Positions 1 through 64,000 of a stretch of DNA of 64,000 bases are shown piece after piece. The stretch comes from Thermodesulfobacteriota bacterium (GTDB lineage Bacteria; Desulfobacterota; BSN033; UBA1163): NCBI GenBank assembly GCA_049513055.1, contig JBEKWN010000009.1, positions 3,789 to 67,788 of the forward strand. The letters are read 5' to 3'. Made by a program: the position numbers and the translations under genes. How positions within the stretch are numbered: position 1 is the first letter of the stretch; the number at the start of each line of letters is the position of its first letter. The notes below the pieces were generated by a model. That model did no database searches. It was not told the DNA's origin and worked only from the letters and a program-made list of their open reading frames with translations.

Positions 1-67
1 TAAGGTCGGGAAGCCACTATTAAAAGATTAAAAGGACATTGTCCCAGCAGAAAAATTTAATAGCGAA

Positions 68-358
68 ATGATCAACACTTCAAACAGATCCAATAGGAAG
101 ATTGGAAAAAAGAACATAAGGTCTTTTTTAAAATCGATTACTCCGGGAGAACAGGTATGGTTGAGGGATGGCGTGTTGAAACAAATCCAGACAAGGGAGT
201 GGATTTTTAGTAGAGTGGAGAAAGACGGTACAATTTTGATAGTGCTTAAAGGCGGTGATTTTGGTTTGGACGTAAAAGCAGATGATATTGATTGGGAGGC
301 GTATCGGAAATCGAACGAACACGGCGGTCACCCATTTTGGCAATACGTAGATCGTTAA
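68..358 (+). CDS. hypothetical small protein (96 aa)
   Basis: Intact ORF on the same strand as the downstream skp-like gene. No motif recognised. Confidence 0.35.
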   Translation: MINTSNRSNRKIGKKNIRSFLKSITPGEQVWLRDGVLKQIQTREWIFSRVEKDGTILIVLKGGDFGLDVKADDIDWEAYRKSNEHGGHPFWQYVDR

Positions 359-402
359 AGGTACCGAGGCAAGCCATTCAATAATACACAGAGGGGAAAA
401 TA

Positions 403-930
403 GTGATGTATAGAAAATTCATTGGAGTTCTCGTTTTCATGATTATAGGAGGATTATTTACAGGAACAGTTTACTCTGCTGATATAAAGATTGGATCGGT
501 TGATATGCAGAAGGCAGTGAATGAATGTAATGCAGGGAAAGAGGCCAAAAAGGTACTCACCCAAGAGGCGGAAAAATTCCAGCGCCTCATCGCTGAGAAG
601 CAGAAAGAACTTCAGGGGGTGAAAGAATCGCTGGAAAAACAGGGTCTGATGCTGAACCCTGAAACGAGGGTAGCAAGAGAAAAGGAGTTACAGGCTAAAG
701 TTAGAGATTTTCAGAGATGGGGGGAGGACCATCAGAATGAGCTCAATCAGAGACGGATTGACATCGAAAGGAACATTTCCAGCGGCCTTATAAAGGTAGC
801 TCAAGAGATTGGGGCAAATGAGGGATACACCCTCATCCTGCAGAAGAACGAGAACATTGTACTCTTTGCTTCCAAGCCTATTGACATTACAGATCAGGTC
901 ATTAAGGCCTATGATGTCCAGAAGAAATAG
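403..930 (+). CDS. skp: periplasmic chaperone, OmpH/Skp family
   Basis: 175 aa. It has an N-terminal signal peptide (VFMIIGGLFTGTVYSA), a long K/E/Q-rich coiled-coil body and the C-terminal YTLILQKN..VLFAS..DITDQVIKAYD pattern typical of Skp/OmpH. Confidence 0.8.
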   Translation: MMYRKFIGVLVFMIIGGLFTGTVYSADIKIGSVDMQKAVNECNAGKEAKKVLTQEAEKFQRLIAEKQKELQGVKESLEKQGLMLNPETRVAREKELQAKVRDFQRWGEDHQNELNQRRIDIERNISSGLIKVAQEIGANEGYTLILQKNENIVLFASKPIDITDQVIKAYDVQKK

Positions 931-1034
931 GACTGATAAAGGTTATAAGGATAAAAGGGGATGGATATTATGGTTAGAAAAATTATGATTCCAGTGTTAG
1001 AATTGACAAAGAGAAAGAAAGGAGATGAGAAGAG

Positions 1035-2114
1035 ATGGAAAGAAAGAGGATAGTCTATTTATTTCTTTTGTTTGCTCTTATTCTCGTTTTTTCTTCATGC
1101 CACCCTCGTCATGTTTCAGATATTAGACCTAACATGACGAAAGAAGAAGTGGTTTCTTTGTGGGGGAGGACAGATCTTATCAGTTTTAGGACTGTTAATG
1201 GGAAAGCTGTTGAAACCTGGGAATACCATTTTTCAAACACCAATTCTCTTTGTTGGGTCACTTTTTCTCAGGATAGAGTAGTGGCTACCCAGTGTCGTCC
1301 TCTACGAGGTGGAAGGTATCGGTATTATTCACAGCCAGAGCCGAATCTAACGGAAGCACCCCCGGCCGGACAGAGTTTGGTACGCGAAGGTTCTTTTGCA
1401 ATGAAGCTGGTTGAGGGACTGAAGATAGGGGAGGTTAAAAGTGAGGTAGAGGCCGAGAGTAAGTTGGCTTCAGTAGGTATTGCACCTAAAAATGGATGGA
1501 TTGCTGATTATCCGGTGACACCCGATATTATAGGTGAGCTGCAAAATGCTATTAGTGCAGCAGTGGATTCCGGCAAATTAGCGATGAACAAGGATGAGGC
1601 ACTCAAGGCATTTCAGGGTCTCATTGCGGATATCCAAAGTCAGTATGCTAGAGTTGAACCGCCCCATGGAACGGCACCGCCTCCGTTACCCCCTCCCCCA
1701 GCTCCATCTGCTTCTGGTAGCGCTACTTCTCCCGTGCCTGAAGTTCAGTTCGACGTCAATGCTCCTCCGCCAGAATACGCATTCCCTAATCCCCCTGAAG
1801 TGGCTGTGATACCTGGAACATATGTGTACGTGGTACCAGACATTAATGTGGACATTCTGTTCTATCATGGCTATTGGTACCGCCCCTATGCAGGGCGTTG
1901 GTACTTCGGCCTGTCCTACAACGGACCATGGGTGTATCTTGATCCCGTTAGGATCCCTCGAGTCTTGTTAGAACTCCCGCCAAACTATCGTAGCGTGCCA
2001 CCCAGATACTCTCGAATCCCCTATGGATATCTACGAAGGAACTGGGAGAGATGGGAGCGCGAACGATACTGGCATAGAAACAGAGAATGGCGAGAAGGGT
2101 GGCGGGGCTATTGA
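1035..2114 (+). CDS. putative lipoprotein with Pro-rich linker and W/Y/R-rich C-terminus
   Basis: Signal peptide with a lipobox-like LVFSSC, a PPPLPPPPAPSAS tract and a repetitive YWYRPY/WERWERERYW tail. No family recognised. Confidence 0.5.
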   Translation: MERKRIVYLFLLFALILVFSSCHPRHVSDIRPNMTKEEVVSLWGRTDLISFRTVNGKAVETWEYHFSNTNSLCWVTFSQDRVVATQCRPLRGGRYRYYSQPEPNLTEAPPAGQSLVREGSFAMKLVEGLKIGEVKSEVEAESKLASVGIAPKNGWIADYPVTPDIIGELQNAISAAVDSGKLAMNKDEALKAFQGLIADIQSQYARVEPPHGTAPPPLPPPPAPSASGSATSPVPEVQFDVNAPPPEYAFPNPPEVAVIPGTYVYVVPDINVDILFYHGYWYRPYAGRWYFGLSYNGPWVYLDPVRIPRVLLELPPNYRSVPPRYSRIPYGYLRRNWERWERERYWHRNREWREGWRGY

Positions 2115-2307
2115 GGGGCTGAAAAGTAAACACGAGGTGCATGGGAAGGCAGAAGAGACTAATCGGTTGTAGAACTGGCAGGGTGACACTTTGGGCTTTC
2201 CGCTAAAGGATTTCAGAGACAGCATAACTTTGAGACAGGGAAGGGACAATGCCTTCATCATGTTTCTGAGGGAGGAAGGGGGCAAACTGTAAACTGTTGA
2301 GATAATT

Positions 2308-2835
2308 ATGCTGAACCGGCGGCTTTCCGATGACCCCCATCTCAGACAGCGCAAAGCAGTGTGGATCGGCTTGGCCCTTGCGATTGCCCTTGATACCACC
2401 GCACAGTTGTGCTGGAAAGCAGCAACGTTTCATGCCCCTGCTTCTGCAAGCATTTGGCAAACGCTCGTTATCACATTCCGTCAGCCACTGTTTCACGTCA
2501 CCGTACTTCTGTTCATCCTTATGTTTTTCAATTGGATGATAGTGTTATCCAATGCTGACCTCAGTTATGCACAGCCGATAACTGCCTTAAGCTATGTTAC
2601 GGTCAGTGTGGTTGCGGTGGTCTTGCTTGGTGAGGATATTCCTCCGCAGCGTATGATTGGGATCACGATGATCCTGTTTGGTGTGTGGTTTATCAGCAGC
2701 ACGAGTCATCGAACAGTCATCCCCGGTGCGCAATCTCAATCTGCTCAGCAACAGACACAGGATCTACGCCTTTCCAAAAGTAAACAAGTGTATGCGGTAA
2801 TCAAAGCCACTAATGTGATGATTGCCACAGACTGA
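2308..2835 (+). CDS. small DMT/EamA-like membrane protein
   Basis: About 4 hydrophobic helices with a single EamA-type repeat pattern (ADLSYAQPITALSYV...LLGE). The true start is uncertain. Confidence 0.45.
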   Translation: MLNRRLSDDPHLRQRKAVWIGLALAIALDTTAQLCWKAATFHAPASASIWQTLVITFRQPLFHVTVLLFILMFFNWMIVLSNADLSYAQPITALSYVTVSVVAVVLLGEDIPPQRMIGITMILFGVWFISSTSHRTVIPGAQSQSAQQQTQDLRLSKSKQVYAVIKATNVMIATD

Positions 2836-2907
2836 GGAGATAATCGGAAAAGAAAATCCATATTCAAACTGCCAAAGAGCGAAGGCAGGGTCAGGGGAGG
2901 ACCGCGT

Positions 2908-3210
2908 GTGAGCTACAAGCCGGAGACTCCATTTGACAACATCGAAAGCGCGCAGCAGTATGTGGAACTGATGATCGAAGCGATCGAGGAATCCAAGCGC
3001 GACGTGGATGCGGACATCGCACGGGCGGAAAGCAACCGCTTAGAACGTCAAAAGCGAGCCCTCCAGCTTGTCTCCAATAACCTAGTGAAACTGAGTCAGC
3101 ACATGACCACCAGCCTCCGAATCTTGAACGACTTGAGAACCTTGCGCCGCCTGCTTCTGGAGGAGCGGCAACTCAATAAACACTACGCAGATTACAAACG
3201 GGAATCGTGA
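2908..3210 (+). CDS. hypothetical coiled-coil protein (100 aa, GTG start)
   Basis: ORF only, with charged helical composition. Confidence 0.35.
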   Translation: MSYKPETPFDNIESAQQYVELMIEAIEESKRDVDADIARAESNRLERQKRALQLVSNNLVKLSQHMTTSLRILNDLRTLRRLLLEERQLNKHYADYKRES

Positions 3211-3249
3211 ACTAACAGGCTGATCTTAAAGTGAAGAGTAGTAGGTGAA

Positions 3250-3281
3250 GTCGCCAGTCAAGAGTTAGCCTGACTGGCGAC
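3250..3281. terminator. 11-bp perfect hairpin between convergent genes
   Basis: GTCGCCAGTCA (3250-3260) pairs with TGACTGGCGAC (3271-3281) around a 10-nt loop. There is no clear U-tract. Confidence 0.4.
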
Positions 3282-3335
3282 TCCCAAGCTTAGTATTTTA
3301 AATTATTGCCTGTCATCTGCTTATTGGTATTTAAA

Positions 3336-3875
3336 CTATTTCCTTGTGGTCAATTCCTTTAGAACCCCCTCATAAACACCATAAGTCTTTGAATCGAAGA
3401 GAACGAATCGGACAAGTTTAATTTCGGGATGGTCTTTCAAATAATCCATCACAGTCTTTAAGGCGATTCGGGAAGCCTCCTCCACGGGATACCCATAAAT
3501 TCCTGTGCTGATGGAAGGAAAGGCAATCGAGGAAATTTTGTTCTGGGTGCATAGTTCCAGACTCTTCCGATAAGCGCTCGACAAAAGTTCAGGATCTTTG
3601 GGTGATCCTGAATATCTCGGGCCGACTGCGTGGATCACATATCTGGCCTTGAGATTTCCTCCACCCGTGATCACAGCGGAACCTGTCGGGCAACCCTTAT
3701 ACTTTGCTTTTAGCTCTGACATAATAGAATGCCCACCTGCCCCATGGATGGCACCGTCCACTCCGCCCCCTCCTGCCAATGCAGAATTGGCGGCATTACC
3801 GATGGCCTCTGTATCCTGCTGGGTGATATCGCCCTGTATGACTTCTAAAGTTGATTGATGAATCGTTGCTTTCAT
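3336..3875 (-). CDS. macro domain protein (O-acetyl-ADP-ribose deacetylase / ADP-ribose binding, YmdB-like)
   Basis: Contains GDITQQDTEAIGNAAN, GGGGVDGAIH, VIHAVGP and IAFPSISTGIYGYP, which are the canonical macro-domain motifs. Confidence 0.85.
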   Translation of the reverse strand: MKATIHQSTLEVIQGDITQQDTEAIGNAANSALAGGGGVDGAIHGAGGHSIMSELKAKYKGCPTGSAVITGGGNLKARYVIHAVGPRYSGSPKDPELLSSAYRKSLELCTQNKISSIAFPSISTGIYGYPVEEASRIALKTVMDYLKDHPEIKLVRFVLFDSKTYGVYEGVLKELTTRK

Positions 3876-3972
3876 CTTTCTTCTCTCCCTTTATTTATTG
3901 CATTTAGATTCTGGAGTTATGCATATCAGAAAGAGTTGACTTCGTCAATATTGGAAGTTAAGGTTTTAAGCG

Positions 3973-5250
3973 ATGAAGGCGATGAAACCGATCAACTATG
4001 GCTGGGTGATTGTTGGAGTGGGCGTTCTCGTCAAGATGACAGGCTTAGGGTTTGGCCGGTTTGCTTATCCCATGCTCATTCCCAATATGAGAGGATCGCT
4101 TGGATTCAACTATATCGAGATGGGACTTTTAAGCGGAGCCATCATGTTGGGTTACCTTCTCTTCTCCCTTATTGGTGGAATATTGGCAACACGGTTCGGT
4201 CCCAAAAGGATTGTGATCATTTCCCTCCTTTGTAGTGCTCTCTCCATGTTCTCCATCAGTAGATTATCCGGCCTCCTTCCTCTTCTCTTCTTCAGCTTCG
4301 CCATGGGAGCAGGGGGTGCAGGGGCTCACATTTCCATGACCACTTTACCCATGGCATGGTTTGGAGAGCGGAGATTGGGCAGGGCCCTTGGCGTTGTGAC
4401 AGGTGGAACAGGCCTCGGCATCATTGTCACGGGTCTTCTGCTTCCCTATCTTCTATTCAATTTGGGTAAAGAGGCGTGGAGACAGTGCTGGCTCCTTCTG
4501 GCCTTGATTACTTTTTTGGTGGTGGTGATCGGATGGATATTATTGAGGGGAAAACCGAACCAGATGTCACTTCTTCCTTCCGGTCCTGATGGAGATGAAA
4601 AATCCATTCTCTCTCAAGACAACAAAAATGGACTCAGCCTTAAGGCAATCTTTATCATCTATTTCATCTTTGGATTTGCTTATAACATCTATGCCACCTA
4701 TTTTGTCGCTTATATGGTCGAGGAGATTCGACTTTCAGAAAAAACTGCAGGAAATATTTGGGCCCTCTTCGGTTGGATGTGTATGGGGAGTGGATTGATT
4801 TGGGGGTTTATTTCTGACCATTTGGGAAGACGAAAGGCCCTGCTCTGGAACAACGGGATCATATCCCTTTCTGTTCTTCTTCCTCTTCTGCTCCATCAGT
4901 CTTTCATCCTCGGCCTTTCTGCCTTTCTTTTTGGAGTGACTTTTTTAGGAACGGTCACTGTTATTGCTGCGGCGGTTGGAGATCAGGTGGTTGAAAAAAG
5001 GGCTTCTGTTTATGGATTGGTCACCCTGATCCATGGCATCGGACAGTTTTTAGGGACGATCTCTGGTGGATATTTAAAAGATTTAACCGGTTCTTTTCAA
5101 TTAACCCTTATTGTTTCCCTGACCGGTTTTCTCCTCTGCATACTCCTGACCTCCATCACCCCCCCACCCTTCCCTCCCCCTCAGAGGGGGGAGGAGGTAG
5201 GTGGGGGTGAGGTTAGAGAGTTTCGTAGAAAGATTTTTTCAAAAATTTAA
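3973..5250 (+). CDS. MFS transporter
   Basis: 425 aa and about 12 TM segments, with a G-rich loop motif (ATRFGPKR) after TM2. The last ~35 codons translate a GC-rich palindrome, so the true C-terminus is uncertain. Confidence 0.75.
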   Translation: MKAMKPINYGWVIVGVGVLVKMTGLGFGRFAYPMLIPNMRGSLGFNYIEMGLLSGAIMLGYLLFSLIGGILATRFGPKRIVIISLLCSALSMFSISRLSGLLPLLFFSFAMGAGGAGAHISMTTLPMAWFGERRLGRALGVVTGGTGLGIIVTGLLLPYLLFNLGKEAWRQCWLLLALITFLVVVIGWILLRGKPNQMSLLPSGPDGDEKSILSQDNKNGLSLKAIFIIYFIFGFAYNIYATYFVAYMVEEIRLSEKTAGNIWALFGWMCMGSGLIWGFISDHLGRRKALLWNNGIISLSVLLPLLLHQSFILGLSAFLFGVTFLGTVTVIAAAVGDQVVEKRASVYGLVTLIHGIGQFLGTISGGYLKDLTGSFQLTLIVSLTGFLLCILLTSITPPPFPPPQRGEEVGGGEVREFRRKIFSKI

Positions 5251-5824
5251 AGGAAGCAACAAATTTGTCAAAGACGTCGAAAGCGGATAGATCGTAAGAC
5301 CCATCCATAGGTCTCCATTGGGTAATATAGAAGCCTACGATCCGGTCACCCCGTTTACCGAAGACCACTTTGGCTCTAACCTTCTCCTTTTTCACTGGGT
5401 CCTTTCCCTCTACCAATACTGCCAGCCCTTCTCCACCAACGACCTGAACCTTTTTTCTGTTTAAAATTTGAAACTGAAGAATCGCATTGAAAAGAAACCT
5501 CTTAAAAAATTCCCTTTCCCTCCCCTCGAACGATGCTGCTGTACACCCAAAAGGATCCTCATCATAAGCAAACGTGGTGACAGAGGGAAAGGGTCCAGGG
5601 TCTGATCTCATAAATCCAAAATTTATATCATTCTCGCCTGCTTCCACCCGTAGTAATTTCCAATCCGGGGAAGGGGGCATAAACTCAAACTCGTCTTCCC
5701 AGACGACCGTTCCCTGAGGAGTCAATCTGTAAGGAACCTTCTTGGAGGTTTGCATCGAGGCACACCCAGAAAGCCAGGCCGCCACCAACACAAAACACAG
5801 AACCGTCAGCAATTTTCTTTTCAT
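5213..5824 (-). CDS. putative lipoprotein
   Basis: Signal peptide with lipobox LSGC. No family recognised. The start overlaps the stop of the upstream peroxiredoxin (ATGA-type coupling at 5821-5824). Confidence 0.5.
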   Translation of the reverse strand: MKRKLLTVLCFVLVAAWLSGCASMQTSKKVPYRLTPQGTVVWEDEFEFMPPSPDWKLLRVEAGENDINFGFMRSDPGPFPSVTTFAYDEDPFGCTAASFEGREREFFKRFLFNAILQFQILNRKKVQVVGGEGLAVLVEGKDPVKKEKVRAKVVFGKRGDRIVGFYITQWRPMDGSYDLSAFDVFDKFVASFKFLKKSFYETL

Positions 5825-6372
5825 GGTTTTCCTCCTTCCTGGTTCAATTTTTTGAGAAAGAGGAGAATGTCCTTGAAATCAGGCGAGCCATCCCTCACAT
5901 AACGAATAATGCCAGTTTTATCGATAATCACCGTTCGCCTTCCAAAGATGGGTTTTCCTTCAGGCTGGATGTCGAAATAAGCACCTAAAAAAGCAGTGAT
6001 GTTCGAAAGGAGAGGAAAGGTTATACCCAAACCATTCGCCCAATATTTTAATGTTGTCACATCATCTCGACTGACGCCCACGACCCGGGCGTTGAAGCGG
6101 TCATAGAGGTAGAGGTTCCTCTGATGGCCCTCCATTTCGCCCGTTCAGACAGGGGTAAAGGCAGCTGGAAAGAATGTGATGATCAGATGGTACTTTCCAT
6201 AATACTCATCGGCATAGTTGATCAACCGGTCCTGCGTGGATGGCAGGGTAAAATTGAGGGTCTCTCGACCGATTAACTCTACTTTTTTCGCAGCTTCCAC
6301 ATTGGAAAAGAGAAAAAGAGATAGAAAAAGTAGTGAGAATAAAATCCATCGATTTAATGCTTTTTTTCTCAT
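5821..6372 (-). CDS. secreted peroxiredoxin (AhpC/TSA-BCP family) with in-frame UGA (selenocysteine candidate) at the peroxidatic Cys position
   Basis: Track ORFs 6145..6372 and 5821..6135 are in the same frame and are separated only by TGA (6145-6147). The read-through product is FFPAAFTPV-U-TGEMEG...VVGVSRDD...TFPLLSN, which matches the Prx motif FxPxxFTPVCTxE...GVSxD...FPLLSD. Confidence 0.7.
6086..6143 (-). promoter_or_regulatory. candidate SECIS-like stem-loop immediately 3' of the UGA
   Basis: On the mRNA, CGGGCG (2 nt after the UGA) can pair with CGCCCG about 50 nt downstream. Inner helices are AUGGAGG/CCUCUAU and AGAG/CUCU. All pairings were hand-drawn and not scored. Confidence 0.3.
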
Positions 6373-6638
6373 TAGTCCCTCCTTTCAGTTTTTTAAAATT
6401 TTATAATATTCCCTACTGTTTTGCAATCTTCATTTCTCTCACTGAGAAACTATTTATAAAAGGAGGATGACCGTATCCCTGCCTACGACAGGCAGACGGG
6501 TCTCGTATCGGTAGTCTCAAATATTCATTGCACTGTGAATCATTGAACAACCTTTTGATTTTCGTTGACTTTTGTATGCTGTTTAATCATGATATGGCTA
6601 TCTATCGAATGAATTCTTTTAAGAAGGAGGTGAATAGA

Positions 6639-7079
6639 ATGGTTGGTATAAATGTGAAGATCCGACCCATGGAGCCGGAGGATATCAGTGGTATTTTAGT
6701 GGTCGACCGGAAGATCAGCGGCGTGCAGAGGGCTCTTACTTATAGAGATTTAGTCCAGGAGGCCCTGGGAGGTCAAATAGACATGAGCTTTGTGGCTGAG
6801 GTTGACAATCAATTTGCAGGGTTTGTTATGGCCTATCTCACTTATGTCCGTGAGCAGGTCTCAGAAGCCTGTATAATTCAAATTTTTGGAGTCGACCCCC
6901 AATATCAGAGACAGGGTATCGCTACCAAACTGGTCCAGGCGCTATTAGACAAATGTCGCTCAAAAAAAATCAAGCTTATCCGAACCATGGTCGAGGAGCG
7001 TGATAGTGAATTGCAAGGTTTCTTCAAGCGCTTGGGGTTTGATCGCGGCCTCTATATAGATTTTTCCAAGATTGTGTAA
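6639..7079 (+). CDS. GNAT family N-acetyltransferase
   Basis: Contains the motif A-like acetyl-CoA site QRQGIATKLV within ...IFGVDPQYQRQGIATKLVQALL. The ATG at 6639 follows AGGAGG, so the track ORF start at 6528 is probably too far upstream. Confidence 0.75.
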   Translation: MVGINVKIRPMEPEDISGILVVDRKISGVQRALTYRDLVQEALGGQIDMSFVAEVDNQFAGFVMAYLTYVREQVSEACIIQIFGVDPQYQRQGIATKLVQALLDKCRSKKIKLIRTMVEERDSELQGFFKRLGFDRGLYIDFSKIV

Positions 7080-7165
7080 AAATGCTTTTTGAGAACCAGA
7101 AAGTTATTATAAAATTATCTCTTGCCATATGAAATTTAGAACATAATTAACCCTCAACTTCCCTC

Positions 7166-9628
7166 CTAAAGATCACCTTTCAGGAATGTTTTCACTTCAA
7201 TCTTTTCCCCATCCGTCATCACTGTGATGGCTCCATCTTTATCAGTTCTTAAAATCCTCGAACCCAATTGCAGGTATCTCTTCAATACCTCTGGATGGGG
7301 AAGTCGGCCGATATTCCTTTCACCCACACTGAGAATGGCATAAGTAAGTTTCACCCTTTCCAGGAAAAGCGGGGAACTCGAGGAAGAACTTCCGTGATGG
7401 GGGATTTTTAAAATATCAGCCCTGAGCGGATAACCTTTTCTTAGCATTCGCTCCTCGGCTTCCTTTCCAATATCTCCTGTCAGAAGCACAGAAACATTTT
7501 TAAATCGAAGCTTCATGACCAGTGAGGCATTATTCAGATCCCAGAGATTCCGAACTTTTCTTTGTGTTGCATTCCACACCGGTGGGTTTAGAAAAGAAAT
7601 CTCGACTCCATTGATCATTTGAAAAGGTGTCTCTTCATTCAGAGAGTGGATCTTAATTTTTTTCTCCTCAAGAATTTTTTTCAACTGGAGATAGGGCTCT
7701 GAGTCTGTCTGAAACCCGTTATCCCAGAATTGGCCAATCGAAAATTGGGAAGCAATGAAAATTAAACCTTTCAGATGGTCTGGGTCAGGATGGGTGAGGA
7801 CAAGGGTGTCAACCCTTCGAATCTTCTTTTTCCATAGAAAGGGGGCGATGACATTCTTTCCAATATCGAAACGATCCTCACGAAGGCCTCCTCCATCGAT
7901 CAGCATCCTTTTTCCTTTTGGAAATTCGATGAGGATGGAATCTCCATTTCCTACATCTATAAAAGTTAACCTGAGATCTTTTTGTAATAAATCTTTCAGA
8001 TTCCAAAATGCCAAATCGAAGACGAGAACAACGCAGAGCCCCAAAAAAAGATATCGGGCCATCTTCCGTTTCTTAAGGTGAACTACTAGGAAAAGGAGAA
8101 TGTAGAAAAGGACGATTTCAAAAACGGTTGGGGTTGAGACAAAGAACGAAGCAAACGGTAGAGAGGCAAAGAAGGCCAGTACTCTGAGCAGGATCAGGGT
8201 GATGAAACCATTGATGTTGATCAGGAAGGTAGCTAAGGGAGTGAAGAAGAAAGAAAAAATGGAAGCGGTGAGACTCAAAGGGACGATGAGAAAGCCCACC
8301 CATGGAATGATGAAGAGGTTGGTGAAAAATCCAATGGGGGAGAAACGGTTGAAGTGGAGTGCAACAAAAGGTGCGGTCCCTAAAATGGCCACTCCAGTCA
8401 CGAGGAGGGAGAGCATGATATATTTCAAGATATTCTTCTTCCATGAAGTTTTTAGAAGAAGGGAAATTCCCTCTTGTTTAAACTCTTGAAGGATGCGTGG
8501 GACCAGATAGAGAATGGAAAGGACAGCGAGGAAAGAGAGCTGAAAAGAAACATCGAAAAGGGAAGGAGGTGAGAGGATGAGGATGAGAAAGGCGGCCAGC
8601 GCGAGTGTGTGGAGCAGGTTTCTCTCCCGATTGAGCAAGATGGAGAAGAGGAAGGTGATCACCATGATTGCCGCTCGGATCACGGAGATCCCTCCGCCTG
8701 CGATGAATGCATAGAGAATGATGCAGGGGATCGTCAGGCCAGCCGCCCATTTTCTGACGGAAATGGAGAGAAGAAGAAATTCTGAACGCTTTAAAATCCA
8801 GATCAGCAGAGAGAAAGAAAGGAGAGCAACGATTCCGAATTGATCTCCCGAAATGGCCAGAAGATGAGCTGTCCCGGTAAGAATAAAATATTCCTTTATC
8901 TCTTCTGGAATATCCCCCTGTTCGCCCAATACAAGGGCTTTGAAAATACTAGAAGTGGGAGCATTGACTTCTCGGTTTAGAAAATCCCGGATACGATCCC
9001 GCCAGCTCTCCACTTGGAGAATAATAGGATTTTTAAATCCCTTTCCCAATTTGACCCACCCTTTCTTCTCGGATAAGAATCCAACCGTATGGATTCGTTC
9101 AAAGGCAAGGTGGCGTTCGTAAGAAAACCCGCCTGGATTATGAAATCCACGAGGGGAATGGAGTCTACAAAAAAAACGAAGGCGATCCCCCACTCGAAGC
9201 GAGGGATCCTCCTCTTTAAGGAAGATCAGGAGAAGACCGTCCACAGAGATGTGACGGTTTGAAAGGATGACCTTTTGTGAGCGAATGAGTAATTGGGTTC
9301 TTCCTCGGGAGGTCTCAGGAGGGCGATCGATGATTCCCTCTAATGAAATTCTTTCCAAGCCGGTGAAATGAGAGAGGTGAGAGGGGGAGTATTGTGGATG
9401 GAGATAAAGCTGGATAGAAAAAATTCCGAGAAGGAAGAAAATGGAGAAGGCGATCCAAGAACCCATCTGGATTCTTTTTATTATGAGGAGAAGAGTCCAA
9501 AAACCCAAAAGTATTAGGAGGAGAATCCATCCTTGAGAAAGGAAAGGAAGGTCGAAGTGGCCAAAATAGATACCAATGGTGTAGAAGATCAAGATAGGAA
9601 TGAGAGGAAGGCGAAAGGCTCCACTCAT
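7166..9628 (-). CDS. comEC: DNA internalization-related competence protein ComEC/Rec2
   Basis: 820 aa. It has an N-terminal OB/DUF4131-like region, a polytopic competence domain and a C-terminal metallo-beta-lactamase domain (VLTHPDPDH, HHGS). Confidence 0.9.
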   Translation of the reverse strand: MSGAFRLPLIPILIFYTIGIYFGHFDLPFLSQGWILLLILLGFWTLLLIIKRIQMGSWIAFSIFFLLGIFSIQLYLHPQYSPSHLSHFTGLERISLEGIIDRPPETSRGRTQLLIRSQKVILSNRHISVDGLLLIFLKEEDPSLRVGDRLRFFCRLHSPRGFHNPGGFSYERHLAFERIHTVGFLSEKKGWVKLGKGFKNPIILQVESWRDRIRDFLNREVNAPTSSIFKALVLGEQGDIPEEIKEYFILTGTAHLLAISGDQFGIVALLSFSLLIWILKRSEFLLLSISVRKWAAGLTIPCIILYAFIAGGGISVIRAAIMVITFLFSILLNRERNLLHTLALAAFLILILSPPSLFDVSFQLSFLAVLSILYLVPRILQEFKQEGISLLLKTSWKKNILKYIMLSLLVTGVAILGTAPFVALHFNRFSPIGFFTNLFIIPWVGFLIVPLSLTASIFSFFFTPLATFLININGFITLILLRVLAFFASLPFASFFVSTPTVFEIVLFYILLFLVVHLKKRKMARYLFLGLCVVLVFDLAFWNLKDLLQKDLRLTFIDVGNGDSILIEFPKGKRMLIDGGGLREDRFDIGKNVIAPFLWKKKIRRVDTLVLTHPDPDHLKGLIFIASQFSIGQFWDNGFQTDSEPYLQLKKILEEKKIKIHSLNEETPFQMINGVEISFLNPPVWNATQRKVRNLWDLNNASLVMKLRFKNVSVLLTGDIGKEAEERMLRKGYPLRADILKIPHHGSSSSSSPLFLERVKLTYAILSVGERNIGRLPHPEVLKRYLQLGSRILRTDKDGAITVMTDGEKIEVKTFLKGDL

Positions 9629-9654
9629 CTCCGCCTCAAGCGGATTAATCTTTT

Positions 9655-9906
9655 AGGCTGCTGAAAAAAGCCCATCTGCTGCGTTTCCCTCGTCCTCGCC
9701 CTGTTAGACGAGCAGCTAGATTTTGGAGAGAATCAATGAAGATATCAGCTTTCAAATGGCTGCAAAACCAATCAGGATTCTATCTAACAGGGCAAGTCGT
9801 TGCGGCATACGTCCAAGTACGCCTCACCCCTCAGGATTTCGGGAGCCCCCTCGAGCGGGATTTCGAAAAGCTCAACTTGCATCTAGACATTTTTGAGCAG
9901 CCTGGG
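9655..9906. repeat. MITE-like inverted-repeat element in the comEC / acyl-CoA dehydrogenase intergenic region
   Basis: The terminal inverted repeats are AGGCTGCTGAAAAAAG (9655-) and its complement CATTTTTGAGCAGCCT (-9906). An inner inverted pair GCCCTGTTAG / CTAACAGGGC lies between them. Confidence 0.35.
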
Positions 9907-9919
9907 GGAAATCACTTTT

Positions 9920-11062
9920 TCAACAACCTTTTAGTAATTGTTGAGCCACCAGCCACCGCTGAATCTGATTGGCTCCTTCATAAATCTGAGTGACCTTGGC
10001 ATCCCGCATCATCCGCTCCACAGGATAATCTTTCATATATCCATAACCTCCGAGGATCTGGACGGCATCGGTGGTCACTTTCATGGCGATTTCAGAGGCG
10101 AAGTATTTCGAAATGGCTGAGAGTTTTTCTGTGTCTTCAAGTTTTTCATCAATCTGAAAAGCTGCCTTATAGACCAGGGCTCGAGCGGCTTCCACTCGGG
10201 TGGCCATATCGGCGATCATGAATTGAATCGCTTGAAATGAGGAGATGGGTTTCCCAAACTGGATCCGTTCATTGGCATAGTGAATGGCGAAGTCAAGGGC
10301 TCCCTGGGCAATTCCTACTGCCTGCGCTCCAATGGCTGGTCTCGACATGTTGAGCGTATTCATCGCGATTTTCCAACCCTCTCCTTCCTCTCCGAGACGA
10401 TTTTCTTGAGGCACCCGACAGTTTTCAAAGATCACATCCGTCGTCACGGAACCCCTCATCCCGATCTTTTCTTCCCTCTTCCCGAAAAGAAGGCCAGCCG
10501 TTCCATCTTCCACTATGAAAGCAGAAATTCCTTCTGCTCCATGTTTTGGGTGGGTCACAACAAAGACAGAGTAAAATTTGGCCAGGCTCCCATGGGTAAC
10601 GAAACATTTACGCCCGTTGATCAGGTAACCCTTTCCTTGTTTTTCAGCTATCGTCTTGATAGAGGAAACTTCTGATTCTCCTTCCGGTTCTTTTAGCGCA
10701 AAAGCGGTGAAGCTGTTCTTCTCGAAGATCTCTGTGAAATAGAGATCTTTTTGGGAAGAATTCCCCCCTAATAAAATGGGTAGGGACCCGAGCCCCTGGG
10801 CCAGGATGATGAGAGATGAGGAACCGCAAACCTTTGCAATCTCTTCAACGACGATACAGAATGAGGTCAGGTTTCCATCGGTCCCCCCATATTGTTCAGG
10901 GAGGAGAAGGGAGAGAAAACCCTGTTTACCAAAGGCCTCTACCAAATCCCAGGGAAATTCTCCAGTGGCGTCGATCTTCGCTGCCCGGGGCCGGACAATC
11001 CTTTGGGCGGTTTTTTCGGCGGCAGCCCTGATCATTTGTCTCTCTTTTTCTATATCTTTCAT
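9920..11062 (-). CDS. acyl-CoA dehydrogenase
   Basis: 380 aa with ACAD N/M/C domain signatures ([23 protein letters not shown]). Confidence 0.9.
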
Positions 11063-11168
11063 TTTGCTTTTATCTGGGAACCATCAGGTGGGGATGTTGT
11101 ATAAACTGTAACGTTAAAAGAGTAGAAATCCTTTGTCAAGAGAAAAGTGGAAGCAGTGATAAAAATAT

Positions 11169-11196
11169 TTGACTTTATAATACAAAATAATATAAT
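11169..11196 (+). promoter_or_regulatory. sigma70-type promoter candidate upstream of rpsU
   Basis: TTGACT (11169-11174), a 16-nt spacer, then TATAAT (11191-11196). Confidence 0.4.
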
Positions 11197-11236
11197 AAGC
11201 TTTTTAAAATAATTCATGGGAGGAGGGGAAAAATGG

Positions 11237-11440
11237 ATGCCAGGGATTAAAATTAAAGAAAACGAATCTTTTGAGAATGCACTCAGGCGGTTTAAAAAAC
11301 AGGTAGAAAAGACGGGGATATTGTCAGAGATTCGGAAAAGGGAGCATTTCGAGAAGCCCAGCATAAAAAGAAAGAAGAAAGCATTGGCCGCCAAGAAAAG
11401 GGCAATGAAAAGAATGAGAAAAATGACGGAGAGGGGATAG
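11237..11440 (+). CDS. rpsU: 30S ribosomal protein S21
   Basis: [47 protein letters not shown] is the canonical bS21 sequence. GGAGG lies upstream of the ATG at 11237. Confidence 0.9.
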
Positions 11441-11443
11441 GGG

Positions 11444-11911
11444 ATGAGTTTGGAAGAGAGACTGGTCGAAGAAATGAAACAAGCCATGAAATCCAACGAT
11501 AAGTTGCGACTTTCCACCATCCGGATGATTCGTTCGGCATCGAAAAATAAGGAAATTGAACTGAGAAAGAAGTTGGAGGACGAAGATGTGGTGAAGGTGA
11601 TCCAGGCGATGGTGAGAAAGGGTGAGGAGTCTGTTGAACAATTTCAAGCAGGTGGACGGATGGACCTGGTCGAGAAGGAGAAAAAAGAGATAGAAATATT
11701 AAAATCCTTTTTACCTCAACCCCTTAGCCAGGAAGAAGTATTAAAGATCATTGATCAAAGTATTCAAGAGACCCAAGCTTCGTCCCTAAAGGACATAGGA
11801 AAAGTGATGAAATCAGTCATGCCAAAAATTGGGGGGAAAACCGACGGAAAACTGATCAATCAATTGGTGAAAGAAAGGCTTTCCCCATCAATTCCTCCTT
11901 TTGATAGGTAA
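11444..11911 (+). CDS. GatB/YqeY domain-containing protein
   Basis: LEERL.EEMKQAMKSNDKLRLSTIRMIRSA.KN.EIE matches the N-terminus of the YqeY family. Confidence 0.85.
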   Translation: MSLEERLVEEMKQAMKSNDKLRLSTIRMIRSASKNKEIELRKKLEDEDVVKVIQAMVRKGEESVEQFQAGGRMDLVEKEKKEIEILKSFLPQPLSQEEVLKIIDQSIQETQASSLKDIGKVMKSVMPKIGGKTDGKLINQLVKERLSPSIPPFDR

Positions 11912-11934
11912 TCCAATTCCCTTTTCCACGCTTT

Positions 11935-14286
11935 ATGGATGATCATTCCCTCAAGCTTTTAGAGTTCTATCATTTATTAGATATCTTGAAACAATATTCC
12001 ATCTCCCCCTTAGGTCGAAAACGCTGTGAAGCCTTGAGACCTTCCAAAGACCTTCCTTTGATCCAATCCAGATTAGCCGAGGTGATGGAACTTAAAAAAA
12101 TCCTGGAAACAGAGGGAGAAATCCCCCTCAGAGGGTTGAAAGATATTGAGGGAATTTTAAATAAATTAGAAATCGAGGGATCCATTCTTGACGTTCAAGA
12201 ATTATTAGATAGTTATCAGCAAATGGTGTTGTGTAAAGGGCTCCGGCGATTCTTCCAAAAGATGGAGAATGTCAAGGCCCCTCATCTTCAGGAGAAGATC
12301 TCCAGGCTCTCTTACCAAAAGGCGTTGGAGAAAGAAATCCTTCAGGCGATCAATACAAAAGGTGAGATTCTCGACCGAGCCAGCCCAGCCCTTTTAGATA
12401 TCCGCCATCGGCTGGGAGTGGTTAGAGAAAAAGCAAAGGGAGTGCTCGAGACCCTTCTTCATCAAGAAAACCTTCAGCCAATCTTTCAAGAACACTTCAT
12501 TACTTTAAGAAATGGGCGATATGTTCTTCTCATCAAATCCGATTTCAAAAATCGGCTGGAAGGGATCATTCATGATCAGTCCCAAAGCCGGATGACTTTC
12601 TTCTTTGAACCCCTTCAAGCGGTTGCTCTCAATAATGAGATCAATATCCTCATGGGAGAGGAAAAGGAGGAGGAATATCGAATTCTGGCAGATCTTTCAG
12701 ATAAGGTCCGAGAGGAAAGACAAAACTTATGGAATGACTATGAGATATTAGGAGAACTGGACCTCCTCTATGCGATGGCAAAGCTCTCCTTCCAGTTGAA
12801 GGGGGTTTCTCCTCTCTTGAGTGAGGAGGGGAGGATTGAGATGAGGGAGGCCCGGAATCCTCTTCTCATGCTTCAACGTGAAGATCAGGTGGTTCCCATC
12901 CACCTCCGGATGGGAGATAGGATTAGAGTTCTCATCGTGAGTGGAGCGAATGCAGGGGGGAAAACCGTTGCGTTGAAGACATTGGGACTTCTTACCTTGA
13001 TGGTTCAATCTGGCCTTCCCATCCCTGTGGCAGAGGGGAGCCAGGTTGGAGTTTTCCAAGACATCTTTGCGGTGATCGGCGATGAACAGAATATCGAAGA
13101 AAATCTGAGCACCTTCTCTAGCCATCTCCTCCATGTGAACCAAATCTTAGAAAAAGCAGGGCCAAAGTCCCTCGTCCTTTTAGATGAACTGGGAGTGGGA
13201 ACCCATGCCCAGGAGGGATGTGCTCTGGCCATGGGTTTTTTGGATCAATTCCGAGAGAGCGGAGCCTCGGTGGTGGTCACCACTCACTTCGATCGGCTCA
13301 AGGCTTATGGATACCTTCATCCAGATGTGGAGAATGTGGCTGTTGAGTTTGATGAAGAGACTTTGGAGCCCCAATATACACTCGCCTATGGATCGTCAGG
13401 GTTGAGCAATGCCTTTTTAATTGCTGAGAAACTGGGTATCTCAGAAAAGGTCCTCGAAGCGGCCCATACTTATCAGGATGGGAGTGGTGAGGAAGTGACA
13501 CGAGCCCTGGAGATACTGGAAAGGTTGAAGTCTGATGCGGAAAAAGAGCGACTTGAGTTTTTTAAAGTGAAGGAGGAAGTTGGGCTTGAACGCCAGAGAC
13601 TGAAAAAAATAGTGGAGACGATCAAGGAACGGAGACTGGAGGTTTATTCCAAGGCTGAGGAGAAGGCGAGAAAGGCGGTCCAGAAGATAGAAGAAGAGTT
13701 GAAGGAATGGGTTCGTCGCAGAAAAGAGGAAAGGGCCCCTCTGAGTCTTCAGCGTAAAGAACTCCAGGAGATCAAGGAGAAATTTCTCCCATCCATCAGA
13801 AAAAAAGGACATCGTGCTATATTGAGTGGCTTGAAGGTAGGGGAACGTGTTAGAATTGAGAGCCTTCGAAGCGATGGGATTCTGATGAATGTCGTAGAAC
13901 CATTGAATCGAGCAGAGGTATTGACGGATAAGGCCAAAGTTAAAGCCCCCCTCTCTGAGATCGTCCAGGTGACGGAGGAAAAAGAGAAAAAGGAGACAGG
14001 GATTCAAAAAGGCCACCCCCTTTTAAAAGGGGGTGGCGAGGAGCCCTTCTCTGAATTAAATGTCATTGGTCTAACCGTAGAGGATGCCCTTCCAAAGGTC
14101 GATAAATTCATCGATCAAGCCCTCCTCCATGGATTGGAGAAAATTTATATTATTCATGGGGTGGGTTCTGGGAGGTTGCGAAATGCAATCAGTCAATACC
14201 TGAATGGACATCGGGCTGTGAAAAGTTTTTCTCCTGGGGAAACGATGAAGGGTGGTCGTGGGATCACGATCGTGGAATTGAGGTAA
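11935..14286 (+). CDS. mutS2: endonuclease MutS2 (MutS domain V ATPase + C-terminal Smr domain)
   Basis: Walker A SGANAGGKT, LLDELGVGT, and a C-terminal Smr domain (IIHGVGSGRLR). Confidence 0.9.
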   Translation: MDDHSLKLLEFYHLLDILKQYSISPLGRKRCEALRPSKDLPLIQSRLAEVMELKKILETEGEIPLRGLKDIEGILNKLEIEGSILDVQELLDSYQQMVLCKGLRRFFQKMENVKAPHLQEKISRLSYQKALEKEILQAINTKGEILDRASPALLDIRHRLGVVREKAKGVLETLLHQENLQPIFQEHFITLRNGRYVLLIKSDFKNRLEGIIHDQSQSRMTFFFEPLQAVALNNEINILMGEEKEEEYRILADLSDKVREERQNLWNDYEILGELDLLYAMAKLSFQLKGVSPLLSEEGRIEMREARNPLLMLQREDQVVPIHLRMGDRIRVLIVSGANAGGKTVALKTLGLLTLMVQSGLPIPVAEGSQVGVFQDIFAVIGDEQNIEENLSTFSSHLLHVNQILEKAGPKSLVLLDELGVGTHAQEGCALAMGFLDQFRESGASVVVTTHFDRLKAYGYLHPDVENVAVEFDEETLEPQYTLAYGSSGLSNAFLIAEKLGISEKVLEAAHTYQDGSGEEVTRALEILERLKSDAEKERLEFFKVKEEVGLERQRLKKIVETIKERRLEVYSKAEEKARKAVQKIEEELKEWVRRRKEERAPLSLQRKELQEIKEKFLPSIRKKGHRAILSGLKVGERVRIESLRSDGILMNVVEPLNRAEVLTDKAKVKAPLSEIVQVTEEKEKKETGIQKGHPLLKGGGEEPFSELNVIGLTVEDALPKVDKFIDQALLHGLEKIYIIHGVGSGRLRNAISQYLNGHRAVKSFSPGETMKGGRGITIVELR

Positions 14287-14486
14287 ACCCCGTTAGAAAA
14301 GGCAGGGCTTTGACCTCTTCCTCAACAAGAAGCTGAATCGATTTATTATATCATCCCCGCCATAAACCCCGTTAGAAAATACGTGGCTTTCTAACGAGGT
14401 AAGGAATTGAATCTTCATTAATGTCATCCCCCCATAAACGGAGGGGCTTTCTAACGGGGTAAATGGCAGGGCTTTCTTACGGGGTA
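14285..14486. repeat. cluster of 13-nt motif ACCCCGTTAGAAA / TTTCTAACGGGGT in both orientations
   Basis: Forward copies are at about 14287 and 14367. Inverted copies are at about 14388, 14448 and 14474. GGCAGGGCTTT occurs twice. The last copies overlap the annotated dnaG start. Confidence 0.45.
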
Positions 14487-16295
14487 AATCGTTTGGCCAT
14501 TGGAATTTTATCTGAAGAGAAGGTTTCGGAAATTCGGGACCGGTCCAGCATTCTGGAAGTCGTCTCAGATTATGTGGCCCTTAAAAAGACTGGAAAAAAC
14601 TATAAGGGGCTCTGTCCATTCCATTCTGAAAAGACCCCCTCTTTCATGGTCAATGAGGAAAAACAAATTTTTCACTGTTTTGGCTGCGGGGAAGGAGGAG
14701 ATGTCTTTACCTTTTTAATGAAAGTGGGACATTTTTCTTTTCCACAAGCCGTGGAGGAACTGGCAAAACGCTATGGAGTGAAGCTTCCTACCCGTGAACT
14801 TTCTGTGACCCAAAAAAAGGAGATGGCTAAAAGAGAGGTCCTCTTCCAGATCAACCAGATCGCCTCAGAATATTTCCACGATCTCCTGACCAAGCGGCGA
14901 GAGGGCGAGGAGGGAAGGAGGTATTTATCACAAAGGGGGATCAGCCCGGAGGTCATTGCGGAACACCGATTGGGATATTCCATCGACCGTTGGGATGGGT
15001 TGGTGCAGCATCTCCAGGAGAAGAAGGTTTCTCTCGAACTGGCGTGGGAACTGGGTTTGATTTTTCCCAAGAAGAGAGAGGGCTGGTACGATGCTTTTCG
15101 AGGGAGAATCCTCTTTCCCATCTTCGACCTCCATCAACGGGTGGTCGGATTCGGGGGAAGGGTGATTCGAGAAGGACAACCCAAATATCTTAACTCTCCG
15201 GAATCGAGTATCTATCATAAAGGGGAAGTCCTCTATGGGCTCCATGTGGCCAAGCGATATGTTATAGAGAAGGATTGTGTTATCATCGTCGAAGGTTATT
15301 TTGATCTGTTAACCCTCCACCAATATGGATTGAAGCATAGTGTTGCCACCTTAGGAACAGCACTGACCACACAACATATTCGAACCCTAAAGCGATATAC
15401 AAAAAATTTGATCACCATATTTGATGCAGACCAGGCGGGTATCCAGGCCACCCTTCGCTCCCTTCCTCTCTTTTTAGAAGAGGAAGTGGTAGGAAAGACG
15501 ATCGCCCTCCCGCAAGGGGAAGACCCCGACGGGTTTCTAAGAAAAGGAAATTTGGAAGACTTTTGGAAAAGGGCGGAGCGTGCTGTTCCCCTCATCGATT
15601 TCTTTTTTGAACGGTTGATGAAGACCACTGATGTGAAATCTATCGATGGCAAGGTTAGAGTAGCGAAAGAAGGTGTGGCCCTTCTCGGTAAAATCCCAGA
15701 TAAGATTCGAAGAGATTTCTATACGAAGGTTTTAGCGGAGAAGCTGGATGTCAAAGAATCCTTTCTCTATGAGATGCTCCGATCCTCTCCCAAGGAGCCA
15801 TCCAAGGCAGGAGAGGATTTAAGAAAGTCATCCTTGGAGAAAACTTTTCCAAAGGCAGAGGAAATGGTGGTCCGTCTCATGATTCACCATCCTGAAGTCA
15901 TCCCAACCATTTCGAAGGAGGGTATCCTGAAGGAGTTTGAGAGCCCGATCTTGCAAAAAATAGCTGAGGTTCTGGAAGATCTTTATCAGAGAAAAGGAAG
16001 GCTTGACCTGCCAGAGGCCTTAGCCAATGTTGAGGAAGATCTCAAAGGGAAGTTGTGTGAGTTTGCCTTTCAGGAGAGTGGGCTGGAGGGAGGAGATCGA
16101 GGAAAGATCTTACAGGACTGTATCCAAAAGATTCGTGAAAAGGGGTTGAAAAAGGAAAAAGGCGAATTGCTCAAGAGGATTAAAGAGGCGGAGAAACAGC
16201 AAGAGGAAAAAAGGCTGGTCCCTCTTTTAAAGGAACGCCAGGAACTGGCCAAGAGGGAGAAGGGCCTTCAAAAAGATAGTTTTCGGAAAGGGTAA
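14463..16295 (+). CDS. dnaG: DNA primase DnaG
   Basis: Zn-ribbon [16 protein letters not shown] and a Toprim domain ([16 protein letters not shown]). The true start may be a few codons downstream, for example the TTG at 14493. Confidence 0.9.
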
Positions 16296-16306
16296 GAGAG
16301 AGGTTA

Positions 16307-18103
16307 ATGGCGAAGGGAGGAAAGATCAAAGAGGTTGAGCAGCAATTGATTAATATGGAAGGGGAGAAGGGATTTCTGACCTTCGATGAGACGAATGATA
16401 TCCCTCCCAATGATATCGTCTCCTCTGATCAGATTGATGATGTCCTCATGATGTTCGACGAAATGGACATCGATGTGGTGGATGATCTCCAGGGATTGAA
16501 AGTGGAGGAAGAGAAGGCCGTGGAGAAGGAAGAGGAGGAAGGCGATGGATTGGAGATGGAGACCTTTGGCAGGGCCACAGACCCCGTCCGGATGTATCTC
16601 CGCGAGATGGGATCGGTTTCTCTCCTTACCCGAGAAGGAGAAGTGGAGATTGCTAAAAGAATTGAAAGCGGTAAAAAAGAAGTGCTGAGCGTCGTCTTGA
16701 ACTGTCCCATGGCGGTTAAAGAGGTCATCAATCTAAGCAATTCAATTAAGGCTGGAAAGGTGGAGATCCGGGAAGTGACCAATGAAATCGACGAGGAGGA
16801 GGCCAGTTTTGAGGAAGAACAGATCCAGAAGAAAAAGATTTTAGAACTCATCGAGAAGATTAAGCGAAAAGATGAAGACCTTCGAGGACTCCTGAAAGGG
16901 AAGGCCGTGTCGAAGAGAAAGGTTCAGAAACAGATTAAGAAGAAACAAAAGGAGATGAAGAAAAAACAGAAGGGGATTAAAAAGAAACAAGAAGAGATCA
17001 GAAAGAAGCGAGAAGAGATCCTGGAATTTTTCCACCAGATGAATCTGAGGGACACTCAGATTCATAAGATCGTTCAGAAGATGAAACAGATGCTGAACCG
17101 GGTGGACAAAGGGGAAAACGAAATCAAGAAGATTGAAGATAAGTGGGGGATTTTTGTTCAGGAGGCGCGGACCTATCTGAAGAAGTTGAAGGCAAGGAGT
17201 GTGAGTGAGAAGAAACTTCTTCGAACCCGAAAATTGAGTAAAGTCGATCTCCAAGAAATTTCCCGAGTGGCAATTATTGTCCAAAGGAAGATCCACAAGG
17301 TGGAAACTGAATGTGGTCTAACCGCGGACAAGTTGGCCACAGCGGTCAAGGCCATTGTGGAAGGGGAGACCAAAGCCAAGGAGGCCAAGAGTGAACTGGT
17401 GAAGGCGAACCTGAGGCTGGTCGTCTCCATTGCCAAAAAATATACCAATCGCGGGCTTCAATTCTTAGACCTCATTCAGGAAGGGAATATTGGGTTAATG
17501 AAAGCGGTGGATAAATTTGAATACCAACGAGGTTATAAATTTAGTACCTATGCGACCTGGTGGATCCGACAAGCCATCACACGAGCCATTGCTGATCAGG
17601 CGCGGACCATCCGGATCCCCGTTCACATGATCGAGACGATCAATAAATTGATCCGGACCTCCAGATACCTTGTCCAGGAGATTGGAAGAGAGCCCACTCC
17701 TGAAGAGATTGCTGAGAAAATGGATATGGCTTTGGATAAGGTGAGGAAGGTGTTGAAGATTGCCAAAGAGCCCATCTCCCTTGAAACACCCATCGGTGAG
17801 GAGGAAGATAGCCACTTGGGGGATTTCATCGAAGACAAAGCAGTCATCTCCCCTCAGGAGGCTGTGATCAGCGCCAATTTATCAGAACAAACTCAAAAGG
17901 TCCTTGCCAGTCTCACCCCCCGAGAGGAGAAGGTTTTGAGGATGCGGTTTGGAATTGGGGAAAAATATGACCATACGTTGGAAGAGGTGGGACAGGATTT
18001 TGATGTCACCCGGGAAAGAATCCGACAGATCGAAGCAAAGGCATTGAGGAAATTACGACATCCCAGCCGGGCAAAAAAGTTGAAAAGTTTCCTTGAAACT
18101 TAA
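16307..18103 (+). CDS. rpoD: RNA polymerase sigma factor RpoD (sigma70) with long K/E-rich non-conserved insertion
   Basis: Region 2 ([32 protein letters not shown]) and region 4 ([30 protein letters not shown]) are recognisable. Confidence 0.95.
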
Positions 18104-18125
18104 TAATTTCAGAGAGATTAGTTCG

Positions 18126-18144
18126 CCTGCCTGCCGCAGGCAGG
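18126..18144 (+). terminator. GC-rich hairpin after rpoD
   Basis: CCTGCCTG / CAGGCAGG form an 8-bp stem with a 3-nt loop. There is no strong U-tract. Confidence 0.35.
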
Positions 18145-18180
18145 GAGTTCTTAGTTTTAAACTCTAAACTCAATGCAGGG

Positions 18181-18208
18181 TTGACACCCTTGGGGGATAA
18201 CATATAAT
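18181..18208 (+). promoter_or_regulatory. consensus sigma70 promoter for tRNA-Met
   Basis: TTGACA (18181-18186), a 16-nt spacer, then TATAAT (18203-18208). The tRNA 5' end lies 8 nt downstream. Confidence 0.6.
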
Positions 18209-18215
18209 AAGGATA

Positions 18216-18291
18216 GGGCCCATAGCTCAGCTGGAAGAGCCACCGGCTCATAACCGGTAGGTCCCTGGTTCGAACCCAGGTGGGCCCACCA
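18216..18291 (+). tRNA. tRNA-Met (anticodon CAT; could alternatively be tRNA-Ile2 if lysidine-modified), CCA encoded
   Basis: The acceptor stem is GGGCCCA/TGGGCCC. It has AGCTCAGCTGG in the D-loop, the anticodon loop CTCATAA, GGTTCGAACCC in the T-arm and a 3' ACCA. Confidence 0.9.
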
Positions 18292-18433
18292 GGAAAGAGG
18301 AAAATTTCTTATGCACTCCTTGTGGATAAAAGAAAGGATGCTCCGTGAGTGTGGACGGGACAAGAAGAGTGCACTCCTTTGGTGCACTCTTCTTGTTTGG
18401 GGACAAACCATTTAAGATTTATTCCTGCAAAAT

Positions 18434-19174
18434 TTGTCAGATAGGAGGGGACTGTTGAGGGAACAATTAGAATTGGTTTGGGAACTTCAAAAAATTGATC
18501 TTGAGCTGAAGAGTATTAAGGAAGAAAAAGATCGGTATCCCAAAGAGATGAAAAAGTTGGATGAAAAACAGAAGATCGAGAAGGAGAGGATTCAGAAGGA
18601 GAAAGAAAAGGTCGAATCCTTAGAGAAGACACGGAGGCAGAAAGAGGGGCATCTCAACTTGGAGCAAGAAAAAATCAAGCGGGCAGAAGGAAAGATGTCT
18701 GAAGTGAAGACCAACAAAGAGTATCAGGCCCTCCTCAGCGAAATCGATGCCATCAAGGAAGCGAACAGCCGGTTGGAAGAAGAGATCCTCCAAGTGATGG
18801 ATGAAATCGACGAGCTCAAGAAGGATCTCTTAAAAAGGGAAAAGGAAGTGGGGGTTACCTTGGAAAAGATTGAAGTGGAGCGAAAAAAGCTTCAGGAAAA
18901 GATGGCCCATGACGAGAAGGCCTGGAACGAACAGATGGAACGAAGGGAGGTCCTTTCTAAACAGATCGAATCCAAACTGTTCAAACTCTATAATACTTTG
19001 AAGGAAAAAAGACAGGGGGTGGGTGTGGTCAGCGCGAAGAATGAGACCTGCCAAGGCTGTTTTGTAAACGTTCCCCCTCAAATGTTCATCGAGGTTCAAA
19101 AAAACAATGCCCTCATTCGGTGTCCCAACTGTAATCGAATTCTCTATTGGGATGGAGATCGAAATACAAAATGA
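18434..19174 (+). CDS. coiled-coil zinc-ribbon protein (DUF164/COG1579 family)
   Basis: Long K/E coiled coil with a C-terminal CQGC....CPNC zinc ribbon. Confidence 0.7.
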   Translation: MSDRRGLLREQLELVWELQKIDLELKSIKEEKDRYPKEMKKLDEKQKIEKERIQKEKEKVESLEKTRRQKEGHLNLEQEKIKRAEGKMSEVKTNKEYQALLSEIDAIKEANSRLEEEILQVMDEIDELKKDLLKREKEVGVTLEKIEVERKKLQEKMAHDEKAWNEQMERREVLSKQIESKLFKLYNTLKEKRQGVGVVSAKNETCQGCFVNVPPQMFIEVQKNNALIRCPNCNRILYWDGDRNTK

Positions 19175-19647
19175 AATCCTTGGGGCGAGAAGATCGATTG
19201 ATCATTTATATTGATGGGGCCTCCAGAGGAAATCCAGGAAGGGCAGGGGCGGGGATTTGGATTACGAATGGAGAAGGGAGAAAAATTTCGGAGGTGAGCC
19301 GATATCTCGGCACCAAGACGAATAATGAGGCAGAATATTGGGCCCTTCTTTTAGGACTGAGGGAGGCAAAGCGATTGGGGGGGGAGGCCCTCCAAATCTT
19401 CACGGATTCAGAATTAGTCGAAAGACAAATTAAAGGGGTCTATCGCGTGAAGGATTTAAATTTAAAGGTCCTCCACAAAACAGTGCTCCAGAATTTAAAA
19501 ACATTTTCATCCTTTGAAATCGAATCCATCCCAAGGGAAGGAAATAAAGAAGCAGACCGTTTGGCGAACCAGGCGATCCAGAGGAGGATTTCAAAGGAAA
19601 AAGGAAAGGAGGGGAGTCGAAGGGGAACAGATGGTCGCTCCTCCTGA
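19171..19647 (+). CDS. rnhA: ribonuclease HI
   Basis: IYIDGASRGNPG.AG, TNNEAEY.ALL.GL, IFTDSELV and NKEADRLAN carry the DEDD catalytic residues. The ATG at 19171 overlaps the upstream stop (ATGA). Confidence 0.8.
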   Translation: MKSLGREDRLIIYIDGASRGNPGRAGAGIWITNGEGRKISEVSRYLGTKTNNEAEYWALLLGLREAKRLGGEALQIFTDSELVERQIKGVYRVKDLNLKVLHKTVLQNLKTFSSFEIESIPREGNKEADRLANQAIQRRISKEKGKEGSRRGTDGRSS

Positions 19648-20108
19648 GATCACGCGAAGCGGGAAACCAGGAGGGGAGGAAAGTCCGAGCTCCGCAGGGC
19701 AGGGTGGTCCGTAATACGGACTGTCCCGGAATTCTGCAGGGCAGAATTCCGGGGTAAGGAGAGTGCCACAGAAAACATACCGTCCTGTGAAATAGGCGTA
19801 ACTACCATTTCGTAGGATAAGGGTGAAAAGGTGAGGTAAGAGCTCACCAGTACCCTGAGCGATTGGGGTAGCTAGGTAAACCCCACCTGGAGCAAGACCA
19901 AATAGGTTCCGCTTCCCCCCGCCGCAGGCGGGGGGATAAGAAAAGCCCATTCAAATTTGTTCCGAGGCAATTGCATCGGGACAAAGGCGGGACGGGTGAG
20001 GTCGCTTGAGACCTTGAGCAATCAAGGCCCTAGATAAATGACCATCCTCCCGATTCCCGCTGAAAAGCGGGATCGGGATGACAGAACTCGGCTTATGGTC
20101 CCCTTCGA
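19617..20108 (+). ncRNA. rnpB: RNase P RNA (bacterial type A)
   Basis: Conserved GAGGAAAGTCCGAGCTCC is near the 5' end and ACAGAACTCGGCTTAT is near the 3' end. A P1 helix can form between TCGAAGGGGA (19617-) and TCCCCTTCGA (-20108). The ends are approximate. Confidence 0.85.
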
Positions 20109-20310
20109 AGATCCCCCTTTTTCATTTACTATTCTGAGGCCGGGTAGAATACATTTTTGCTATCGGTCCTAAATTCGAAGCACTCAATTCGAAACAAGCA
20201 CGAATGTTCAAAATACGAATGACCCAAATAAAAAGTTTAGAATTTTGATATTTGAAATTTGAATTTGTTTCGAGCTTCGATATTAGGATTTCGAATTTTA
20301 AATAAACTTT

Positions 20311-20883
20311 ATGAGACACAGAATTCAAAATCGTTGGATAATCGGGGGGATCGTTTTCCTTTTGATCGGGATTTTTCCCCTTTCAGCCTTCTGTCAAAAG
20401 GCCTCCATCAAAGATGTCAATGTGAAGGGGACGAAGGGGGTCTGGAAGGTCAGTTTCGATGTGGAGGACTGTTTTACAGAGAAGATGGAGGAGGCGATCC
20501 AGTCGGGGATACGGACGACCTTCACCTTTTATATTAATCTTTACCAAAAGACAGGTTGGTGGAAGAATCGAAAAGTGGCCTCTATCGAGTTTCATCACAC
20601 TGTCCAATACCATCCCATTCAAAAAGTCTATCAAGTGACACTGGAAGAAAACCCTTCTTCTCTAGCCGCTTCCAGTTTGGAGGAAGCCAAAAAGCTGATG
20701 TCAAAAGTGAAAGAATTTGGAATCCGATCTTCCTCTCCACTCGAACCTGGAGTTCCTACTTACTTTCGAATCAAGGCCGAATTGGATCCGGTCAGGCTCC
20801 CGCTTCATTTAGAGTATCTCTTCTTTTTCGTCTCCCTATGGGATTTTGAAACCGATTGGCATATCGAACCTCTCCCACCTTAA
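20311..20883 (+). CDS. DUF4390 domain-containing periplasmic protein
   Basis: Signal peptide and a beta-rich body. The position immediately upstream of an NtrY-type kinase and the C-terminal LWDFETDW-type motif are as in DUF4390 proteins. Confidence 0.6.
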   Translation: MRHRIQNRWIIGGIVFLLIGIFPLSAFCQKASIKDVNVKGTKGVWKVSFDVEDCFTEKMEEAIQSGIRTTFTFYINLYQKTGWWKNRKVASIEFHHTVQYHPIQKVYQVTLEENPSSLAASSLEEAKKLMSKVKEFGIRSSSPLEPGVPTYFRIKAELDPVRLPLHLEYLFFFVSLWDFETDWHIEPLPP

Positions 20884-20903
20884 GATTCGGGGGTGAAAGG
20901 AGT

Positions 20904-23075
20904 ATGAAGAAATCACTTTCTCCTGAAGCAAGAAGACGACGCAATGAGCTGATCATCATTGGGATCATCTCCATCCTCATTCTCATCTTTACAACCATCG
21001 AGATGAAATTCCCCCAAATAGGGGGGATGATCCCTGTCGCCAACAATATCATCATCTTCAGCCTGATCAATATCAACATCATTCTGATTCTCCTCCTGAT
21101 CTTTTTGGTGATCCGAAATCTGGTAAAACTGATCTTTGAGCGAAAACGGAAAGTCCTGGGAGCCAGGCTCAGAACTAAATTGGTGGCGGCGTTTGTCAGC
21201 CTTTCTCTCGTTCCTACCATTCTCCTCTTTTTGGTAGCAGTGGGTTTCATCACCAATAGTGTGGAACATTGGTTTAGCGCCCAGGTGGAACAGTCCCTTC
21301 AAGGATCCTTAGAAGTGGCTCAGACCTATTATCGAGATTTTGCCAACAACACAGTTTCCACCGCTCAACAGATCAGTAAGTCCCTCTCCAAACAAGGCAT
21401 TCACAAGGGATCAAGAGAAATGAGCCTGTTGAGAGAGCAGCTGGAAGCCAGACGACAGGAACACCATCTCAGCACCCTTGGGGTATTTTTGAAAGGAGAG
21501 GGGAATACGATTGGGGTAGAGGATCCCATGCTCAAACCTGTTTCTCTCCATCTTCCGAAGGATTTGTTAGAAGCAGGGTTTTCAGGAAAAGAGGTTTCCA
21601 GAATCTTGTCGGTGGGAGAGGGAGAGTTGATTACTGGCATCGCCCCCATTTTCAATCCTTCGGAAGGAGGGGAGGTGGTGGGAATCGTAGCGGCATCGTA
21701 TTTTATTCCAAAAAGTCTAACGGTCAAGATGCGTGAGATCTCACAGGCTTTTGTGGAATATAAACAATTGAAGATTTTGAAAAAGCCGATCAAGTTTAGC
21801 TACATGATGGCTCTCCTGATGGTGACCCTCCTCATCGTCTTCTCGGCCACCTGGTTTGGTTTCCATTTAGCCAAGGATATTACCGTTCCCATCAAAGACT
21901 TGGCAGAGGCCACCGGTCGGATTGCCTCAGGAGACCTCAATTTCCGAATTCAGATGAAAGCGGCCGATGAGATTGGAATGCTTGTCCAATCCTTCAATCA
22001 AATGACCGGGGATCTCCAGGTGAGCCGTTCTGAGTTGGAACAACGGAAGAAGTACATGGAGATCGTCCTGAAAAATGTGGCCGCTGGAGTGATCACCATC
22101 GATGAGAAAGGAAATGTGACGACCATTAACACTTCCGCAGAGCAGATGTTACAGATCAAAGGAGAAACAGTTCTGGAGAAAAATTTCTCCGAGGTATTGC
22201 CGAAGGAGTATGTGGGGCAAATTGAGCGATTATTGAACGAACTTAAGTCTTCTGGAAAAGATTCCATTGAGAGACAGGTCATTGTGAACCTGGAGGGGAG
22301 ATCCCTATCCCTGTTGATCAATCTGACGACCCTGAGGGATGAAGAAGGGAAATCCCTCGGTGTCGTCGCTGTCTTCGATGACCTCACCCAGTTGATCAAA
22401 GCCCAGAGGATGGCAGCCTGGAGGGAGGTGGCTCGTCGGATTGCTCATGAGATCAAGAATCCATTAACCCCTATTCAACTTTCTGCTCAACGGCTGAGGA
22501 AACGGTACTTGGAGAAACTTCAACCTGATGGGACAGTCTTTGATGAGTGCACCCGAACGATTGTGAAACAGGTTGAAGAATTGAAGGGATTGGTCAATGA
22601 ATTTTCGAACTTTGCTCGAATGCCGGCTTCCCAACCTACTCCCAATCATCTCAATGAGATCATTCAGGAAACGCTCGTTCTTTTTCAGGGGATCCAAAAA
22701 CAAGTCCATTTTGAATTTATTCCCAACGAGCTTCCTGTCCTCAACGTCGACCGGGATCAGATGAAGCGGGTGATGATCAATTTGATCAAAAATAGTCTTG
22801 CCGCCATCGAAAACGGAGGGAAGATCAGAATCCAGACGAGTTATGATCCCAAATTGCAGACGGTCCGCCTTGAGGTGAGTGACGATGGTGGTGGGATCCC
22901 TGACGAAGACAAAGGGAGACTATTCGAACCTTATTTCTCCACTAAAAAAAGTGGGACGGGATTAGGGTTGACCATTGTCAACGCCATCATCTCTGATCAC
23001 AACGGATATATCCGGGTACGGGACAACAAACCCAAAGGCACGACCTTCCTCATCGAACTCCCCGTTCGGGTTTAA
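20904..23075 (+). CDS. NtrY-like sensor histidine kinase (TM-HAMP-PAS-HisKA-HATPase)
   Basis: HAMP domain (DLNFRIQMKAADEIGMLVQSFNQM), PAS domain, H-box AHEIKNPLTPI, N box and G boxes (DDGGGIP, GTGLGL). The ATG at 20904 follows GAAAGGAG. Confidence 0.85.
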   Translation: MKKSLSPEARRRRNELIIIGIISILILIFTTIEMKFPQIGGMIPVANNIIIFSLININIILILLLIFLVIRNLVKLIFERKRKVLGARLRTKLVAAFVSLSLVPTILLFLVAVGFITNSVEHWFSAQVEQSLQGSLEVAQTYYRDFANNTVSTAQQISKSLSKQGIHKGSREMSLLREQLEARRQEHHLSTLGVFLKGEGNTIGVEDPMLKPVSLHLPKDLLEAGFSGKEVSRILSVGEGELITGIAPIFNPSEGGEVVGIVAASYFIPKSLTVKMREISQAFVEYKQLKILKKPIKFSYMMALLMVTLLIVFSATWFGFHLAKDITVPIKDLAEATGRIASGDLNFRIQMKAADEIGMLVQSFNQMTGDLQVSRSELEQRKKYMEIVLKNVAAGVITIDEKGNVTTINTSAEQMLQIKGETVLEKNFSEVLPKEYVGQIERLLNELKSSGKDSIERQVIVNLEGRSLSLLINLTTLRDEEGKSLGVVAVFDDLTQLIKAQRMAAWREVARRIAHEIKNPLTPIQLSAQRLRKRYLEKLQPDGTVFDECTRTIVKQVEELKGLVNEFSNFARMPASQPTPNHLNEIIQETLVLFQGIQKQVHFEFIPNELPVLNVDRDQMKRVMINLIKNSLAAIENGGKIRIQTSYDPKLQTVRLEVSDDGGGIPDEDKGRLFEPYFSTKKSGTGLGLTIVNAIISDHNGYIRVRDNKPKGTTFLIELPVRV

Positions 23076-23292
23076 GGTCGAGATTGAAGGTTCAAGGCTC
23101 AAAGCTCAAAGCCGAATGCGCAAACCAGCCTCCTTGGTGAAACAGAGAACGAATTATTTGCCATTGATTTAATCCACTTAATTCGCTAAGATTAATTAGA
23201 GTTTCGATTTATAGTTACTCTTTGCGCTATGCTCTATGCCTGCCCGCCGAACAAGTTCTTTGGCAGGCGGGCGCTCTGCGGTGATATAAAGG

Positions 23293-23754
23293 ATGGCCGA
23301 GAAGCTGATTTGTCAGAACAAAAAAGCTTTCCATAATTACTTTATCGAAGAGACGTACCAGACCGGGGTCTCCCTTCTGGGATCAGAGGTTAAGGCATTG
23401 CGGGACGGAAAGGTCAACCTGGGGGATAGCTATGGGGATATCAAAAGAGGTGAGGTTTTTCTCGTCGATGCTCATATCAGTCCTTATCCCCAAGCAAACC
23501 GGTTGAATCACGATCCTTTAAGGACCCGAAAACTCCTCCTTCATAAGAGGGAGATTAAACGGCTAATCGGTAAGGTGGAACAGAGGGGATATACGCTGAT
23601 TCCGCTCAAGCTCTACTTTGTGAACGGTAAGGTGAAGGTAGATCTGGGTCTCGCAAAGGGGAAGAAGCTTTATGATAAACGTGAGACCCTTAAGAAGAAA
23701 ACCATGGAACGCGAGATGGAAAGGGGGCGAAAAGGGTTCGACGGGGATCGTTGA
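23293..23754 (+). CDS. smpB: SsrA-binding protein SmpB
   Basis: [21 protein letters not shown] and LLLHKREI..L are canonical SmpB sequences. Confidence 0.95.
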
Positions 23755-24079
23755 CGTCAGGGCTGCATACCGAGGTCCCATTGGCTCGTAAAACAAATGG
23801 GATTAAACATAATCGCAAACAACTACGATTATGCCCTGGCTGCCTAAACGCAGCTAGGCGTCCTTCCCTGTCCTCTCCTGTAGGGCGGGACAAGGATGTC
23901 AGAAAAACAGGATAGTTCCTCTCTGACGCCTATAAGAGAGGGGCGAAACTTTATAGGATAGCCTTTCAGGAATCCTGCCTGTGGGAGTCCTGAGGGGCGA
24001 ATTTAAAATACAGGCTATGTATGTAGATGTTCTGTCGGAAGGTTTCCGGACGCGGGTTCGATTCCCGCCGCCTCCACCA
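23723..24079 (+). ncRNA. ssrA: tmRNA (SsrA), tag ANNYDYALAA
   Basis: The 5' GGGGGCG pairs with the 3' CGCCTCC-ACCA and includes the G3:U70 alanine identity pair. GGTTCGACGGGG is near the 5' end. The resume codon is GCA at 23815, followed by GCA AAC AAC TAC GAT TAT GCC CTG GCT GCC TAA. The T-arm GGTTCGATTCCCGCC is at the 3' end. Confidence 0.9.
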
Positions 24080-24081
24080 AA
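24057..24081 (+). repeat. attL: 25-bp direct repeat (3' end of ssrA)
   Basis: TTCGATTCCCGCCGCCTCCACCAAA is identical to 33071-33095. Confidence 0.85.
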
Positions 24082-24084
24082 TCT

Positions 24085-24744
24085 TTAGGCAACCTTCCTC
24101 TTTTCTCCTGCCCTCTTCATTCGTGAATAATGAACATAAAAACATCTTGGAGTGTGGTAGAGTTTATTTCTGATCGATGTCGAGGCAAAGAGTTTCCCAC
24201 ATTCTGGGAAAGCACATCTCCTGATACGGGTCCCGGAAAATGCCGTGAGGAGATCTGCCACCTCATTGACGGCGAGGTCATAGTCTGGTTCAGATCCGGA
24301 GATTACCACAACCCTCCCCTTGGGTTTGTAAGAGAAGCCAGTCTCCACAATGAAGTAACCTTCATCAGGAGTCATTATCAAAATTCTGCGAACCGGAGGA
24401 AGATCAACTTCCTCCACTGTCGTTTTAGTAACCGTTTCTTCCATTTTTAGAACCTTCATTATAAAGTCTTTCAGACGCCTCTGGATATTGGGAAGATCAT
24501 CTACAACTTTTGAAAATAGTCTTCCAGTATCAACCTTTCCTGTCTTCTTAATTTTATCGATCATTCCAGCATAGATGTGGGCATATTCAAGGGCGATTGC
24601 CATCTTCTTCTGTATAGGCATTGAGGCCAAGTCGGATTCTACAAAATCGAGAATAAAGTTTAGCCTACCCTGAACGAACTTTTTTCCCTTTATCGTATCT
24701 AAAAGCCTATCGCCTCCTGATTCTCCTCCTGATCTTTTCATCAT
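24085..24744 (-). CDS. hypothetical protein with C-terminal Cys/His zinc-finger-like motif (possible regulator)
   Basis: 219 aa. The C-terminus RRCAFPECGKLF...LYHTPRC...SRMKR resembles CGNR-type zinc fingers. It is transcribed divergently from the element's replication gene. Confidence 0.4.
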   Translation of the reverse strand: MMKRSGGESGGDRLLDTIKGKKFVQGRLNFILDFVESDLASMPIQKKMAIALEYAHIYAGMIDKIKKTGKVDTGRLFSKVVDDLPNIQRRLKDFIMKVLKMEETVTKTTVEEVDLPPVRRILIMTPDEGYFIVETGFSYKPKGRVVVISGSEPDYDLAVNEVADLLTAFSGTRIRRCAFPECGKLFASTSIRNKLYHTPRCFYVHYSRMKRAGEKRKVA

Positions 24745-24924
24745 ATTAAAAGCCTATCACAATGGGGGGCGTTATGCAACGGCAAAAAAATACTTGACTT
24801 CTCAGGTGATATATGTCATATTTAATTAGAAACTGTGTGACGGATGTGAGTTAATGTAATTGTATAACAAAATTCAGAAGTAAATAATTAAAGTTCGTTA
24901 ATCAAATTTAAATCGGAGGATAAA

Positions 24925-27285
24925 ATGACAGTTCACCTTTTCAAAGCCCACCTCGAACACCTCATTAAAAGTTCTGGCCTGACAAAATCGACAATCAAAG
25001 ATGCAGGGCTCTACACCTTGCCCCCTGGAGACATTAGGAAGAAGCTGGGGTTTGATGAAGGAGTAGACTCTGTTCTTGTTTTTCCATATCAGAATTTCAA
25101 GGGGGTCGAACGCTACAAAACATTTCCTCCAATAGACGGTCGTAAATACTTTCAAAAAAAGGGAACACCCAATCATCTCTATACCCTCAAATCTGATATT
25201 CCCTTCTTCTCGGATGTGTCCGTTCCTGCTTGGATCACCGAAGGTGAGAAAAAGAAGCTCAAAGGACAGCAGGAAGGATTATTTACCCTTGGCCTCTCTG
25301 GAATCTGGGGATGGACAAACGGAAAGAAAAAACTATTGAAGGATTTTGATGAGATTGAGTTTAAGGGAAGGGTGGTTAATATCATCCCAGACAACGATTA
25401 CCTCCAGCCTAATAAGTACGGAAAAGGGAAGAATCTGGAACAGGCGGTGGATGAGTTAGCCGCAAGCCTAACAAAGTTAGGGGCGGAGGTGTTCATTGTT
25501 AAATTGCCACCCGGACCAGAGAAGGGTTTGGATGATTTTCTATGCGTCTACACCATTAAAGAACTCTATGCACTTCCAAAAGAAAAGTTTGAGGGAAAGG
25601 CGGAAAAAAAGAAGAAGAAGTTTTCCCAGGCCGAAATTATTATTTCAGAGGTTTCAAAGAACGAAGAGATTAAACTCTTCCATAACGAGGATCAGGAACC
25701 ATTCGTATTCTTAGATCGGGAGGCAGTATCCCTCCGTTCAAGAAAAATGAGGCAGTATCTTTCTTTGATTTATTACTCCAGCACAGGAAAGGGGTTGAGT
25801 TCCGATTCCCTTAATCAAGCGTTGAATATTTTAGAAGCGGTAAGCATTTTCAAGTCACCAATGTATCCTTTGTTAAACCGGGTGGCTCGTGTTGGAGATG
25901 TGTTTTATTACGATTTGTGTGTAAATGGAAAGGCTGTTCGCATAGCACCTTCGGGATGGGAGGTCATTGACTCACCCATTCTTTTTAGACGATATTCCCA
26001 CCAAACACCACAGTTGATTCCATGTCATGGTGGTGATCCCTGGCAGATATTTAAGTATCTGAATGTCACGGAAGAGTATCGACTGCTAATTCTCATCGTT
26101 GTCATTTCTTATTTCATTCCAGAAATCCCTCATCCCGTGCTCCATCCACATGGAGCCCAAGGTTCAGCCAAAACTACAGCGTGTAAAGTTATCAAGAGGA
26201 TCGTGGACCCATCTCTGGTGGAAGTCTTTGGTGCTCCAAAGGATTATTTCCAGGTAGTCCAGAACCTCACACACCATTACCTATCTATTTTCGATAACGT
26301 TACAGACTTGAAGGATTGGATCTCCGACCTGATTTCCCTGGCCGTGTCCGGAGGCGGATTTTCCAAGCGACAACTCTTCACGGATGACGATGATGTGATC
26401 TATCGGATTCAAAGATGTGTTGGACTAAACGGAATCAACCTGCTTGTGTCGAAGCCAGACCTGATGGATCGAACCGTCCTGTTTCCTTTGCACAGAATAG
26501 AACCTTCCCGGAGGAAAGAAGAGGGAGACCTCTGGAGTAAGTTTGAGGCTGACAGGCCATCCATCCTGGGGGGAATCTTCGATGTACTCTCGAGGGCGAT
26601 GGAGATCCATCCGAATATCACCTTATCATCTCTTCATCGAATGGCCGACTTCGATCGATGGGGGTTTGCGATTGGTGAAGCACTTGGAAGAGGACTTGGA
26701 GAAGAATTTCTAAAAGCATATCAGAAGAACGTCGAACGCCAAAATGAAGAAGTTATCCAAGGAAACACGCTGGCACAGGCTCTTCTCCGGCTGATGACTG
26801 ATTATCCGATGGAGGAGTGGGAGGGAACCGTTGGTGACCTCTTTAAGGTGCTGACAGAGATCAGCCCACCCGTCAAGGATGACGATACCTTTCCGAAGGT
26901 GCAGCGGACCCTGAAGAAGCACATAGAGAGGATCACACCGACGTTGCTTGATCATGGATTGAAGTTTACCTTCCATCCGAAAAAGACAAGGGAAGGATAT
27001 AAAATAACCATCCATAGAGATGGGAAATTTGGTTCATTTGATTCACAGAGAGTCTCACCACCAGATAACCACACGGAATCAGACGAGAATTCGTGTGAAC
27101 CAAACGGTGAACCAAGTGTGAACCAAAACGAGAATCAGGAATTTGGTTCACCGCTTAGTTCACCATCTAACATATCGGAATCATTGAGGTGTGAACCAAA
27201 TGAACCAAGTGAACCAAAATTCCATCCTTCACGGGGTGATGTTGTTAAAAATGACTCAGAAATCGAATTCCCTACAGGAGAATGA
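24925..27285 (+). CDS. primase-helicase-type replication protein (N-terminal Toprim/DUF3854-like, central P-loop NTPase)
   Basis: Toprim Glu (AWITEGEKK) and DxD (IIPDND). Walker A-like HGAQGSAKTT and Walker B-like LSIFDNV. 786 aa. Confidence 0.65.
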   Translation: MTVHLFKAHLEHLIKSSGLTKSTIKDAGLYTLPPGDIRKKLGFDEGVDSVLVFPYQNFKGVERYKTFPPIDGRKYFQKKGTPNHLYTLKSDIPFFSDVSVPAWITEGEKKKLKGQQEGLFTLGLSGIWGWTNGKKKLLKDFDEIEFKGRVVNIIPDNDYLQPNKYGKGKNLEQAVDELAASLTKLGAEVFIVKLPPGPEKGLDDFLCVYTIKELYALPKEKFEGKAEKKKKKFSQAEIIISEVSKNEEIKLFHNEDQEPFVFLDREAVSLRSRKMRQYLSLIYYSSTGKGLSSDSLNQALNILEAVSIFKSPMYPLLNRVARVGDVFYYDLCVNGKAVRIAPSGWEVIDSPILFRRYSHQTPQLIPCHGGDPWQIFKYLNVTEEYRLLILIVVISYFIPEIPHPVLHPHGAQGSAKTTACKVIKRIVDPSLVEVFGAPKDYFQVVQNLTHHYLSIFDNVTDLKDWISDLISLAVSGGGFSKRQLFTDDDDVIYRIQRCVGLNGINLLVSKPDLMDRTVLFPLHRIEPSRRKEEGDLWSKFEADRPSILGGIFDVLSRAMEIHPNITLSSLHRMADFDRWGFAIGEALGRGLGEEFLKAYQKNVERQNEEVIQGNTLAQALLRLMTDYPMEEWEGTVGDLFKVLTEISPPVKDDDTFPKVQRTLKKHIERITPTLLDHGLKFTFHPKKTREGYKITIHRDGKFGSFDSQRVSPPDNHTESDENSCEPNGEPSVNQNENQEFGSPLSSPSNISESLRCEPNEPSEPKFHPSRGDVVKNDSEIEFPTGE

Positions 27286-27731
27286 AAATGATAGTTCAAG
27301 CGATTGTAGATTTCGAGTTGGAGGCTATCGATGGTCGCCTGTTCCAATATAAGACAGGACAGAAGATTATATTCAAGGATCATGTGGCACAAAGGTTAAT
27401 CTCTCAAGGCAAGGTTGTGCTCTTCCAGGCTCCTCCCGAACCTTCCATAAACGAATTCATGGATTTGTGGCAGGCAATCTTCAAGGCATTGGGAAAAGGT
27501 GCACTCTCGCTAAAGAAATTTGATGGACCCGTCCAGATCCAGGTGGGTTCACTCTCTACATCGATTTGGTATGAGTATATACCGTCATTGGCAAATGTCT
27601 TCTTTACGCCCAAGGAGATCATGGAATTGCTCTCCAAATATTTCTTGATGAGGAAAAATGAATTTGCTGAACACTTCAGGGCGGCCTGTTTGGTGAAAGG
27701 GATATTCGAGGGAAGCGAATTATTGAAATGA
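27282..27731 (+). CDS. hypothetical protein (149 aa)
   Basis: ORF whose start overlaps the upstream stop. No motif recognised. Confidence 0.45.
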   Translation: MKMIVQAIVDFELEAIDGRLFQYKTGQKIIFKDHVAQRLISQGKVVLFQAPPEPSINEFMDLWQAIFKALGKGALSLKKFDGPVQIQVGSLSTSIWYEYIPSLANVFFTPKEIMELLSKYFLMRKNEFAEHFRAACLVKGIFEGSELLK

Positions 27732-27747
27732 AAGAAACTCAAACATT

Positions 27748-27990
27748 ATGGAGGTGATTAAAATGGCTGAAAGGTTCGAAGGGAAGGTCAAATTCTTTTC
27801 TTCCCAAGGGAGGTATGGCTTCATAATCGGTCCGAATCAAATTGAATATTATTTCCGAGAATCCGACTGTCAGAGAACCGTGACTAATTTGAAGGATGGG
27901 GAGCCAGTATCGTTTGTTCTGGTCAATGGGTTGAAAGGGCCTCGTGCCGTGGCCATTAGGAAAACATCTGATGTGGAGGAGAGTAAATGA
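27748..27990 (+). CDS. cold-shock domain (CspA-family) protein
   Basis: GKVKFFSSQGRYGFI carries RNP1-like motifs, followed by FRESD. 80 aa, with OB-fold length and pattern. Confidence 0.75.
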   Translation: MEVIKMAERFEGKVKFFSSQGRYGFIIGPNQIEYYFRESDCQRTVTNLKDGEPVSFVLVNGLKGPRAVAIRKTSDVEESK

Positions 27991-28148
27991 GACCACCTAA
28001 GAGACGCATCAGTCAAAACCGATATTGTTCTTATTGTCACTCCTGGGTAACCAAGAAAGTATGGATGAAGACAGATGGCAAATGTCCAACGTGTCGGGGA
28101 CCTTTAACGGATCCCTACCAGCCTTATGAGGTGGTCCGTGGAAGTTAA
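27987..28148 (+). CDS. 53-aa zinc-ribbon micro-protein (not in ORF track)
   Basis: The ATG overlaps the csp stop (ATGA). The product is MRPPKRRISQNRYCSYCHSW...DGKCPTCRGPL, with CxxC...CxxC. The reading frame was translated by hand. Confidence 0.35.
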   Translation: MRPPKRRISQNRYCSYCHSWVTKKVWMKTDGKCPTCRGPLTDPYQPYEVVRGS

Positions 28149-28326
28149 GGTTTTTGGAGATTTCGAGAAGGCGTTAAGAATCTTTAAAATGAAGGTTACG
28201 AAAGATGGAATACTGGGACAGGTCAAACGAAGACATGATGGATTCGATTCATCCAGTGTTAAAAGAAGAAACAAACACCATAAACATCTCCTCCGATTGA
28301 AGAAAATGGAAAGGAAGATGAGATGA
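28126..28326 (+). CDS. ribosomal protein S21-like protein (element-encoded paralog)
   Basis: VEVKVFGDFEKALRIFKMKVTKDGILGQVKRRHDGFDSSSVKRRNKHHK aligns with the host RpsU sequence [48 protein letters not shown]. The start may be the GTG at 28138. Confidence 0.7.
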   Translation: MRWSVEVKVFGDFEKALRIFKMKVTKDGILGQVKRRHDGFDSSSVKRRNKHHKHLLRLKKMERKMR

Positions 28327-28628
28327 TTACTAAAAAACTTAAAAGAGAATTTTACGATAAGTTCGTAAGGGATAAGGACTCGAAGCGATTCTATGACTCG
28401 GCAAGATGGAAGAAGGCGAAGCGAATGAAGTTGAACCGCAACCCACTCTGTGAACTCTGTGAGCAAGAAGGAGTGACCCGTCCCGCTGATCTCGTTCACC
28501 ACCTTTTACCAGTTGATAAGAATAGTGATAGGAATCTTGACTTGATGTACTTGGTTAGCCTATGTCACGAACACCACAATAGAGTAGAGACGGAGCGTGA
28601 GAAGGATGAGACGGCGAGAGGTAATTGA
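28323..28628 (+). CDS. HNH endonuclease (phage-type)
   Basis: CELCEQEG...DLVHH...LVSLCHEHHNRVE. The ATG overlaps the S21-like stop (ATGA). Confidence 0.8.
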   Translation: MITKKLKREFYDKFVRDKDSKRFYDSARWKKAKRMKLNRNPLCELCEQEGVTRPADLVHHLLPVDKNSDRNLDLMYLVSLCHEHHNRVETEREKDETARGN

Positions 28629-28715
28629 TGGGAGGGGGTACAGGGGGGACCCAGATCGCTATTGACCCTTCCGGCCTCTACCCCACGCTGAGAAACGGAT
28701 TTTTGTGGACAAGAT

Positions 28716-30665
28716 ATGAAGAAATCGAAAAAAAATAAGCCAGGACCACACAGGATTGAAGGTCCGATGAGGAAACTTCTTGGCATGAAGGAACGAGGTT
28801 CTTCCAAGAAGATTGAGAATCCTCCGCATAGACTATCATTTCCTGCCAAATCCAAGAAGATGTCGAATGGGGAATATCAGTTTAATAAGTTTAACCACTT
28901 CTGTGAATCCTATCTGAAACACGTCTCGGGCGAGTTTGCGGGCTTACCATTTATCCTTGAACCGTGGCAGAAGAAGATTGCCAAGGTGATTTTCTCGACA
29001 TTGAAGAAAGACGGATCGAGACAATACCGCAAACTGCTAATCCATGTAGGCAGGCGAAACGGAAAGTCGACATTTGCAGCAGCCTTCATCCTTTTTTGGC
29101 TATGTGAAGAATCCTTTTCTGATCCAGCTGCTGAAATCTATGGAGCATCAGGAGATGAGAAACAGGCTGCTTTAATCTTCCGTATCTGTCAACTGATGAT
29201 CCGTCAGTCCGAAGAACTCTCACAACTGCTTGAGGTCAAACCATTTTATCATAGGATTGCGAACCCTTTAACCATGGGTGTTTATGAAGTCCTTTCATCC
29301 AAAGTCCCGACAAAGCCAGGTAGAAATTCATCCCTCGTCATCATCGACGAAACGTGGGCTCTACCTTCTGGTGAACTCTACACCCTCTTGGAGACCTCGA
29401 TGGGCAGCAGGAAGCAGCCCTTAATGATCAGCCTAAGTTCTGCAGGGGAGTCAACCGGATCCTTCTATTATGAATTGTATGACTATTCGAAACGGGTTGA
29501 AGCGAATCCCAAAATGGATCCTGCTTTCTATCCGGTCATTTTCGAAGTTGAAGCAGACAAAGATCCCTTTGATGAGCGATTTTGGAAGCAGGCTAATCCG
29601 GGACTTGGAAAATATCGCTCTCTTGAGGAGATGAGGGAACTCGCTTCCAGAGCAAAACATGCTCCTGCTCAGGAAGGTGTTTTTAGAAGGCATTATTTGA
29701 ATCAGTGGGTATCCCTGGGCATCGAATCATGGCTTCCTTCACTCGTGTGGGATGGGTGCGGTGATCCGATCGATTATCCATCTCTTCCTCAAAGAAGATG
29801 CTTCATGGGAATTGATCTTTCCTCTTCAATCGATCTTGCAGCTGTTGTTCTATTATTTGAACCTCTTGAACCGGGTGGGAGATGGGACACCTTTCCTTTC
29901 ATTTGGGTGCCGGGAACAGAATTGACAGCTAAATCAAGAGAGGATCATCTGGCCTATGATGCGTGGTATGCACAGGGACTCATTTTTTGGGAAGGGAAGC
30001 CAGCTATTGATTTTGGATCCATCGCTGAGAAAATTCTGGAGTTGAATAAAGAATTTAATTTGGTTGGCGTTGGCTTTGATCCATGGCGCGCGAAGGATTT
30101 GATCGACTTCCTGAGACAGCAAGAAGGCTTCGAAGAAAAGCTGGTCCCGATCCCGCAACAATTCTCTTTCATGTCCGATGCCACAATGGAGATCCAGAGA
30201 AAAGTCCATAATCGTGAGCTTCGTCATGGAGGACACCCCGTACTTCGTGCCATGTCTGAAAATGTGAAGCTGGTTACCGATACGAAAGGGAATAGAATGA
30301 TCGATAAGAAGAAATCAAGGACCAGGATTGACGGCATAAGCGGGCTGTGTATTGCACAATCCTGTGCCACAAAATTCAAGAGTGTGAGTCAAGGTAGTGT
30401 TTATGATCACCGGGGCATCCTAACCCTCGATCTCCGGCCGACCGGACACTTAACCTCTGAAGACTGGAATGGATTAGGCATCCCCCCAATCCGATATGTT
30501 GAGGATGAACCCACCGAACCCCATGGAGATCACCCTTATTGCATCCGATGTATCAAACAAGAATCTGGAAGAAAGGTTTTTCTCATAAAGAAGAACGAGG
30601 ACCTTTGGGATTGTCCTGTGTGTGGTCTGCATCACACCCGGGATGATCTGAAAATTAACCCCTAA
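28716..30665 (+). CDS. phage terminase large subunit (Terminase_1/COG4626-like) with C-terminal zinc-ribbon extension
   Basis: Walker A-like GRRNGKST and Walker B VIIDETW. An RNase-H-fold nuclease half is present (MGIDLSSSIDLAA, VGFDPWRA, IDGISG). The C-terminus has CIRC...CPVC. Confidence 0.8.
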   Translation: MKKSKKNKPGPHRIEGPMRKLLGMKERGSSKKIENPPHRLSFPAKSKKMSNGEYQFNKFNHFCESYLKHVSGEFAGLPFILEPWQKKIAKVIFSTLKKDGSRQYRKLLIHVGRRNGKSTFAAAFILFWLCEESFSDPAAEIYGASGDEKQAALIFRICQLMIRQSEELSQLLEVKPFYHRIANPLTMGVYEVLSSKVPTKPGRNSSLVIIDETWALPSGELYTLLETSMGSRKQPLMISLSSAGESTGSFYYELYDYSKRVEANPKMDPAFYPVIFEVEADKDPFDERFWKQANPGLGKYRSLEEMRELASRAKHAPAQEGVFRRHYLNQWVSLGIESWLPSLVWDGCGDPIDYPSLPQRRCFMGIDLSSSIDLAAVVLLFEPLEPGGRWDTFPFIWVPGTELTAKSREDHLAYDAWYAQGLIFWEGKPAIDFGSIAEKILELNKEFNLVGVGFDPWRAKDLIDFLRQQEGFEEKLVPIPQQFSFMSDATMEIQRKVHNRELRHGGHPVLRAMSENVKLVTDTKGNRMIDKKKSRTRIDGISGLCIAQSCATKFKSVSQGSVYDHRGILTLDLRPTGHLTSEDWNGLGIPPIRYVEDEPTEPHGDHPYCIRCIKQESGRKVFLIKKNEDLWDCPVCGLHHTRDDLKINP

Positions 30666-30686
30666 CCCAAAAAGGAGGTAAATGAC

Positions 30687-31451
30687 ATGAAATTTTTAGC
30701 TGGAGAGAAGGAATCCGAAAAACTTTTTAAAAAACTTCAAGAAATTATGGCGGAGGAGGTGGTGATTAAGGAAGAACAAAAAAAGTTGGAACCCAGCATG
30801 AGAAGAACTTTTCAAAGATTTGTCTTGGCCAACGCCTGCCTAAATAGCAGCGAAGCGAGCGAAGCCAGATTTGCGGGAGAGGCGCTTCGGGCAAAAAAGG
30901 TTAATCTCTGGGATGCCTGGTATCGGAGGTTGACAAAAATTCAGATTGACCTTCAAAAAATAACTGCTCCGGCGATTGTCGATTTTTGTGAGGTCTTACT
31001 GAAGGAATTGAAAAATTTAAATAAGGGGAAAGTCTTCCGGATTATCACTGATAAAGAAAATTTACATGCGGAGCGCGGAGGAAGGATTTTTGAAGCTCAA
31101 CATAATTTTTTCAGCATCCACGAAGCTCAACAAAAACTTTTGAGCGCGGTTGAGGCACTCAGGGGAATGGACCTACAACCCATTTCTTCGATCAAAAAGG
31201 TTTTCGAGGAGGCGATTCAAAAGATTCCTTCTGAATTTGAGGTGGCGACAACCCTGGGAAACAGCGAATTTCGCTCGTGGATTCTTGATAATCAGCCACG
31301 AGACCTCAACCCTGACGAGAGCCAAGGTATCTGGCTGCAAACTGCCCAATATTTATCTGATCTTGAAAAAAAGGTTTTGGACTTTAAAAAAGTTAAAGAC
31401 GAGGAATTCGTTGGAGGTTTGGTTTCGAAGCATCGGGATCCGATAATTTGA
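30687..31451 (+). CDS. hypothetical protein (254 aa)
   Basis: ORF with an AGGAGG RBS. Helical composition and no recognised motif. Confidence 0.5.
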   Translation: MKFLAGEKESEKLFKKLQEIMAEEVVIKEEQKKLEPSMRRTFQRFVLANACLNSSEASEARFAGEALRAKKVNLWDAWYRRLTKIQIDLQKITAPAIVDFCEVLLKELKNLNKGKVFRIITDKENLHAERGGRIFEAQHNFFSIHEAQQKLLSAVEALRGMDLQPISSIKKVFEEAIQKIPSEFEVATTLGNSEFRSWILDNQPRDLNPDESQGIWLQTAQYLSDLEKKVLDFKKVKDEEFVGGLVSKHRDPII

Positions 31452-31468
31452 TATGACCGGGAAATAGA

Positions 31469-31578
31469 GTGATGGTCCCCCCGGCGAGCATGGGCCGGCT
31501 CCGCCCTCCTCTTTTTGCCTTCGGGGAGGTGGGGACCATCACCTTCGCCCTCTCTCCCCGAGGGAGAGCACTTTTATT
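31469..31578 (+). other. GC-rich structured element plus intrinsic terminator
   Basis: A 12-bp perfect closing helix GTGATGGTCCCC (31469-31480) / GGGGACCATCAC (31531-31542) encloses CCGGC..GCCGG and CCTCC..GGAGG helices. It is followed by CTCTCCC-CGA-GGGAGAG and then a T-run. Confidence 0.35.
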
Positions 31579-31703
31579 GGTGAGGGGATGTGACAAAATT
31601 ACCACAGGGGGATTTTAGGTGCATGGTTAGATATGGACCGATGTAAAAAGTCTCGTTTTAGGTCATTTAGAGCCCATAAAAATAGGAGGGAGGAGGTGAT
31701 CTC

Positions 31704-31808
31704 ATGAATTACCAAACGGCCATTTTATTATTTATTTTCACCATGGTTGTTTTAGGTTTGGGCATTGTAGTTATCGATTTTATAAAAGGGAGAGTAAGAA
31801 AGAATTGA
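31704..31808 (+). CDS. 34-aa hydrophobic micro-protein (not in ORF track)
   Basis: A strong RBS (GGAGGGAGGAGG) lies 6 nt upstream of the ATG. The product is MNYQTAILLFIFTMVVLGLGIVVIDFIKGRVRKN, one TM helix plus a basic tail. Its stop overlaps the first possible start of int. Confidence 0.3.
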   Translation: MNYQTAILLFIFTMVVLGLGIVVIDFIKGRVRKN

Positions 31809-31840
31809 CTGAAAGTTTTCCTTCGACTATTATAATCTGC

Positions 31841-32986
31841 ATGAAGGGTGGTATCTATTCTAAAGAGAGATGCCCGGTCTGTAACCGGAACTTTCAGCAC
31901 ATTGGGAATGACCTTATCTGCCCTGATCACCAAACAAGACCCAGAAGATACTACATTGCAATGTATAGCAGGGAGCTTGGCAGGAACCTTGTCGTGTGTT
32001 CTGATCCATCAAGGAGACTTCCATTCTCTTCTTATGAGATGGCCTACCGGATATTGGAGAAGATCAGGTCAGAGATTGATGCACACACTTTTGATCTGTC
32101 CAGATACGTGCAGGCGAAGTTGAGGCCATTACAATTCAATGTATGGGCTGATGAATGGCTATCTAAGAAAGAGATCCTTGTGGAAAAGAAGGTCAGGACC
32201 CCATCATATTTGAAGGAGTTGAGGAGGTTCGTCAGGATCTACAAGGGATTTTTTGGAGAGATGGACATCAGAGACATCGGAAATAAAGCCGTTGATAACT
32301 TCTTTTTAAGTATCCGTGGTAAGCCAAAGTATCAGGCCAATATTATGAACGGCCTTCATAAGATGTTAGCGGATGCCTTGGATTGGAAGGATATAGGGAT
32401 GATGCCAACATTTCCAAAGATAGAAGTGCCGGAGCAAGAGGTGAAAGTTATTACTTTGGAAGATCAGGACCGGATCATCAATTTGATTGAAGACAAAATG
32501 GATCGGGCGTATATCTTATTTACAGCAAGAGAGATGGTGAGGCCGTCCGAAACGAGGGCGTTGTGCTGGGATGCTATTGATCTCCTGCATAACAAGGTGA
32601 CTATCAAGAGGCACTTCTCATTGAATGAATTGTGGACTGCTACCAAGAGTAGGGCAATCAAGGTGCTGCCTCTGGACCCGGATGTGAAGGAACTGCTGGA
32701 GGGGCTACAGAGGCATATCAAGAGTCCCTTCGTGTTCCATAAAGAGGACGGGAGGCCGTACAGCGAATCCTATACACGCAAGCTGTGGAATAAGATCAGC
32801 GGAGGGATGGGTATCAGGATATCTCTCTACCAAGGAACAAGGCACAGCAGTGCCACAGAAGCAGCCACACGGGTGTCTATGGACGTGATATCGGAGTTCC
32901 TGGGGCATACATCACAGAGGATGAGTAAGAGGTACGTTAAGCAAAACCCTGATCGATTAAAGGGTGCATTGAGAGTTGCGAAGTAA
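31841..32986 (+). CDS. int: tyrosine-type site-specific integrase with N-terminal Zn-finger
   Basis: N-terminal CPVC...CPDH. The catalytic domain has ETRALCW (Arg), GTRHSSAT (HxxR) and GHTSQRMSKRY (His...Tyr). The track ORF begins at 31805 (TTG) and the ATG at 31841 is preferred. Confidence 0.85.
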   Translation: MKGGIYSKERCPVCNRNFQHIGNDLICPDHQTRPRRYYIAMYSRELGRNLVVCSDPSRRLPFSSYEMAYRILEKIRSEIDAHTFDLSRYVQAKLRPLQFNVWADEWLSKKEILVEKKVRTPSYLKELRRFVRIYKGFFGEMDIRDIGNKAVDNFFLSIRGKPKYQANIMNGLHKMLADALDWKDIGMMPTFPKIEVPEQEVKVITLEDQDRIINLIEDKMDRAYILFTAREMVRPSETRALCWDAIDLLHNKVTIKRHFSLNELWTATKSRAIKVLPLDPDVKELLEGLQRHIKSPFVFHKEDGRPYSESYTRKLWNKISGGMGIRISLYQGTRHSSATEAATRVSMDVISEFLGHTSQRMSKRYVKQNPDRLKGALRVAK

Positions 32987-33070
32987 CCTGACATTATCCA
33001 ATCTTTAACCGGATAAGAAATGGCTGAATTAAACAGAATTATTTTAATGAGTTGCAACACGGGCGACTTA

Positions 33071-33095
33071 TTCGATTCCCGCCGCCTCCACCAAA
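33071..33095 (+). repeat. attR: 25-bp direct repeat (displaced ssrA 3' end)
   Basis: TTCGATTCCCGCCGCCTCCACCAAA is identical to 24057-24081. Confidence 0.85.
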
Positions 33096-33137
33096 ATTTC
33101 GTAATAAAAAGTTCCGTAAAGAACTGCTACGCTCTCT

Positions 33138-33166
33138 TAAAGCTCCGATTATTTCGGAGCTTTTTA
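33138..33166 (+). terminator. intrinsic terminator (probably the original ssrA terminator)
   Basis: AAAGCTCCGA-TTATT-TCGGAGCTTT followed by TTT, about 45 nt after attR. Confidence 0.6.
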
Positions 33167-33438
33167 ATTTTACCAGGAGCATTCTAAATTAATACCTCAG
33201 GTCCTTCAAGAACCGTTGGAACTCATGGGACTCAGCCACGATTTCAACCAATCGAAGTGGGATGAAACCCACCTTGCCATTATGCAAAGATTTGAGGAGT
33301 GACTGAAAACATGTATTTTGAAAAGAGTTTACTAAATTAGAGTAGAAGGGTCAATGTGAACTTTGAGAAAGAGCGGAAGTCAATAGGGGATGCCAATCTA
33401 TGCTAAAATATGTTATAAAAATTATCATTAGGAGATGA

Positions 33439-33747
33439 TTGACGGAAGAGATGTCCAGAATTATTCAGGGTGATGTAGAGAAGTTGAAGTCAGAAAGAAA
33501 GATGAATAAGCTTGAGAATATTGCCGTCAGGTCGGTCGATATCGTGGAAGCCTGGCAGGAATCAGGAAAGGATTACCTCACTGTCAGGTTCTTTGCTAAC
33601 TTATTGGATTATACGGTTGATGAAACCACAGGGCAAGTGGTATCGGGCAGCAAAACAGAACCTGTTAAATTTGAAGAATACTGGACATTTACCCGGACGG
33701 TGGGGGATAACCCCTGGCAATTATCAGCGATCAACCAGGCAGAATAA
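33439..33747 (+). CDS. Tim44-like domain protein, apparently N-terminally truncated (possible gene remnant)
   Basis: AWQESGKDYLTVRFFANLLDYTVDETTGQVVSGS...EEYWTFTR...NPWQLSAI matches the C-terminal half of the Tim44-like/SnoaL-fold domain. No TM or N-terminal half is present. The start is a weak TTG/ATG. Confidence 0.45.
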   Translation: MTEEMSRIIQGDVEKLKSERKMNKLENIAVRSVDIVEAWQESGKDYLTVRFFANLLDYTVDETTGQVVSGSKTEPVKFEEYWTFTRTVGDNPWQLSAINQAE

Positions 33748-33952
33748 TTTAAATAGGGACACATCGTTTGTCATGATAAAAATCGATAGGATGCGCCCCT
33801 ATTTTTAATAAAATATTATCCCTAATCTTTCTTGTGTACGTCCCACCGATTGAAATGGTTTTGATTCACGTAATCCGCTCCTCGGTAATCGCTGATGGTT
33901 TCATTGATGTTATTCATCATCCCAATGGTTATCAATACTCTAAGGAGAGAAA

Positions 33953-36007
33953 ATGGAATCTAAATATACGAATCGACTCCTTCATGAAACAAGTCCTTAT
34001 CTTTTGCAGCATGCGCACAATCCGGTAGATTGGTATCCGTGGGGAGAGGAAGCTCTCGCTCGAGCTAAAAAAGAAGACAAACCCATTCTCCTCAGCATTG
34101 GCTACTCCTCCTGCCATTGGTGCCATGTGATGGAAAAGGAATCTTTCGAAAATGAGGCTATTGCGGGAATCATGAATGAGCGCTTTATCAATATCAAAGT
34201 TGATCGGGAGGAACGTCCAGATCTTGATGAACTTTATATGCATGCCGTTCAGGTGATGACGGGTTCAGGTGGATGGCCGATGACCGTCTTTTTGACTCCT
34301 GACCTCATTCCCTTCCATGCGGGAACTTATTTCCCTCCTGAAGATCGAGGGGGAATGCCAGGTTTTCCAAAAATACTGGTTGTTGTCTCTGATTATTATC
34401 GTTCCCATCGAGGGGAAGTGGGGAAGATGGAAGCACAACTGAAAAATGCCCTCAATCAGATCGCTGAAATTATTCCTTCCAAGGAAGTTATGAGCGATAA
34501 AGTCCTGTCAAAGGCTTTTAATACTCTGGAGAGTCAATTCGATCCAATTTACGGAGGATTCGGGAACGCCCCCAAATTCCCGAGCAGCATGGCCCTATCT
34601 TTTCTTCTCCGGTATTGGAAAAGTACGGGTTCAAAGAAAGCATTGGAGATGGTAGAAAAAACACTGGAGAAGATGGCCAATGGTGGGATCTACGACCATT
34701 TAGGAGGAGGGTTTCATCGCTATTCTGTGGATAATCGATGGCTCATTCCCCATTTTGAAAAAATGCTCTATGACAATGCCCTGCTATCGCGAACCTATTT
34801 TGAAGCCTATCAGGGCACTCAAAAAGAGAGGTATGGTCAGGTGGGCGAAGAAATCCTCAATTATGTCCTTCATGAGATGAAGAGCCCGGAAGGTGGTTTC
34901 TACTCAACCCAGGATGCGGATAGCGAAGGCGAGGAAGGGAAGTTTTATGTCTGGACGAGAGACGAGATTAAGGATTTATTGGGTAAAGATAAAGGAATTC
35001 CTTTTTGTGCTTATTATGGGGTGGCAACCCAGGGAAATTTTGAGGGAGGGGCAAGCGTTCTTAGCATTGCTTCCACTTTAGAAAAGATTTCTCAATTATA
35101 TGGAACATCTGTCCCAGACTTGGAAAAGGTTTTGGAGGAGGGACGGCAGAAACTCTATGCCGAAAGGGAGAGGAGAGTGAGACCCGGCAGGGATGAGAAG
35201 ATTCTGACCTCTTGGAATGGGTTGATGATCTCAAGTTTTGTTGATGGATTTAAAGTCACTGGAAATGAAAAATATCTTAATGGGGCAAAAGAAGCAGCCC
35301 TCTTCATTCTCCACGAGATGAAGAAGGCTGGTTACTTGATGAGGGTATTTAATAAAGGGGAATGTCGGGTAAAGGGTTATTCAGAAGATTACGCCTTTTT
35401 TATCCAGGCCCTCATCGATCTTTATGAAGCCACCTTTGAGACGGGATGGTTGAAAGAGGCAGATGACCTCAATCAGAGAATGATTCACCAATTCTGGGAT
35501 GGGAGAAATGGAGGTTTCTTCTTTACAGGAAAGGAGAACGAATCTTTGATTGCTCGATCAAAAAACCCTTATGATAATGCCATCCCTTCAGCGAATTCCA
35601 TTGCGGTATTTAATTTGATCAGGCTTGGGTATCTGACTGGAGAAGAATCTTTAAAACAGAAGGCAGACCAGACCCTTCACCTCTTCTATAACTTTCTTGA
35701 TCAACATCCCTCTGGATTTTCCCAGATGCTATCCGGTCTTTCCTTCTTTTTGAATTCAGAGGAGATCGGGGTCATCGGTTCAAGGAATGATCTTAAGACA
35801 AAATCCATGCTCAAAGAGATTTACCTCACCTACCTTCCTAACAAAATCCTGAGCCTCAGGGACCCTCATGAATCCATCGAAGGAAATTGGTTTCCATTTC
35901 TTATGGAGAAAGGGGTCCCAGAAGTTCCAACCACTTTTGTCTGCAAAGGATTCACCTGCCTGCCCCCAGTAAAAGATGAAAAAGAGTTAAAGAAAATTTT
36001 GGGTTAG
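33953..36007 (+). CDS. thioredoxin domain-containing protein (DUF255/YyaL family)
   Basis: [51 protein letters not shown] is the canonical N-terminus. A six-hairpin glycosidase-like body follows. Confidence 0.9.
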
Positions 36008-36066
36008 AATGTTCCATATAATGATCCGGAACTTGACAATAGGAAAGAAAATGTTTAATTTGTTAT

Positions 36067-36080
36067 TGAAAATATTTTCA
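36067..36080. promoter_or_regulatory. 14-bp perfect AT-rich palindrome, candidate Fur-family operator
   Basis: TGAAAATATTTTCA lies 19 nt upstream of the fur-family start. A possible -35 TTGACA is at about 36036. Confidence 0.35.
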
Positions 36081-36098
36081 TTCTTCTCTTAACTTATT

Positions 36099-36524
36099 AT
36101 GAATAAAGGGCTTTTTAAAAATATTTTTAAAGACAAGAAACTCCGACTGAGCCATCCAAGGCTTTTAATTTATCAGGAACTCTACAATGCCAAAACACCT
36201 TTGAGTCCTCAGGAGCTCTACCAAAGCCTTCTAAAAAAGCAGAAGAAGATTGGATTGACCTCTATCTACCGGTCTCTTGATCTCTTCGAATCTCTGGACA
36301 TGGTCTTTAAAATCATCAATGGTTCGAGTGTTAAATATAAACTCTGTGAGTTAGAAGACCACCATCACCATATCATCTGCAAGGCATGCGGGAGTGTGGT
36401 CGAATTGAACTTTTGTGACATTTCGGATTGGTCCAAAAAGGTGACGGAGTCCACCGGTTATCAGGTGATCGATCATCAATTGAATTTTTATGGGTTTTGT
36501 AAAACCTGTAAAAAAGAAGCCTGA
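36099..36524 (+). CDS. Fur family transcriptional regulator
   Basis: Winged-helix N-terminus (TSIYRSLDLF), an HHHH.C..CG metal site and a C-terminal C..C pair. Confidence 0.8.
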   Translation: MNKGLFKNIFKDKKLRLSHPRLLIYQELYNAKTPLSPQELYQSLLKKQKKIGLTSIYRSLDLFESLDMVFKIINGSSVKYKLCELEDHHHHIICKACGSVVELNFCDISDWSKKVTESTGYQVIDHQLNFYGFCKTCKKEA

Positions 36525-36536
36525 AAGGAGGAATGG

Positions 36537-37265
36537 ATGTCTCATATTCATCTCCCAGATGGAATTTTACCTGTTTGGCTTTGGGCTTCGGGATTTATCG
36601 TTGCCATCCTGGTCGGGACAATTCTTCTTCGACTCACTAAGAAAGAAAAATTAACCAGACGGCTTCCTTTGATAGGGATGATGGCAGCTGTAATGGTCTT
36701 GGGTGCTTCCGTCGAGATTGTTCCCATCGCCTATCATGTCAACCTGACAGTCATTTCAGGAATCTTATTAGGACCTTCTCTCATCTTTCTTGCCACCTTT
36801 GTCGTCAATGTCATTTTGGCTCTTTTCGGACATGGTGGAATTACCGTCATCGGGCTTAATACACTCACCCTCTCGATCGAAGGGGTATTGGGATATTTTC
36901 TTTTTCGCCTCTTCTGGAAGGTTTTAAAAAGATTAACCCCTGCTACTTTTTTGGCCACCTTCATCGCCCTACTCTTCTCCACCTTGGCCATGATCGGAGT
37001 GATCAGTCTGGGGACATCTCATTATGAAAAGTTAATTCATCAGGAAGGGAAGGGGATCTTTGAATTCCACTTTTCAAAAGGGAAGGAAGATCATCATCCA
37101 GGGGAGGCCGCTGAAGAGAAAGTGAATCTGAGACGGTTTATTGCCATCGTCCTTCCTTTGGGTTTCATCGGATGGATGCTGGAAGGTGTGATCACCGCAT
37201 TAATCTGCCGATATATCTATCGGCTACGGCCAGACTTATTACATTTAGAGAAGGAAACCCTATGA
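36537..37265 (+). CDS. cbiM: ECF transporter S component, CbiM/NikM-like (cobalt/nickel)
   Basis: The N-terminus MSHIHLPDG has the His-containing metal-binding motif. The protein is polytopic and is followed by cbiQ/cbiO. Confidence 0.75.
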   Translation: MSHIHLPDGILPVWLWASGFIVAILVGTILLRLTKKEKLTRRLPLIGMMAAVMVLGASVEIVPIAYHVNLTVISGILLGPSLIFLATFVVNVILALFGHGGITVIGLNTLTLSIEGVLGYFLFRLFWKVLKRLTPATFLATFIALLFSTLAMIGVISLGTSHYEKLIHQEGKGIFEFHFSKGKEDHHPGEAAEEKVNLRRFIAIVLPLGFIGWMLEGVITALICRYIYRLRPDLLHLEKETL

Positions 37266-37888
37266 TTCAACTTTCATATTTAGATTATATCGCTGCGGAG
37301 GGGAAGAGCTTTCTTCACCGTCTCTCGCCGAAATTGAAAATCATCGGGATGGTCTTTGTTTTATTAGCCATTGTCACGTTGAGAAACCTTCCCGGATTTC
37401 TTCTCCTTTATGGAATTCTCCTTGCCCTTTTTTCCCTATCACGAATTCCGATTAAGATATTTTCTTTAACCTTCTATCCTCTTATCTTTGCCATTCTTTT
37501 CATCTTTATTTCGGGATTTCAAATCCATTTTATTCTTCTCATTTTTTTGAAGGTTCTCTGTGGCTCCACGGGAGTGGTTCTCCTTCTGGCTACCACTCCT
37601 TATCCGTCGATCTTTTCTGTCCTGGGAAGAGTCCTTCCCTCAACTTTTGTGACTGCTCTTTTTTTGACCTACCGATCAATCTTTATCCTCCTCAATATTT
37701 TCGAGGAGACACAACATGCCCTCTACCTTCGCGGAGGATTTCAGTGGAGACATCCGTGGAGGAGCCTGATCAATATTTCCAATGCGTTCGGTCATTTGAT
37801 TATTAAAGGAATTGATGCCAGCGAGAAGATGTATGAATCCATGGTGTTCCGAGGGTTTCAAAACAAGATTTATTACAGGGGAGAATAG
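37262..37888 (+). CDS. cbiQ: ECF transporter T component CbiQ
   Basis: Polytopic, with the conserved ALYLRG.. loop. The ATG at 37262 overlaps the cbiM stop (ATGA). Confidence 0.75.
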   Translation: MIQLSYLDYIAAEGKSFLHRLSPKLKIIGMVFVLLAIVTLRNLPGFLLLYGILLALFSLSRIPIKIFSLTFYPLIFAILFIFISGFQIHFILLIFLKVLCGSTGVVLLLATTPYPSIFSVLGRVLPSTFVTALFLTYRSIFILLNIFEETQHALYLRGGFQWRHPWRSLINISNAFGHLIIKGIDASEKMYESMVFRGFQNKIYYRGE

Positions 37889-37892
37889 GACC

Positions 37893-38753
37893 ATGAAGGA
37901 AGACGAAAGGATTGTCGAAGTGGATTGCATTACCCATATCTATCCAGATATGACCAAAGTGCAGATTTGCGGTCTGGACTTTATTGTAAATCGAGGGGAG
38001 AGGGTTTCGATCCTGGGTTCCAATGGCTGTGGAAAGACGACCCTGCTCAAACACCTCCTGGGAGTGCTTATCCCAAAGGATGGAAGCGTTAAGGTTTTTG
38101 GGGTGGATCCCGGGAAGGAATATTCCAAGATCAGAGAAAAAATTGGCGTGGTCATGCAGGATGTAGATGAACAGATCCTCGGCCCGACAGTTTATGATGA
38201 TATCCTCTTTGCTCCCTTAAACTATGGCATTGAGAAGAAAAAGGCAGAAGCCATGGCAAAGGTTGTGATCGAAAAGTTGAGTCTTGAATCGATCCAGAAG
38301 AAAATCGTGAATTACCTCTCAGGCGGGGAAAAAAAGAAAGTGGCTTTAGCCGGAGCATTAGTGATGGAGCCAGACCTGCTGATCCTGGATGAGCCTTTTA
38401 CAGGATTGGATCCTGTTTCAAGAAGAGATCTGATCCAGATTCTGAATGAGTTGAATAAGGAGAAAGGGATCACCTTCATCATAACACTCCACGAGGTTGA
38501 TCTGGTACCAGAGATGACCGATATTCTTTACCTCATGCACGGACATGGGGATCTCAGCGAACGAGGAAGGCCAGATGAGATTTTTGGAAAATTTAAGGAT
38601 TTAGAAAGTTATAATTTGGTAGAACCCACTCTGACGAAACTCTTCAAGGGATTAAAAAAGGAAGGGCTCGATTTTGGAGACCCCCTCCGTATTGATGAGG
38701 CAATCCAATCGATTAAAAGACACTGGGAAGAGAAAAAAAAAGCTAATAGCTGA
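37893..38753 (+). CDS. cbiO: ECF transporter ATPase CbiO
   Basis: Walker A GSNGCGKTT, signature LSGGEKKKV and Walker B LLILDEP. Confidence 0.85.
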   Translation: MKEDERIVEVDCITHIYPDMTKVQICGLDFIVNRGERVSILGSNGCGKTTLLKHLLGVLIPKDGSVKVFGVDPGKEYSKIREKIGVVMQDVDEQILGPTVYDDILFAPLNYGIEKKKAEAMAKVVIEKLSLESIQKKIVNYLSGGEKKKVALAGALVMEPDLLILDEPFTGLDPVSRRDLIQILNELNKEKGITFIITLHEVDLVPEMTDILYLMHGHGDLSERGRPDEIFGKFKDLESYNLVEPTLTKLFKGLKKEGLDFGDPLRIDEAIQSIKRHWEEKKKANS

Positions 38754-38785
38754 TAGCCGATGGCTGATAGCGGGAAATTTTCAGA

Positions 38786-39796
38786 ATGAGACTTGGCAAT
38801 CTCCAACTCGACCATCCTCTTTTTTTGGCACCGATGTCAGGGATTACGGATTATCCCTTCCGCCAACTGGCAAGGGAGATGGGGTGCGGTCTGGTCTTTA
38901 CGGAGATGGTCAGTGCAGAGGGGTTGATAAGAAAGGGGGAAGCGTTTTTAAAAATCAAGAAGGATGAGCATCCGGTCTCTGTTCAACTCTTTGGTTCAAA
39001 TCCGGAAGTCATAGCCGAAGCTGCTCAGATGGCTGAGGCAATGGGTGCAGATGCCATTGACTTCAATATGGGATGCCCGGCCAAACAATTAGTTGAAGCT
39101 GAAGCAGGGGTTGATTTAATGCGATTCCCAGAAAAGGTGAAAGAGATTCTTACAATGGTGAGGAGGGAAGTGAAGAGTCCTCTCACCATCAAAATTCGTT
39201 CTGGATGGGATAGTAAACATATCAATGCTGTGGAGATTTCTAAAATCGCTGAAGACTGCGGGATCGATGCAATCTCTATTCACCCCAGAACAAAAGACCA
39301 GGGGTTTCGCGGCCGGGCGGATTGGAACTTGATCGGCGAGGTGAAGAAGGCGGTCCGTATTCCTGTTGTTGGAAATGGAGATGTGACCCAACCCTCTCTA
39401 GCCAAGGAGATGTTAGAAGAAACGGGTTGTGATGGGGTAATGATTGGAAGAGGAGCATTAGGGAACCCGTGGATCTTCGGTTTTAGAAATTCCATGCATT
39501 TAGAGGGAGAACCGGTGACACTTCCTTCTCTGGAGGAGAGGAAAAACATGATCCATTATCATTTCTTGCTGACTCAAGCCCATTATGGTGAAAAAGGGGC
39601 GGTGAAAGAGATCCGGAAACATGTTTACTGGTATACGAAGGGGCTTCCTTGCTGCGCCTCCTTCCATTCAAAATTATCAGGCTTAAGAGAAAAAGAGGCT
39701 CTGTTCGAAGCGATCCATTCTTATTTTGATTTTGTTCAAAGGAGGAATCAATGCCAATCGTTCGGGTCGGCAAAAAACAGATCAGTTACTGGATAG
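38786..39796 (+). CDS. dus: tRNA-dihydrouridine synthase
   Basis: LAPMSGITD.PFR, IDFNMGCP and V.GNGD are Dus family motifs. Confidence 0.9.
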   Translation: MRLGNLQLDHPLFLAPMSGITDYPFRQLAREMGCGLVFTEMVSAEGLIRKGEAFLKIKKDEHPVSVQLFGSNPEVIAEAAQMAEAMGADAIDFNMGCPAKQLVEAEAGVDLMRFPEKVKEILTMVRREVKSPLTIKIRSGWDSKHINAVEISKIAEDCGIDAISIHPRTKDQGFRGRADWNLIGEVKKAVRIPVVGNGDVTQPSLAKEMLEETGCDGVMIGRGALGNPWIFGFRNSMHLEGEPVTLPSLEERKNMIHYHFLLTQAHYGEKGAVKEIRKHVYWYTKGLPCCASFHSKLSGLREKEALFEAIHSYFDFVQRRNQCQSFGSAKNRSVTG

Positions 39797-40539
39797 GGAG
39801 AAAGGGTCTTTTAGAGGAAAGGGAGACAGTTCTCTTCATCCATGGAGCTGGAGGAGGACAGTATACGTGGAGCTATCAAAAGGGTTTTTTGGAGAAGCAA
39901 TTTAATCCTATCATCATCGAACTTCCTGGCCATGGGGAATCAGAAGGAGAGGGTGAGGAGGAGATCGGAAGGTATGCTGAACATGTTCTTGCCTTTTTAA
40001 AGGCTATGGATCTCCAAAAAGTTTTTCTCGTTGGCCATTCAATGGGTGGAGTAATCGTCCAGACATTGGCCTTGACTCAGGCAGAAGTGATTAAAGGGAT
40101 CGTATTAGTAGGAACCGGAGCGAGGTTAAAGGTTCTTCCTGTGATCCTAAATGGGATCAAGGACAACTTTGAGGAGACGGTTCGAAAAATAAACCAATTT
40201 GCCTACTCTCGGAAGGCTCCGTCGGATTTAATTGAGAAGGGTATTTCCATTATGCTGCAATGTCAACCGGAGGTTCTCTATGGCGACTTTCTGGCCTGTG
40301 ACCGGTTCGACCTCATTAATGAGGTAGAGAAAATCGTTCTTCCCACGCTTCTCCTCTGTGGAGATGATGACCAACTCACCCCTGTAAAGTATTCCCAATT
40401 CCTTCATAGTCGGATCAAAGGTTCGAAACTGGAGATTCTTCCCAATGCCGGCCATATGGTGATGATGGAAGCACCTCAGGCCTTCAATGAAAAGATTAGA
40501 GAATTTATTTCTAACCCCACTTTTTCTGAAAATAGTTAA
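39751..40539 (+). CDS. alpha/beta hydrolase
   Basis: HGAGGG, the nucleophile elbow GHSMGG and a C-terminal GH. 262 aa. Confidence 0.75.
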   Translation: MPIVRVGKKQISYWIGRKGLLEERETVLFIHGAGGGQYTWSYQKGFLEKQFNPIIIELPGHGESEGEGEEEIGRYAEHVLAFLKAMDLQKVFLVGHSMGGVIVQTLALTQAEVIKGIVLVGTGARLKVLPVILNGIKDNFEETVRKINQFAYSRKAPSDLIEKGISIMLQCQPEVLYGDFLACDRFDLINEVEKIVLPTLLLCGDDDQLTPVKYSQFLHSRIKGSKLEILPNAGHMVMMEAPQAFNEKIREFISNPTFSENS

Positions 40540-41434
40540 ACCAGATAAAGAAGAGGATTTCGAAGGGAATGGTGACCGCAGCGGGAATTGCGGCCCTCTC
40601 ATTGAAGAGGACGATGGTGATCGCAGCCGCCAGGCCAAGATTTTTAAACGATCCAAAAAGGACGTAACTCATCCTCCGCTCCCTGCTGGTCCCAGCCAGT
40701 CTTGAGAAAAGGTCAACGAGGTGACCGCTCACAAAAGTTCTTAAAAAAGCGATCGAGGAGACGAGGATTAGGATATCGAAGTGGCTGAGGAAGGTAGAAC
40801 GGTTCATTCCGATGACCACATAGATGATGAGAAAGAAGGCGAGATTAACAAGGATGTTGGTATTTTCTTTGATCTGATGAAAGACCTTCCATTTCAGAAG
40901 CACTCTGGATACTATAAATGGGATGAGGATCATCTGAACTAAGACAGAGATCAGTTTGAGGGGCTCGATCCTGCCTACCTCCAAGAACTGAAATGAAATG
41001 AGGGGAGCCACTATTAAAGCCAAGAGATAGAGGCTTGCAGAGCCAATCAGGGAGACCATCATCTCTCCCTTCAAGAGATAGGTGAAAGGCAGTACGGCCA
41101 CCGCTGAAGGAATGGCTGCCATCACTACGAAACCCGCATAGAGGTCGCGGTCTTTAATGAGAAGGTGATTGAGCAAAAGGATCATTCCGCTTAAAAAGAA
41201 GTAGTTGGTCAAAAAAACGAAAAGGATGTCGCGGATATATTTTTTTACATGAATGATTTCAAAAAGGGTTATTTGTGTGGTCGAGAGAGACATAATTAAG
41301 ACGAGGGCGGGCAAAATGCATTCTTTTAACAAAGAAGCATAATCTCCGAAGGTCAATCCGAGAAGAAAGGCAATGAGAAAAACGAGATTACTGTTCTTCA
41401 GATAATGGGACAGAAATGATGAAGTCATTAGCAC
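40511..41434 (-). CDS. polytopic membrane transporter (bile acid:Na+ symporter / AEC-like fold)
   Basis: About 9-10 TM helices and a GSFKNLGLAAAI motif. The family assignment is tentative. Confidence 0.45.
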   Translation of the reverse strand: MLMTSSFLSHYLKNSNLVFLIAFLLGLTFGDYASLLKECILPALVLIMSLSTTQITLFEIIHVKKYIRDILFVFLTNYFFLSGMILLLNHLLIKDRDLYAGFVVMAAIPSAVAVLPFTYLLKGEMMVSLIGSASLYLLALIVAPLISFQFLEVGRIEPLKLISVLVQMILIPFIVSRVLLKWKVFHQIKENTNILVNLAFFLIIYVVIGMNRSTFLSHFDILILVSSIAFLRTFVSGHLVDLFSRLAGTSRERRMSYVLFGSFKNLGLAAAITIVLFNERAAIPAAVTIPFEILFFIWFNYFQKKWG

Positions 41435-41549
41435 CCCATCTCATTTCAAAATAATTTATCCTCCCCGCAGATCAATTTCAAGTAGGGTCATGGAAAAAAG
41501 CAATGAGAACAAATTGACAACCCGAGAACCTGATGATAGGTATATTCCG

Positions 41550-42434
41550 ATGAAGCGTTGGTTGGTCGTGGACCTTTCCATCCCAAAGGAATTCGGAGAA
41601 GCGGTCTCAAACTTCTTGATCGAGCAAGGAGCCACAGGCATTGAAGAGGTCGGTGGAGATTTAAAATGGGAAAAGCTGAGGACTTATTTCCCGCAGGACG
41701 GAAAAGAGAAAAGAATTCTTCATTCTCTCCATCGCTATTTGAAATCACTGAAGAAGATCGCCCCTGAAATTCCCCGCGCACACATTAAGACCGCCTTTCT
41801 TCCTGAACAGGATTGGAGTGAGAATTGGAAAAGGTTTTTTAAACCTGTTCACGTGACATCCAGATTTGTGGTGAAGCCACCCTGGTCTAAGATTCGATTA
41901 AAAAGGGAGCAGATTCCCATTGACATCACCCCAGGAATGGCCTTTGGTACAGGAACTCATGCCACAACCATCCTCTGCATCCAAGCACTGGAAGAGAGAC
42001 TCAAGAAGAGGAGGCTATCCGCTCTTGATGTAGGAACAGGTTCAGGGATTCTTTCCATCATCGCAGCTAAATTAGGAGCTAAGGAGGTCTGGGGGATAGA
42101 CATTGATGGCGTAGCAGTGGAGATTGCCAGAGAAAATGTGGAGAAGAACCATGTTTCGAGTATCGTCAAGATAAGAAAAAGAAGCATAGGGGATCTTCAA
42201 AAAAAGTTTGACGTAATAGTAGCCAATATCGATCTCAAGAGTTTGAGAAGGATGAGAAGACCTCTTCTGAACCACCTCAAGAACGAGGGTTGGCTTATCC
42301 TATCAGGAATATTGGAAAAGGAAGAAGAGATACTTCGTGAACATTACTTAAAAACAGGACTCCTACGATGGATCAAAGTCGCTCAAGAAGGGGAGTGGGT
42401 CTGCCTTACCTTTAAGAGAAAGAAGGAACGTTAG
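41550..42434 (+). CDS. prmA: ribosomal protein L11 methyltransferase PrmA
   Basis: DITPGMAFGTGTH.TT and the SAM motif LDVGTGSGILSI. The ATG at 41550 gives the typical MKRW..V start. Confidence 0.85.
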   Translation: MKRWLVVDLSIPKEFGEAVSNFLIEQGATGIEEVGGDLKWEKLRTYFPQDGKEKRILHSLHRYLKSLKKIAPEIPRAHIKTAFLPEQDWSENWKRFFKPVHVTSRFVVKPPWSKIRLKREQIPIDITPGMAFGTGTHATTILCIQALEERLKKRRLSALDVGTGSGILSIIAAKLGAKEVWGIDIDGVAVEIARENVEKNHVSSIVKIRKRSIGDLQKKFDVIVANIDLKSLRRMRRPLLNHLKNEGWLILSGILEKEEEILREHYLKTGLLRWIKVAQEGEWVCLTFKRKKER

Positions 42435-42435
42435 A

Positions 42436-43176
42436 GTGATGTCGAGATTTTATGTTCCTCAACCTCGGATTGAGAAGGGGATGCTCAAGATTGAAGGCGA
42501 TGAGGTAAAACATATTCGAAAGGTTCTCCGCCTCAAAGCAGGAGATGAGATCATCGTCTTCGATGGTTTGGGCAAGGAGTTTGAAGGTGCAATTGTTGAA
42601 GAAGGGCTCTCCTCTGTCGTGATTAAGATTCAAAATATTTTCTCCTCAAAAAGAGATTCTCCCTTAGAAGTTACTCTGGCCCAAAGCCTCCTCAAGGGTG
42701 AGAAGATGGACTACTTGATCCAGAAGGCCACGGAGTTAGGGGTCAAAGAGATCATTCCTTTTTTCTCCTCCCGTTCAGTACCTCTTTTAGAAAAATCGAA
42801 AAAACTGAAACGCCATCATCGATGGGAAAAAATTGCCATTGAGGCCTCCAAACAATGTGGAAGAGGAGTGGTTCCAAAGATTGAATCCCTCCAAGACTAT
42901 TCCGATATGCTTCAAACTGCTTCACCAGACACCCTCCGTCTTATTCTCTGGGAAAAAGAAGGGATCAAGTTAAAAGAAATATTGGAAAGATTAAAAGAAA
43001 AGAAAAAGATCTTTTTTATTATTGGACCAGAAGGAGGATTTAGCCAGTTGGAGGTTGATGAGGCGAAAAAAACCGGATTCATCCCTGTTACATTGGGGAG
43101 GAGGATATTAAGGGCTGAAACAGCAAGTCTCTGTTTTCTCAGCATTCTTCAATATGAAAAGGGGGATATAGGATAA
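42436..43176 (+). CDS. rsmE: 16S rRNA (uracil1498-N3)-methyltransferase RsmE
   Basis: N-terminal PUA-like HIRKVLRLK.GD and a C-terminal SPOUT knot (IGPEGGFS..E, LG.RILRAETA). Confidence 0.85.
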   Translation: MMSRFYVPQPRIEKGMLKIEGDEVKHIRKVLRLKAGDEIIVFDGLGKEFEGAIVEEGLSSVVIKIQNIFSSKRDSPLEVTLAQSLLKGEKMDYLIQKATELGVKEIIPFFSSRSVPLLEKSKKLKRHHRWEKIAIEASKQCGRGVVPKIESLQDYSDMLQTASPDTLRLILWEKEGIKLKEILERLKEKKKIFFIIGPEGGFSQLEVDEAKKTGFIPVTLGRRILRAETASLCFLSILQYEKGDIG

Positions 43177-43237
43177 AAAGAGGGCCGATTCCATTCAAGA
43201 ACCGGCCCAACCAGAAAGGAGGGGTATGAAGAGGTAT

Positions 43238-43375
43238 TTATGCAGCCTTTTTCTCTAAATTATCGACAAATTCCTTATAGGTCTTACATTCTTGGATAAG
43301 TTTACACTTTCTCCGACAGACTTCAACATGAATTTTTGGACTTCCTTTCCTTTTATCACAAATAAGATAACTCAT
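43238..43375 (-). CDS. 45-aa Cys-rich micro-protein (not in ORF track)
   Basis: The RBS AAGGGGGA lies 7 nt upstream of the ATG. The product is MSYLICDKRKGSPKIHVEVCRRKCKLIQECKTYKEFVDNLEKKAA. Translated by hand, with no family recognised. Confidence 0.25.
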   Translation of the reverse strand: MSYLICDKRKGSPKIHVEVCRRKCKLIQECKTYKEFVDNLEKKAA

Positions 43376-43718
43376 TTTAAATCCCCCTTTCTACCTATTT
43401 GCAGCCAGTCAAGACGGGAACTGATAATCTATATTTAGAATTGAGGATATTTTAGAACACAAAATATAGGAATGTCAAGAAAAAAATTTAAAAATTTATA
43501 AAATAATTTATATATAATTTCAATAAGTTACAATTTTAAAGGAAAGTAAAATAACAATTTTTTAAATCATCTTAATGAAATTTAAGGGATATAGTCTCAT
43601 TTCTTCTATTTGGGGGTATGAAGACAAGATTGGCCACAGGAAGCTTTATGAAAGGGTTTTTTAAGGATTGGGGGCTGGTTTGAAAGGGTTTTTTCTTCGA
43701 TAGCTGTGCCTAGACGTT

Positions 43719-44064
43719 CTACTCCTGCGTTTTTCGCACATCGAGAACTTGAACCACTCGGTCGAAGACCACGCTCTTATCCGCCCGGACAATCACCGGC
43801 CTCGCTTTGTTAAAAGCAATGAGGGATTTCAATCTCTGTCTTTAAATCTCTGAGGTTCTTGGGTTGGTTCTTGAGGAAGATTTTATTTCGATTGTTGATC
43901 GTGACCACAACGGGCTCAGTCTGGTCTACTGGTGATTTGATATTGGCCTGAGGAAGTTTCACAATGATTCGAAAATCTCTTGCAGGGTTGAAGGGGTAGA
44001 CCAAGCTGAAAGAAATGAAGAAGAAGATAAATATGTTTAGAATAATGTCGGTGATAGCAACCAA
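43719..44064 (-). pseudogene. exbD/tolR-like gene, frameshifted
   Basis: The track ORF gives ..ITDIILNIFIFFFI..LPQA......VVVTINNRNKIFLKNQP..LRDLK. After its stop, the typical ExbD C-terminus RPVIVRADKSVVFDRVVQVLDV continues in another frame. Confidence 0.5.
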
Positions 44065-44161
44065 TTCTAAGAAAAGGACTGTGCTTCGATGGGTTTTATT
44101 TTCGTTGTCGGATAAAGATAAAAAAATAGGGCAATTGAAATTGCCCTAAGTTGAAAACAAA

Positions 44162-44234
<73 letters not shown>

Positions 44235-44260
44235 CATCATGAATAATTAGAAAATTTATA

Positions 44261-45202
44261 TTACAACCCCTCTGATGTGTCAAGAGATAGTTTATCCTTT
44301 GGTTGAGTCTTTCTCGTTAAAACTTCTGGATGAATTATCCTCACTAGTGCCTCTAGCCCTTCTGCGATCCTAGGCGTGGGGCGATCCACTAAATTTGAGT
44401 CTATAACATAGATCGCATTCATTTTTACTGCAGGGATACTTTCCCAATTCTGCCACTTTTTGACCAAATTCAAATAGTTTTTTTTGCTCTCCATGGAGCT
44501 CATGATAATGATCTCCGGAGCCTTTAATAGGATAGTCTCTATGCTATACGAGGGATAGCTCATCAATTCATTTTCCGATATACTCCTTCCCCCAGCCAAC
44601 CGGATGAGATCATCGGCGAGTGTACCCTTCCCCACTGTTATCATAGGAACATCTCCTACCTGAAAGAAAACCTTTGGTTTAGAAAGAGATCGGGTAAGGG
44701 TGATGATATTCTCCCTTTTGTTAACCATATCTTTTATCATTCTTCTCGATTCTTTTTCTCTCCCCACAACATCTCCAATATTTTTGATTGTCCCCATCAC
44801 TCCATCGAAACCCTTTGGATCGATTAAATAGACGGGGAAGCCAAAATCGTTGAGACGATGAACGGTATCCATCCGATTGCCATCCCTAATCCCAATGATC
44901 AGATCGGGTTTTAACGAGACAATCTTTTCAATATCGGGATTCACAAACCCTCCGATCCTCGGTTTGTTCAAAACGGCTTCAGGATAATCGCAAAAGTTTG
45001 TGATGGCTGCTATTTCCTCATTCAGTCCTAAAGCAAATAGGATTTCCGTAATGCTAGGGGCAAGGGATATAATCCTTCTTGCAGAATGAGGAATTTTAAC
45101 CTTCCTCCCTATCTCGTCGGTCAATAGGCGTTCTTTCCCCTCAACGGAAATATTAAGAAGGAGGCTGATCACCAAGGCTAAGAGAAGCGATTTTCTAATC
45201 AT
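44261..45202 (-). CDS. ABC transporter periplasmic binding protein, cobalamin/siderophore (BtuF-like)
   Basis: RIISLAPSITEILFALG, KPDLIIG and a C-terminal DSNLVDRPTPRI, in the context of the cob operon. Confidence 0.8.
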   Translation of the reverse strand: MIRKSLLLALVISLLLNISVEGKERLLTDEIGRKVKIPHSARRIISLAPSITEILFALGLNEEIAAITNFCDYPEAVLNKPRIGGFVNPDIEKIVSLKPDLIIGIRDGNRMDTVHRLNDFGFPVYLIDPKGFDGVMGTIKNIGDVVGREKESRRMIKDMVNKRENIITLTRSLSKPKVFFQVGDVPMITVGKGTLADDLIRLAGGRSISENELMSYPSYSIETILLKAPEIIIMSSMESKKNYLNLVKKWQNWESIPAVKMNAIYVIDSNLVDRPTPRIAEGLEALVRIIHPEVLTRKTQPKDKLSLDTSEGL

Positions 45203-46269
45203 ATTTTCTCTGAAACTCCCGCCTCAGCAAAGGTTGCCATTTCGTTGAGAATCTTAAGGCTGGCCTCGATTAGAAATATGCCCAAGGCCGCCCCGGTCCC
45301 CTCACCTAATCTCATATTAAGGTTCAGCAAAGGTATCAGGCTGAGGTGTTCCAATATCCTTCTATGTCCTGGTTCAGCTGATTGATGAGAGGCGATGAGG
45401 TAGGGCCTTACTTGAGGTGAAAGGGATGTGGCGACCAAGGCTGCTGCACCAGAAATGAAGCCATCGATCACAACAGGGATCCGATATCTGGCCCCTGCCA
45501 AAATCAACCCTACAATTCCTCCGATCTCAAATCCTCCTACCTTAGACAGGACATCGATCGCATCCTTTGGATCGGGCTGATTGAGTGCGAGGGCTTTTTG
45601 GATTACCTTCACCTTTCGTTTCCATCCCTCTTCGTCTAGGCCTGCTCCCTTTCCCGTCACTGCGGCAACATCCACTCCTGTTAAAGCAGATGTGATAGCG
45701 CTGGACGGGGTGGTGTTTCCAATTCCCATATCACCCGTTCCCAGGATATCCATCCCTTTTGTCAACTCCTCTTCCACAAGCTCCATCCCGGCCTCAATGG
45801 AACGAATAGCTTCCTCCCGACTCATGGCAGGCCCTTCGGCCATATTGTCAGTCCCCAGGGCTACTTTTTTATCTTTCAATTGAGGGTGTCGTTCAAGTAC
45901 TGAGGCAACACCCAGGTCTGCTACGATGACCCTTGCCCCGACTTGTCGTGCCAAGACATTGATCGCTGCACCTCCACGAAGGAAGTTATAGACCATCTGG
46001 GGAGTCACTTCAGACGGATAGGCGCTCACACCTTTCCGGGTAACCCCGTGGTCTCCGGCCAGTGTAAATATGACTTTGTGGATGATTCGGGGCCTTGCGT
46101 CCCCTTTTATTCCAGCTACCTGAATAGAAAGGAACTCAAGTTGACCCATTGAACCTTGCGGTTTGGTCAGATTGTCCTGCCTCATTCTCGCCTCTGCCAT
46201 GGCCCTCTCGTCCAAAGGTTTAATGCTGTTGATTGCTTGATTAATTTTATCCATCATTCTCCCTCTCAA
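45199..46269 (-). CDS. cobT: nicotinate-nucleotide--dimethylbenzimidazole phosphoribosyltransferase
   Basis: LTKP.GS.G.LE, AGDHGV and GDMGIGNTT are CobT signatures. Confidence 0.9.
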   Translation of the reverse strand: MRGRMMDKINQAINSIKPLDERAMAEARMRQDNLTKPQGSMGQLEFLSIQVAGIKGDARPRIIHKVIFTLAGDHGVTRKGVSAYPSEVTPQMVYNFLRGGAAINVLARQVGARVIVADLGVASVLERHPQLKDKKVALGTDNMAEGPAMSREEAIRSIEAGMELVEEELTKGMDILGTGDMGIGNTTPSSAITSALTGVDVAAVTGKGAGLDEEGWKRKVKVIQKALALNQPDPKDAIDVLSKVGGFEIGGIVGLILAGARYRIPVVIDGFISGAAALVATSLSPQVRPYLIASHQSAEPGHRRILEHLSLIPLLNLNMRLGEGTGAALGIFLIEASLKILNEMATFAEAGVSEKI

Positions 46270-46271
46270 TT

Positions 46272-47021
46272 TTATAAATGGATCGGTTCAAGAATTACTA
46301 AAAGAAGAAGGCAGAGAAGTTCTGCCAATTCATTGGCTGCTCCTAAGATATCCCCTGTCACCCCACTCAGTTTCTTTATGAAAAAGGTTCGATACCCAAG
46401 ACTGAAAAGTCCAATGCCCAAGAAAACCGCTACCCCCTTCATGCCCATGACCAATAAGGCAATTCCAAAAGCCGTGGCCAAGGATAAAGTCATTTCGCGG
46501 CCCCCAAGATTTTCGGTGAAAGGTTTAGCTAAGCCTCCTTCAGACCTTGCATAGGGCGATCGATAACAGACCAAGACCATCGCATTTCTTCCCATCACAG
46601 TCATTAAGATGAGTGCGTAAGGGATAGAGGGGCTCGGAATTTGATCCAGAGCAAGATACTTAGCTCCGATCAGCAGTATGAGGCTAATGACTCCAAACGC
46701 ACCGATTCGACTATCTCTCATCACTTCGAGAATCTTTTCCCTTGGTCCACCAGAGCCCAAACCATCCATGGTATCTGCAAACCCATCCAGATGGAGCCCC
46801 CTGGTTAAGAGTGCGAGAAGTCCAATCGATAACCAGAGGACAAGGGCTCTGGAGAAAAGGAATGAGAAGAGATAATATCCAAGAGCCAAAATGAAACCTA
46901 TGATCAGACCCACTAAGGGAAAGAAAGCCATCGACCTGGCTAATTCCTTCTCCTCTGAGAGGGAAGGGTGCCCAACGGGAAAGATCGTGAGAAATGAAAA
47001 GGCTTGAAGAAAATTCTTCAC
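46272..47021 (-). CDS. cobS: adenosylcobinamide-GDP ribazoletransferase
   Basis: Polytopic, with LHLDGFADT.DG and G.TGD..GA motifs. Confidence 0.9.
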   Translation of the reverse strand: MKNFLQAFSFLTIFPVGHPSLSEEKELARSMAFFPLVGLIIGFILALGYYLFSFLFSRALVLWLSIGLLALLTRGLHLDGFADTMDGLGSGGPREKILEVMRDSRIGAFGVISLILLIGAKYLALDQIPSPSIPYALILMTVMGRNAMVLVCYRSPYARSEGGLAKPFTENLGGREMTLSLATAFGIALLVMGMKGVAVFLGIGLFSLGYRTFFIKKLSGVTGDILGAANELAELLCLLLLVILEPIHL

Positions 47022-47548
47022 TCTTTACCTTTCAAAAAGATTGGAATCCCTGAAACCATAAAAATAACCGTATCCAGTGCTTCGGCAATCCTCTGATTAA
47101 TTATTCCCAATAGATCTCTATATCGACGGCTCAATGGGTCAGCTGGTACGATCCCCATCCCCACCTCGTTGGATACAAGGATAAAAGAAGTTTGGCTCTG
47201 TTTAATAATATTTATTAATTTTTCCGTTTCTTCGATTATCCTCAAATCATTGTCCCATTTCATCAAAAGGTTGTAGAGCCAGAGAGTGAGGCAGTCTATC
47301 AGGATTGCTTCCCTATCCCTCCCGCATTCCCTTATTTTCTTGACAATTTCTATAGGTTCCTCGATGGTCTGCCATTCTGGCCCTCTCATTTTTTTGTGAA
47401 GCTTGATGCGCTGTGCCATCTCTTCATCGAGCACCTCACAGGTAGCCAGAAATAATTTCTTGGAAAAATTTTGATTGGCGTAATGTAAAGCATAGCGGCT
47501 TTTGCCGCTTCGACAGCCCCCGGTAATAAAGATCATTCTTTTTTCCAT
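47018..47548 (-). CDS. cobU: bifunctional adenosylcobinamide kinase / adenosylcobinamide-phosphate guanylyltransferase
   Basis: P-loop ITGGCRSGKS, IDCLT.W. and VSNEVG.GIVP. Confidence 0.9.
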   Translation of the reverse strand: MEKRMIFITGGCRSGKSRYALHYANQNFSKKLFLATCEVLDEEMAQRIKLHKKMRGPEWQTIEEPIEIVKKIRECGRDREAILIDCLTLWLYNLLMKWDNDLRIIEETEKLINIIKQSQTSFILVSNEVGMGIVPADPLSRRYRDLLGIINQRIAEALDTVIFMVSGIPIFLKGKE

Positions 47549-48339
47549 CTTTGCTCCAAGACCTCCAGAGAATTTTTCAGGTCGCCAAACGAGAAGACCT
47601 CAACGGACAAAATTCCCGTAAAACTTTGAAGTTTGGAAAGGATCAGATCAACCATTTTACCATTTAATCTATCAATTCCCAAATGATCGACACCGTTTTC
47701 AATACCATGGAGATGGATGATGGAGGTTTGGGAGAGATAATTCTCCAAATAGCGTGGTATATCTTGGCTATAGATCAACATATGACCAATATCGAGGCAG
47801 ATCGAAAATCCAAATTCCTTCACTATATCTTCAATCCATTCGAAAGGATATGAAAGGGTCTCAATGGAGATTCGTTTGGGTTCAATCCCCCATTCCGTCA
47901 TCTCCTTTGCGCTTCGGAGGATGCGCCTCCGCCAGGCTTCAATATCAGTCTCCTCTCGGCCGTCCTTATTTCTTAAATCCAAATGGAGGGTATAGATAGA
48001 GGGCCTGAGACAGAGAGTCCGCTCCATCACCTTTCTTACAATGTTAACTCCCTTAACCCTGATCTCCTCCTCTTCGTCTCCCAAGAATATATCGATAGGC
48101 AAATGGATATTAAAATCGACTCCTTGGTGGATCGAAAGGCTCATTAGATCTTTCATCTGGGTCTCATCAGGATAATTATCCAATCCCTCGCTCTCAAAAA
48201 GGACCAGTTCTATCTCATCAAGGAATGGGGCCAGCTTCACCACGTTTGGGACAATGTGATCAGGATAGATATAAGAGGTGGTTCCTAATCTAAATGGGAA
48301 CATCCTTTTATAACATTTTTGCAGTAGAGAGTATTCCAT
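47533..48339 (-). CDS. xylose-isomerase-like TIM-barrel protein, candidate cobamide-remodelling phosphodiesterase (CbiR-like)
   Basis: 268 aa of the AP-endonuclease-2/sugar-phosphate-isomerase fold (LHLD..., LDIGH, HLHG). It sits between the btuB-type receptor and cobU in a B12-riboswitch operon. The functional call rests on context. Confidence 0.5.
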   Translation of the reverse strand: MEYSLLQKCYKRMFPFRLGTTSYIYPDHIVPNVVKLAPFLDEIELVLFESEGLDNYPDETQMKDLMSLSIHQGVDFNIHLPIDIFLGDEEEEIRVKGVNIVRKVMERTLCLRPSIYTLHLDLRNKDGREETDIEAWRRRILRSAKEMTEWGIEPKRISIETLSYPFEWIEDIVKEFGFSICLDIGHMLIYSQDIPRYLENYLSQTSIIHLHGIENGVDHLGIDRLNGKMVDLILSKLQSFTGILSVEVFSFGDLKNSLEVLEQRWKKE

Positions 48340-48348
48340 TTCGAGTCT

Positions 48349-50310
48349 CTAAAAAGTGTAGGAGAGACCTCCGATAAAGTTACGCTCAGGTGAAGGATAA
48401 TAAAATTGTGCCCCCGTGGCATTGACAACGCCGAATTCTGAAAACTTTTGATTGGTCAGGTTATTCACACCGACAAAGGCCTTCAATCCCTTCCAGGCGT
48501 AGGAGAGCTTTGCATCGATGGAATAATATCCATCCAGTTTATCCACCTTGTTAGCCCAATCACTGATAAAGTATCGGGACCCTACAAGATTGGCTCTGGT
48601 GTTGAAGGATAAACCGCCCCATATTTGGACATCCGCGCCGACTGAGCCTTTATGCCTTGGAACACCGGGAATGTCATTTCCTGAATAGGGTTCCTCCTGC
48701 AGGGTAGGCTTAATATAACTGTAGTTACCCCAAAGAGTGAGCCATTGGAGGGGTCTCACCTTTGCTCCTATTTCGATTCCCTGACGCCGAGTTTTGGGAA
48801 AGTTTTCATTGGCATATGTATAGGGGTTAAAGAAGATTTCGTTCCGGGTTTCGACCCAGAAGAGCGTCAGGTTAGCCTCGATCTGATCTGTAAAAGCATG
48901 GCGGACACCAGCCTCATACTGATATCCCGTTTGGGGTTTCATCCCGGGGTTCACCTGAAAGGTCGGGAAGAATTGGATCAATTCGTCAGAAACGGGGAAG
49001 CGGAAGCTCCTTTTTACACTAAGAAAGGCAGAAGATTTTTTGCCAAATAGATAGTCCAAGCCCACGTTCCAGGCAGGCTCGTTATTGTTTTTTTTATCCT
49101 CTGCTCTGGGTACATCTTGGAAGAGGTCATAAGTCACCCACTCCTGGCGATAACCCATGGAGAGGATCAGGCTCTTGAGGAGAGACAATTCATCCAATAC
49201 ATAGGCGCCTATCGATTGCTTCGTAACTTCTACCCGGTTTGATCCGAAGGACGACTCGGAGAAGACGTTGGAATCCGAATGATAGAAATCGAGCCCGAGA
49301 GTTAATTTGTTAGGCAAGATCCAGAGGGGTTTTTCGAGAATGTATCTTGGAGTCACTCCCCAGGTGCTTAAATTTCTTTTGTCACTGAAGGAGTAGGATT
49401 GAAAGAGGTCCTTTACTTCTCTATTTCGGTAGGAAAGGTCCATTTCCAATCGACCGAGGTCCCATAATTTGGCCTTTGCTCCCAGAGCGAGATACCAATC
49501 ATTCGTTTTTGCTTTATCGTCAGGGGCAATTGTTGCCTGCCGGTCCGCTTCGTAAATGGCTTTAGGAAGGGCACCTGGCAAGCCTTGATCATCCTGATGG
49601 AAAGTTCCGCTCAGGTTGAAGCTGATGTTTTCATTCAAGTCATAGATAACCTTTCCTCCAACATCTTTTGCTCTTAAAAATCCATTCTCACGATATCCGT
49701 CTGTAGCATTATGACTCGCGTTGAGAATGGCAGACAGGGGACCCCATTTTCCACTCACGGAAGCACTCTCTTTGTTGTAGCCGTAGCTTCCCCCCACTAC
49801 TTCTGCTTTGGCAGAAAAAGGTTTTTCAGGCTTCTTCGTAATGATGTTGATTACCCCGCCCGCAGCATTATCCCCGTAAAGGACACTCCCCGAACCTCGA
49901 ACGATTTCAATCCGTTCCACCTGGTCAAGCGGGATTTGGGTCCAGTCCACTCCGCTGAGGTCGATTTCATTCACCCTTCTCCCATCTACTAATACGAGTG
50001 TATTGAGAGGACCTGTCTCCCCAAAACCCCTGATATCAACAGAGGCTGATTTTCCATTTCCGTAAATATCCCGAACCTCAATATCTGCCTCGTTTCGGAG
50101 TAGATCAACCACGTTTTGTGCATTGGACTGTCCAATCTCCTCTTTCGTGATGACAGTAACGTTGGCAGGAATCTTCCTGATTTCCTGCTCATCCCGTGTG
50201 GCGGTGACAACGACCTTCTCAAGCGTCACTTCTTTGTCTTGTGCAAGAGAAAAGGATGGGAACACTACAAAAAAGGTTAAAGATAAAAAGATGGAAATAA
50301 AATGTTTCAT
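48349..50310 (-). CDS. TonB-dependent receptor (BtuB-like)
   Basis: Signal peptide, TonB box (EKVVVTAT), a plug domain and a C-terminal beta-barrel ending in ..GGLSYTF. It is preceded by a cobalamin riboswitch. Confidence 0.9.
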   Translation of the reverse strand: MKHFISIFLSLTFFVVFPSFSLAQDKEVTLEKVVVTATRDEQEIRKIPANVTVITKEEIGQSNAQNVVDLLRNEADIEVRDIYGNGKSASVDIRGFGETGPLNTLVLVDGRRVNEIDLSGVDWTQIPLDQVERIEIVRGSGSVLYGDNAAGGVINIITKKPEKPFSAKAEVVGGSYGYNKESASVSGKWGPLSAILNASHNATDGYRENGFLRAKDVGGKVIYDLNENISFNLSGTFHQDDQGLPGALPKAIYEADRQATIAPDDKAKTNDWYLALGAKAKLWDLGRLEMDLSYRNREVKDLFQSYSFSDKRNLSTWGVTPRYILEKPLWILPNKLTLGLDFYHSDSNVFSESSFGSNRVEVTKQSIGAYVLDELSLLKSLILSMGYRQEWVTYDLFQDVPRAEDKKNNNEPAWNVGLDYLFGKKSSAFLSVKRSFRFPVSDELIQFFPTFQVNPGMKPQTGYQYEAGVRHAFTDQIEANLTLFWVETRNEIFFNPYTYANENFPKTRRQGIEIGAKVRPLQWLTLWGNYSYIKPTLQEEPYSGNDIPGVPRHKGSVGADVQIWGGLSFNTRANLVGSRYFISDWANKVDKLDGYYSIDAKLSYAWKGLKAFVGVNNLTNQKFSEFGVVNATGAQFYYPSPERNFIGGLSYTF

Positions 50311-50397
50311 AAAGCACCTCCCCGACCCATCCTATGGGTCAAAAAATTTTTGGACGACCCCGAACCATATTAGTTCGGGGCCAGGGGAAAAGGGTTC

Positions 50398-50438
50398 AAA
50401 AAAAATCCCCAGCCTTCGTATTGAAAACTGGGGATTTT
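50398..50438 (-). terminator. riboswitch expression-platform terminator
   Basis: On the minus strand, AAAAUCCCCAG is followed by a 15-nt loop, CUGGGGAUUUU and then UUUU. It lies between the aptamer and the receptor gene. Confidence 0.55.
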
Positions 50439-50439
50439 A

Positions 50440-50695
50440 CCCGCTTGCACCCTTCACAGTCTTATCCTCGAAGACCTTTCCGTGAAGAATATCCAGGCAG
50501 GTTTTCTGACTCTCCCGACCTTAACTCGCCTTCCCATCCTGAGTGTGTCCAAGGACAGTGGCTTTTTTGTTAAGGCACTTATCCCGCAATTTTAAAAAAT
50601 GCGGGATCAGGACTACAGCGGCGGGTCCGTCCCCGACTTTCTCCGTCTAAACGAAGATCACGGGGTTCCCTTTTCCTGGGTATCACCGTTGGAAT
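50440..50695 (-). promoter_or_regulatory. cobalamin (B12) riboswitch
   Basis: The minus strand shows GGTGATACCCAGGAAAAGGGAACCCCGTGA, then CCCGCCGCTGTAG, then the B12 box AGTCAGAAAACCTGCC (50496-50511). The boundaries are approximate. Confidence 0.8.
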
Positions 50696-50806
50696 AATTT
50701 CTTTTAACAAATTTTAAAATGGTCTGTCAAGTTTTTTCCTTTGACTTCTCTAACCTTCCGATCCTTCTTTCTACCTCAACCATTCAAAAAAAGAGGGATA
50801 GTTTGG

Positions 50807-51502
50807 TTACTTCGGATTATGAGATTCTGTATCCTTGAAAATCTCATCGCTGAGTCCCACATTGACCCTGTAATTCGAATAGGTGATTTGGATCTTGCCA
50901 GTGATGCTCTTGGTCCTCTGTCCAAACTGGGTGAATTCCTTCATCCCGCTTGGTTCCTCAGAGGGTATGTCAAGCTGGAGATCAATATGTGTCGGGAGTT
51001 CAAAACCGTCAAACATTCCATATTCAATGGCGGCTTTGATTTCCCTTCCTTCGGAGGGTGAAATTTTAATTTCTCTGATCAGGTTGCGGTCAGTGTCTAT
51101 CGTCAATACTAAACCCTTGTTATAGGTGTTCATATCCGTTGGAGTGAGTCTCAGCCTTACTGCTTTTCTACCGTCATAGATCAAGCGCTCTAGAAGTCTG
51201 ACCTCGAAATCCTTTTTCTTGAACAGAGAGGGATTGAAATATCCACCCTCCTTAGGAAAGAAGAAGACTTTTTTTGACTCCACTTTCATTTTGTCGGGAG
51301 CCTTGAAGTAAAGCCTGGCTTGCATATCCGGCGCCTTGAGAGCTTCTATATCAAAATGCACATTGACATCAACCCTGTAGTCCTTCAACCCGGAATATTT
51401 TTTTTCTATTGAATCGAGGTAGCGAGTAGTATCTTCCTGAGCCTGAATCCATTCAGATGAAAGGAGAAAAAGAATTCCTGCCAATAATAAAACCTTCTTC
51501 AA
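50807..51502 (-). CDS. LolA-like outer-membrane lipoprotein-sorting fold protein
   Basis: Signal peptide KKVLLLAGILFLLSS. The beta-rich body with YLDSIEKKYSGLKDY..D resembles LolA/DUF4367-type proteins. The TTG start at 51502 overlaps the upstream stop (TTGA). Confidence 0.5.
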   Translation of the reverse strand: MKKVLLLAGILFLLSSEWIQAQEDTTRYLDSIEKKYSGLKDYRVDVNVHFDIEALKAPDMQARLYFKAPDKMKVESKKVFFFPKEGGYFNPSLFKKKDFEVRLLERLIYDGRKAVRLRLTPTDMNTYNKGLVLTIDTDRNLIREIKISPSEGREIKAAIEYGMFDGFELPTHIDLQLDIPSEEPSGMKEFTQFGQRTKSITGKIQITYSNYRVNVGLSDEIFKDTESHNPK

Positions 51503-52341
51503 CTCTTTATATCCTTTCTCTTGAAGACTACAAAAGCAATCGAAAACAAACCGATATTGTGGAGACCGAGAATCAATGCTGACCTCGCTATCTCCTGCCA
51601 CGGTATCGGGTCATCAAAAAATCGCTGCCAGAAGATCATATAGGTTGTGAAGAGATAGGGACTAAGCATTCGGAAGAAATCAAAGGGGAAATTTCCGAGA
51701 ACAAGGAAGACGATGACTACAGCCATCGTGCCAATAATCGGGCCGATGGAGTTCTCCGCCAACGTCGAAAAAAGAAAGGCGAGTGAAGCCACCACCGTCA
51801 TGGACCAGACAGCGGCTGTAAAGGCAAGGAGCATTCTAAGGGGGACTTCCGCCTCGGGAATAAAAACGATCCGTAATTTGGTTTGATAATTTATCATTAA
51901 GTCACCGTGGCCAAACAAGAGAAGACCAAGGGTGATGCATATCAAAGCGAGAAAGATAACCAGTCCTGTTGTGTAAAAAAGGGTTGTCAGGTATTTGGCT
52001 GTAATGATCTTACTTCGAGAAGGGGGTCGTATCAACAGAAGCCTCATTGTCCCAGCCGTGGCTTCACTTGAGACAATGTCTCCGCCAACAAGGGTGATGA
52101 AAAAGGGGATGTGGATATGAAGACTATTCATGATGAAGGCCGTAATGAACCAGCCATTCAGGACATTCCCAAAGATGAGAAAATCCTTCTGGAAAGATCT
52201 CATCATACGGTAAAGGATCTCATTGGCACTTAATTTCATCACCACTTCAGTCATAATGACAATCAAAGCGATGAAACCAAAACTGATGTACGTGCGCCAT
52301 CGGCTGAATGTCTTATAGGTCTCTAACCAGAAGAGCTTCAT
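51499..52341 (-). CDS. ABC-2 type transporter permease
   Basis: 280 aa and 6 TM helices. It is translationally coupled to the upstream ATPase. Confidence 0.7.
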   Translation of the reverse strand: MKLFWLETYKTFSRWRTYISFGFIALIVIMTEVVMKLSANEILYRMMRSFQKDFLIFGNVLNGWFITAFIMNSLHIHIPFFITLVGGDIVSSEATAGTMRLLLIRPPSRSKIITAKYLTTLFYTTGLVIFLALICITLGLLLFGHGDLMINYQTKLRIVFIPEAEVPLRMLLAFTAAVWSMTVVASLAFLFSTLAENSIGPIIGTMAVVIVFLVLGNFPFDFFRMLSPYLFTTYMIFWQRFFDDPIPWQEIARSALILGLHNIGLFSIAFVVFKRKDIKS

Positions 52342-53282
52342 ATCTCAGATGTCCCTTCGGTGATCTTTAAAAAGAAATCCTCGAGTGTTCGATGTGGATA
52401 AAATGATGAAATCTCGATATGATTCGAAACAAGAAACTTGTTCAACTCGGAAGCGTGACCGGGTTCAACGCGCAATTCGATCTTACTGTCCTCGGCTGAG
52501 AGGACCTCAACCCAAGGGAGTTTCCTGAGGAGTTCGATTGCTGAGTCAAGAGGTGAAACCTGGATGGAATACTCCGTTGGTTCTCCGCCAAGCAGTTCAG
52601 AAACAGACCCCTGTGTAACCAGTTCACCCCGATTGATCACAGCCATCCTCGTGGCAACCAATTCAACTTCAGAAAGGAGGTGAGAAGAAAGGAAGATGGT
52701 CATTTCTTTCTCCCTGGCGAGCTTCTTGATCAGCCCTCTGACTTCTTTCATTCCCTGTGGATCGAGTCCTGCAGTCGGTTCGTCAAGGATGATCAGTTCT
52801 GGTTCAGTCAGCAGAGCCTGAGCGATTCCAAGTCTTTGCTTCATTCCGTGCGAAAAGGTCTTGACTTTTTCAAAAGCACGCGATGCCAACCCCACCATTT
52901 GGAGAGCTTCCATGATCTCTTCTTTTCGGACACTGCGGGTCATCGAGCCGAGTATCTCAAGATTTTTGTAAGCCGAAAGGTACAGGTAGAAATCCGGTTT
53001 CTCGACGATTCCACAGACCCGTGAAAGAACGGCACTGCGGTTTTTATGAAGATCCATTCCGAAAATTTCAATCGAGCCGGCGGTAGGCCTGAGGAGCGTT
53101 AGGATCATTCGTATGGTCGTACTTTTCCCTGCGCCGTTTGGACCGAGGAAACAAAAAACATCGCCGCGGTGGACTTCAATATTTAAACCCTTGGCAGCCC
53201 AGCGCTTTCCAAACCTCTTGCTCAAATCATTGGTTCGCAGAACAACTTCTTTGTGGAAAAGGTCTTCCATGACATTAAACAA
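52338..53282 (-). CDS. ABC transporter ATP-binding protein
   Basis: Walker A GPNGAGKST, signature FSHGMKQRL and Walker B LIILDEPT. Confidence 0.9.
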   Translation of the reverse strand: MFNVMEDLFHKEVVLRTNDLSKRFGKRWAAKGLNIEVHRGDVFCFLGPNGAGKSTTIRMILTLLRPTAGSIEIFGMDLHKNRSAVLSRVCGIVEKPDFYLYLSAYKNLEILGSMTRSVRKEEIMEALQMVGLASRAFEKVKTFSHGMKQRLGIAQALLTEPELIILDEPTAGLDPQGMKEVRGLIKKLAREKEMTIFLSSHLLSEVELVATRMAVINRGELVTQGSVSELLGGEPTEYSIQVSPLDSAIELLRKLPWVEVLSAEDSKIELRVEPGHASELNKFLVSNHIEISSFYPHRTLEDFFLKITEGTSEI

Positions 53283-53404
53283 ACCAGGAAACTTCTATTT
53301 GTTCTCTCCTCTTTTTTTATCAATGATGGATCTTAACTCTATCATTCAAATCGAGATTTTCAAGTAGAATTTGGCCATCTGATTCTGGAGTTCAATCGGG
53401 TCGC

Positions 53405-54376
53405 TTAATCCGGATGGAAACGGAATCCCATCTCAAGGGTATTATCACTAAATTCTTTGGGAATGGGAGGAAAGGGTTCAGCCTTCCTAATCGCCCGCAT
53501 TGTACTCTTGTCATAAAGGGCATTGCCAGACATTTTTTCAAACCATGATTTCTGAATTTTCCCTTCCCTCTCTATGACGATGACGATGATTGTTTCCAGG
53601 TTTGTTTTTCCCTTGGGAAGATCTCCAGGGAGAGCCCATTCCTTTTTTATTTTTGCCCATATCATATTGTAGTAATCGTTCAGCTTTGATTCCAATGCGG
53701 AGGAACCTCCGAAGGGAGAACCCCACGGTGACCCTCCTGTTGGAGAACCAGCCGACCCGGATCCGGTTCCAGTTCCCAATCCCGCTCCTGTTCCAGACCC
53801 GGAGCCAGGCCCGGATAGACGAGCCGTTGAAGGTTCCTCTGTCGATCCCTTTTCCAATTTCTCACGACGGGCTACTCTTTTTTGAATTTGATCAAGGGCT
53901 GCTTTCTTATCAATTTCCTCGATGGCCTCTTGAAGATGCTTATAGGACTTTTCCTTTTGAGATCTTTTCAAGCCTTCGGTGATCTCATTTCCTGTCACGC
54001 GCTCATTTGATTTTTGTTTCTTCGTCACATAAGGCACTTCTCCCTTTTTTGATTCTGTCGTCCTTGATTTCTCAACAGGTTTGATTTTTTCACCCGGCTG
54101 GGAAGCAGGCAATCCTCTGGGAGAACCCGGGAGTCCTGGAATGGATCTACCTAACGGAGTTCCGTCTCCGTGAGGGGAAAAGGGCCGAAGTGTAACCCGA
54201 TAAACAGATAGCCCCATTTTTGTAATCGTAGTCTTCAGGCCGAAGCTCAGGATGGCAACAAGGGTAATATGAAGTAGCAGTGAGAAAACCCCCGCTTTCA
54301 GCAATGCGCTCTGATCAAGAGAAGGCGGGTCATTCAAAAGATGAGATCTTTCCCTCCCTTTTTGTAATCTTGTCAT
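53405..54376 (-). CDS. tonB: TonB family energy transducer
   Basis: N-terminal TM anchor, a Pro/Gly-rich spacer (GSGSGTGAGLGTGTGSGS) and a C-terminal TonB domain (Y...I...I...W..P). Confidence 0.8.
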   Translation of the reverse strand: MTRLQKGRERSHLLNDPPSLDQSALLKAGVFSLLLHITLVAILSFGLKTTITKMGLSVYRVTLRPFSPHGDGTPLGRSIPGLPGSPRGLPASQPGEKIKPVEKSRTTESKKGEVPYVTKKQKSNERVTGNEITEGLKRSQKEKSYKHLQEAIEEIDKKAALDQIQKRVARREKLEKGSTEEPSTARLSGPGSGSGTGAGLGTGTGSGSAGSPTGGSPWGSPFGGSSALESKLNDYYNMIWAKIKKEWALPGDLPKGKTNLETIIVIVIEREGKIQKSWFEKMSGNALYDKSTMRAIRKAEPFPPIPKEFSDNTLEMGFRFHPD

Positions 54377-54774
54377 TTTTTCAACTCTATCCCTAAGCCA
54401 GGGTTCTTCACGCCCGATCGCGTTAAGACATCCATCACTTGTATCACGGAATCATATTTGACATTCTTATCCCCGTTAATAATTACAGAGACATCGGGTT
54501 TACTCCGTACCATTGCTGTCAGTCTATATTTCAATGTATCTAAATCAAGTCTCTTATCCTCCAGAAAAACTTCGCCTTGAGCATTGATGTTGATGATGAT
54601 ATCTCGGGATGTCTCCTCAGATTTTGATGCCTGGGGCAATTGTACTTTCATGCTGGATTGGTAAATGAAAGGGGTGGCTATCATGAAGATGATCAATAGA
54701 ACCAGAACCACATCGGTAAAAGGGGTGATATTAATTTCTGCTATTAATTTGGATCTTCTCATTTCCCTCTTCAT
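54373..54774 (-). CDS. exbD: biopolymer transport protein ExbD/TolR
   Basis: INITPFTDVVLVLLIIFM... and a periplasmic domain with INGDKNVKYDSVIQVMDVL. Confidence 0.9.
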   Translation of the reverse strand: MKREMRRSKLIAEINITPFTDVVLVLLIIFMIATPFIYQSSMKVQLPQASKSEETSRDIIININAQGEVFLEDKRLDLDTLKYRLTAMVRSKPDVSVIINGDKNVKYDSVIQVMDVLTRSGVKNPGLGIELKK

Positions 54775-54775
54775 G

Positions 54776-55402
54776 TTATTGATTCCCCCCGGTCAGGTCG
54801 ATGAATTCGGAGGCACATAATTCCATATCATTGATAAAATGTTCAACTCTTTTTATGAAATAATTGAATGCGATCACTGCGGGGACAGCCACCAAAAGCC
54901 CCATGGCTGTACAGACCAGTGCTTCGGCTACTCCCCCGATGACGATACTCATCCCGCCGGCTCCGGCTGCGGCAATATCATGAAATGCCCTGATGATCCC
55001 CAGGACTGTCCCAAAGAGCCCGATATAAACAGCCGTATTTCCAATGGTTCCCACGATGCTTGTAAAGCGTTCTAATTTTGTGGTTTCCACAGTAATCTCT
55101 CGCTCCATCGCATTGGATATTTCTTTTTCATGGTGATCATGGAGTTCAAGTCCGGAATAAATAACATTCGAAAAGGGAGCATCCGTGTCCTTGCAGATTT
55201 CCATTGCCCTTTCAATATTACCGCTTTTTAATGCCCTTTTTATTCCTGTCATAAATTCCGATCTTTTGGTTCTGGATCGTTTTCTGTAATAAAAAATCCT
55301 TTCTAAAAGGATGGTGATGGACAAAAAAGAGCAGAATAGTAAGATATACATCGTGAAACCACCTATCTGAAGTATTTCCCAGATTGTTTTTCCCGCAAAC
55401 AT
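54776..55402 (-). CDS. exbB: MotA/TolQ/ExbB proton channel protein
   Basis: Three TM helices and the conserved GLFGTVLGII..F...GGVAEAL..TA.GL.VA.P motif. Confidence 0.9.
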   Translation of the reverse strand: MFAGKTIWEILQIGGFTMYILLFCSFLSITILLERIFYYRKRSRTKRSEFMTGIKRALKSGNIERAMEICKDTDAPFSNVIYSGLELHDHHEKEISNAMEREITVETTKLERFTSIVGTIGNTAVYIGLFGTVLGIIRAFHDIAAAGAGGMSIVIGGVAEALVCTAMGLLVAVPAVIAFNYFIKRVEHFINDMELCASEFIDLTGGNQ

Positions 55403-55528
55403 CTAATCCTCCTCCTTCAAAAAATACTTTATTCCTTTTGCCAAGACGTTATGAAGCCATCTTTGGTAATAAATATCGCTCATCTATCCGAATTTGGCAA
55501 GAATTACTTACAGGCTCATTTTAGGAGG

Positions 55529-56455
55529 TCAAGATGGATTCAAGAATTTTTGAGTCTCTTTCAGGGTGGGGATTCCTTTTCTTCCGCCAAGTTCTCGGCA
55601 TTTAAGGGCAGCCACTGCATTGGCAAACCTTAAAATCTCTGCCACCTCCCAATTTTGAAGGAGGCCATATATAAATCCTCCGTGGAAGACATCGCCTGCG
55701 CCAGTGGTATCCACGGCCTTTACTTTGAATCCTTCAGCATAGATAAATTCCCCATTGACCATGGCCATGGCACCTTCGTGCCCCAGAGTGGTACACAGAA
55801 ATCCAGGGGTATACTTTTGGAGTTCGAGAAGAGCCTTTTCTCGATCTGAAATTCCGGTGTAGAGCATAGGGAATCGTGAAGAGGTGATGACGAAATCAAT
55901 TTCTTTAATCAACTCAGAAGTGAGAGGTTCTACTTTGTCGAGGTCAATGACAATTGGAATTCCTTCCTCCTTTGCCCACCTGGCACATTGAATAGCGGCG
56001 TGGATGTCGTGACCATCTAAGTGGAGGAGTTTTCCAGAGCAGACCTCCTCTTTCCGAAGTTCTCCTTCGCGGTACATCAATCGTTCGTCTCGATTCCAAA
56101 TGATCGTCCGTTCTCCAGAGGGACCCTCCACAATGATCATGGCAAACTGGTTTGTGGCATTGGGCTCGATCGTCACCGAAGAGACATCCACTCCCTCCTG
56201 GTGAATGGAATGGAGAGAGAATTGGCCCAGCTTATCCTCTCCGACTTTTCCAATATATTTCGTTTTCACACCCCATCGACTCAGGGCCACCATGGCTGTG
56301 GCCACCTGGCCTCCTCCCTGTTTGGAAAACCGGAGCATCTCCATTTTTGAATTCGGAGTAGGGAATTCTGGAACCACACTGAGGAAGTCCACAGAGTTGA
56401 GGCCTATCCCCACCACATCAAAAGGTTTGTCTTGAAGTGGAAGATTAAATCGCAT
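55529..56455 (-). CDS. PfkB family carbohydrate kinase (ribokinase-like)
   Basis: GGG..N.A (GGGQVATAM) and the C-terminal DTTGAGDVFHGGF anion-hole/catalytic motif. Confidence 0.85.
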   Translation of the reverse strand: MRFNLPLQDKPFDVVGIGLNSVDFLSVVPEFPTPNSKMEMLRFSKQGGGQVATAMVALSRWGVKTKYIGKVGEDKLGQFSLHSIHQEGVDVSSVTIEPNATNQFAMIIVEGPSGERTIIWNRDERLMYREGELRKEEVCSGKLLHLDGHDIHAAIQCARWAKEEGIPIVIDLDKVEPLTSELIKEIDFVITSSRFPMLYTGISDREKALLELQKYTPGFLCTTLGHEGAMAMVNGEFIYAEGFKVKAVDTTGAGDVFHGGFIYGLLQNWEVAEILRFANAVAALKCRELGGRKGIPTLKETQKFLNPS

Positions 56456-56509
56456 GTCTTTCTATTTACAGATTTTTGGGTAAGTTTTCAAGGATTCAAA
56501 TCATTTTTG

Positions 56510-56538
56510 TTGACTTTTTTGTCACAGATTAATATATT
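56510..56538 (+). promoter_or_regulatory. sigma70-type promoter facing the cassette array
   Basis: TTGACT (56510-56515), a 17-nt spacer, then TATATT (56533-56538). It lies 53 nt upstream of a solo GTTAGGG core at 56591. Confidence 0.45.
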
Positions 56539-56817
56539 CCAAACAAAATAGAGGCCATCCGTCAATATCTTTCAACCCTTTAGCCATGTAGTTAGGGTGG
56601 ACATATGGTCTGAAGATGAATGGATACCCCATTTCTGAAAAGGAATGGGTTTTTTTGTCTCATCAGTCTCGTTAGAGAAAAGGCTCCAAAGTTCCCAACA
56701 AACTTTCTAACGGGGCTTGCCATGGGGGTGTACCTCTCAACCAGTTCGGATGTGAGCGAGTTAGCCGCTTATTGCAAGTATTTTTGCCAGAACCAAAGAA
56801 AAGCATACAGAGACCGA

Positions 56818-57867
56818 ATGACATATTGCTTGGGTTGGAAAAGTCAAAATAGTGTGTTTATAGTTGCTGACACTGCATTAACAACTGAAGCATATAAGCC
56901 AACCGGTCCTTTCGTATCAAGCTTTGGGGAGGTTAATTATAGCAGCAAAGATACTTATGTTAGAGAAGCCTTACTAAAAATATGCGTTGTTGGCAAGATA
57001 ATCATCGGCTTTGCCGGGAATGTGAACACTGCGTTTGAGATAATTGCAGTGTTTAAACAGTTAATCTCATCAAATTCAAGTGTACATGAAGTGCTTGAGA
57101 AAGCAATTCGAAGTTGTGGTCCATATTCCAAGAAAAATGATGTCGAATTAATCGTGGGGTATGTTGATAAGAACGGTCCAAGGCTAATTAGTTACAACCA
57201 CGATGAAGAAAGAAGCATTCATGAGCATGATCAGTTTGTTCAAGTCGGCAGTATTGCCTCATACTATCCTGCTTTGTCGGAAGCTACGATAAAAATGTTT
57301 CTAAAAGGAAAATTACCAGATGAAAATATGTTAGCAGCTATTACAGCTATTCTGCAGAATTACGGAATATTGGACCGATTAATGAAAATGAAAGTAGGCG
57401 GTGTGTTCTTTGGAATCTCAGTCAACGCAACCGGTGTATCTTGGCAAGAAGACACATCTTACTTTTTGTATCCCCCAGATCTCAGAAGCTTGCAGCACAT
57501 CTCAGTTGTGGCTAGAGATAATGTGCTTTCGGTTTCATCATCGTTAAGTGGAGACAAAAGGGTATTTATGAATACGATAAACACAACTAACCCCGAGAAA
57601 TGGCAAGCCAGATGGATTCCCAGGCTAAAGAGGAAATTTAACTCTGGACAATCCATTTTTTACACGTTTCTTAGCAAAAGAGACAGACTAATAACGGTAA
57701 TTAAAGCACCCAATCCTCTGTCTAATAAATATTTCAAAATACATGCAGATGGCATGGGAAAGTTCGATTTATTCTTCTCACCAGAATTAATGGCAATGTT
57801 AAAAAACCCAAATGTCGTAGAAAAGGGAATTTCATTGCCTTTTAGATTTAATTGGATAAGTGCCTAA
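56818..57867 (+). CDS. proteasome beta-subunit/Anbu-like Ntn hydrolase with C-terminal extension
   Basis: From the ATG at 56818 the product starts MTYCLGWKSQNSVFIVADTALT...IIIGFAGNVNTAFE. This parallels the MTYC...LVF.SDSRT...AGNLATTQ N-terminus of bacterial Anbu/proteasome-type proteases, where Thr2 is the nucleophile. About 100 extra C-terminal residues follow. The track ORF starts at 56620. Confidence 0.5.
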   Translation: MTYCLGWKSQNSVFIVADTALTTEAYKPTGPFVSSFGEVNYSSKDTYVREALLKICVVGKIIIGFAGNVNTAFEIIAVFKQLISSNSSVHEVLEKAIRSCGPYSKKNDVELIVGYVDKNGPRLISYNHDEERSIHEHDQFVQVGSIASYYPALSEATIKMFLKGKLPDENMLAAITAILQNYGILDRLMKMKVGGVFFGISVNATGVSWQEDTSYFLYPPDLRSLQHISVVARDNVLSVSSSLSGDKRVFMNTINTTNPEKWQARWIPRLKRKFNSGQSIFYTFLSKRDRLITVIKAPNPLSNKYFKIHADGMGKFDLFFSPELMAMLKNPNVVEKGISLPFRFNWISA

Positions 57868-57920
57868 AAAAAACAGAACAATTAGCACCAAAGGAATGTT
57901 CCGCTATGTGGTTTGCAGCG

Positions 57921-57989
57921 GTGGACAACGAAGGCACAAACGGACATGATTAAACTTGATAGCTTCATCTGTGCCGCAGACGTTATAGG
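57921..57989 (+). repeat. attC-like site 1 (69 bp)
   Basis: GGACAAC-gaa-GGCACAAAC ... TCTGTGCC-gcagac-GTTATAG. It is homologous in layout and length to site 3. Confidence 0.5.
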
Positions 57990-58016
57990 TCATCGGTAAC
58001 CATGACTGGAGGAATT

Positions 58017-58571
58017 ATGGAAAATGAATACGAGATCTTCATGGGCGCTCTATTGAAGGCAACTGCTCTGATAGCACCTGAGTTTTTTGATTTGCAGGTT
58101 GCCAGCACTGACGCAACAATTTATAGAGAAAGAGTGTATTGTTACGAGTTGTATCATCAATTAAGACAAACATTGCCCATTGGCTTTCCATTTACATTAC
58201 AGGGCGAGATCGATAAACGGAACCACCCGATTATTTCTAAAGCATGTGGGGCTATCAAGCCCGATCTCTTGGTACACAGACCGGGTGATATGGAAAACAG
58301 CAATCTTGTTGTCGTTGAGGTTAAGTCTGTTACGAATGTCAGCCAACTTAAAAAAGACTTCAAAACATTACGATGTATGACTTCGCTTGAAAATGGCTAC
58401 TTCAGAGGGATATCAGTATTATTTGGCCAAAATAACGATGATCCGTACAATAAAGCAGCTCGACTTTATAAAAAACATTGCGCGGATGCTACAGAGAGAA
58501 TCCATTTATTCTTTCACAAGCTTCCTAGGAATCCAATAGAACGATATATCGAGGAGCAGCAAACACCATAG
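58017..58571 (+). CDS. PD-(D/E)xK-motif protein (putative nuclease), hypothetical
   Basis: IKPDLLVH...SNLVVVEVK fits the PD...(D/E)xK pattern after a helical N-terminus. The ATG at 58017 follows GGAGGA (the track start is 58002). Confidence 0.4.
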   Translation: MENEYEIFMGALLKATALIAPEFFDLQVASTDATIYRERVYCYELYHQLRQTLPIGFPFTLQGEIDKRNHPIISKACGAIKPDLLVHRPGDMENSNLVVVEVKSVTNVSQLKKDFKTLRCMTSLENGYFRGISVLFGQNNDDPYNKAARLYKKHCADATERIHLFFHKLPRNPIERYIEEQQTP

Positions 58572-58633
58572 GGTTCAAGAGGCAAAATGAGGCCGCTGAC
58601 CACGCATAACAAGGAAATGAAGGTAGGGGTGGG

Positions 58634-58730
58634 GCCTTAACACGGGACAGTTTGCCCACAACCGCAGATAACAGAGGCCAAAAGATTTGATCCAAATGCT
58701 ATCGCACTTCTTTAGCCTTAAACGTTAAAC
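58634..58730 (+). repeat. attC-like site 2 (weak, ~97 bp)
   Basis: GCCTTAAC-acg-GGACAG... begins like site 3, and GTTAAAC (an exact GTTRRRY match) sits at 58724. I could not draw the inner L''/L' pairing convincingly. Confidence 0.3.
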
Positions 58731-58744
58731 GGACTGGAGATTAG

Positions 58745-59473
58745 ATGAACAATTTAGAGACAAAATCTAAAGCAACACCTTACAGAGGTCAAATAAATCC
58801 TTTTCAAATTTCTGCTGGGATTCAAATAGTCAAGAAAAATGCAAAGCGCCTTATGGAGGATGCAAAAATTCTTTTCGAAGCAAATAGATTTCCAACAGCG
58901 TGTTCTATCGGCATACTAGCTATTGAAGAGATTGGCAAACTTCCTATTCTGCGACGCATGGCAATTGCTGAAAATACAGAACATTGGAAAATTTGTTGGC
59001 GTGATTTTTCAGATCACCTACAAAAAAGCCAACATTGGATTATTCCTTTTCTAGTCAAGAATGCGCCATCTTTTGAAGAGTTCTCAGATCAATTCTATCA
59101 AGGTCGAGATGCTGACCTAATGAATTCACTTAAACAGCTTGGGTTTTATGCGGGATGTTACGGCCGCGCTCATTGGGCAGACCCGAAAAACATTGTTGAG
59201 AAGGAACAAGCCTCGTTGGTAATACATTCAGCAAATGTTCTTCTTGCTGGAAGTCAACCTTCAGAGTTAGATGTGCCAAGTGCTCTAAATGCTTGGGCAA
59301 ATCATATGAAAGGATGTTTTTCATGCGATCCTGGAATAGCAAACAATGGAGTAGTCGAATTTCTTAAAAAAGTGAAACCAGAAAAGACAGATCGTGACGA
59401 CGGTGGTATTTCTCCAAAAGTGGCATTTGAGTTTATGAGCACAGTTATTTACATAAGCAACGAGAATTTTTGA
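58745..59473 (+). CDS. AbiV-family abortive-infection-like protein
   Basis: The N-terminal helix pair NAKRLMEDAKILFEANRFPTACSIGILAIEEIGK is the pattern I associate with the AbiV family (..dA..L...g.y..A..l...a.EE.gK). This was recalled from memory and not searched. Confidence 0.5.
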   Translation: MNNLETKSKATPYRGQINPFQISAGIQIVKKNAKRLMEDAKILFEANRFPTACSIGILAIEEIGKLPILRRMAIAENTEHWKICWRDFSDHLQKSQHWIIPFLVKNAPSFEEFSDQFYQGRDADLMNSLKQLGFYAGCYGRAHWADPKNIVEKEQASLVIHSANVLLAGSQPSELDVPSALNAWANHMKGCFSCDPGIANNGVVEFLKKVKPEKTDRDDGGISPKVAFEFMSTVIYISNENF

Positions 59474-59485
59474 AATAGCCAGTTC

Positions 59486-59554
59486 GCCTAACAACGGCAC
59501 AAACTTGGGCAACCTAGAAACCTCTCGGCTTCGTCTGTGCCGCACATGTCAGGT
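59486..59554 (+). repeat. attC-like site 3 (69 bp)
   Basis: GCCTAAC (RYYYAAC)-aac-GGCACAAAC ... GTCTGTGCC-gcacat-GTCAGGT. Confidence 0.55.
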
Positions 59555-59592
59555 TTCATTGCAGGCAAGGTGTAAAGAAAGAGCTTTAGATT

Positions 59593-60384
59593 ATGAAAAA
59601 TGATTATGATCCAGCATTAGTTGAGAAAGCTAAAAAAGTAGCTGCCGGGCCTCTTGGCAAAGAGATGACAAAATTTCCCTTGAGATTTGCAACCTCAATA
59701 CTTTTTGGTCAAAAGCCATATGGTACCTCCCCCAATTCAGATTTTAATAACGCGACTGCAACTCTTGTTGATTTTGGCCAAGGTCCAATGGCAATAACTT
59801 GTTTTCACGTTTTAGAAGCGTATAGGAAAAAACTAAGCGAAGGTAGTCAAATCATATTTCAAATTGGTAACCTAAAAATAGACCCTTTAAATAAAATCAT
59901 TGATGAATGTGAAAGATTAGATCTTGTCACAATAGATTTAAAGGATGAAAATACTCAAAAGATAAGCGATGGTGGTGAGGTATCTTCATATTTCTTTTCT
60001 CCTGTTTCATGGCCGCCTCAGGGTATCAAATGCGGTGAATTTGTTGCCTTTGGAGGATTTCCTGGTCGATGGAGGCAGCACTTATCACAGAAAAAAGTAA
60101 TGTTTGACTCATTTGGTAGCGGGGCATGCGCTGTTGCATCGGTAAGAGAAGATACCATTGTTTGCCAATTTGAAAGAGAATATTGGGTTTACTCATTTAA
60201 TTTACATCCTGGCGAAGAGTTACATGATATTAGAGGTCTCAGCGGAGCTCCAGTTTTTATTTGGAGAGATTTGAATTTCGAACTAATCGGTATCATTTGC
60301 CAATTTTCGGAAGCATATGATTTGATGTATGTCCCACCTTCAAAGTTTATCCGCGTAAACGGAACTATCATTAAGGATTTTTAG
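59593..60384 (+). CDS. trypsin/chymotrypsin-fold serine protease, no signal peptide
   Basis: The catalytic triad appears in canonical order: ITCFHV (His), DLVTIDL (Asp) and GLSGAPVF (GxSGxP Ser). Confidence 0.65.
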   Translation: MKNDYDPALVEKAKKVAAGPLGKEMTKFPLRFATSILFGQKPYGTSPNSDFNNATATLVDFGQGPMAITCFHVLEAYRKKLSEGSQIIFQIGNLKIDPLNKIIDECERLDLVTIDLKDENTQKISDGGEVSSYFFSPVSWPPQGIKCGEFVAFGGFPGRWRQHLSQKKVMFDSFGSGACAVASVREDTIVCQFEREYWVYSFNLHPGEELHDIRGLSGAPVFIWRDLNFELIGIICQFSEAYDLMYVPPSKFIRVNGTIIKDF

Positions 60385-60419
60385 GTGAAACACTTATTTT
60401 ATGGTTGCCTGCAACAGAC

Positions 60420-60485
60420 GCCTAACATACTGCAAAAAACTTACGTCCGAACTTTTTGGCTTTTTTTGTGTCAGAAACGTTAGCT
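60420..60485 (+). repeat. attC-like site 4 (66 bp)
   Basis: GCCTAAC-ata-CTGCAAAAAAC ... TTTTTTTGTGTCAG-aaac-GTTAGCT. Confidence 0.5.
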
Positions 60486-60604
60486 AAAATGCCGCTTCGC
60501 GACGCTGCCTATTCATGCCACAACCTTCACATCTACTCCAATGGGTTGACGAATCGGTCGAGCATAGTATAAAATATTAAATCATATAAAGAGGTAAACG
60601 AGAC

Positions 60605-62011
60605 TTGGAAGGTATTGCCACCATCATCCTTGCAGCAGGAAAAGGGACCCGGATGAAGTCAGAACTGGTGAAAGTCCTTCATCCGATTCTGGGACTTCCC
60701 ATGCTCTCCTATCCCATTGAACTTTCCTTGAACGGGATCAAAGCCGAAAAGACAATTGTGGTCGTGGGTCACCAGGCGGACCGCATTCAGGAAATGTTTA
60801 ACGACTTTAAGATTGACTTTGCCCTCCAGAAGGAACAACTGGGGACGGGTCATGCCGTCTTACAAGCCATTCCATTTCTTCAGTCATTCAGTGGTACGGT
60901 TTTGATCCTCTGTGGGGATGTGCCTTTGGTGAAGGTGGAAACCCTGCGCTCTTTTATCGATACTTATAAGGAAAATAAATCCACCCTCTCTGTATTGACG
61001 GCAGTCGTTGAGGAGCCCTTTGGGTACGGTCGTATCCTTCGAAATTCGGAAGGTTGGTTGGAAAAGATTTTGGAAGAAAAAGATGCCTCAGAAAAAGAAA
61101 GGATGATTCGTGAGATCAATACCGGGATCTTCTGTGTGAAGGCTCCCTTTTTAATGGGAGGTTTAAGAGAGATTGGAAAAGAGAATGCCCAGGGTGAATA
61201 TTATCTAACCGACCTGGTCGAGATTGCAAAGAAGAAAGGTTTGAGGTGTTCGGCTCATATCGTGGCGGATCCAGTCGAAGTGATGGGGATCAATACGCGG
61301 GTGGATCTTGCCATGGCCAATGAAAAACTCAGACAGGAAAAGTTGAAAGATCTGATGCTTTCTGGTGTGACCATTGTCGACCCCAAAACCACTTATGTCG
61401 ATCGAGCCGTTGAAGTGGGAGAAGACACCCTCCTCTATCCAAATTGTCATCTGCAAGGAAGGACGAAAATTGGTGAACGGTGTATCATCGAACCCAACTC
61501 AAAGGTTTCAGATTCTATTATCGGCAATGATGTGACCATTCGCTCAAACTCTGTGATTACGGAAAGCAAAATTGAAGAGGGAGCCTCCATCGGTCCCTTT
61601 GCCCATCTGAGGCCGTTGAGCGAGGTGAAGACCAAGGCAAAGATCGGAAACTTCGTGGAGGTGAAGAAGTCGGTCATCGGTAAAGGTTCAAAAGCCAACC
61701 ATCTGGCCTATATTGGCGATTCCTTTCTCGGAGAAGACGTCAACATTGGCGCTGGGACCATTACATGCAACTACGATGGATTCGAGAAACACCAGACGAT
61801 CATCGGCAATCGGGTCTTTGTGGGATCGAATGTGGAGTTGGTGGCTCCGGTCAAGGTGGGAAACGATTCCTCGATCGGTGCAGGCACCACGGTCACAAAA
61901 GATGTTCCTGAAGGGGCACTGGCGATCAGCCGGGTGAAGCAGAAGAACATCAAGAGGTGGAATAAAAAGATAGAGCACCGCCGTAAAAAATCGAGAGAAA
62001 AGAAGGATTGA
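60605..62011 (+). CDS. glmU: bifunctional UDP-N-acetylglucosamine diphosphorylase / glucosamine-1-phosphate N-acetyltransferase
   Basis: ILAAGKGTRMKS, a left-handed beta-helix hexapeptide C-terminus and a TTG start. Confidence 0.95.
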   Translation: MEGIATIILAAGKGTRMKSELVKVLHPILGLPMLSYPIELSLNGIKAEKTIVVVGHQADRIQEMFNDFKIDFALQKEQLGTGHAVLQAIPFLQSFSGTVLILCGDVPLVKVETLRSFIDTYKENKSTLSVLTAVVEEPFGYGRILRNSEGWLEKILEEKDASEKERMIREINTGIFCVKAPFLMGGLREIGKENAQGEYYLTDLVEIAKKKGLRCSAHIVADPVEVMGINTRVDLAMANEKLRQEKLKDLMLSGVTIVDPKTTYVDRAVEVGEDTLLYPNCHLQGRTKIGERCIIEPNSKVSDSIIGNDVTIRSNSVITESKIEEGASIGPFAHLRPLSEVKTKAKIGNFVEVKKSVIGKGSKANHLAYIGDSFLGEDVNIGAGTITCNYDGFEKHQTIIGNRVFVGSNVELVAPVKVGNDSSIGAGTTVTKDVPEGALAISRVKQKNIKRWNKKIEHRRKKSREKKD

Positions 62012-62014
62012 GAA

Positions 62015-63844
62015 ATGTGTGGCATTGTCGGATATATCGGCCCAAGAGAAACCGTAAAAGTTCTCATTGAGGGGCTCAAACGGCTCGAATATAGAGGATA
62101 TGACTCCGCAGGCATCGCGGTCTTCCATCGAGGCAAGGTCGAGATCAGAAGGAAAGAAGGGAAATTAATAAAGCTGGAGGAGTTGATCGGAGGGGAGACC
62201 TTTGATGGGAAGGTAGGGATAGGTCATACTCGATGGGCGACCCATGGAAGGCCATCGGATGAAAATGCCCACCCTCATAAGGCAGGCAAGGTCGCTGTCG
62301 TCCACAATGGCATCATTGAAAACTATCTTCCCCTCAAGGAAATTCTCAAGAGCAAAGGTCATGTTTTCACCTCTGAAACCGATACAGAGATCATCTCTCA
62401 TCTGATTGATGAATTCGTTCAGGAAGGATATTCCTCTCTGGAGGCAGTGAGAATCGCGTTAGATAAGATCAAAGGCTCTTATGCACTGGGAATTATTCTT
62501 GAAGGAGATGAACAGTCTTTGATCGCTGCCCGCAAGGAGAGTCCTCTGGTGATCGGCCTTGGAAAGGGAGAGAATTTTATTGCCTCGGACGTCCCACCGA
62601 TCCTTCCCTACACCCGAGACTTTATTTTTATGGAGGATGGTGAAGTGGCACTTCTCTCCTCCAAGGGAGTGAAAGTCTTCAATTCCAAGGGAGACGAAGT
62701 TTCGAAGGAACCGAAACGAGTCAACTGGAATCCCTTGATGGCTGAAAAGGGTGGGTATAAACATTTTATGCTTAAGGAGATCTTCGAACAGCCCAGGGCA
62801 GTGACCGACACCATTCGTGGGCGACTCTCGGAAGAAAAAGGTGATGTTGTCCTCGAAGATGTCCACTTAGATCAACAGTTCCTGAAGAAGATTCGGAGGG
62901 TCCACCTAATTGCCTGTGGCACCTCCTACCATGCCGCCCTCGTGGGAAAGTTTCTCATCGAAGAGTTTTGCCGAATTCCAGTGGAAGCAGATATCGGCTC
63001 TGAGTTTCGATATCGAGATCCTATTATCGGAGAGAATGACTTGCTTGTGGCGATTTCCCAATCTGGGGAGACGGCCGATACCCTGGCTGCTTTGAGAGAA
63101 GCAAAACGAAAAGGGGCGATGACCTTAGCCATTTGTAATGCGGTGGAGTCGAGTTTGGCAAGAGAGGCGGACCATGTGATCTACACCCATGCAGGCCCTG
63201 AGATTGGCGTAGCTTCCACCAAGACCTTTGTCACTCAATTGGTCATCCTCTTCCTTCTTGGCCTTCGAATTGGCAGAGAGTTGGGCATCCTCTCCAACGA
63301 GACAGGGAAGACCTTGATTGAGGAATTGGTAAGGATTCCACATCTCATGGAAGAAATGCTGAAAACATCGCATCAAGTAGCGAAAATCGCCAGAAAGTAC
63401 CTACATGCCAGAGATTTTCTCTATCTTGGGAGAGGGATCAACTACCCCATTGCCTTGGAAGGGGCACTGAAATTGAAGGAGATCTCTTATGTCCATGCAG
63501 AGGGCTATCCAGCTGGTGAGATGAAGCATGGACCCATCGCTTTGATTGATCGGGAGATGCCAATCGTGGTCCTCGCCACCAAGAACGATGTCTATGAGAA
63601 GGTGATCTCCAATATCGAAGAGGTAAAGGCAAGGGAAGGAAAGGTGATTGCCCTTGCTTCTCCATCTGATCGAGAGATCGTCAAAAAAGTGGACGATGTG
63701 ATCTTCATCCCCGAAACGCTTCCTTCTCTCACTCCTATTCTCCTCACGATTCCTCTTCAACTCCTGGCCTACTATATGGCTGATTTCAAGGGCACGGATG
63801 TGGATCAGCCGAGGAACCTGGCCAAGAGCGTGACCGTGGAATAA
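62015..63844 (+). CDS. glmS: glutamine--fructose-6-phosphate aminotransferase
   Basis: N-terminal MCGIVGYIG (Cys2 nucleophile), SIS domains and the C-terminal LAKSVTVE. Confidence 0.95.
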
Positions 63845-64000
63845 ATCACTTCACTAGACAGAGATGCTTCCAAATCTTTATCAAGCAGTCATTTTAAAAT
63901 TTTTATGGGTAAGAGTTGTTGCCGTAAAGGGTGAGGTTGGTAAAGTGTTTTTGATCTCATGAATCAATTCGCTAAGAGGTGTCGCTATAAAGATTTGTCA

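Follow-up and report, generated by a model that had tools for sequence, protein, structure and literature searches.

In a 64-kb stretch of Thermodesulfobacteriota DNA (the window), two short open reading frames (ORFs) on the minus strand, 6372..6145 (75 aa, then the TGA) and 6135..5821 (104 aa from Met80 onwards), share the same frame and together resemble a peroxiredoxin (Prx). Are they the debris of a broken gene, or a single gene in which UGA is read as selenocysteine (Sec)? The sequence-only reading that we followed up had proposed the latter. We consider it very probable that the gene encodes an exported Sec-containing Prx, with U76 at UGA 6147..6145, which is decoded with the help of a hairpin and is coupled to a lipoprotein.

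Results

The segment 6372..5821 on the minus strand is one reading frame of 183 aa (184 codons with its stop, which is TGA), and its sole interruption is the TGA at 6147..6145, codon 76. This agrees with the earlier description of two ORFs in one frame that are broken by TGA only. The residues around codon 76 are FFPAAFTPV-[TGA]-TGEMEGHQRNL, with GVSRDD, FPLLSN and RRTVIID further downstream. The motif P69-x3-T73-x2-U76 puts the TGA exactly where the peroxidatic Cys would stand, as had been proposed. A Shine-Dalgarno sequence, GGAGG (6378..6382, minus strand), lies 5 nt 5' of the ATG. A candidate sigma-70-like promoter, TTGCAA-17 nt-TAAAAT (6398..6426, minus strand), is a consensus match only and not significant on its own, with 3 promoter-like sites found in the region versus 2.2 expected. 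A scan of the 64-kb window revealed no other convincing case of a gene split by a single TGA.

We compared the gene with 80 related loci from species-level genomes (Syntrophia-like, Geobacteraceae and Desulfuromonadales MAGs; 58–91% identity). TGA occupies the codon-76 column in all 80 loci as well as in the window, with protein sequence conserved on both flanks; sharing of this column is far beyond chance. In the more distant homologues P0242, P0249, P0251, P0253 and P0254 the same column holds Cys, the Cys/Sec alternation that had been suggested as a check. On these two grounds codon 76 is predicted to encode Sec and, together with the conserved hairpin described below, they support the view that 5821..6372 is a complete, putative selenoprotein Prx gene that was mis-split at its Sec-UGA. 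Gene callers would divide it in two because the catalytic-site UGA, normally a stop, is read as Sec.

The same division pervades public records. Among the best 120 matches in a database of 5.8 billion proteins, 119 are fragments of 101–111 aa, and all seven of the fragments retrieved start at the Met four codons past the TGA. The single full-length call among these 120 (P0001, from JGI) translates the TGA as Trp. Each query matched about 640 clusters, with source names such as 'peroxiredoxin Q/BCP' and 'redoxin domain-containing protein'; among the matches listed, those to the Prx clade that bear an organism name are all MAGs. At least 20 independent metagenome runs, from peat and wetland, contain the exact sequence. 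Metatranscriptome contigs of near relatives, at low depth, covered part of the lipoprotein gene described below, with zero coverage across the UGA.

The product of the whole frame matches Pfam PF00578 (AhpC-TSA) over residues 34–159, across the TGA and along the whole profile (72.8 bits versus a cut-off of 26; E 3e-20), in keeping with the earlier remark that Prx motifs (GVSRDD, FPLLSN) continue past the TGA. Arg145, the conserved distal Arg, is invariant in the alignment, and 28 family members show no variation at Pro, Thr, the Sec column or Arg. In all 78 orthologues the mature protein is free of Cys, leaving aside the Sec column. Judged by its residues, the enzyme is of a '1-Sec' type, lacking a resolving Cys as in the 1-Cys mechanism. 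Without any Cys, the mature Prx would have no resolving residue and, therefore, would need a reductant from outside.

Of the proteins with solved structures, M. tuberculosis AhpE (Rv2238c; PDB 1xvw, 1xxu, 4x0x) and the archaeal Bcp1 and Bcp4 (3drn, 3hjp) are the closest. The best E was 1e-14 when the single sequence was searched and 1.4e-19 with the family profile, over about 132 residues that include FFPxAFTxxC. The single-sequence search favoured AhpE (58 bits) over the next match, Bcp (42 bits), whereas the family profile placed them in a tie (73.7 and 72.7 bits, respectively). A firm assignment to the AhpE subfamily was withdrawn for this reason. The PrxU type named by the sequence-only reading was not borne out, since the NCBIfam model NF040737 (peroxi_PrxU) scored 31 bits versus an equivalog cut-off of 270; the best E among the 28 family members was 6.5e-11, and across these members no NCBIfam Prx model reached its cut-off. 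The AlphaFold model of a full-length Prx homologue (pLDDT 38.6) was too poor for use.

The N-terminus, MRKKALNRWILFSLLFLSLFLFSNVEA followed by AKK, is laid out like a Sec-type signal peptide, with a basic region, a hydrophobic stretch and a small-x-small motif. By sequence inspection the signal peptide spans residues 1–27 (6292..6372, minus strand) with predicted cleavage after V-E-A27, and a rule-based check identified the MRKK start, a 15-residue hydrophobic core and the VEA/A site. The start site and signal peptide are retained across orthologues: by the same kind of rule, 77 of 78 N-termini contain a hydrophobic 12-mer (Kyte-Doolittle mean >1.6), and 10 orthologues have instead a lipobox, L-A-C, of the pattern [LV]-[LA]-[AG]-C. 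DsbA-like, DsbG-like and thiol:disulfide interchange selenoproteins are periplasmic, as are formate dehydrogenase and [NiFeSe] hydrogenase, which are selenoproteins as well. The first three families are already on the published list (PMC1794560). The signal peptide that had been noticed at the outset held up, and exported selenoproteins, called unusual there, have precedents.

Immediately downstream lies a gene for a 203-aa lipoprotein (5213..5824, minus strand; lipobox LSG-C21), whose ATG overlaps the Prx stop in ATGA (5824..5821). Its Shine-Dalgarno sequence sits within the last Prx codons, and synonymous variation drops at the codons that encode GGAGG. By tblastn it directly follows the Prx gene in 77 of the 80 loci, and by ORF clustering in 75 of them. 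The two genes would be co-transcribed and translationally coupled, and the lipoprotein is probably a membrane-anchored partner of the Prx. Its lipobox Cys is 95% conserved and it has no other conserved Cys; searches of Pfam and NCBIfam gave no family match. The AlphaFold model (pLDDT 48.9) was too poor for use, and Foldseek with this model gave weak matches to the PsbP/DcrB/DUF1795 fold (E ~1e-3, TM 0.3–0.46), at most a hint of a PsbP/DcrB-like fold. Within 3 kb on either side of this two-gene cassette we found no conserved gene for a thioredoxin-like protein, DsbD, ScsB, TlpA or other reductant.

This pairing bears on what the Prx does. It is conceivable, though unlikely, that the protein is a selenoprotein with the Prx fold and another job, a redox relay or reductase for the lipoprotein or for some other substrate in the envelope, for example a metal, metalloid or sulfur species in oxidised form. 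The tight association with a lipoprotein of no assigned function and the absence of a linked reductant speak for such a role, as does the failure of all 28 members to reach the cut-off of a curated Prx model. Moreover, in P0242, the nearest Cys-form homologue, the Thr and Pro of PxxxTxxC are missing, and yet a gene of the same kind comes next. In the Sec form, however, Pro, Thr, Sec and Arg do not vary, and AhpE and Bcp, the nearest relatives of solved structure, are both true peroxidases. Peroxide reduction is the preferred reading of the activity.

We then turn to how the UGA might be decoded. The stem-loop that had been drawn 3' of the UGA is present as a SECIS-like extended hairpin of 58 nt within the gene (6086..6143, minus strand). 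It begins 4 nt past the UGA and has an energy of −27.3 kcal/mol (z −4.79), which none of 200 shuffled sequences equalled. It consists of a lower stem (CGGGCG/CGCCCG), a middle stem and an upper stem (6126–6118 with 6109–6102) of 8 bp with one bulge. The 8-nt apical loop, AACCUCUA (6117–6110), begins 27 nt past the UGA. Smaller pieces are less stable, with −15.0 kcal/mol for a 42-nt core and only −6.2 kcal/mol for the minimal 25-nt upper hairpin alone.

Among 77 distinct sequences, standard pairs occupy 91.7% of pair cells, versus 33–53% when the partners are slid. G36–C45 is replaced by A–U in 9 sequences and G24–C57 by A–U in 3, and AGAGG/CCUCU by UGCGG/CCGC in two divergent sequences. Only 3 pairs (16 cells) show true compensatory change, and the hairpin is almost invariant. 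The RNAalifold consensus retains only 9 pairs, because two divergent sequences shift the register by one. Synonymous codon diversity, which is 0.5–0.75 over the Prx gene, falls to ~0–0.1 on the codons of the hairpin stem; the low-diversity stretch runs from the codon before the UGA to ~24 codons past it, with loop codons at ~0.5. The SECIS check proposed at the outset, therefore, found a conserved hairpin with some compensatory changes and a sharp local drop in synonymous variation.

Like the bacterial SECIS (bSECIS) consensus, the element is a hairpin in the coding sequence directly past the UGA. Published limits for bSECIS are a loop of 3–9 nt, a stem of 4–16 bp, a UGA-to-loop distance of 16–37 nt and a minimum free energy of −7.5 kcal/mol or lower (PMC13188914), and the loop, upper stem, spacing and whole-element energy given above all fall within them. 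The consensus also wants G at loop position 1 or 2, whereas the loop here is AAYCUNUA in 77 of 77 sequences, with no G at either position, and the closing G36 is A in 9. A subset of bSECIS elements is known to fail the loop-G constraint (PMC13188914). A shorter hairpin with a G-first tetraloop, AGAG[GAAC]CUCU, was rejected: the codons under its 3' arm are free to vary at synonymous sites, in contrast to the frozen and covarying 3' arm of the long hairpin. Rfam gave nothing relevant for the whole window at gathering thresholds or for 5950–6250 at E up to 10; its only local match near the hairpin was on the wrong strand (E 0.37).

We could find no selA, selB, selD or tRNA-Sec in the 64-kb window, in the 10 kb to its right or in the 80 related loci of 6 kb, using ARAGORN (window and 60 loci), NCBIfam (20 window proteins) and motif scans over 565 kb. 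For this reason, Sec machinery is inferred for the organism. The lineage, including Syntrophus and Geobacter, is documented as Sec-decoding and as possessing Sec-Prx (PMC1794560). More ORFs of the window end in TGA than in any other stop (22 of 52, the Prx gene itself among them), which indicates that UGA is not reassigned.

These data make it highly improbable that the UGA is decoded without selenium, either by a genome-wide reading of UGA as Trp or Gly (code 4 or 25) or by a near-cognate tRNA that inserts Cys or Trp. P0001 and several distant homologues (P0246–P0248, P0252 and P0257) were indeed called with W, that is TGA as Trp, at this column, and an inferred Sec machinery leaves room for such a scheme. 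However, TGA serves as an ordinary stop throughout the window and also ends the Prx gene, a Prx would be inactivated by Trp or Gly in place of its peroxidatic residue, alternation of Cys and Sec is a selenoprotein signature, and plain read-through would leave a conserved hairpin at SECIS spacing unexplained. Minor misincorporation of Cys at the UGA may occur during selenium starvation.

The chance that the locus is a nonsense-mutated pseudogene, an ex-Cys-Prx in which TGC or TGT became TGA and left two meaningless ORFs, is negligible: gene callers and public records do give ORFs of 75 and 104 aa and the window does lack Sec machinery, but all 80 species-level genomes have the identical TGA although their synonymous sites are otherwise saturated, amino acids are strongly conserved on both sides with purifying selection on both gene halves, the orthologues carry no frameshifts or second stops, the signal peptide and start site are kept, a structured element follows the TGA, and orthologue identities of 58–91% exclude one recently spread identical fragment, so that the pseudogene check ended in refutation.

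Discussion

For an exported Sec-Prx, we propose the following scheme. SelB with Sec-tRNA(Sec) would bind the hairpin at 6143..6086, 4 nt past the UGA, and so prevent termination. The signal peptide would direct the product through the Sec translocon to the periplasm, with a lipoprotein form in some Desulfuromonadales. There the selenolate may reduce H2O2 or organic hydroperoxides, being converted to selenenic acid. The Prx would then be recycled by an outside reductant, possibly a periplasmic thioredoxin-like protein by analogy with the envelope peroxiredoxin PprX, or a small thiol or sulfide.

A broader interpretation is tentative. It is possible that the cassette represents an unrecognised two-component envelope antioxidant module, made up of a Cys-free, Sec-only periplasmic Prx and an obligate lipoprotein (possibly PsbP/DcrB-like). 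Such a module would be older than the Sec/Cys switch, would use a non-classical reductant and a class of bSECIS without the loop G, and would belong to uncultured anaerobes of peat, wetland and sediment. The non-classical reductant is proposed because no thiol partner is linked. If such a module exists, it could explain the use of selenium, because a selenolate stays reactive and is reversibly oxidised in an acidic, thioredoxin-free compartment.

The enzyme class as such is known; among the matches listed, the Cys-free exported form with its lipoprotein is annotated only as fragments, bar the one call with TGA as Trp. Counts of selenoproteomes are, therefore, likely too low for the Thermodesulfobacteriota of peat and wetland. 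Those with this Prx family are abundant, and none of the models includes the catalytic residue. The family would add a predicted extracytoplasmic selenoenzyme, exported by the Sec translocon and free of Cys, to a compartment where few Prx are known. Its link to a conserved lipoprotein offers a handle on how strict anaerobes may defend themselves against peroxide outside the cytoplasm. The hairpin is a clean natural case that departs from the bSECIS loop rule, and may be useful for better selenoprotein predictors.

Compared with known enzymes, the window Prx resembles M. tuberculosis AhpE in being a small single-domain Prx with no resolving Cys, and differs from both AhpE and Bcp in having a predicted Sec in place of Cys and a signal peptide. 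PrxU of Eubacterium (Peptoclostridium) acidaminophilum has Sec at the peroxidatic site, as predicted here. PrxU is, however, a cytoplasmic, typical 2-Cys-like Prx, and its profile has 233 positions versus the 153-residue mature domain of the window Prx.

The nearest precedents are the Sec-containing Prx (PF00578, TxxU) of Syntrophus aciditrophicus, Geobacter metallireducens, Syntrophobacter and others (Zhang et al. 2006, PMC1794560), a family also covered in a 2026 review (PMC13188914). By their published description, these proteins share with ours the AhpC/TSA domain, Sec for the peroxidatic Cys in PxxxTxxU and a SECIS in the coding region past the UGA, and their hosts, like the window organism, are anaerobic Deltaproteobacteria/Thermodesulfobacteriota. 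Term searches of the two texts gave no mention of export, absence of Cys or a lipoprotein partner.

Few envelope peroxiredoxins are known, the first reported being PprX of Caulobacter crescentus, which is reduced via a ScsB to TlpA pathway (PMC3322552). PprX is of the BCP/PrxQ type with peroxidatic and resolving Cys, whereas the window Prx has a predicted Sec and is free of Cys; unlike PprX, it is paired with a lipoprotein, no ScsB-, TlpA- or DsbD-like gene lies nearby, and the PprX-type combination of two Cys with a ScsB/TlpA-type reductant does not apply to it. Both are small exported Prx with a signal sequence, and PprX provides a precedent for periplasmic peroxide reduction with a thioredoxin-like reductant.

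Results

The peroxiredoxin gene (6372..5821, minus strand) is one frame of 184 codons with a single internal stop, a TGA at 6147..6145 (minus) that is codon 76; it ends on another TGA (5823..5821, minus), and GGAGG lies 5 nt 5′ of its ATG. Mechanical ORF calling yields an upstream ORF of 75 aa (6372..6145, minus) and a downstream one of 104 aa (6135..5821, minus) that starts at Met80. As can be seen from the flanking sequence, FFPAAFTPV-[UGA]-TGEMEGHQRNL, the UGA replaces the peroxidatic Cys of the PxxxTxxC active-site motif (P69, T73, U76). When Cys was put in at the UGA, residues 34-159 matched the full Pfam AhpC-TSA profile with 72.8 bits (cut-off 26). The observation made in the sequence-only reading, of two ORFs in one frame split only by a TGA at the catalytic Cys, with a stem-loop just 3′ of it and a signal peptide, is confirmed in all details.

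We analysed the conservation of the UGA among homologues. The read-through sequence was searched against ~5.8 billion proteins, giving 636 relatives. Among the best 120 of these, 119 are fragments of 101-111 aa, and the seven fragments retrieved all start at the same Met just past the TGA. In the sole full-length entry among the 120 (P0001, 191 aa), the U76 column reads Trp, which is the TGA translated under another code table. The pattern was the same when a Geobacteraceae member was used as the query; hits that carry a name in their source are called "peroxiredoxin", "peroxiredoxin Q/BCP" or "MAG: redoxin domain-containing protein". A scan of 185,579 species-representative genomes identified 80 loci with 58-91% identity over the C-terminal part of the protein, all from uncultured Thermodesulfobacteriota (labelled Syntrophaceae, Geobacteraceae, Desulfuromonadales, Trichloromonas or Deferrisomatales). 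Upstream of the TGA these loci conserve ...YYGKxxLIxTFFPAAFTPV and an N-terminal signal sequence.

The internal stop might mark a pseudogene, a reading for which a homologue alignment had been proposed as the check. The alignment rejects it: the codon aligned to U76 is TGA in 80/80 loci, the flanks are conserved, and no extra stops or frameshifts were found in the frame across the 80. Nor is UGA reassigned in this organism, since TGA closes more ORFs of the window (22/52) than any other stop and also terminates the peroxiredoxin gene itself. Assembly error is excluded by the recurrence of the exact locus in at least 20 independent metagenome runs from peat and wetland.

Selenocysteine (Sec) insertion at U76 calls for a SECIS, the RNA hairpin 3′ of the UGA that directs it. 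The 58 nt at 6143-6086 (minus) fold into an extended hairpin of -27.3 kcal/mol (z-score -4.79), a stability equalled by 0 of 200 dinucleotide shuffles. It comprises a lower stem (CGGGCG/CGCCCG), a middle stem, and an upper stem (CAU-C-AGAGG / CCUCU-AUG, with one bulged C) closed by an 8-nt apical loop, AACCUCUA, which starts 27 nt past the UGA. Covariation, which the sequence-only reading had suggested examining, bears the structure out: when 77 distinct orthologous segments were aligned, standard pairs occupied 91.7% of pair cells, versus 33-53% after sliding the 3′ partners by 1-3 columns. The G36-C45 pair changes to A-U in 9 segments and G24-C57 in 3, and the divergent loci L066 and L078 have UGCGG/CCGC in place of AGAGG/CCUCU, their register being shifted by one base. 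The near-invariance of the segment leaves room for few compensatory events, and is itself stronger evidence for the hairpin than such changes. Indeed, codon diversity among sequences sharing the same amino acid is 0.5-0.75 over the whole gene, versus 0-0.1 at the codon preceding the UGA and at the stem-forming codons to ~24 codons downstream; it is ~0.5 at the loop codons (Asn86, Leu87) and internal unpaired stretches. Rfam holds no family for the hairpin. Its geometry fits the bacterial SECIS model (loop 3-9 nt, stem 4-16 bp, spacing 16-37 nt; PMC13188914), although it lacks the G in the first two loop positions, a constraint that, according to the same review, a subset of bacterial SECIS elements fails (PMC13188914).

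The sequence-only reading had also named the PrxU type, and here it does not hold, as the PrxU model NF040737 gave 31 of the 270 bits that it requires. When 28 family members were run against the NCBIfam peroxiredoxin models, all scores stayed below cut-off. In a single-sequence search of solved structures, the 1-Cys AhpE of M. tuberculosis came first (58 bits, E 1e-14), ahead of a Bcp (42 bits), while a family-profile search put AhpE (73.7 bits) level with Sulfolobus Bcp (72.7 bits). The protein may thus be described as a small AhpE/BCP-like peroxiredoxin. The mature domain contains Cys in 0 of 78 orthologues, so catalysis would have to rely on a single selenol and on a reductant from outside the protein.

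More distant homologues have Cys at the U76 column (P0242, P0249, P0251, P0253, P0254) or "W" (P0246, P0247, P0248, P0252, P0257; FTPVW, FTSVW, FTPGW), and many of both forms have signal peptides or lipoboxes. Judged from these alignments, the Sec/Cys alternation is that expected of a selenoprotein family. The five "W" proteins most likely represent further exported Sec-peroxiredoxin clades whose TGA was called Trp by the gene caller.

The N-terminus, MRKKALNRW-ILFSLLFLSLFLFS-NVEA|AKK, is built like a Sec-type signal peptide, with a basic region, a hydrophobic stretch and a small-x-small site, and lacks a twin-arginine motif. Of 78 orthologues with a placeable start, 77 have a strongly hydrophobic 12-mer at the N-terminus. 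In 10 orthologues, mainly of Desulfuromonadales and Trichloromonas, a lipobox (e.g. L-A-C) is found instead, which points to a lipid-anchored form. From these signals we infer localisation outside the cytoplasm.

The peroxiredoxin stop overlaps the start of the adjoining gene (ATGA, 5824..5821), which encodes a 203-aa lipoprotein (5824..5213, minus; lipobox LSG-C21). The partner's GGAGG Shine-Dalgarno is encoded by the C-terminal ...EGGKP codons of the peroxiredoxin (5833-5823, minus), where synonymous variation is almost zero (0.07 and 0.01), a second overlapping constraint inside this small gene. The partner lies directly 3′ in 77/80 loci by tblastn (75/80 by ORF clustering) and is the only neighbour conserved over the set; no linked thioredoxin-like, DsbD or ScsB gene was found in this neighbourhood comparison. 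The two families are of about equal size (649 database clusters for the partner, 636 for the peroxiredoxin). The partner's only conserved Cys is that of the lipobox; it matches no Pfam or NCBIfam family, and a low-confidence model gives only a hint of weak likeness to the PsbP/DcrB/DUF1795 fold.

The nearest Cys-form homologue, P0242 (locus L083 1-1573, GCA_036706575.1), has AFGPNC in place of AFTPVU, having lost the motif Thr and Pro and retained GHQRNLYLYERLN. Downstream of its gene comes a homologue of the partner gene, suggesting that the pair is older than the Sec/Cys switch; upstream there is a weak rhodanese-like ORF. P0242 could represent a derivative of the module that is not a peroxidase.

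Elsewhere in the window, an MFS transporter gene (3973..5250, plus) converges with the partner gene, their 3′ ends overlapping by 38 nt (5213-5250), and no terminator-like site was found between them. One JGI contig with this stretch, Ga0208819_1000067, ends at window position ~5150 by coordinate arithmetic. The tmRNA gene (23723..24079) is followed by ~9 kb of ORFs, among them one of 786 aa (24925..27285), one of 649 aa without an NCBIfam match (28716..30665) and a tyrosine-recombinase-like one (31805..32986; XerA-like, E 1e-11); 23723-33000 may represent an element that inserted at ssrA. A TonB-dependent receptor gene (48349..50310) is preceded by a cobalamin riboswitch (50479..50707, minus, 58 bits) and followed by BtuF-like (44261..45202) and CobT (45199..46269) genes, and 44261-50707 has the appearance of an operon for B12 uptake and salvage. 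Its receptor matches the NCBIfam models for Sec-containing 'CU motif-type' TonB receptors only weakly (123 bits, cut-off 700) and does not belong to them. An AbiV-family abortive-infection gene (58745..59473; TIGR04498, E 8e-29) lies among three ORFs without family matches (56620..57867, 58002..58571, 59593..60384); 56620-60384, just upstream of glmU-glmS, may be a small phage-defence islet.

Discussion

The locus combines a single frame with a catalytic motif, a conserved UGA, a conserved structure at SECIS distance, a conserved export signal and a conserved two-gene cassette. In the proposed mechanism, SelB and Sec-tRNA(Sec) would bind the hairpin and Sec would be inserted at U76; the precursor would then be exported via the Sec translocon. 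Its selenolate would reduce peroxides, forming selenenic acid, and an envelope reductant would recycle it, perhaps a thioredoxin-like protein, by analogy with PprX-TlpA-ScsB (PMC3322552), or small thiols or sulfide. The partner lipoprotein might hold or assist the enzyme at a membrane. It is speculation only that a selenol, with its low pKa and its easily reduced oxidised forms, might be well suited to the periplasm in acidic peat, if that compartment lacks thioredoxin. That the pair forms a distinct envelope antioxidant module is a tentative proposal, on the doubtful side.

No selA, selB, selD or tRNA-Sec gene was found in the window, in the 10 kb past its right end or in related loci, and none of the metatranscriptome contigs that cover part of the partner gene crosses the UGA. 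Sec decoding and Sec-peroxiredoxins are documented in Syntrophus and Geobacter, of the same lineage (PMC1794560).

Sec peroxiredoxins bearing TxxU already form a recognised selenoprotein family (PMC1794560, PMC13188914), and another would not surprise a selenoprotein specialist; what merits follow-up is how consistently the gene is mis-annotated, together with its predicted export and its partner. The clade is known only from metagenomes, and its annotated members are fragments. Three features set it apart from the cases described so far: it is exported (as predicted), cysteine-free and tied to a lipoprotein. In addition, its putative SECIS departs from the consensus loop rule.

Follow-up and report, generated by a model that had tools for sequence, protein, structure and literature searches.

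The 64-kb stretch of DNA analysed here (the window), from a Syntrophales-type bacterium, carries in its tmRNA gene a compact element that we read, with moderate confidence, as one intact representative of a satellite family whose members measure 9-10 kb, integrate at tRNA or tmRNA genes and bring their own packaging motor. Because it encodes its own large terminase (TerL) and HNH endonuclease but no capsid, portal or tail genes, the element probably packs into the heads of another phage, as its gene content suggests. The build has two parts: an exchangeable backbone, made up of a tyrosine integrase, a divergent regulator, a primase/helicase of several types and here an iteron origin, and a conserved late module in which HNH is followed by a TerL extended by a basic stretch at its N-terminus and a Zn-ribbon tail at its C-terminus, and then by a protein of about 250 aa. 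The family is recurring and apparently undescribed: within the incomplete coverage of a full-text literature search, no account came up of a bacterial satellite that has both TerL and HNH but lacks capsid genes.

Three features place the element at ssrA: the ssrA 3′ end is repeated exactly at both borders, the integrase gene lies beside attR, and the native terminator is found beyond attR. Specifically, ARAGORN places the tmRNA gene at 23723-24079 on the forward strand with the encoded tag ANNYDYALAA, and its match to the Rfam tmRNA family RF00023 scores 239 bits; the 3′ end of this integration target is rebuilt by the element's attL copy. The 25-bp direct repeat TTCGATTCCCGCCGCCTCCACCAAA, which the first-pass annotation had seen bracketing the element, was found again at 24057-24081 (attL, the T-arm/acceptor 3′ end of ssrA) and 33071-33095 (attR, the displaced native 3′ end), with a spacing of 9,014 bp; by an arithmetic estimate, 13 kb of sequence would contain about 1e-7 exact 25-mer pairs by chance. 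The match is indeed exact over 25 bp, but the repeat truly shared by element and chromosome is 24 bp, as in an undeleted metagenome copy (L008), and base 25 results from a 68-bp deletion beside attL in the window copy. The identical metagenome contigs carry the integrated form. Just outside attR, where a terminator had also been proposed, a terminator scan gives the native ssrA terminator at 33139-33173 (+), a hairpin with a 10-bp stem (33139-33163) and a T run behind it. In related Syntrophales genomes, which lack the element, ssrA runs directly into a hairpin terminator, and in none of those with this arrangement does the window's downstream flank adjoin.

Elements of the same type recur. 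Seven further ones (L046, L045, L010, L011, L013, L130 and L131) share the layout and encode TerLs that fall in the clade of the window TerL (34-90% identity); they measure 9.2-10.3 kb and have direct repeats at tRNA-type sites. Counting every TerL-clade element with enough sequence context, window included, the order int, replicase, HNH, TerL, a 77-90-aa tail ORF or fused tail, and a 210-270-aa ORF is common to all eight, and no match to TerS, portal, protease or capsid is found in any of them. Over the eight, element sizes range from 9,014 to 10,261 bp and att repeats from 18 to 58 bp, and the integration sites are ssrA, tRNA-Arg(CCT), tRNA-Arg(CCG), tRNA-Leu(CAG) and one tRNA-like 3′ end at which the contig breaks off. 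Every element has a tyrosine integrase, though the integrases differ among elements, and the replicase types are swapped across the family (DUF3854, Prim-Pol, AEP-TOTE, DUF3987, DUF3631-like and PriCT_1+AAA_25). A bS21 homologue and a cold-shock-domain (CSD) protein are often present. At the DNA level, the similarity of the element to its relatives is confined to the TerL gene.

The packaging pair consists of a 101-aa HNH endonuclease of the phage-packaging type at 28323-28628 (+; phrog_144, 7e-21), found directly upstream of TerL in 8/8 elements, and a 649-aa TerL at 28716-30665 (+) with both Pfam TerL domains (TerL_ATPase and TerL_nuclease; phrog_9, 6e-125). The HK97-type ATPase and nuclease core spans approximately residues 62-563 and is preceded by a basic extension (residues 1 to about 62; about 65 aa in the clade, and GRPR-type in most of its members) and followed by a Zn-ribbon tail (approximately residues 570-649). 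Both additions are common to the clade, even to the 34%-identical TerL of L045, and are absent from phage TerLs. The window TerL aligns over its full length to the HK97 TerL structure 6Z6D (8e-59), and the catalytic positions whose roles are known from HK97 (PMC9410871) are all kept: R113/R114/K117 of Walker A, D211/E212 of Walker B, the nuclease aspartates D367, D455 and D539, and K531. Mutated active sites in TerL or int had been named as grounds for abandoning the satellite reading; the TerL site is complete, and the integrase site is essentially intact when compared with XerA (4A8E), where R, K, R, H and Y are kept and the first His alone is replaced. Strong purifying selection acts on TerL, with a dN/dS of 0.089 relative to its closest relative (L046). 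The next-nearest TerLs, outside the clade and at most 37% identical, sit in complete HK97-like head modules with HNH, a Terminase_4 TerS, portal, protease and capsid.

Of these genes, only HNH accompanies the element's TerL. As the first-pass annotation had it, capsid, portal, tail, lysis and TerS families are absent: searched against Pfam, PHROGs and NCBIfam with a cut-off of E<=0.01, no element ORF matches them. The gene content it listed (Toprim/P-loop replicase, CSD, S21-like, HNH, TerL, 254-aa protein and integrase) agrees with our assignments. About 1.6 kb of coding sequence is left without assignment, the ORFs are densely packed and overlapping, and frameshifted fragments of structural genes are absent. 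A recognisable TerS or DNA-recognition subunit was not found in the element, nor was a cos site, and the element has no conserved non-coding block in common with its relatives. Neither the TerL clade nor the family of the 254-aa protein was found among the IMG/VR viral contigs, using the window TerL and patterns for the smaller protein; a scan with the TerL profile gave only phage-type TerLs of at most 36% identity, among them one (L123) where the sizes alone of the ORFs after TerL suggest a putative portal-protease-capsid module.

The ORF after TerL, p254 (254 aa, 30687-31451, +), appears from the family search to be a family-specific TerL partner. Its profile matches only the ORF directly 3′ of TerL in L046, L045, L013 and L011 and nothing in the phage loci or TerL-less islands searched, so that five of the eight elements have a detectable homologue; in the remaining three, the slot is filled by an ORF of comparable size that looks unrelated. 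The family comprises 22 cluster representatives among 1.84 billion, and pattern scans of the GTDB representative genomes, a set without the source genome, gave nothing. Profile searches against Pfam, PHROGs, NCBIfam, PADLOC and PDB, tblastn against GenBank phages and PLSDB plasmids, and Foldseek comparison of its AF2 model with PDB and BFVD all returned nothing significant (no PDB match at E<=1e-3). The model itself (pLDDT 86.9) predicts a long helical hairpin (2-113) and a small alpha/beta domain, with no match to an HK97-fold, portal or jelly-roll. The suspicion that the unknown ORFs might be degraded structural genes is thus not borne out, either by profile or, for p254, by fold. We also considered p254 or the TerL N-terminal extension as a P27-type TerS and rejected this, as hhalign against the TerS of the nearest phages gives a probability below 1%.

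The backbone begins beside attL with a 219-aa protein at 24085-24744 (-), divergent from the long operon, that is a candidate master regulator from its position and conserved homologues only. It has no family match in Pfam, PHROGs, PADLOC or NCBIfam; it has a C-terminal Cys/His motif (CxxxCGKLF..S..K.Y....C...H.SR..R), and the role of Zn-finger regulator is again a candidate by position only. Proteins homologous to it are encoded at the equivalent place in L013 (30-32% identity), in L046 (25%) and in L001 (25%), an island that lacks TerL. The 180-bp divergent intergenic region (24745-24924) contains a promoter-like site upstream of the operon, TTGACT-17-CATATT with TG, at 24794-24822 (+; consensus scan only). 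The operon opens with a 786-aa replication protein (24925-27285, +) that combines an N-terminal Toprim-like DUF3854 domain (PF12965, 5e-14) with a helicase-like part containing the P-loop GAQGSAKT; it has 369 homologues, the best at 70% identity, and is 27% identical to a Microbacterium phage Zeta1847 protein whose annotation reads primase or helicase. A candidate replication origin lies within the 3′ end of the replication gene: an iteron cluster (27029-27217) in which GTGAACCAA occurs on both strands, as 6 exact copies and 4 with one mismatch; the whole 64-kb window holds one further exact copy outside the cluster. At the other end, the tyrosine integrase (31841-32986, +; Pfam Phage_integrase 4e-13, phrog_1 7e-33) has a zinc-ribbon-like CxxC...CPDH motif at its N-terminus and more likely starts at ATG 31841, giving 381 aa, as called on an identical metagenome contig.

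Between the replicase and HNH lie four small ORFs, all on the forward strand. The start of the 149-aa orphan p149 (27282-27731) overlaps the replicase stop, and its sole homologue among 5.8 billion proteins, P0189 (65% identity), is fused to a CSD domain, which argues from sequence that p149 is functionally linked to the 80-aa CSD protein that follows it (27748-27990; Pfam CSD, 9e-9), an OB-fold nucleic-acid-binding protein present also in L046. The AF2 model of p149 (pLDDT 57.6) is too poor for a fold search. A 53-aa CxxC...CxxC ORF from the ORF list (27987-28148), a candidate Zn ribbon and putative gene for which no homologue was found, is called as a gene on L008 and uncalled on L009. The 66-aa homologue of ribosomal protein bS21 (28126-28326) exceeds the cut-offs of both Pfam (31.8 against 27 bits) and TIGR00030 (31.7 against 28.95 bits), and S21-like genes stand in the same slot in L010, L045 and L131.

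The first-pass annotation left the choice between a compact satellite and a heavily deleted prophage, and recurrence in 8/8, an intact TerL and a dN/dS of 0.089 support the satellite. A plain HK97-like prophage remnant, stripped of TerS, portal, capsid, tail and lysis genes and with the surviving genes decaying, might be suggested by TerL and HNH being of the HK97-like phage type, by their order, which resembles the left end of such phages, and by the 68-bp deletion beside attL. However, there are eight independent elements with the same compact content at 9.0-10.3 kb, in different sites and with direct repeats at both ends, and TerL is under selection, with all catalytic residues kept and with clade-specific extensions absent from phages; the ORFs are dense and overlapping with no structural fragments among them, and the ones without assignment are not structural by profile or fold. 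The remnant reading is already contradicted, and we regard it as very improbable. Still less credible is a miniature virus, complete in itself, with a capsid and portal that have diverged beyond recognition and hide in p254, p149 or the small ORFs: several ORFs do lack detectable homologues, but the confident p254 model is a helical hairpin with a small alpha/beta domain that matches no HK97-fold, portal or jelly-roll, and the unassigned coding sequence is far too little for portal, capsid and tail.

A more serious alternative, though an unlikely one, is an integrative self-replicating island, of the tycheposon or a mobilisable type, in which HNH, TerL and p254 are cargo acting mainly against phages and not for spread, e.g. 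by cutting or mis-packaging the DNA of an invading HK97-like phage or by blocking portals. Close homologues of the replicase and regulator occur in TerL-less islands of the same build that have restriction-modification, Abi or protease cargo in the place of the TerL module, helper packaging is a frequent target of the satellites known so far (PMC11417361, PMC5052747), and the TerL clade and p254 are missing from the IMG/VR viral contigs. On the other hand, PADLOC defence models match nothing beyond the generic CSD and HNH, and an intact translocating ATPase plus nuclease exceeds what interference needs. The size range also speaks against cargo: eight quite different gene sets stay within a narrow 9.0-10.3 kb, which a size limit set by packaging would predict and a cargo role would not. 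The TerL-less relatives carry at least 10 kb of variable cargo. Interference and self-packaging are, moreover, compatible with each other. It is also conceivable, though decidedly improbable, that TerL and HNH process the element's own DNA from concatemers to unit length for vesicles, transformation or another carrier with no phage capsid. This would fit the lack of an identified TerS, portal or cos site and the absence from viral collections, and vesicles have been put forward as carriers of tycheposons (bioRxiv 10.1101/2020.12.28.424599). However, the entire translocase core including Walker A and B is kept under strong purifying selection, which a pure resolvase would not need. No terminase is known to work without a portal-bearing capsid.

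For a satellite with its own motor, we infer the following cycle. The element would be repressed while in ssrA, and induction of or infection by a helper, an HK97-like siphovirus, would lead to excision by its own integrase and replication from the iterons. The late operon would then be expressed, the HNH-TerL pair would cut concatemers of the element at an element-specific site, and TerL would dock on helper procapsids and pump the DNA in, with portal, capsid and tail coming from the helper. Either the N-terminal extension of TerL or p254, or the two together, might stand in for TerS. No helper prophage was found anywhere in the 64-kb window. More tentatively, and as a possibility to which we give less weight than to the satellite reading itself, such satellites may take only the empty procapsid and tail from the helper: a TerL that has gained a Zn-ribbon tail and, in its basic N-terminal extension, a part for recognising DNA would act with HNH and p254 to recognise, cut and translocate satellite DNA without TerS, and the element's own bS21 may re-programme translation.

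Among known systems, capsid-forming cfPICIs (Alqurainy et al. 2023; SatelliteFinder model, PMC10085698) come close, being small integrative elements with int, regulator, primase-replicase and their own HNH and HK97-like TerL. However, their definition also requires genes for capsid, protease, head-tail adaptor, connector and TerS, and they steal tails only (PMC10085698), whereas our element and its seven relatives have no match to capsid, protease/decoration, adaptor, connector or TerS, and the element's TerL has the extra N- and C-terminal extensions. Classical PICIs and SaPIs share its size (the median PICI is 9.5 kb; PMC10085698), the order of int, regulator, primase/replicase with adjacent origin and packaging module, and, as we suppose for the element, reliance on helper virion proteins; like a PICI, it combines integrase, regulator (by position) and primase-replicase in a compact island with no structural genes. 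The cos SaPIs, including SaPIbov5, also use HNH and TerL chemistry (PMC5052747). PICIs nevertheless redirect the helper TerL with their own TerS or a copied cos site, typically without a TerL (PMC10085698), whereas the element has TerL and HNH, and TerS and Cpm/Ccm-like genes were undetected.

P4-like satellites are likewise integrative, about 10 kb long, and have an iteron-binding primase-helicase, but P4 uses the helper terminase, and Sid, Psu, Delta, Epsilon and Alpha have no match in the element by Pfam or PHROGs, its replicase being of the DUF3854 type. At about 250 aa and mostly helical, p254 is loosely reminiscent of the 244-aa P4 Sid. PLEs differ, with a large serine recombinase and a RepA_N replicase in place of the tyrosine integrase and DUF3854, a Vibrio host, and ICP1-specific genes in their definition. 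HK97-like cos phages (HK97 gp1/gp2/gp74) share the TerL core fold, catalytic residues and HNH partner, which in HK97 stimulates cos cleavage (PMC9410871), but have TerS, portal, protease, capsid and tail beside a TerL without basic extension or Zn-ribbon tail, where the element has only TerL and HNH. Tycheposons (Hackl et al.; bioRxiv 10.1101/2020.12.28.424599) and marine VEIMEs/PICMIs (PMC9618062) are tyrosine-recombinase elements at tRNA/tmRNA genes, and the element too is a recombinase element at such a 3′ end with a replication module. Their modular backbone with either cargo or a packaging gene parallels the split here between TerL-bearing elements and TerL-less R-M/Abi islands; compared by description, however, the PICI-like tycheposons and the VEIMEs carry terS, MCP or HNH and not TerL, and live in marine plankton rather than anaerobic Syntrophales.

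Known satellites reach packaging by supplying TerS, copying the cos site or building their own capsid. If our reading is true, supplying the motor enzyme without a capsid is a fourth strategy, selection can adapt a TerL to a foreign portal, and nature provides in this element an example of site-specific packaging that may not depend on TerS, a matter that terminase biology has yet to settle. The range of satellites would also extend to uncultured anaerobic Syntrophales/Thermodesulfobacteriota, where phage parasitism is almost unstudied. More of them may be sought by the signature of a TerL with N-terminal extension, an adjoining HNH and no portal within 10 kb.

Between p254 and the integrase, a long imperfect GC-rich hairpin (31469-31542; fold z-score -2.0) is followed by a terminator-like hairpin (31550-31568; terminator scan). 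From sequence, this region (31469-31568, +) is probably the operon end, and it is one candidate location for the packaging site. Just upstream of int, a 34-aa hydrophobic single-pass ORF (31704-31808, +) has a strong GGAGG ribosome-binding site and is called as a gene on L008. Both flanks of the element within the window are housekeeping genes; a 739-aa ORF upstream, at one point taken for RNase R, is an NtrY-like histidine kinase.

The element is inserted at a complete tmRNA gene (ssrA, 23723-24079, plus strand; ARAGORN and Rfam) that encodes the tag peptide ANNYDYALAA. The 25-bp repeat TTCGATTCCCGCCGCCTCCACCAAA at its left end (attL, 24057-24081) consists of the final 23 bases of ssrA and two more, and an exact second copy (attR) lies 9,014 bp downstream at 33071-33095, which confirms the claim of the first-pass annotation that direct repeats of the ssrA 3' end bracket the element. 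In the list of the 20 largest repeat families for 22-35 kb no other 25-nt pair is exact, and by our own arithmetic the chance expectation of such a pair is about 1e-7. Immediately beyond the right repeat there is a hairpin with a 10-bp stem followed by a T run (33139-33163), and the same type of hairpin is found directly 3' of ssrA in related genomes. Given this terminator and the order of ssrA and hairpin in the relatives, the right repeat is the displaced native end of ssrA, as had been proposed, and the left repeat is the replacement copy brought by the element. The predicted junctions are …GGGCGACTTA-TTCGATTCCCGCCGCCTCCACCAA-TTACCAAAGC… for attP and …GGACGCGGG-TTCGATTCCCGCCGCCTCCACCAA-AATTTCGTAAT… for the empty site, attB; the samples containing the element are JGI 3300038417 and SRR7027865. 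Both flanks carry ordinary chromosomal genes (upstream MutS2, DnaG, RpoD, tRNA-Met, an NtrY-like kinase and SmpB; downstream a DUF255 thioredoxin-like protein, CbiM, an ABC transporter ATPase and Dus), and G+C content does not set the element apart (about 0.42-0.45, vs 0.40-0.48 in the surroundings).

Two independent metagenome assemblies of the same element, otherwise 100% identical to the window, have 68 extra bp directly after the tmRNA CCA (positions 128-195 of the retrieved locus L008). This stretch next to attL holds a terminator hairpin (AAAGCCCCAgtagttTTGGGGCTTT) for the rebuilt ssrA. The window copy has lost it by a clean deletion at 24080/24081, and its rebuilt ssrA, now without a terminator, reads straight into the antisense strand of a 219-aa gene that ends 4 bp past attL.

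Among GTDB species representatives the tag peptide was found in 29, whose annotations are almost all Syntrophales, Syntrophaceae, 'delta proteobacterium' or Thermodesulfobacteriota MAGs. In several of them the 1.7 kb before ssrA, which spans the last part of the kinase gene and smpB, matches over most of its length at 84-92% DNA identity, and ssrA itself at 88-94%; the element is absent from those sharing this upstream DNA. In one related MAG (L039, reverse strand 1050-1833) a second near-exact copy of the ssrA 3' end lies 761 bp downstream of ssrA, and in some of the related Syntrophales/Thermodesulfobacteriota MAGs (the set L039, L025, L035, L028 and L029) unrelated AT-rich DNA replaces the usual terminator after the gene. 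Because several related genomes thus carry other insertions or a leftover second att copy there, ssrA appears to be an insertion hotspot in this clade.

Family searches recovered the gene content listed in the first-pass annotation. The 219-aa gene is the sole minus-strand gene; it adjoins attL and faces a 180-bp intergenic region with a promoter-like site. The remaining genes follow one another closely on the plus strand in a single series, with several overlaps of stop and start codons: a 786-aa replication protein (DUF3854 and P-loop), a 149-aa orphan (p149, 27282-27731), a cold-shock-domain (CSD) protein, a 53-aa ORF with CxxC…CxxC, a bS21 homologue (28126-28326) exceeding the curated cut-offs of both Pfam and TIGR00030, an HNH endonuclease, TerL and, directly after it, a 254-aa protein (p254, 30687-31451). 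About 350 bp of hairpin-rich non-coding DNA follows the p254 gene (31.45-31.8 kb), and the tyrosine integrase is the last gene of the series. No element ORF matches capsid, portal, protease, tail, lysis or TerS families in Pfam, PHROGs or NCBIfam, as the earlier reading had noted for all of these but protease, and a PADLOC scan gave generic CSD and HNH matches only.

Inside the 3' end of the replication gene, GTGAACCAA occurs ten times within 190 bp (27029-27217), six times exactly and four times with one mismatch, in both orientations; one exact copy is found elsewhere in the window. We read this iteron cluster as a candidate replication origin. The C-terminal tail of the replication protein, encoded by the iteron DNA, is of low complexity (…CEPNGEPSVNQNENQ…CEPNEPSEPK…), as if its sequence were dictated by the DNA repeats. 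The non-coding stretch after the p254 gene contains a long GC-rich imperfect inverted repeat at 31469-31542 (GATGGTCCCC…GGGGACCATC), with a fold z-score of only -2.0 and no DNA-level conservation in relatives. Between the late operon and int there is also a strongly hydrophobic 34-aa ORF (MNYQTAILLFIFTMVVLGLGIVVIDFIKGRVRKN, 31704-31808, plus strand) with a strong GGAGG site, which may encode a small membrane toxin, or else an exclusion or holin-like peptide.

The terminase is intact. Residues 62 to 563 align with the crystallised HK97 large terminase 6Z6D (E = 8e-59), and all of the essential HK97 TerL residues identified by Fung et al. (PMC9410871) have counterparts: R113, R114 and K117 in Walker A (HK97 R56, K57 and K60), D211 and E212 in Walker B (D153 and E154), the nuclease aspartates D367, D455 and D539 (D302, D388 and D471) and the nuclease lysine K531 (K463), where residue numbers were matched by motif letters in the 6Z6D alignment. 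In an alignment of the TerLs related to that of the window (the clade) and one phage TerL, most catalytic positions are invariant and the rest nearly so. Compared with XerA (4A8E), the catalytic R, K, second R and second H of the integrase are kept, as is its Tyr nucleophile, and the one residue that differs is the first His in the HxxR box. That His varies among tyrosine recombinases. Apart from this variable position, neither alignment reveals mutated active sites in int or terL, a point on which the first-pass annotation had made its reading depend. The integrases of the window (31841-31960) and of the retrieved element L046 (272-1369, minus strand) also have an N-terminal CxxC…C/H zinc-ribbon-like motif before the SAM-like and catalytic domains.

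The TerL of L046 is 90% identical to that of the window in protein and 83% in DNA, and this DNA identity is limited to the TerL gene, from 30 bp before the start codon to the end of the core (window 28686-30415, L046 6251-7985), vs only 25-43% protein identity for neighbouring genes. The pattern suggests that the TerL gene was recently exchanged between elements that are otherwise distant, one at ssrA and one at tRNA-Arg(CCG). Over 565 aligned codons dS is 0.87 and dN 0.077, so that dN/dS = 0.089 (0.23 for the N-terminal extension alone), and TerL is thus under strong purifying selection within capsid-less elements.

All clade TerLs carry a basic N-terminal stretch of about 65 aa, ahead of where HK97 and other phage TerLs begin, with the consensus …KKxGRPRxxG…R.L.G.R..G..K…P.RL.FP.K…M.EGEY..FKF (GRPR has degenerated to GPHR in the window). 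They also share a C-terminal tail with CxxC…CxxCG, which is fused to TerL in the window, L046, L045 and the retrieved proteins P0122 and P0123; the other branch encodes it as an ORF of its own. Even L045, with a TerL core of only 34% identity, has both extensions. The best 80 TerL relatives in IMG/VR reach at most 36% identity; in most of them the alignment starts at residue 44-74, in about a dozen earlier (residues 5-40), and a p254 homologue follows TerL in none. Beyond the clade, the next TerLs (P0136 and P0140, 36-37% identity) lie in textbook HK97-like head modules with HNH, Terminase_4 TerS, TerL, portal, protease, capsid, connectors and tail.

The exact window TerL is present on four metagenome contigs, two of which (L008 and L009) show the integrated form at 100% identity over 9.1 kb and 7.5 kb respectively, and only 14 clusters among 5.8 billion proteins are at least 40% identical to it. 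Taking every TerL-cluster member on a long enough contig, and two elements found through p254, we obtained a sample of eight elements from metagenomes, the seven others having the same plan as the window element. Each is bounded by a direct repeat of tRNA-type sequence: the window (ssrA, 25-bp repeat, 9,014 bp), L013 (tRNA-Leu(CAG), 58 bp, 9,188 bp), L046 (tRNA-Arg(CCG), 48 bp, 9,572 bp), L045 (tRNA-Arg(CCT), 25 bp, 9,647 bp), L011 (tRNA-Arg(CCT), 45 bp, 9,940 bp), L010 (tRNA-Arg(CCT), 49 bp, 10,078 bp), L131 (tRNA-Arg(CCG), 41 bp, 10,179 bp) and L130 (a tRNA-like 3' end at the contig edge, 18 bp, 10,261 bp). All eight encode a tyrosine integrase and a single large replication protein, then up to three small genes, HNH, TerL, a Zn-ribbon ORF of 77-90 aa (or the same sequence fused to TerL) and a 210-270-aa ORF, the calling of small ORFs being uncertain. 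Usually there is also a divergent regulator, or there are small HTH proteins, and portal, protease, capsid, connector and TerS have no match in any of the eight. A bS21 homologue lies just upstream of HNH-TerL in half (window 28126-28326, L010 9285-9527, L045 3316-3519, L131 4034-4342), two of the matches exceeding the Pfam cut-off and two being weak. Phage bS21 genes have been linked to late-stage replication (PMC9723584), which resembles the placement of this gene in the late operon, and by analogy the homologue may bias translation. Beside the L011/L012 element there is another direct repeat, of 48 bp, that covers the other half of tRNA-Arg(CCT), with copies at 3899 and 6832 of L012. The roughly 3 kb between the copies hold toxin-antitoxin genes (BrnT/BrnA-like and MqsA-like) and appear to be a further small island in tandem.

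The first-pass annotation had offered two readings, a heavily deleted prophage or a compact satellite with its own HNH/TerL module. The replication protein varies between elements (DUF3854, Prim-Pol, AEP-TOTE, DUF3987, DUF3631-like, PriCT_1+AAA_25) and the integrases share only 22-28% identity where detectable at all; the backbone is therefore exchangeable, and what stays constant is the total size and the HNH-TerL-tail-ORF module. Prophages eroded by random deletions would not show this pattern, and the intact TerL with its dN/dS of 0.089 likewise speaks against a prophage remnant. The element integrates site-specifically in ssrA, its integrase is intact, its iteron cluster lies beside an intact replicase, its HNH and TerL pair is intact and selected with clade-specific extensions, virion genes are absent, and architecture and size recur. 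We infer that the element is a phage satellite, which would depend on a helper. Of that second option, the intact, selected module recurring in capsid-less elements thus stands, and packaging by a helper is to be taken as putative.

HK97-type terminases need a portal-bearing procapsid to act on, and in HK97 the HNH protein stimulates cos cleavage (PMC9410871). Most plausibly, a TerL that has stayed functional while its element lacks portal and capsid genes would work on the procapsids of another phage. With a TerL and an HNH of its own and no TerS, the element must have its DNA recognised by other parts; candidates would be the basic N-terminal extension of TerL, p254, or the CSD/p149 pair, and for p254 and the extension we found no homology that supports such a role. 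The narrow 9.0-10.3 kb range suggests a capacity constraint, and one may speculate that it reflects a small capsid or, as in cos-type SaPIs, several copies per 40-kb head. No family members were found in the viral-particle-oriented collections searched, including IMG/VR; the family could be missed by virus-prediction tools, rare, or not packaged.

The p254 family is very small: a set of 1.84 billion cluster representatives contains 22 members, 176-279 aa long with one exception. Its AlphaFold model is confident (pLDDT 86.9), with long paired helices at 2-113 and then a small alpha/beta domain. Foldseek against PDB and BFVD returned nothing at E <= 1e-3, the top matches being generic coiled coils, and a profile search of PDB sequences and tblastn against GenBank phages and PLSDB plasmids were empty. 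We conclude that p254 is neither a portal nor a capsid protein, and no recognisable TerS either; portal and TerS were among the functions for which the first reading had wanted it checked. The family profile matches only the ORF directly after TerL in L046, L045, L013 and L011, and nothing in the phage loci or TerL-less islands examined. In L130 and L131 this slot holds a different common protein (70% identical between the two), and in L010 a third; the slot is conserved and p254 itself is present in only five of the eight elements. The sole homologue of p149 anywhere is P0189 (231 aa), where it is fused to the CSD protein (window 27282-27990), and by this Rosetta-stone link the two probably act as one unit on nucleic acid; the predicted model of p149 was too poor for use. 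L013, L046 and L001 have homologues of the 219-aa protein in the corresponding place, sharing its C-terminal Cys/His motif, and from its position the protein would be a regulator.

The DUF3854 replicase has hundreds of homologues. The three closest with readable context belong to small islands bounded by an integrase (tyrosine or serine) and carrying HTH regulators, and that of the closest also has the 219-aa-type regulator. These islands (L001 6617-13200, L004/L005 6490-19000, L006 6388-21600) adjoin tRNA genes or use serine recombinases, and have the same backbone with other cargo replacing the TerL module, namely type I or type III-like restriction-modification, Abi, RhuM or a trypsin-like protease. 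The split between 'cargo' and 'PICI-like' forms described for tycheposons is mirrored by these TerL-less islands and the TerL-bearing elements.

Among named satellites the closest family is cfPICI, which is set apart from PICI by terL together with head-tail adaptor and connector genes, beyond capsid-related components (SatelliteFinder, PMC10085698), but the eight elements lack the adaptor, connector and capsid genes. The gene sets described for classical PICIs, P4-like elements, PLEs, PICMIs/VEIMEs and PICI-like tycheposons feature TerS, capsid-remodelling genes, MCP or HNH genes, but no TerL. A full-text literature search found no description of a bacterial satellite with TerL and HNH and no capsid. 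The element therefore appears to lie outside the named families compared, and the view that its layout is not the usual PICI/P4 one holds, as it carries TerL without matches to TerS or capsid-remodelling genes. The nearest concept to a capsid-less element with TerL is that of archaeal plasmid-like satellites of spindle viruses, which carry only a helper-type ATPase and/or MCP. In a 12,269-bp IMG/VR sequence (L123, IMGVR_UViG_2508501123_000001), HNH-TerL is followed by ORFs of 420, 176 and 408 aa, which judging from their sizes only could be portal, protease and capsid; that element would then be cfPICI- or phiRv1-like.

Follow-up and report, generated by a model that had tools for sequence, protein, structure and literature searches.

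The presence of four co-oriented ORFs between pfkB (55529-56455, minus strand) and glmU (60605-62011, plus strand), each followed by a short imperfect palindrome, raised the question of whether this locus is a cassette array that lacks its integrase, as the initial annotation proposed, or a defence operon punctuated by terminators. The window (the whole stretch of DNA analysed, 64,000 nt) comes from an uncultured Syntrophaceae/Thermodesulfobacteriota bacterium from peat that belongs to an anaerobic lineage. Both the placement of the ORFs and the AT-richness noted for the segment were borne out, with a GC content of 0.37-0.43 in comparison to 0.45-0.50 in pfkB and glmU. On its right side the inserted segment is bounded by the conserved glmU promoter recovered by promoter scan (GGGTTGAC-N17-CATAGTATAAAA; 60544-60575, plus strand), which lies outside the array and was also found at the empty junctions of relatives (L022, L036, L038 and others; L-numbers denote comparison contigs). 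The pfkB-glmU junction was empty (110-480 bp) in 9 of 17 relatives and held other inserts in 8. ORF1-4 were absent from this junction in all 17 relatives compared, and the four-gene synteny with matching GC that had been named as speaking against cassettes was not seen among them. In two relatives (L023 and L018) the same junction carried sites of the family described below together with different cassettes.

A covariance model (R2) built from 41 metagenomic sites, none of them from the window, was searched against both strands of the window (128 kb) at E<=10 and returned four attC-like sites only, all on the plus strand and one after each ORF, a result that exceeds chance expectation. S1 (57923-57988, 66 nt; R'' GGACAAC, R' GTTATAG) and S3 (59486-59554, 69 nt; R'' GCCTAAC, R' GTCAGGT) scored 48.4 bits (E 1.4e-11) and 54 bits (E 3e-13), and lower scores were obtained for S2 (58666-58730, 65 nt; R'' AGATAAC, R' GTTAAAC; 18.8 bits, E 0.012) and for S4, which ends the array (60420-60485, 66 nt; R'' GCCTAAC, R' GTTAGCT; 18.6 bits, E 0.013). 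The cores listed in the initial annotation were all in place (GGACAAC at 57923, GCCTAAC at 59486 and 60420, GTTATAG at 57982, GTTAAAC at 58724, GTCAGGT at 59548 and GTTAGCT at 60479), while its description of the sites required revision. The 66-97-bp palindromes of attC architecture are supported as attC-like sites, but they measure 65-69 nt and depart from canonical attC geometry, and of the two sites given as exactly 69 bp, S3 has that length and S1 does not. Folding of the bottom strands, which had been suggested as a check, was significantly better than shuffled sequences in S3 only (-14.2 kcal/mol, z -2.5), and canonical extrahelical bases were absent. The right inner repeat of S1 is ATCTGTGCC. 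An older R''-like remnant upstream of S2 (GCATAAC, 58605-58611) is homologous to the R'' of L042; S2 itself is 78% identical to the attC that follows the ORF4 homologue in L059 and shares its type with the first attC of L158, and the R'' of S4 with its upstream flank (TTGCCTGCAAC..GAC) is common to L059, L055 and L158.

The site family proved widespread, with 55 distinct metagenomic members of 65-75 nt whose TAAC and GTT cores are conserved at positions that the search pattern did not impose (TAAC in 47/55 and GTT in 54/55 in comparison to 2/25 and 5/25 chance matches). Family sites form co-oriented arrays with a spacing of 0.6-1.9 kb (L144, L141, L126, L096, L078), and arrays adjoin tyrosine-recombinase genes or their remnants (L158, L144, L126, L059, L096) or IntI-like remnants (L114/L148 and L167/L168). 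These sites resemble canonical class 1 attC sites (59-base elements; aadA2, aacA4, VIM-2) in a length within 57-141 nt, in an imperfect palindrome with inverted core ends RYYYAAC and GTTRRRY, and in a crossover at G|TT, from which it follows that the distal R' bases derive from the next cassette. Pairing within the R box was poor at the outer three positions (44-68% of sites) and nearly complete at the inner four (98-100%), as exchange at G|TT predicts. Canonical sites have an R box of 7 bp, then an internal loop (~5x4 to 6x6 nt), 3 bp and, on the R''-L'' arm, a bulged G ahead of the stem. In the family, by contrast, the R box is 8 bp long, a 3-nt bulge occurs on one side only, on the opposite arm, and the stem runs uninterrupted for 13 bp; folding showed neither the canonical unpaired central spacer nor extrahelical bases, and spacers of 3 and 6 nt replace those of 5 and 5-6 nt. 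Base-pair covariation in the family alignment was no better than in shuffles, and the near invariance of the stems is partly due to how the sites were retrieved. A proxy model of ten class 1 attCs failed to detect the family; this proxy, which also misses the genuine IMP-1, arr-3 and dfrA1 attCs, gave 9.3 bits (E 5.5) for S4 and nothing for S1-S3, and its result therefore carries little weight in either direction. The kind of recombination site in this array is unusual.

Comparison of individual units with other contigs located the cassette boundaries. Three-way homology of the ORF2 unit with L043 and L042 starts at ACGTTA, at the R' core of S1, and marks a cassette boundary at this site. The ORF4 unit is a cassette starting GTTAGGC in L059 and its homology in L061 starts at window position 59548, which places the boundary at S3; for both units, homology breaks exactly at G|TT of the named R' cores. 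Since ORF1 homologues lie in unrelated contexts and those of ORF2 and ORF4 in other arrays, these three units appear to have moved independently. This bears directly on the reading of the four genes as one multi-gene defence operon with the palindromes as terminators or RNA-processing sites, to which the co-orientation and tight packing of the genes and the presence of AbiV lend some weight. ORF1, ORF2 and ORF4 each have homologues that stand alone in unrelated neighbourhoods, and these were never found together; none of S1-S4 was among the terminator-like matches of the terminator scan, and the palindromes, which also recur in arrays of unrelated genes, have conserved cores of the recombination type. 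By this evidence the operon reading is largely refuted and in our judgement highly improbable. Dispersed repeats of the REP/BIME or MITE kind that fell between genes by accident are an equally improbable account of the palindromes. They are short, imperfect and recurrent in many metagenome contigs, but the R2 scan found four copies only in 64 kb, all within the inserted segment, in agreement with the non-dispersed distribution expected of cassette sites; copies on other contigs are co-oriented, cassette-spaced and headed by recombinase/attI-like modules, and the similarity between loci ends at the G|TT core.

At its head, the inserted segment contains the promoter-like TTGACT-17-TATATT previously noted (56510-56538, plus strand; 10/12 matches in a consensus scan), a putative promoter of which L116 keeps the TTGACT -35 hexamer in the equivalent place with a different -10 region. 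A terminator scan, comparison of copies and a consensus fold computed from three copies then delimited a conserved leader or small RNA of ~114 nt (56546-56659, plus strand), with a long imperfect hairpin and an intrinsic terminator at its end (stem 56628-56649 and T-run). This leader is ~82% identical to the L023/L116 and L103 copies, each 5' of a different cassette array, and had no Rfam match at E<=10. The solo core GTTAGGG at 56591, initially assigned to attI, does exist, but it falls within the leader RNA, does not represent a recombination site and is not conserved in the two other copies, which read TATAAGG and CATAGGG. The array instead appears to be headed by a degenerate right half of an attI-like element (56726-56765, plus strand; crossover core GTTAGCC at 56759-56765). 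This was the sole significant match in the window (19 bits, E 5.5e-5, model positions 45-84 of 85) to R3, a sequence model of 85 positions from six attI-like elements, and its 12-mer TGARCGAGTTAG recurs at the array heads of L059, L103 and L152. Cassette 1 begins after G56759, and measured from the array-head core at 56759 the first unit comes to 1223 bp instead of 1391; the core-to-core range given as 742-1391 bp holds at its lower end, the corrected lengths being 1223, 742, 824 and 931 bp.

As initially observed, no integron integrase was found in the 64 kb by tblastn (IntI1, E<=10; array-associated recombinase, E<=1e-3). Related arrays suggest that this one may belong to a distinct integron-like system, in which a co-oriented Xer-like tyrosine recombinase with HARP-like N-terminal domains and without the IntI-specific insertion would be combined with its own attI of TATCCGAA/TTCGGATA repeats and with hairpin sites devoid of extrahelical bases, a joint claim to which we give a real though less than even chance. 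The L158 recombinase (PF13495 and PF00589) has a catalytic domain of 162 aa in comparison to 201 aa in IntI1, with an alignment gap at IntI1 residues ~188-232, and a HARP match (PF07443, 8.8e-7) was obtained for an ORF of L096, the same N-terminal motif being present in L059, L126, L164 and L088. In L158 and L144 the recombinase gene or remnant has the same orientation as the array, and after it comes an attI-like element, half of which is retained in the window. In the VchIntIA-VCR structure, the IntI insertion reportedly contacts site features that the family geometry lacks. Against such a system, the Xer-like recombinase is represented by one long copy only, with its N-terminus missing, and by otherwise degraded copies, and family sites also occur beside classical IntI C-terminal remnants in L114/L148 (57.6% identity to IntI1, TIGR02249 8e-26) and in another array (L167/L168). 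Counted on the side of a distinct system, no paper in the literature searched linked the HARP domain to integrons. Treponema integrons (mentioned in PMC4889954) likewise have a recombinase gene co-oriented with the cassettes, as do L158, L144, L126 and L059 with their genes or remnants. Treponema integrases, however, are IntI with the specific insertion, which is missing from the L158-type protein; HARP-like N-terminal domains occur in related ORFs, and the window has no recombinase.

The site family, the recurrence of units elsewhere, the junctions of relatives and GC content support the integrase-less CALIN-type array first proposed, and the segment at ~56.5-60.5 kb is probably what remains, without its integrase, of a gene-capture platform of the integron type. 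Decay of the array is probable because S1 and S3 are altered at near-invariant core positions (CAAC in the R'' of S1 and GTC in the R' of S3, in place of the family TAAC and GTT); the scores of only ~19 bits for S2 and S4 and the identity of the array across contigs from different samples were also counted as evidence of decay. Three contigs from different samples showed 100% identity across the 5.3 kb compared and a fourth was identical over its 3.1 kb. Among the contigs with identical PfkB or AbiV (23 read for each), gene order was constant wherever the contig was long enough, with no variant cassette order. An array that is still active, with excision and reshuffling in trans by a recombinase elsewhere in the genome, is rather unlikely: half of CALINs occur in genomes with IntI at another locus (PMC4889954), S2 and S4 keep their TAAC and GTT cores and L023 and L018 hold different cassettes at this junction, but the core changes in S1 and S3, the loss of half of the attI-like element and the invariance of the three contigs argue against continued activity.

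As a decaying platform remnant, the segment would comprise, from left to right, a promoter, a terminated leader RNA, a crossover-proximal attI-like half and four cassettes of the lengths given above, each with one ORF and then an imperfect palindrome of 65-69 nt whose ends are of RYYYAAC and GTT type. Each cassette would have been captured separately by a tyrosine recombinase that joined its folded single-stranded site to the platform at G|TT; this recombinase may since have been lost from the locus or may be encoded elsewhere, leaving the present array fixed and decaying. Similar to CALINs (PMC4889954), there are at least two co-oriented cassette sites within 4 kb with no integrase gene or pseudogene nearby, one ORF per cassette, mostly of unknown function, and partly degenerate sites; the same study suggests that site degeneration is a step towards stabilising captured genes. 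The window array differs from CALINs in the attI-like half-site and conserved leader RNA kept at its head, in the non-canonical geometry of its sites, in the absence of an IntI signature from the recombinase heading related arrays, and in its identification by a family-specific model rather than IntegronFinder. Cassette insertion outside att sites (bioRxiv 10.1101/2022.09.11.507474) is a comparable way for cassettes to arrive at a chromosomal junction that has no integrase of its own; in contrast, the window has an attI-like half-site and a leader common to other arrays, and a degraded platform is therefore favoured over direct cassette insertion into a genomic site.

The captured genes may have been retained as a small anti-phage island of AbiV (HEPN), a PD-(D/E)xK nuclease, a trypsin-like protease and a possible Ntn-type hydrolase, expressed through leader-terminator read-through or from internal promoters. 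All four products had been described as defence-type, which stood for ORF3 alone by match to a curated family; ORF1, ORF2 and ORF4 had no curated match and are defence-like by fold or neighbourhood only. ORF3 of cassette 3 (58745-59473, plus strand, 242 aa) is assigned to the AbiV-family HEPN abortive-infection proteins (Pfam HEPN_AbiV 1.2e-31, 110 bits with a cut-off of 27; TIGR04498 8e-29; PADLOC AbiV 1.6e-4), and the array thus appears to carry at least one known phage-defence gene. Homologue lengths place the starts of ORF1 and ORF2 most likely at 56818 and 58017. ORF1 of cassette 1 (56818-57867, plus strand, 349 aa; homologues 346-347 aa) belongs to a rare family of 10 proteins only in the database with a conserved MTYCLGWK N-terminus, and its product is suspected, though unproven, to be an N-terminal-nucleophile (HslV/proteasome-like) hydrolase, matches to HslV being weak (E 0.1-0.9) and the AlphaFold model poor (pLDDT 43). 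Its homologues adjoin a type I R-M system (L165) and head another cassette array (L167/L168). ORF2 of cassette 2 (58017-58571, plus strand, 184 aa) is predicted to have a PD-(D/E)xK nuclease fold, with an invariant P82-D83 ... E101-x-K103, an AlphaFold pLDDT of 91.7 and best Foldseek matches to the PaqCI type IIS restriction endonuclease (6.7e-5), XPF/Hef and EcoO109I. Its 1507 homologues include those carried as cassettes, with different neighbours, in L042 and L043. ORF4 of cassette 4 (59593-60384, plus strand, 263 aa) is a predicted trypsin-like serine protease, as seven homologues carry PF13365 (Trypsin_2). It matches PADLOC LmuA-like (1.3e-9), and its homologues include neighbours of a type ISP R-M enzyme (L054) and of an SNF2/NOV_C helicase (L057) in addition to the L059 cassette. 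Small single-gene cassettes, among them AbiV and others of nuclease or protease type, are shared with integron-borne phage defence (bioRxiv 10.1101/2024.07.02.601719), in comparison to which the window array is chromosomal and integrase-less, belongs to an anaerobic Thermodesulfobacteriota host and has its defence role predicted from sequence.

The interval between pfkB (55529-56455, minus strand) and glmU (60605-62011, plus strand) contains four co-oriented plus strand ORFs, as the initial annotation had described, and Pfam confirmed both flanking genes. Our analysis supported its reading of this segment as an integrase-less cassette array of the CALIN type, a cluster of attC sites without an integrase, and the finding is considered real. 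All of the core sequences that it had listed were recovered where it had placed them, and the segment is indeed AT-richer than its flanks, with a GC content of 0.37–0.43 over 56.5–60.5 kb vs 0.45–0.50 in pfkB and glmU. The window is core chromosome, as it carries ordinary chromosomal features including RNase P RNA (19619-20110), tmRNA (23723-24079), two tRNAs (18216-18288 and 44163-44235) and a cobalamin riboswitch (50479-50707) upstream of TonB-dependent receptor/cobalamin genes. Comparison of the pfkB-glmU junction in related genomes, suggested in the initial annotation, showed no conserved synteny. PfkB relatives (72–88% identity) came from Syntrophaceae/Thermodesulfobacteriota MAGs, and in 17 of them pfkB and glmU were adjacent. 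The junction was empty (110–480 bp, with a conserved glmU promoter) in nine of the 17 and held unrelated inserts of 1–6 kb in eight, carrying toxin-antitoxin genes, glmM/nagB-like genes or MinD-like genes; no homologue of ORF1 to ORF4 was found at the junction in any of the 17. These comparisons mark the segment as an insertion into a variable junction.

Each of the four ORFs is followed by an attC-like site, here S1 (57923-57988), S2 (58666-58730), S3 (59486-59554) and S4 (60420-60485). Direct-repeat analysis identified a 22-nt 3' arm, GCTTCnTCTGTGCCGCAnAnGT, common to S1, S3 and S4, and the site motifs occurred nowhere else in the 64 kb. A metagenome scan with the pattern CACAAAN{15,45}TCTGTGYCRCASAYGT returned 103 contigs, and the resulting site family, which is defined by its arms only, comprises 55 distinct sites of 65–75 nt with the consensus RNNTAAC-ANC-GGCACAAACGGAGGACTCAAAACCTGATGGCTTCGTCTGTGCC-GCACAC-GTTAKNN, with a 5' spacer of 3 nt (ANC) in almost every site and a 3' spacer of 6 nt that mostly reads GCACAC. 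TAAC was present in 47/55 and GTT in 54/55 sites at positions that the search pattern did not impose, in comparison to 2/25 and 5/25 chance matches at the same positions. A family model (R2) built from 41 sites, with those of the window excluded, matched S3 (54 bits), S1 (48.4), S2 (18.8) and S4 (18.6), with no further match in the window at E<=10, and also detected co-oriented arrays in five metagenome contigs (L144, L141, L126, L096 and L078). CALIN elements are defined by two or more same-strand attC sites that cluster within 4 kb (PMC4889954). S1 to S4 cluster in this way, being co-oriented and 743–934 bp apart, as detected by the family-specific R2 and not by the IntegronFinder model. S2 and S4 retain the core TAAC and GTT, and near-invariant core positions have changed in S1 and S3, the 5' core (R'') of S1 being GGACAAC and the 3' core (R') of S3 being GTCAGGT.

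The site family departs from canonical attC structure. Class 1 attC sites from plasmids (qacF, aadB, VIM-2, aadA2, arr-3, dfrA27, aacA4, IMP-1, aac(6')-IIc, dfrA1, aac(3)-Ia, dfrA12 and gcuF) are laid out as R''(7), 5 nt, 3 bp, an extra base and stem, then stem, 3 bp, 5–6 nt and R'(7) on the second arm, and their folds show an internal loop and a bulged G, whereas in the family fold (z -4.9) an R box of 8 bp is followed by a 3-nt bulge, on the R' arm only, and a stem of 13 bp. Family sites have the canonical inverted cores, RYYYAAC (R'') at one end and GTTRRRY (R') at the other. The unpaired central spacer and the extrahelical bases that a canonical attC presents on the R''-L'' arm of its bottom strand were absent from the family consensus and S3 folds, which have their one-sided bulge on the R' arm and no bulged base on the opposite one, while the class 1 attCs gave the canonical pattern under the same folding; the conserved extrahelical bases that the initial annotation had proposed to look for thus did not appear in S3 or in the consensus. 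Its bottom-strand folding check held for S3 (-14.2 kcal/mol, z -2.5), the only site that folded significantly better than shuffles, and did not hold for the other three. The inner four pairs of the R box form in 98–100% of sites and the outer three in only 44–68%, the pattern predicted when the neighbouring cassette supplies the distal part of R'. Overall base-pair covariation in the family alignment was no better than in shuffles, because the stems are nearly invariant. Neither at gathering thresholds nor at E<=10 did Rfam give a hit in the segment or any match similar to an attC family. A proxy model (R1) from ten class 1 plasmid attCs gave S4 9.3 bits (E 5.5) and did not detect the site family; this model is too narrow, as it also missed the genuine IMP-1, arr-3 and dfrA1 sites and the obvious attCs of contig L042, and its weak score in the window was given no weight in either direction.

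Homologues of the cassette genes in other contigs delimited the units. The ORF2 family has 1507 members, of which one in L042 (66% identity) lies in a co-oriented array with clear attC-type sites on both sides and another in L043 (83% identity) has different neighbours. In a three-way alignment of these units with the window, similarity starts exactly at (G/A)ACGTTA, the R' core of S1 and of the upstream sites in L042 and L043. An ORF4 homologue (86% identity) is the third cassette of an array in L059, where its unit begins at the R' GTTAGGC, aligned to GTCAGGT of the window, and is followed by a site 78% identical to S2; BLAST homology to L061 likewise begins at 59548, the first base of the GTCAGGT core. 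Discrete units bounded between the G and TT of R' were thus seen for ORF2 and ORF4, in agreement with the initial annotation. ORF1 homologues adjoin a type I R-M system (L165) and, in L167/L168, head a canonical cassette array next to an IntI remnant. In L168 this array includes the IntI C-terminal remnant and attC (about 830-980, minus strand, and 5540-5600, plus strand), with attC arms nearly identical to those of the class 1 aadA-type attC (GCCTAACAACTCATTCGAGCCGAC...GGCTTAATTAGGGCGTTGGAT), so that the same cassette gene families occur with both canonical and non-canonical site types. Two R''-like remnants were also observed, ACAGAAC (57874-57880) just past the ORF1 stop, homologous to the start of the L165 site, and GCATAAC (58605-58611) just past the ORF2 stop, homologous to the start of the L042 site; a complete family site follows each at a distance of 50–60 nt. 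The current sites after ORF1 and ORF2 thus seem to have replaced, or fused with, older cassette sites.

The differing contexts of the ORF1, ORF2 and ORF4 homologues indicate that these units moved independently, which argues against the alternative that the four genes form a single operon-type system. If the palindromes were intrinsic terminators, a G+C-rich stem followed by a T-run would be expected, and none of S1 to S4 was among the terminator-like hits, the sole plus strand hit (56628-56649) being in the leader upstream of the cassettes. Dispersed REP/BIME-like palindromes, which would be scattered in many copies beside unrelated genes, were rejected because the sole matches within the 64 kb covered were the four sites inside the array. 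XerC/D pdif modules, in which genes lie between 28-bp double-stranded 11-6-11 dif-like sites of alternating orientation, do not fit either, as the sites here are hairpins of 65–75 nt in a single orientation. We also considered that the sites might be attCs of the opposite strand, since the arm with their extra bases is not the one expected and GTTAGGC is a perfect R' on the minus strand. This reading was rejected because homology of the ORF2 and ORF4 units breaks off at the plus strand R' cores and because the geometry is the same throughout the site family.

At the head of the array, a putative promoter (56510-56538) lies upstream of a conserved leader or small RNA of ~114 nt with a long hairpin (56546-56659) that ends in an intrinsic terminator (56628-56659). 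The leader is ~82% identical in L023/L116, which represent the same junction with a different array in another species (L116 about 4786-4912, minus strand), and in L103 (about 150-275, plus strand), upstream of yet another array; it was thus observed directly upstream of three different cassette arrays. It had no match in Rfam and may act as an attenuator or a riboswitch-like gate that controls cassette transcription; alternatively, it may be an independent sRNA. The GTTAGGG motif that the initial annotation had proposed as a solo core or attI falls inside this leader and is not conserved, and the attI-like signal lies elsewhere. Downstream of the leader, TTCGGATGTGAGCGAGTTAGCC matches the end of a ~95-nt element in which TATCCGAA/TTCGGATA inverted repeats surround CCAAWTT and which ends in ...TGAACGA|GTTAG. 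This attI-like element was found at array heads in L103, L134, L144, L152 (twice, about 7860-7950 and about 9310-9400, minus strand) and L158 (about 2310-2400, minus strand), with variants in L059, L126 and L088, those of L126 and L088 having different repeat sequences in the same layout. A sequence model (R3) from six copies gave a single significant match in the window, to the right half of the element (56726-56765, 19 bits, E 5.5e-5), which we read as a putative degenerate attI-like half-site; cassette 1 would then run from 56760 to 57982.

No recombinase was found in the 64 kb by tblastn with IntI1 (E<=10) or with the recombinase of L158 (E<=1e-3), in agreement with the initial annotation and with the CALIN definition, under which neither an integron integrase (PF00589 plus intI_Cterm) nor its pseudogene lies nearby. 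L158 encodes a partial tyrosine recombinase of 261 aa (2433-3218, minus strand), co-oriented with the cassettes, in the order recombinase, attI-like element, cassette, S2-type site and S1/S3-type site. The protein has PF13495 and PF00589 domains (PF00589 7e-42), scores 203.8 against TIGR02249, under the cut-off of 265, and has a catalytic domain of 162 aa vs 201 aa in IntI1, with a gap at IntI1 188–232. IntI is defined by its specific insertion, and recombinases without this insertion near attC are regarded as not IntI (Cury et al. 2016, PMC4889954). The L158 protein lacks the IntI-specific insertion near patch III and would fall outside IntI by this definition. Related degraded ORFs with an N-terminal motif occur in L059, L126, L144, L096, L164 and L088, and in the two ORFs tested the motif scored as HARP (L096, PF07443 8.8e-7; L126, sub-threshold 2.3e-3). 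Recombinase genes or remnants head arrays in L096 (4304-5050), L126 (10949-11284) and L144 (about 7737-7880), all on the minus strand, and in L059 (2-253, plus strand). They are co-oriented with the cassettes, and the sole long copy has no IntI-specific insertion; several degraded copies have one or two N-terminal HARP-like domains, and in L059 and L126 recurring short ORFs fuse the N-terminal motif to a C-terminal box II. The L059 fragment could not be assigned to IntI or Xer by score, both giving E of about 1e-10. Classical IntI C-terminal remnants also lie beside family-site arrays in L114/L148 (57.6% identity to IntI1), where these short remnants best match TIGR02249 (8e-26); the L167/L168 array with the ORF1 homologue has such a remnant as well. 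No link between HARP domains and integrons was found in the literature searched.

The initial annotation had described all four products as defence-type. For ORF3 a defence role is established by membership of the AbiV family, as judged from profile matches (HEPN_AbiV, PF18728, 110.4 bits, cut-off 27.1; TIGR04498 100.8 bits, cut-off 27), and for ORF1, ORF2 and ORF4 it is plausible only. ORF2 has a PD-(D/E)xK signature and a confident structure model (pLDDT 91.7), with restriction endonucleases and XPF/Hef nucleases as best structural matches. ORF4 has trypsin-type motifs, with PF13365 (Trypsin_2) in seven homologues, a weak LmuA-like PADLOC match and homologues in R-M or helicase neighbourhoods. 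ORF1 (56818-57867), whose start was set at 56818 because its homologues are 346–347 aa, belongs to a very rare family with 10 members among 5.8 billion clustered proteins, including P0193-P0201. An N-terminal MTY(C/I)(L/V)GWK and several Asp, Lys, Ser and Gly positions are invariant in this family, and the conserved Thr2 with weak similarity to HslV suggests a possible N-terminal-nucleophile hydrolase; its AlphaFold model (pLDDT 43) was too poor for structure search. For ORF1, ORF2 and ORF4, neither PDB sequence searches nor PHROGs gave useful information. These three uncharacterised products would be inexpensive to include in defence screens, above all ORF1 with its very rare family.

For the identical PfkB and the identical AbiV, 23 encoding metagenome contigs each, mostly from peat, were examined, and gene order was the same in all contigs of sufficient reach; three tested contigs were 100% identical across 5.3 kb and a fourth across its 3.1 kb of coverage. 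Apparent cassette variants in L008, L010 and similar contigs (gene calls of 349 or 184 aa) were rejected, as the DNA is 100% identical and only the start calls differ. The array looks like a decaying, fixed remnant, since only half of its attI-like site is left, the S1 and S3 cores are altered, S2 and S4 score weakly and the samples showed no structural variation. Cassette arrays that lack an integrase are common but little understood, and the role of integron cassettes as a store of phage-defence genes has come to light only recently. In an anaerobe that has not been cultured, the present locus offers a clean natural case of four single-gene cassettes, one of them AbiV, becoming fixed in a core-genome junction during decay of their recombination sites. 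In function the element belongs to a known kind; its site structure, and probably its cognate recombinase, are those of a variant. It is possible, if rather unlikely, that the array and its ~55-member site family represent an undescribed integron-like class. Such a class would use a Xer-like tyrosine recombinase, co-oriented with the cassettes and without the IntI-specific insertion, with HARP-like N-terminal domains that might bind single-strand/duplex junctions, a repeat-rich attI of about 95 nt ending in TGAACGA|GTTAG, and cassette sites that are 66-nt hairpins without extrahelical bases; the conserved terminated leader RNA before the platform in the window and two other contigs could gate cassette transcription. 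Standard integron definitions leave out the recombinase with which the site family is repeatedly linked. Should this link prove functional, the integron finders now in use overlook a class of gene-capture element, and cassette-site recognition follows broader structural rules than thought.

R2 also detected family sites at the pfkB-glmU junction of relatives from two other species, in L018 (8505-8570) and L023 (6811-6876), both on the minus strand, and this junction seems to be a recurrent cassette home in the clade. The cargo in L018 and L023 differs, consisting mainly of toxin-antitoxin pairs, reverse-oriented in L018. The otherwise empty junctions of L016 and L026 have two or three copies of TACTCCAnnGGGTTGAC(CCCGTGGAATAGAC) overlapping the glmU promoter, which may reflect promoter duplication or a small repeat element.
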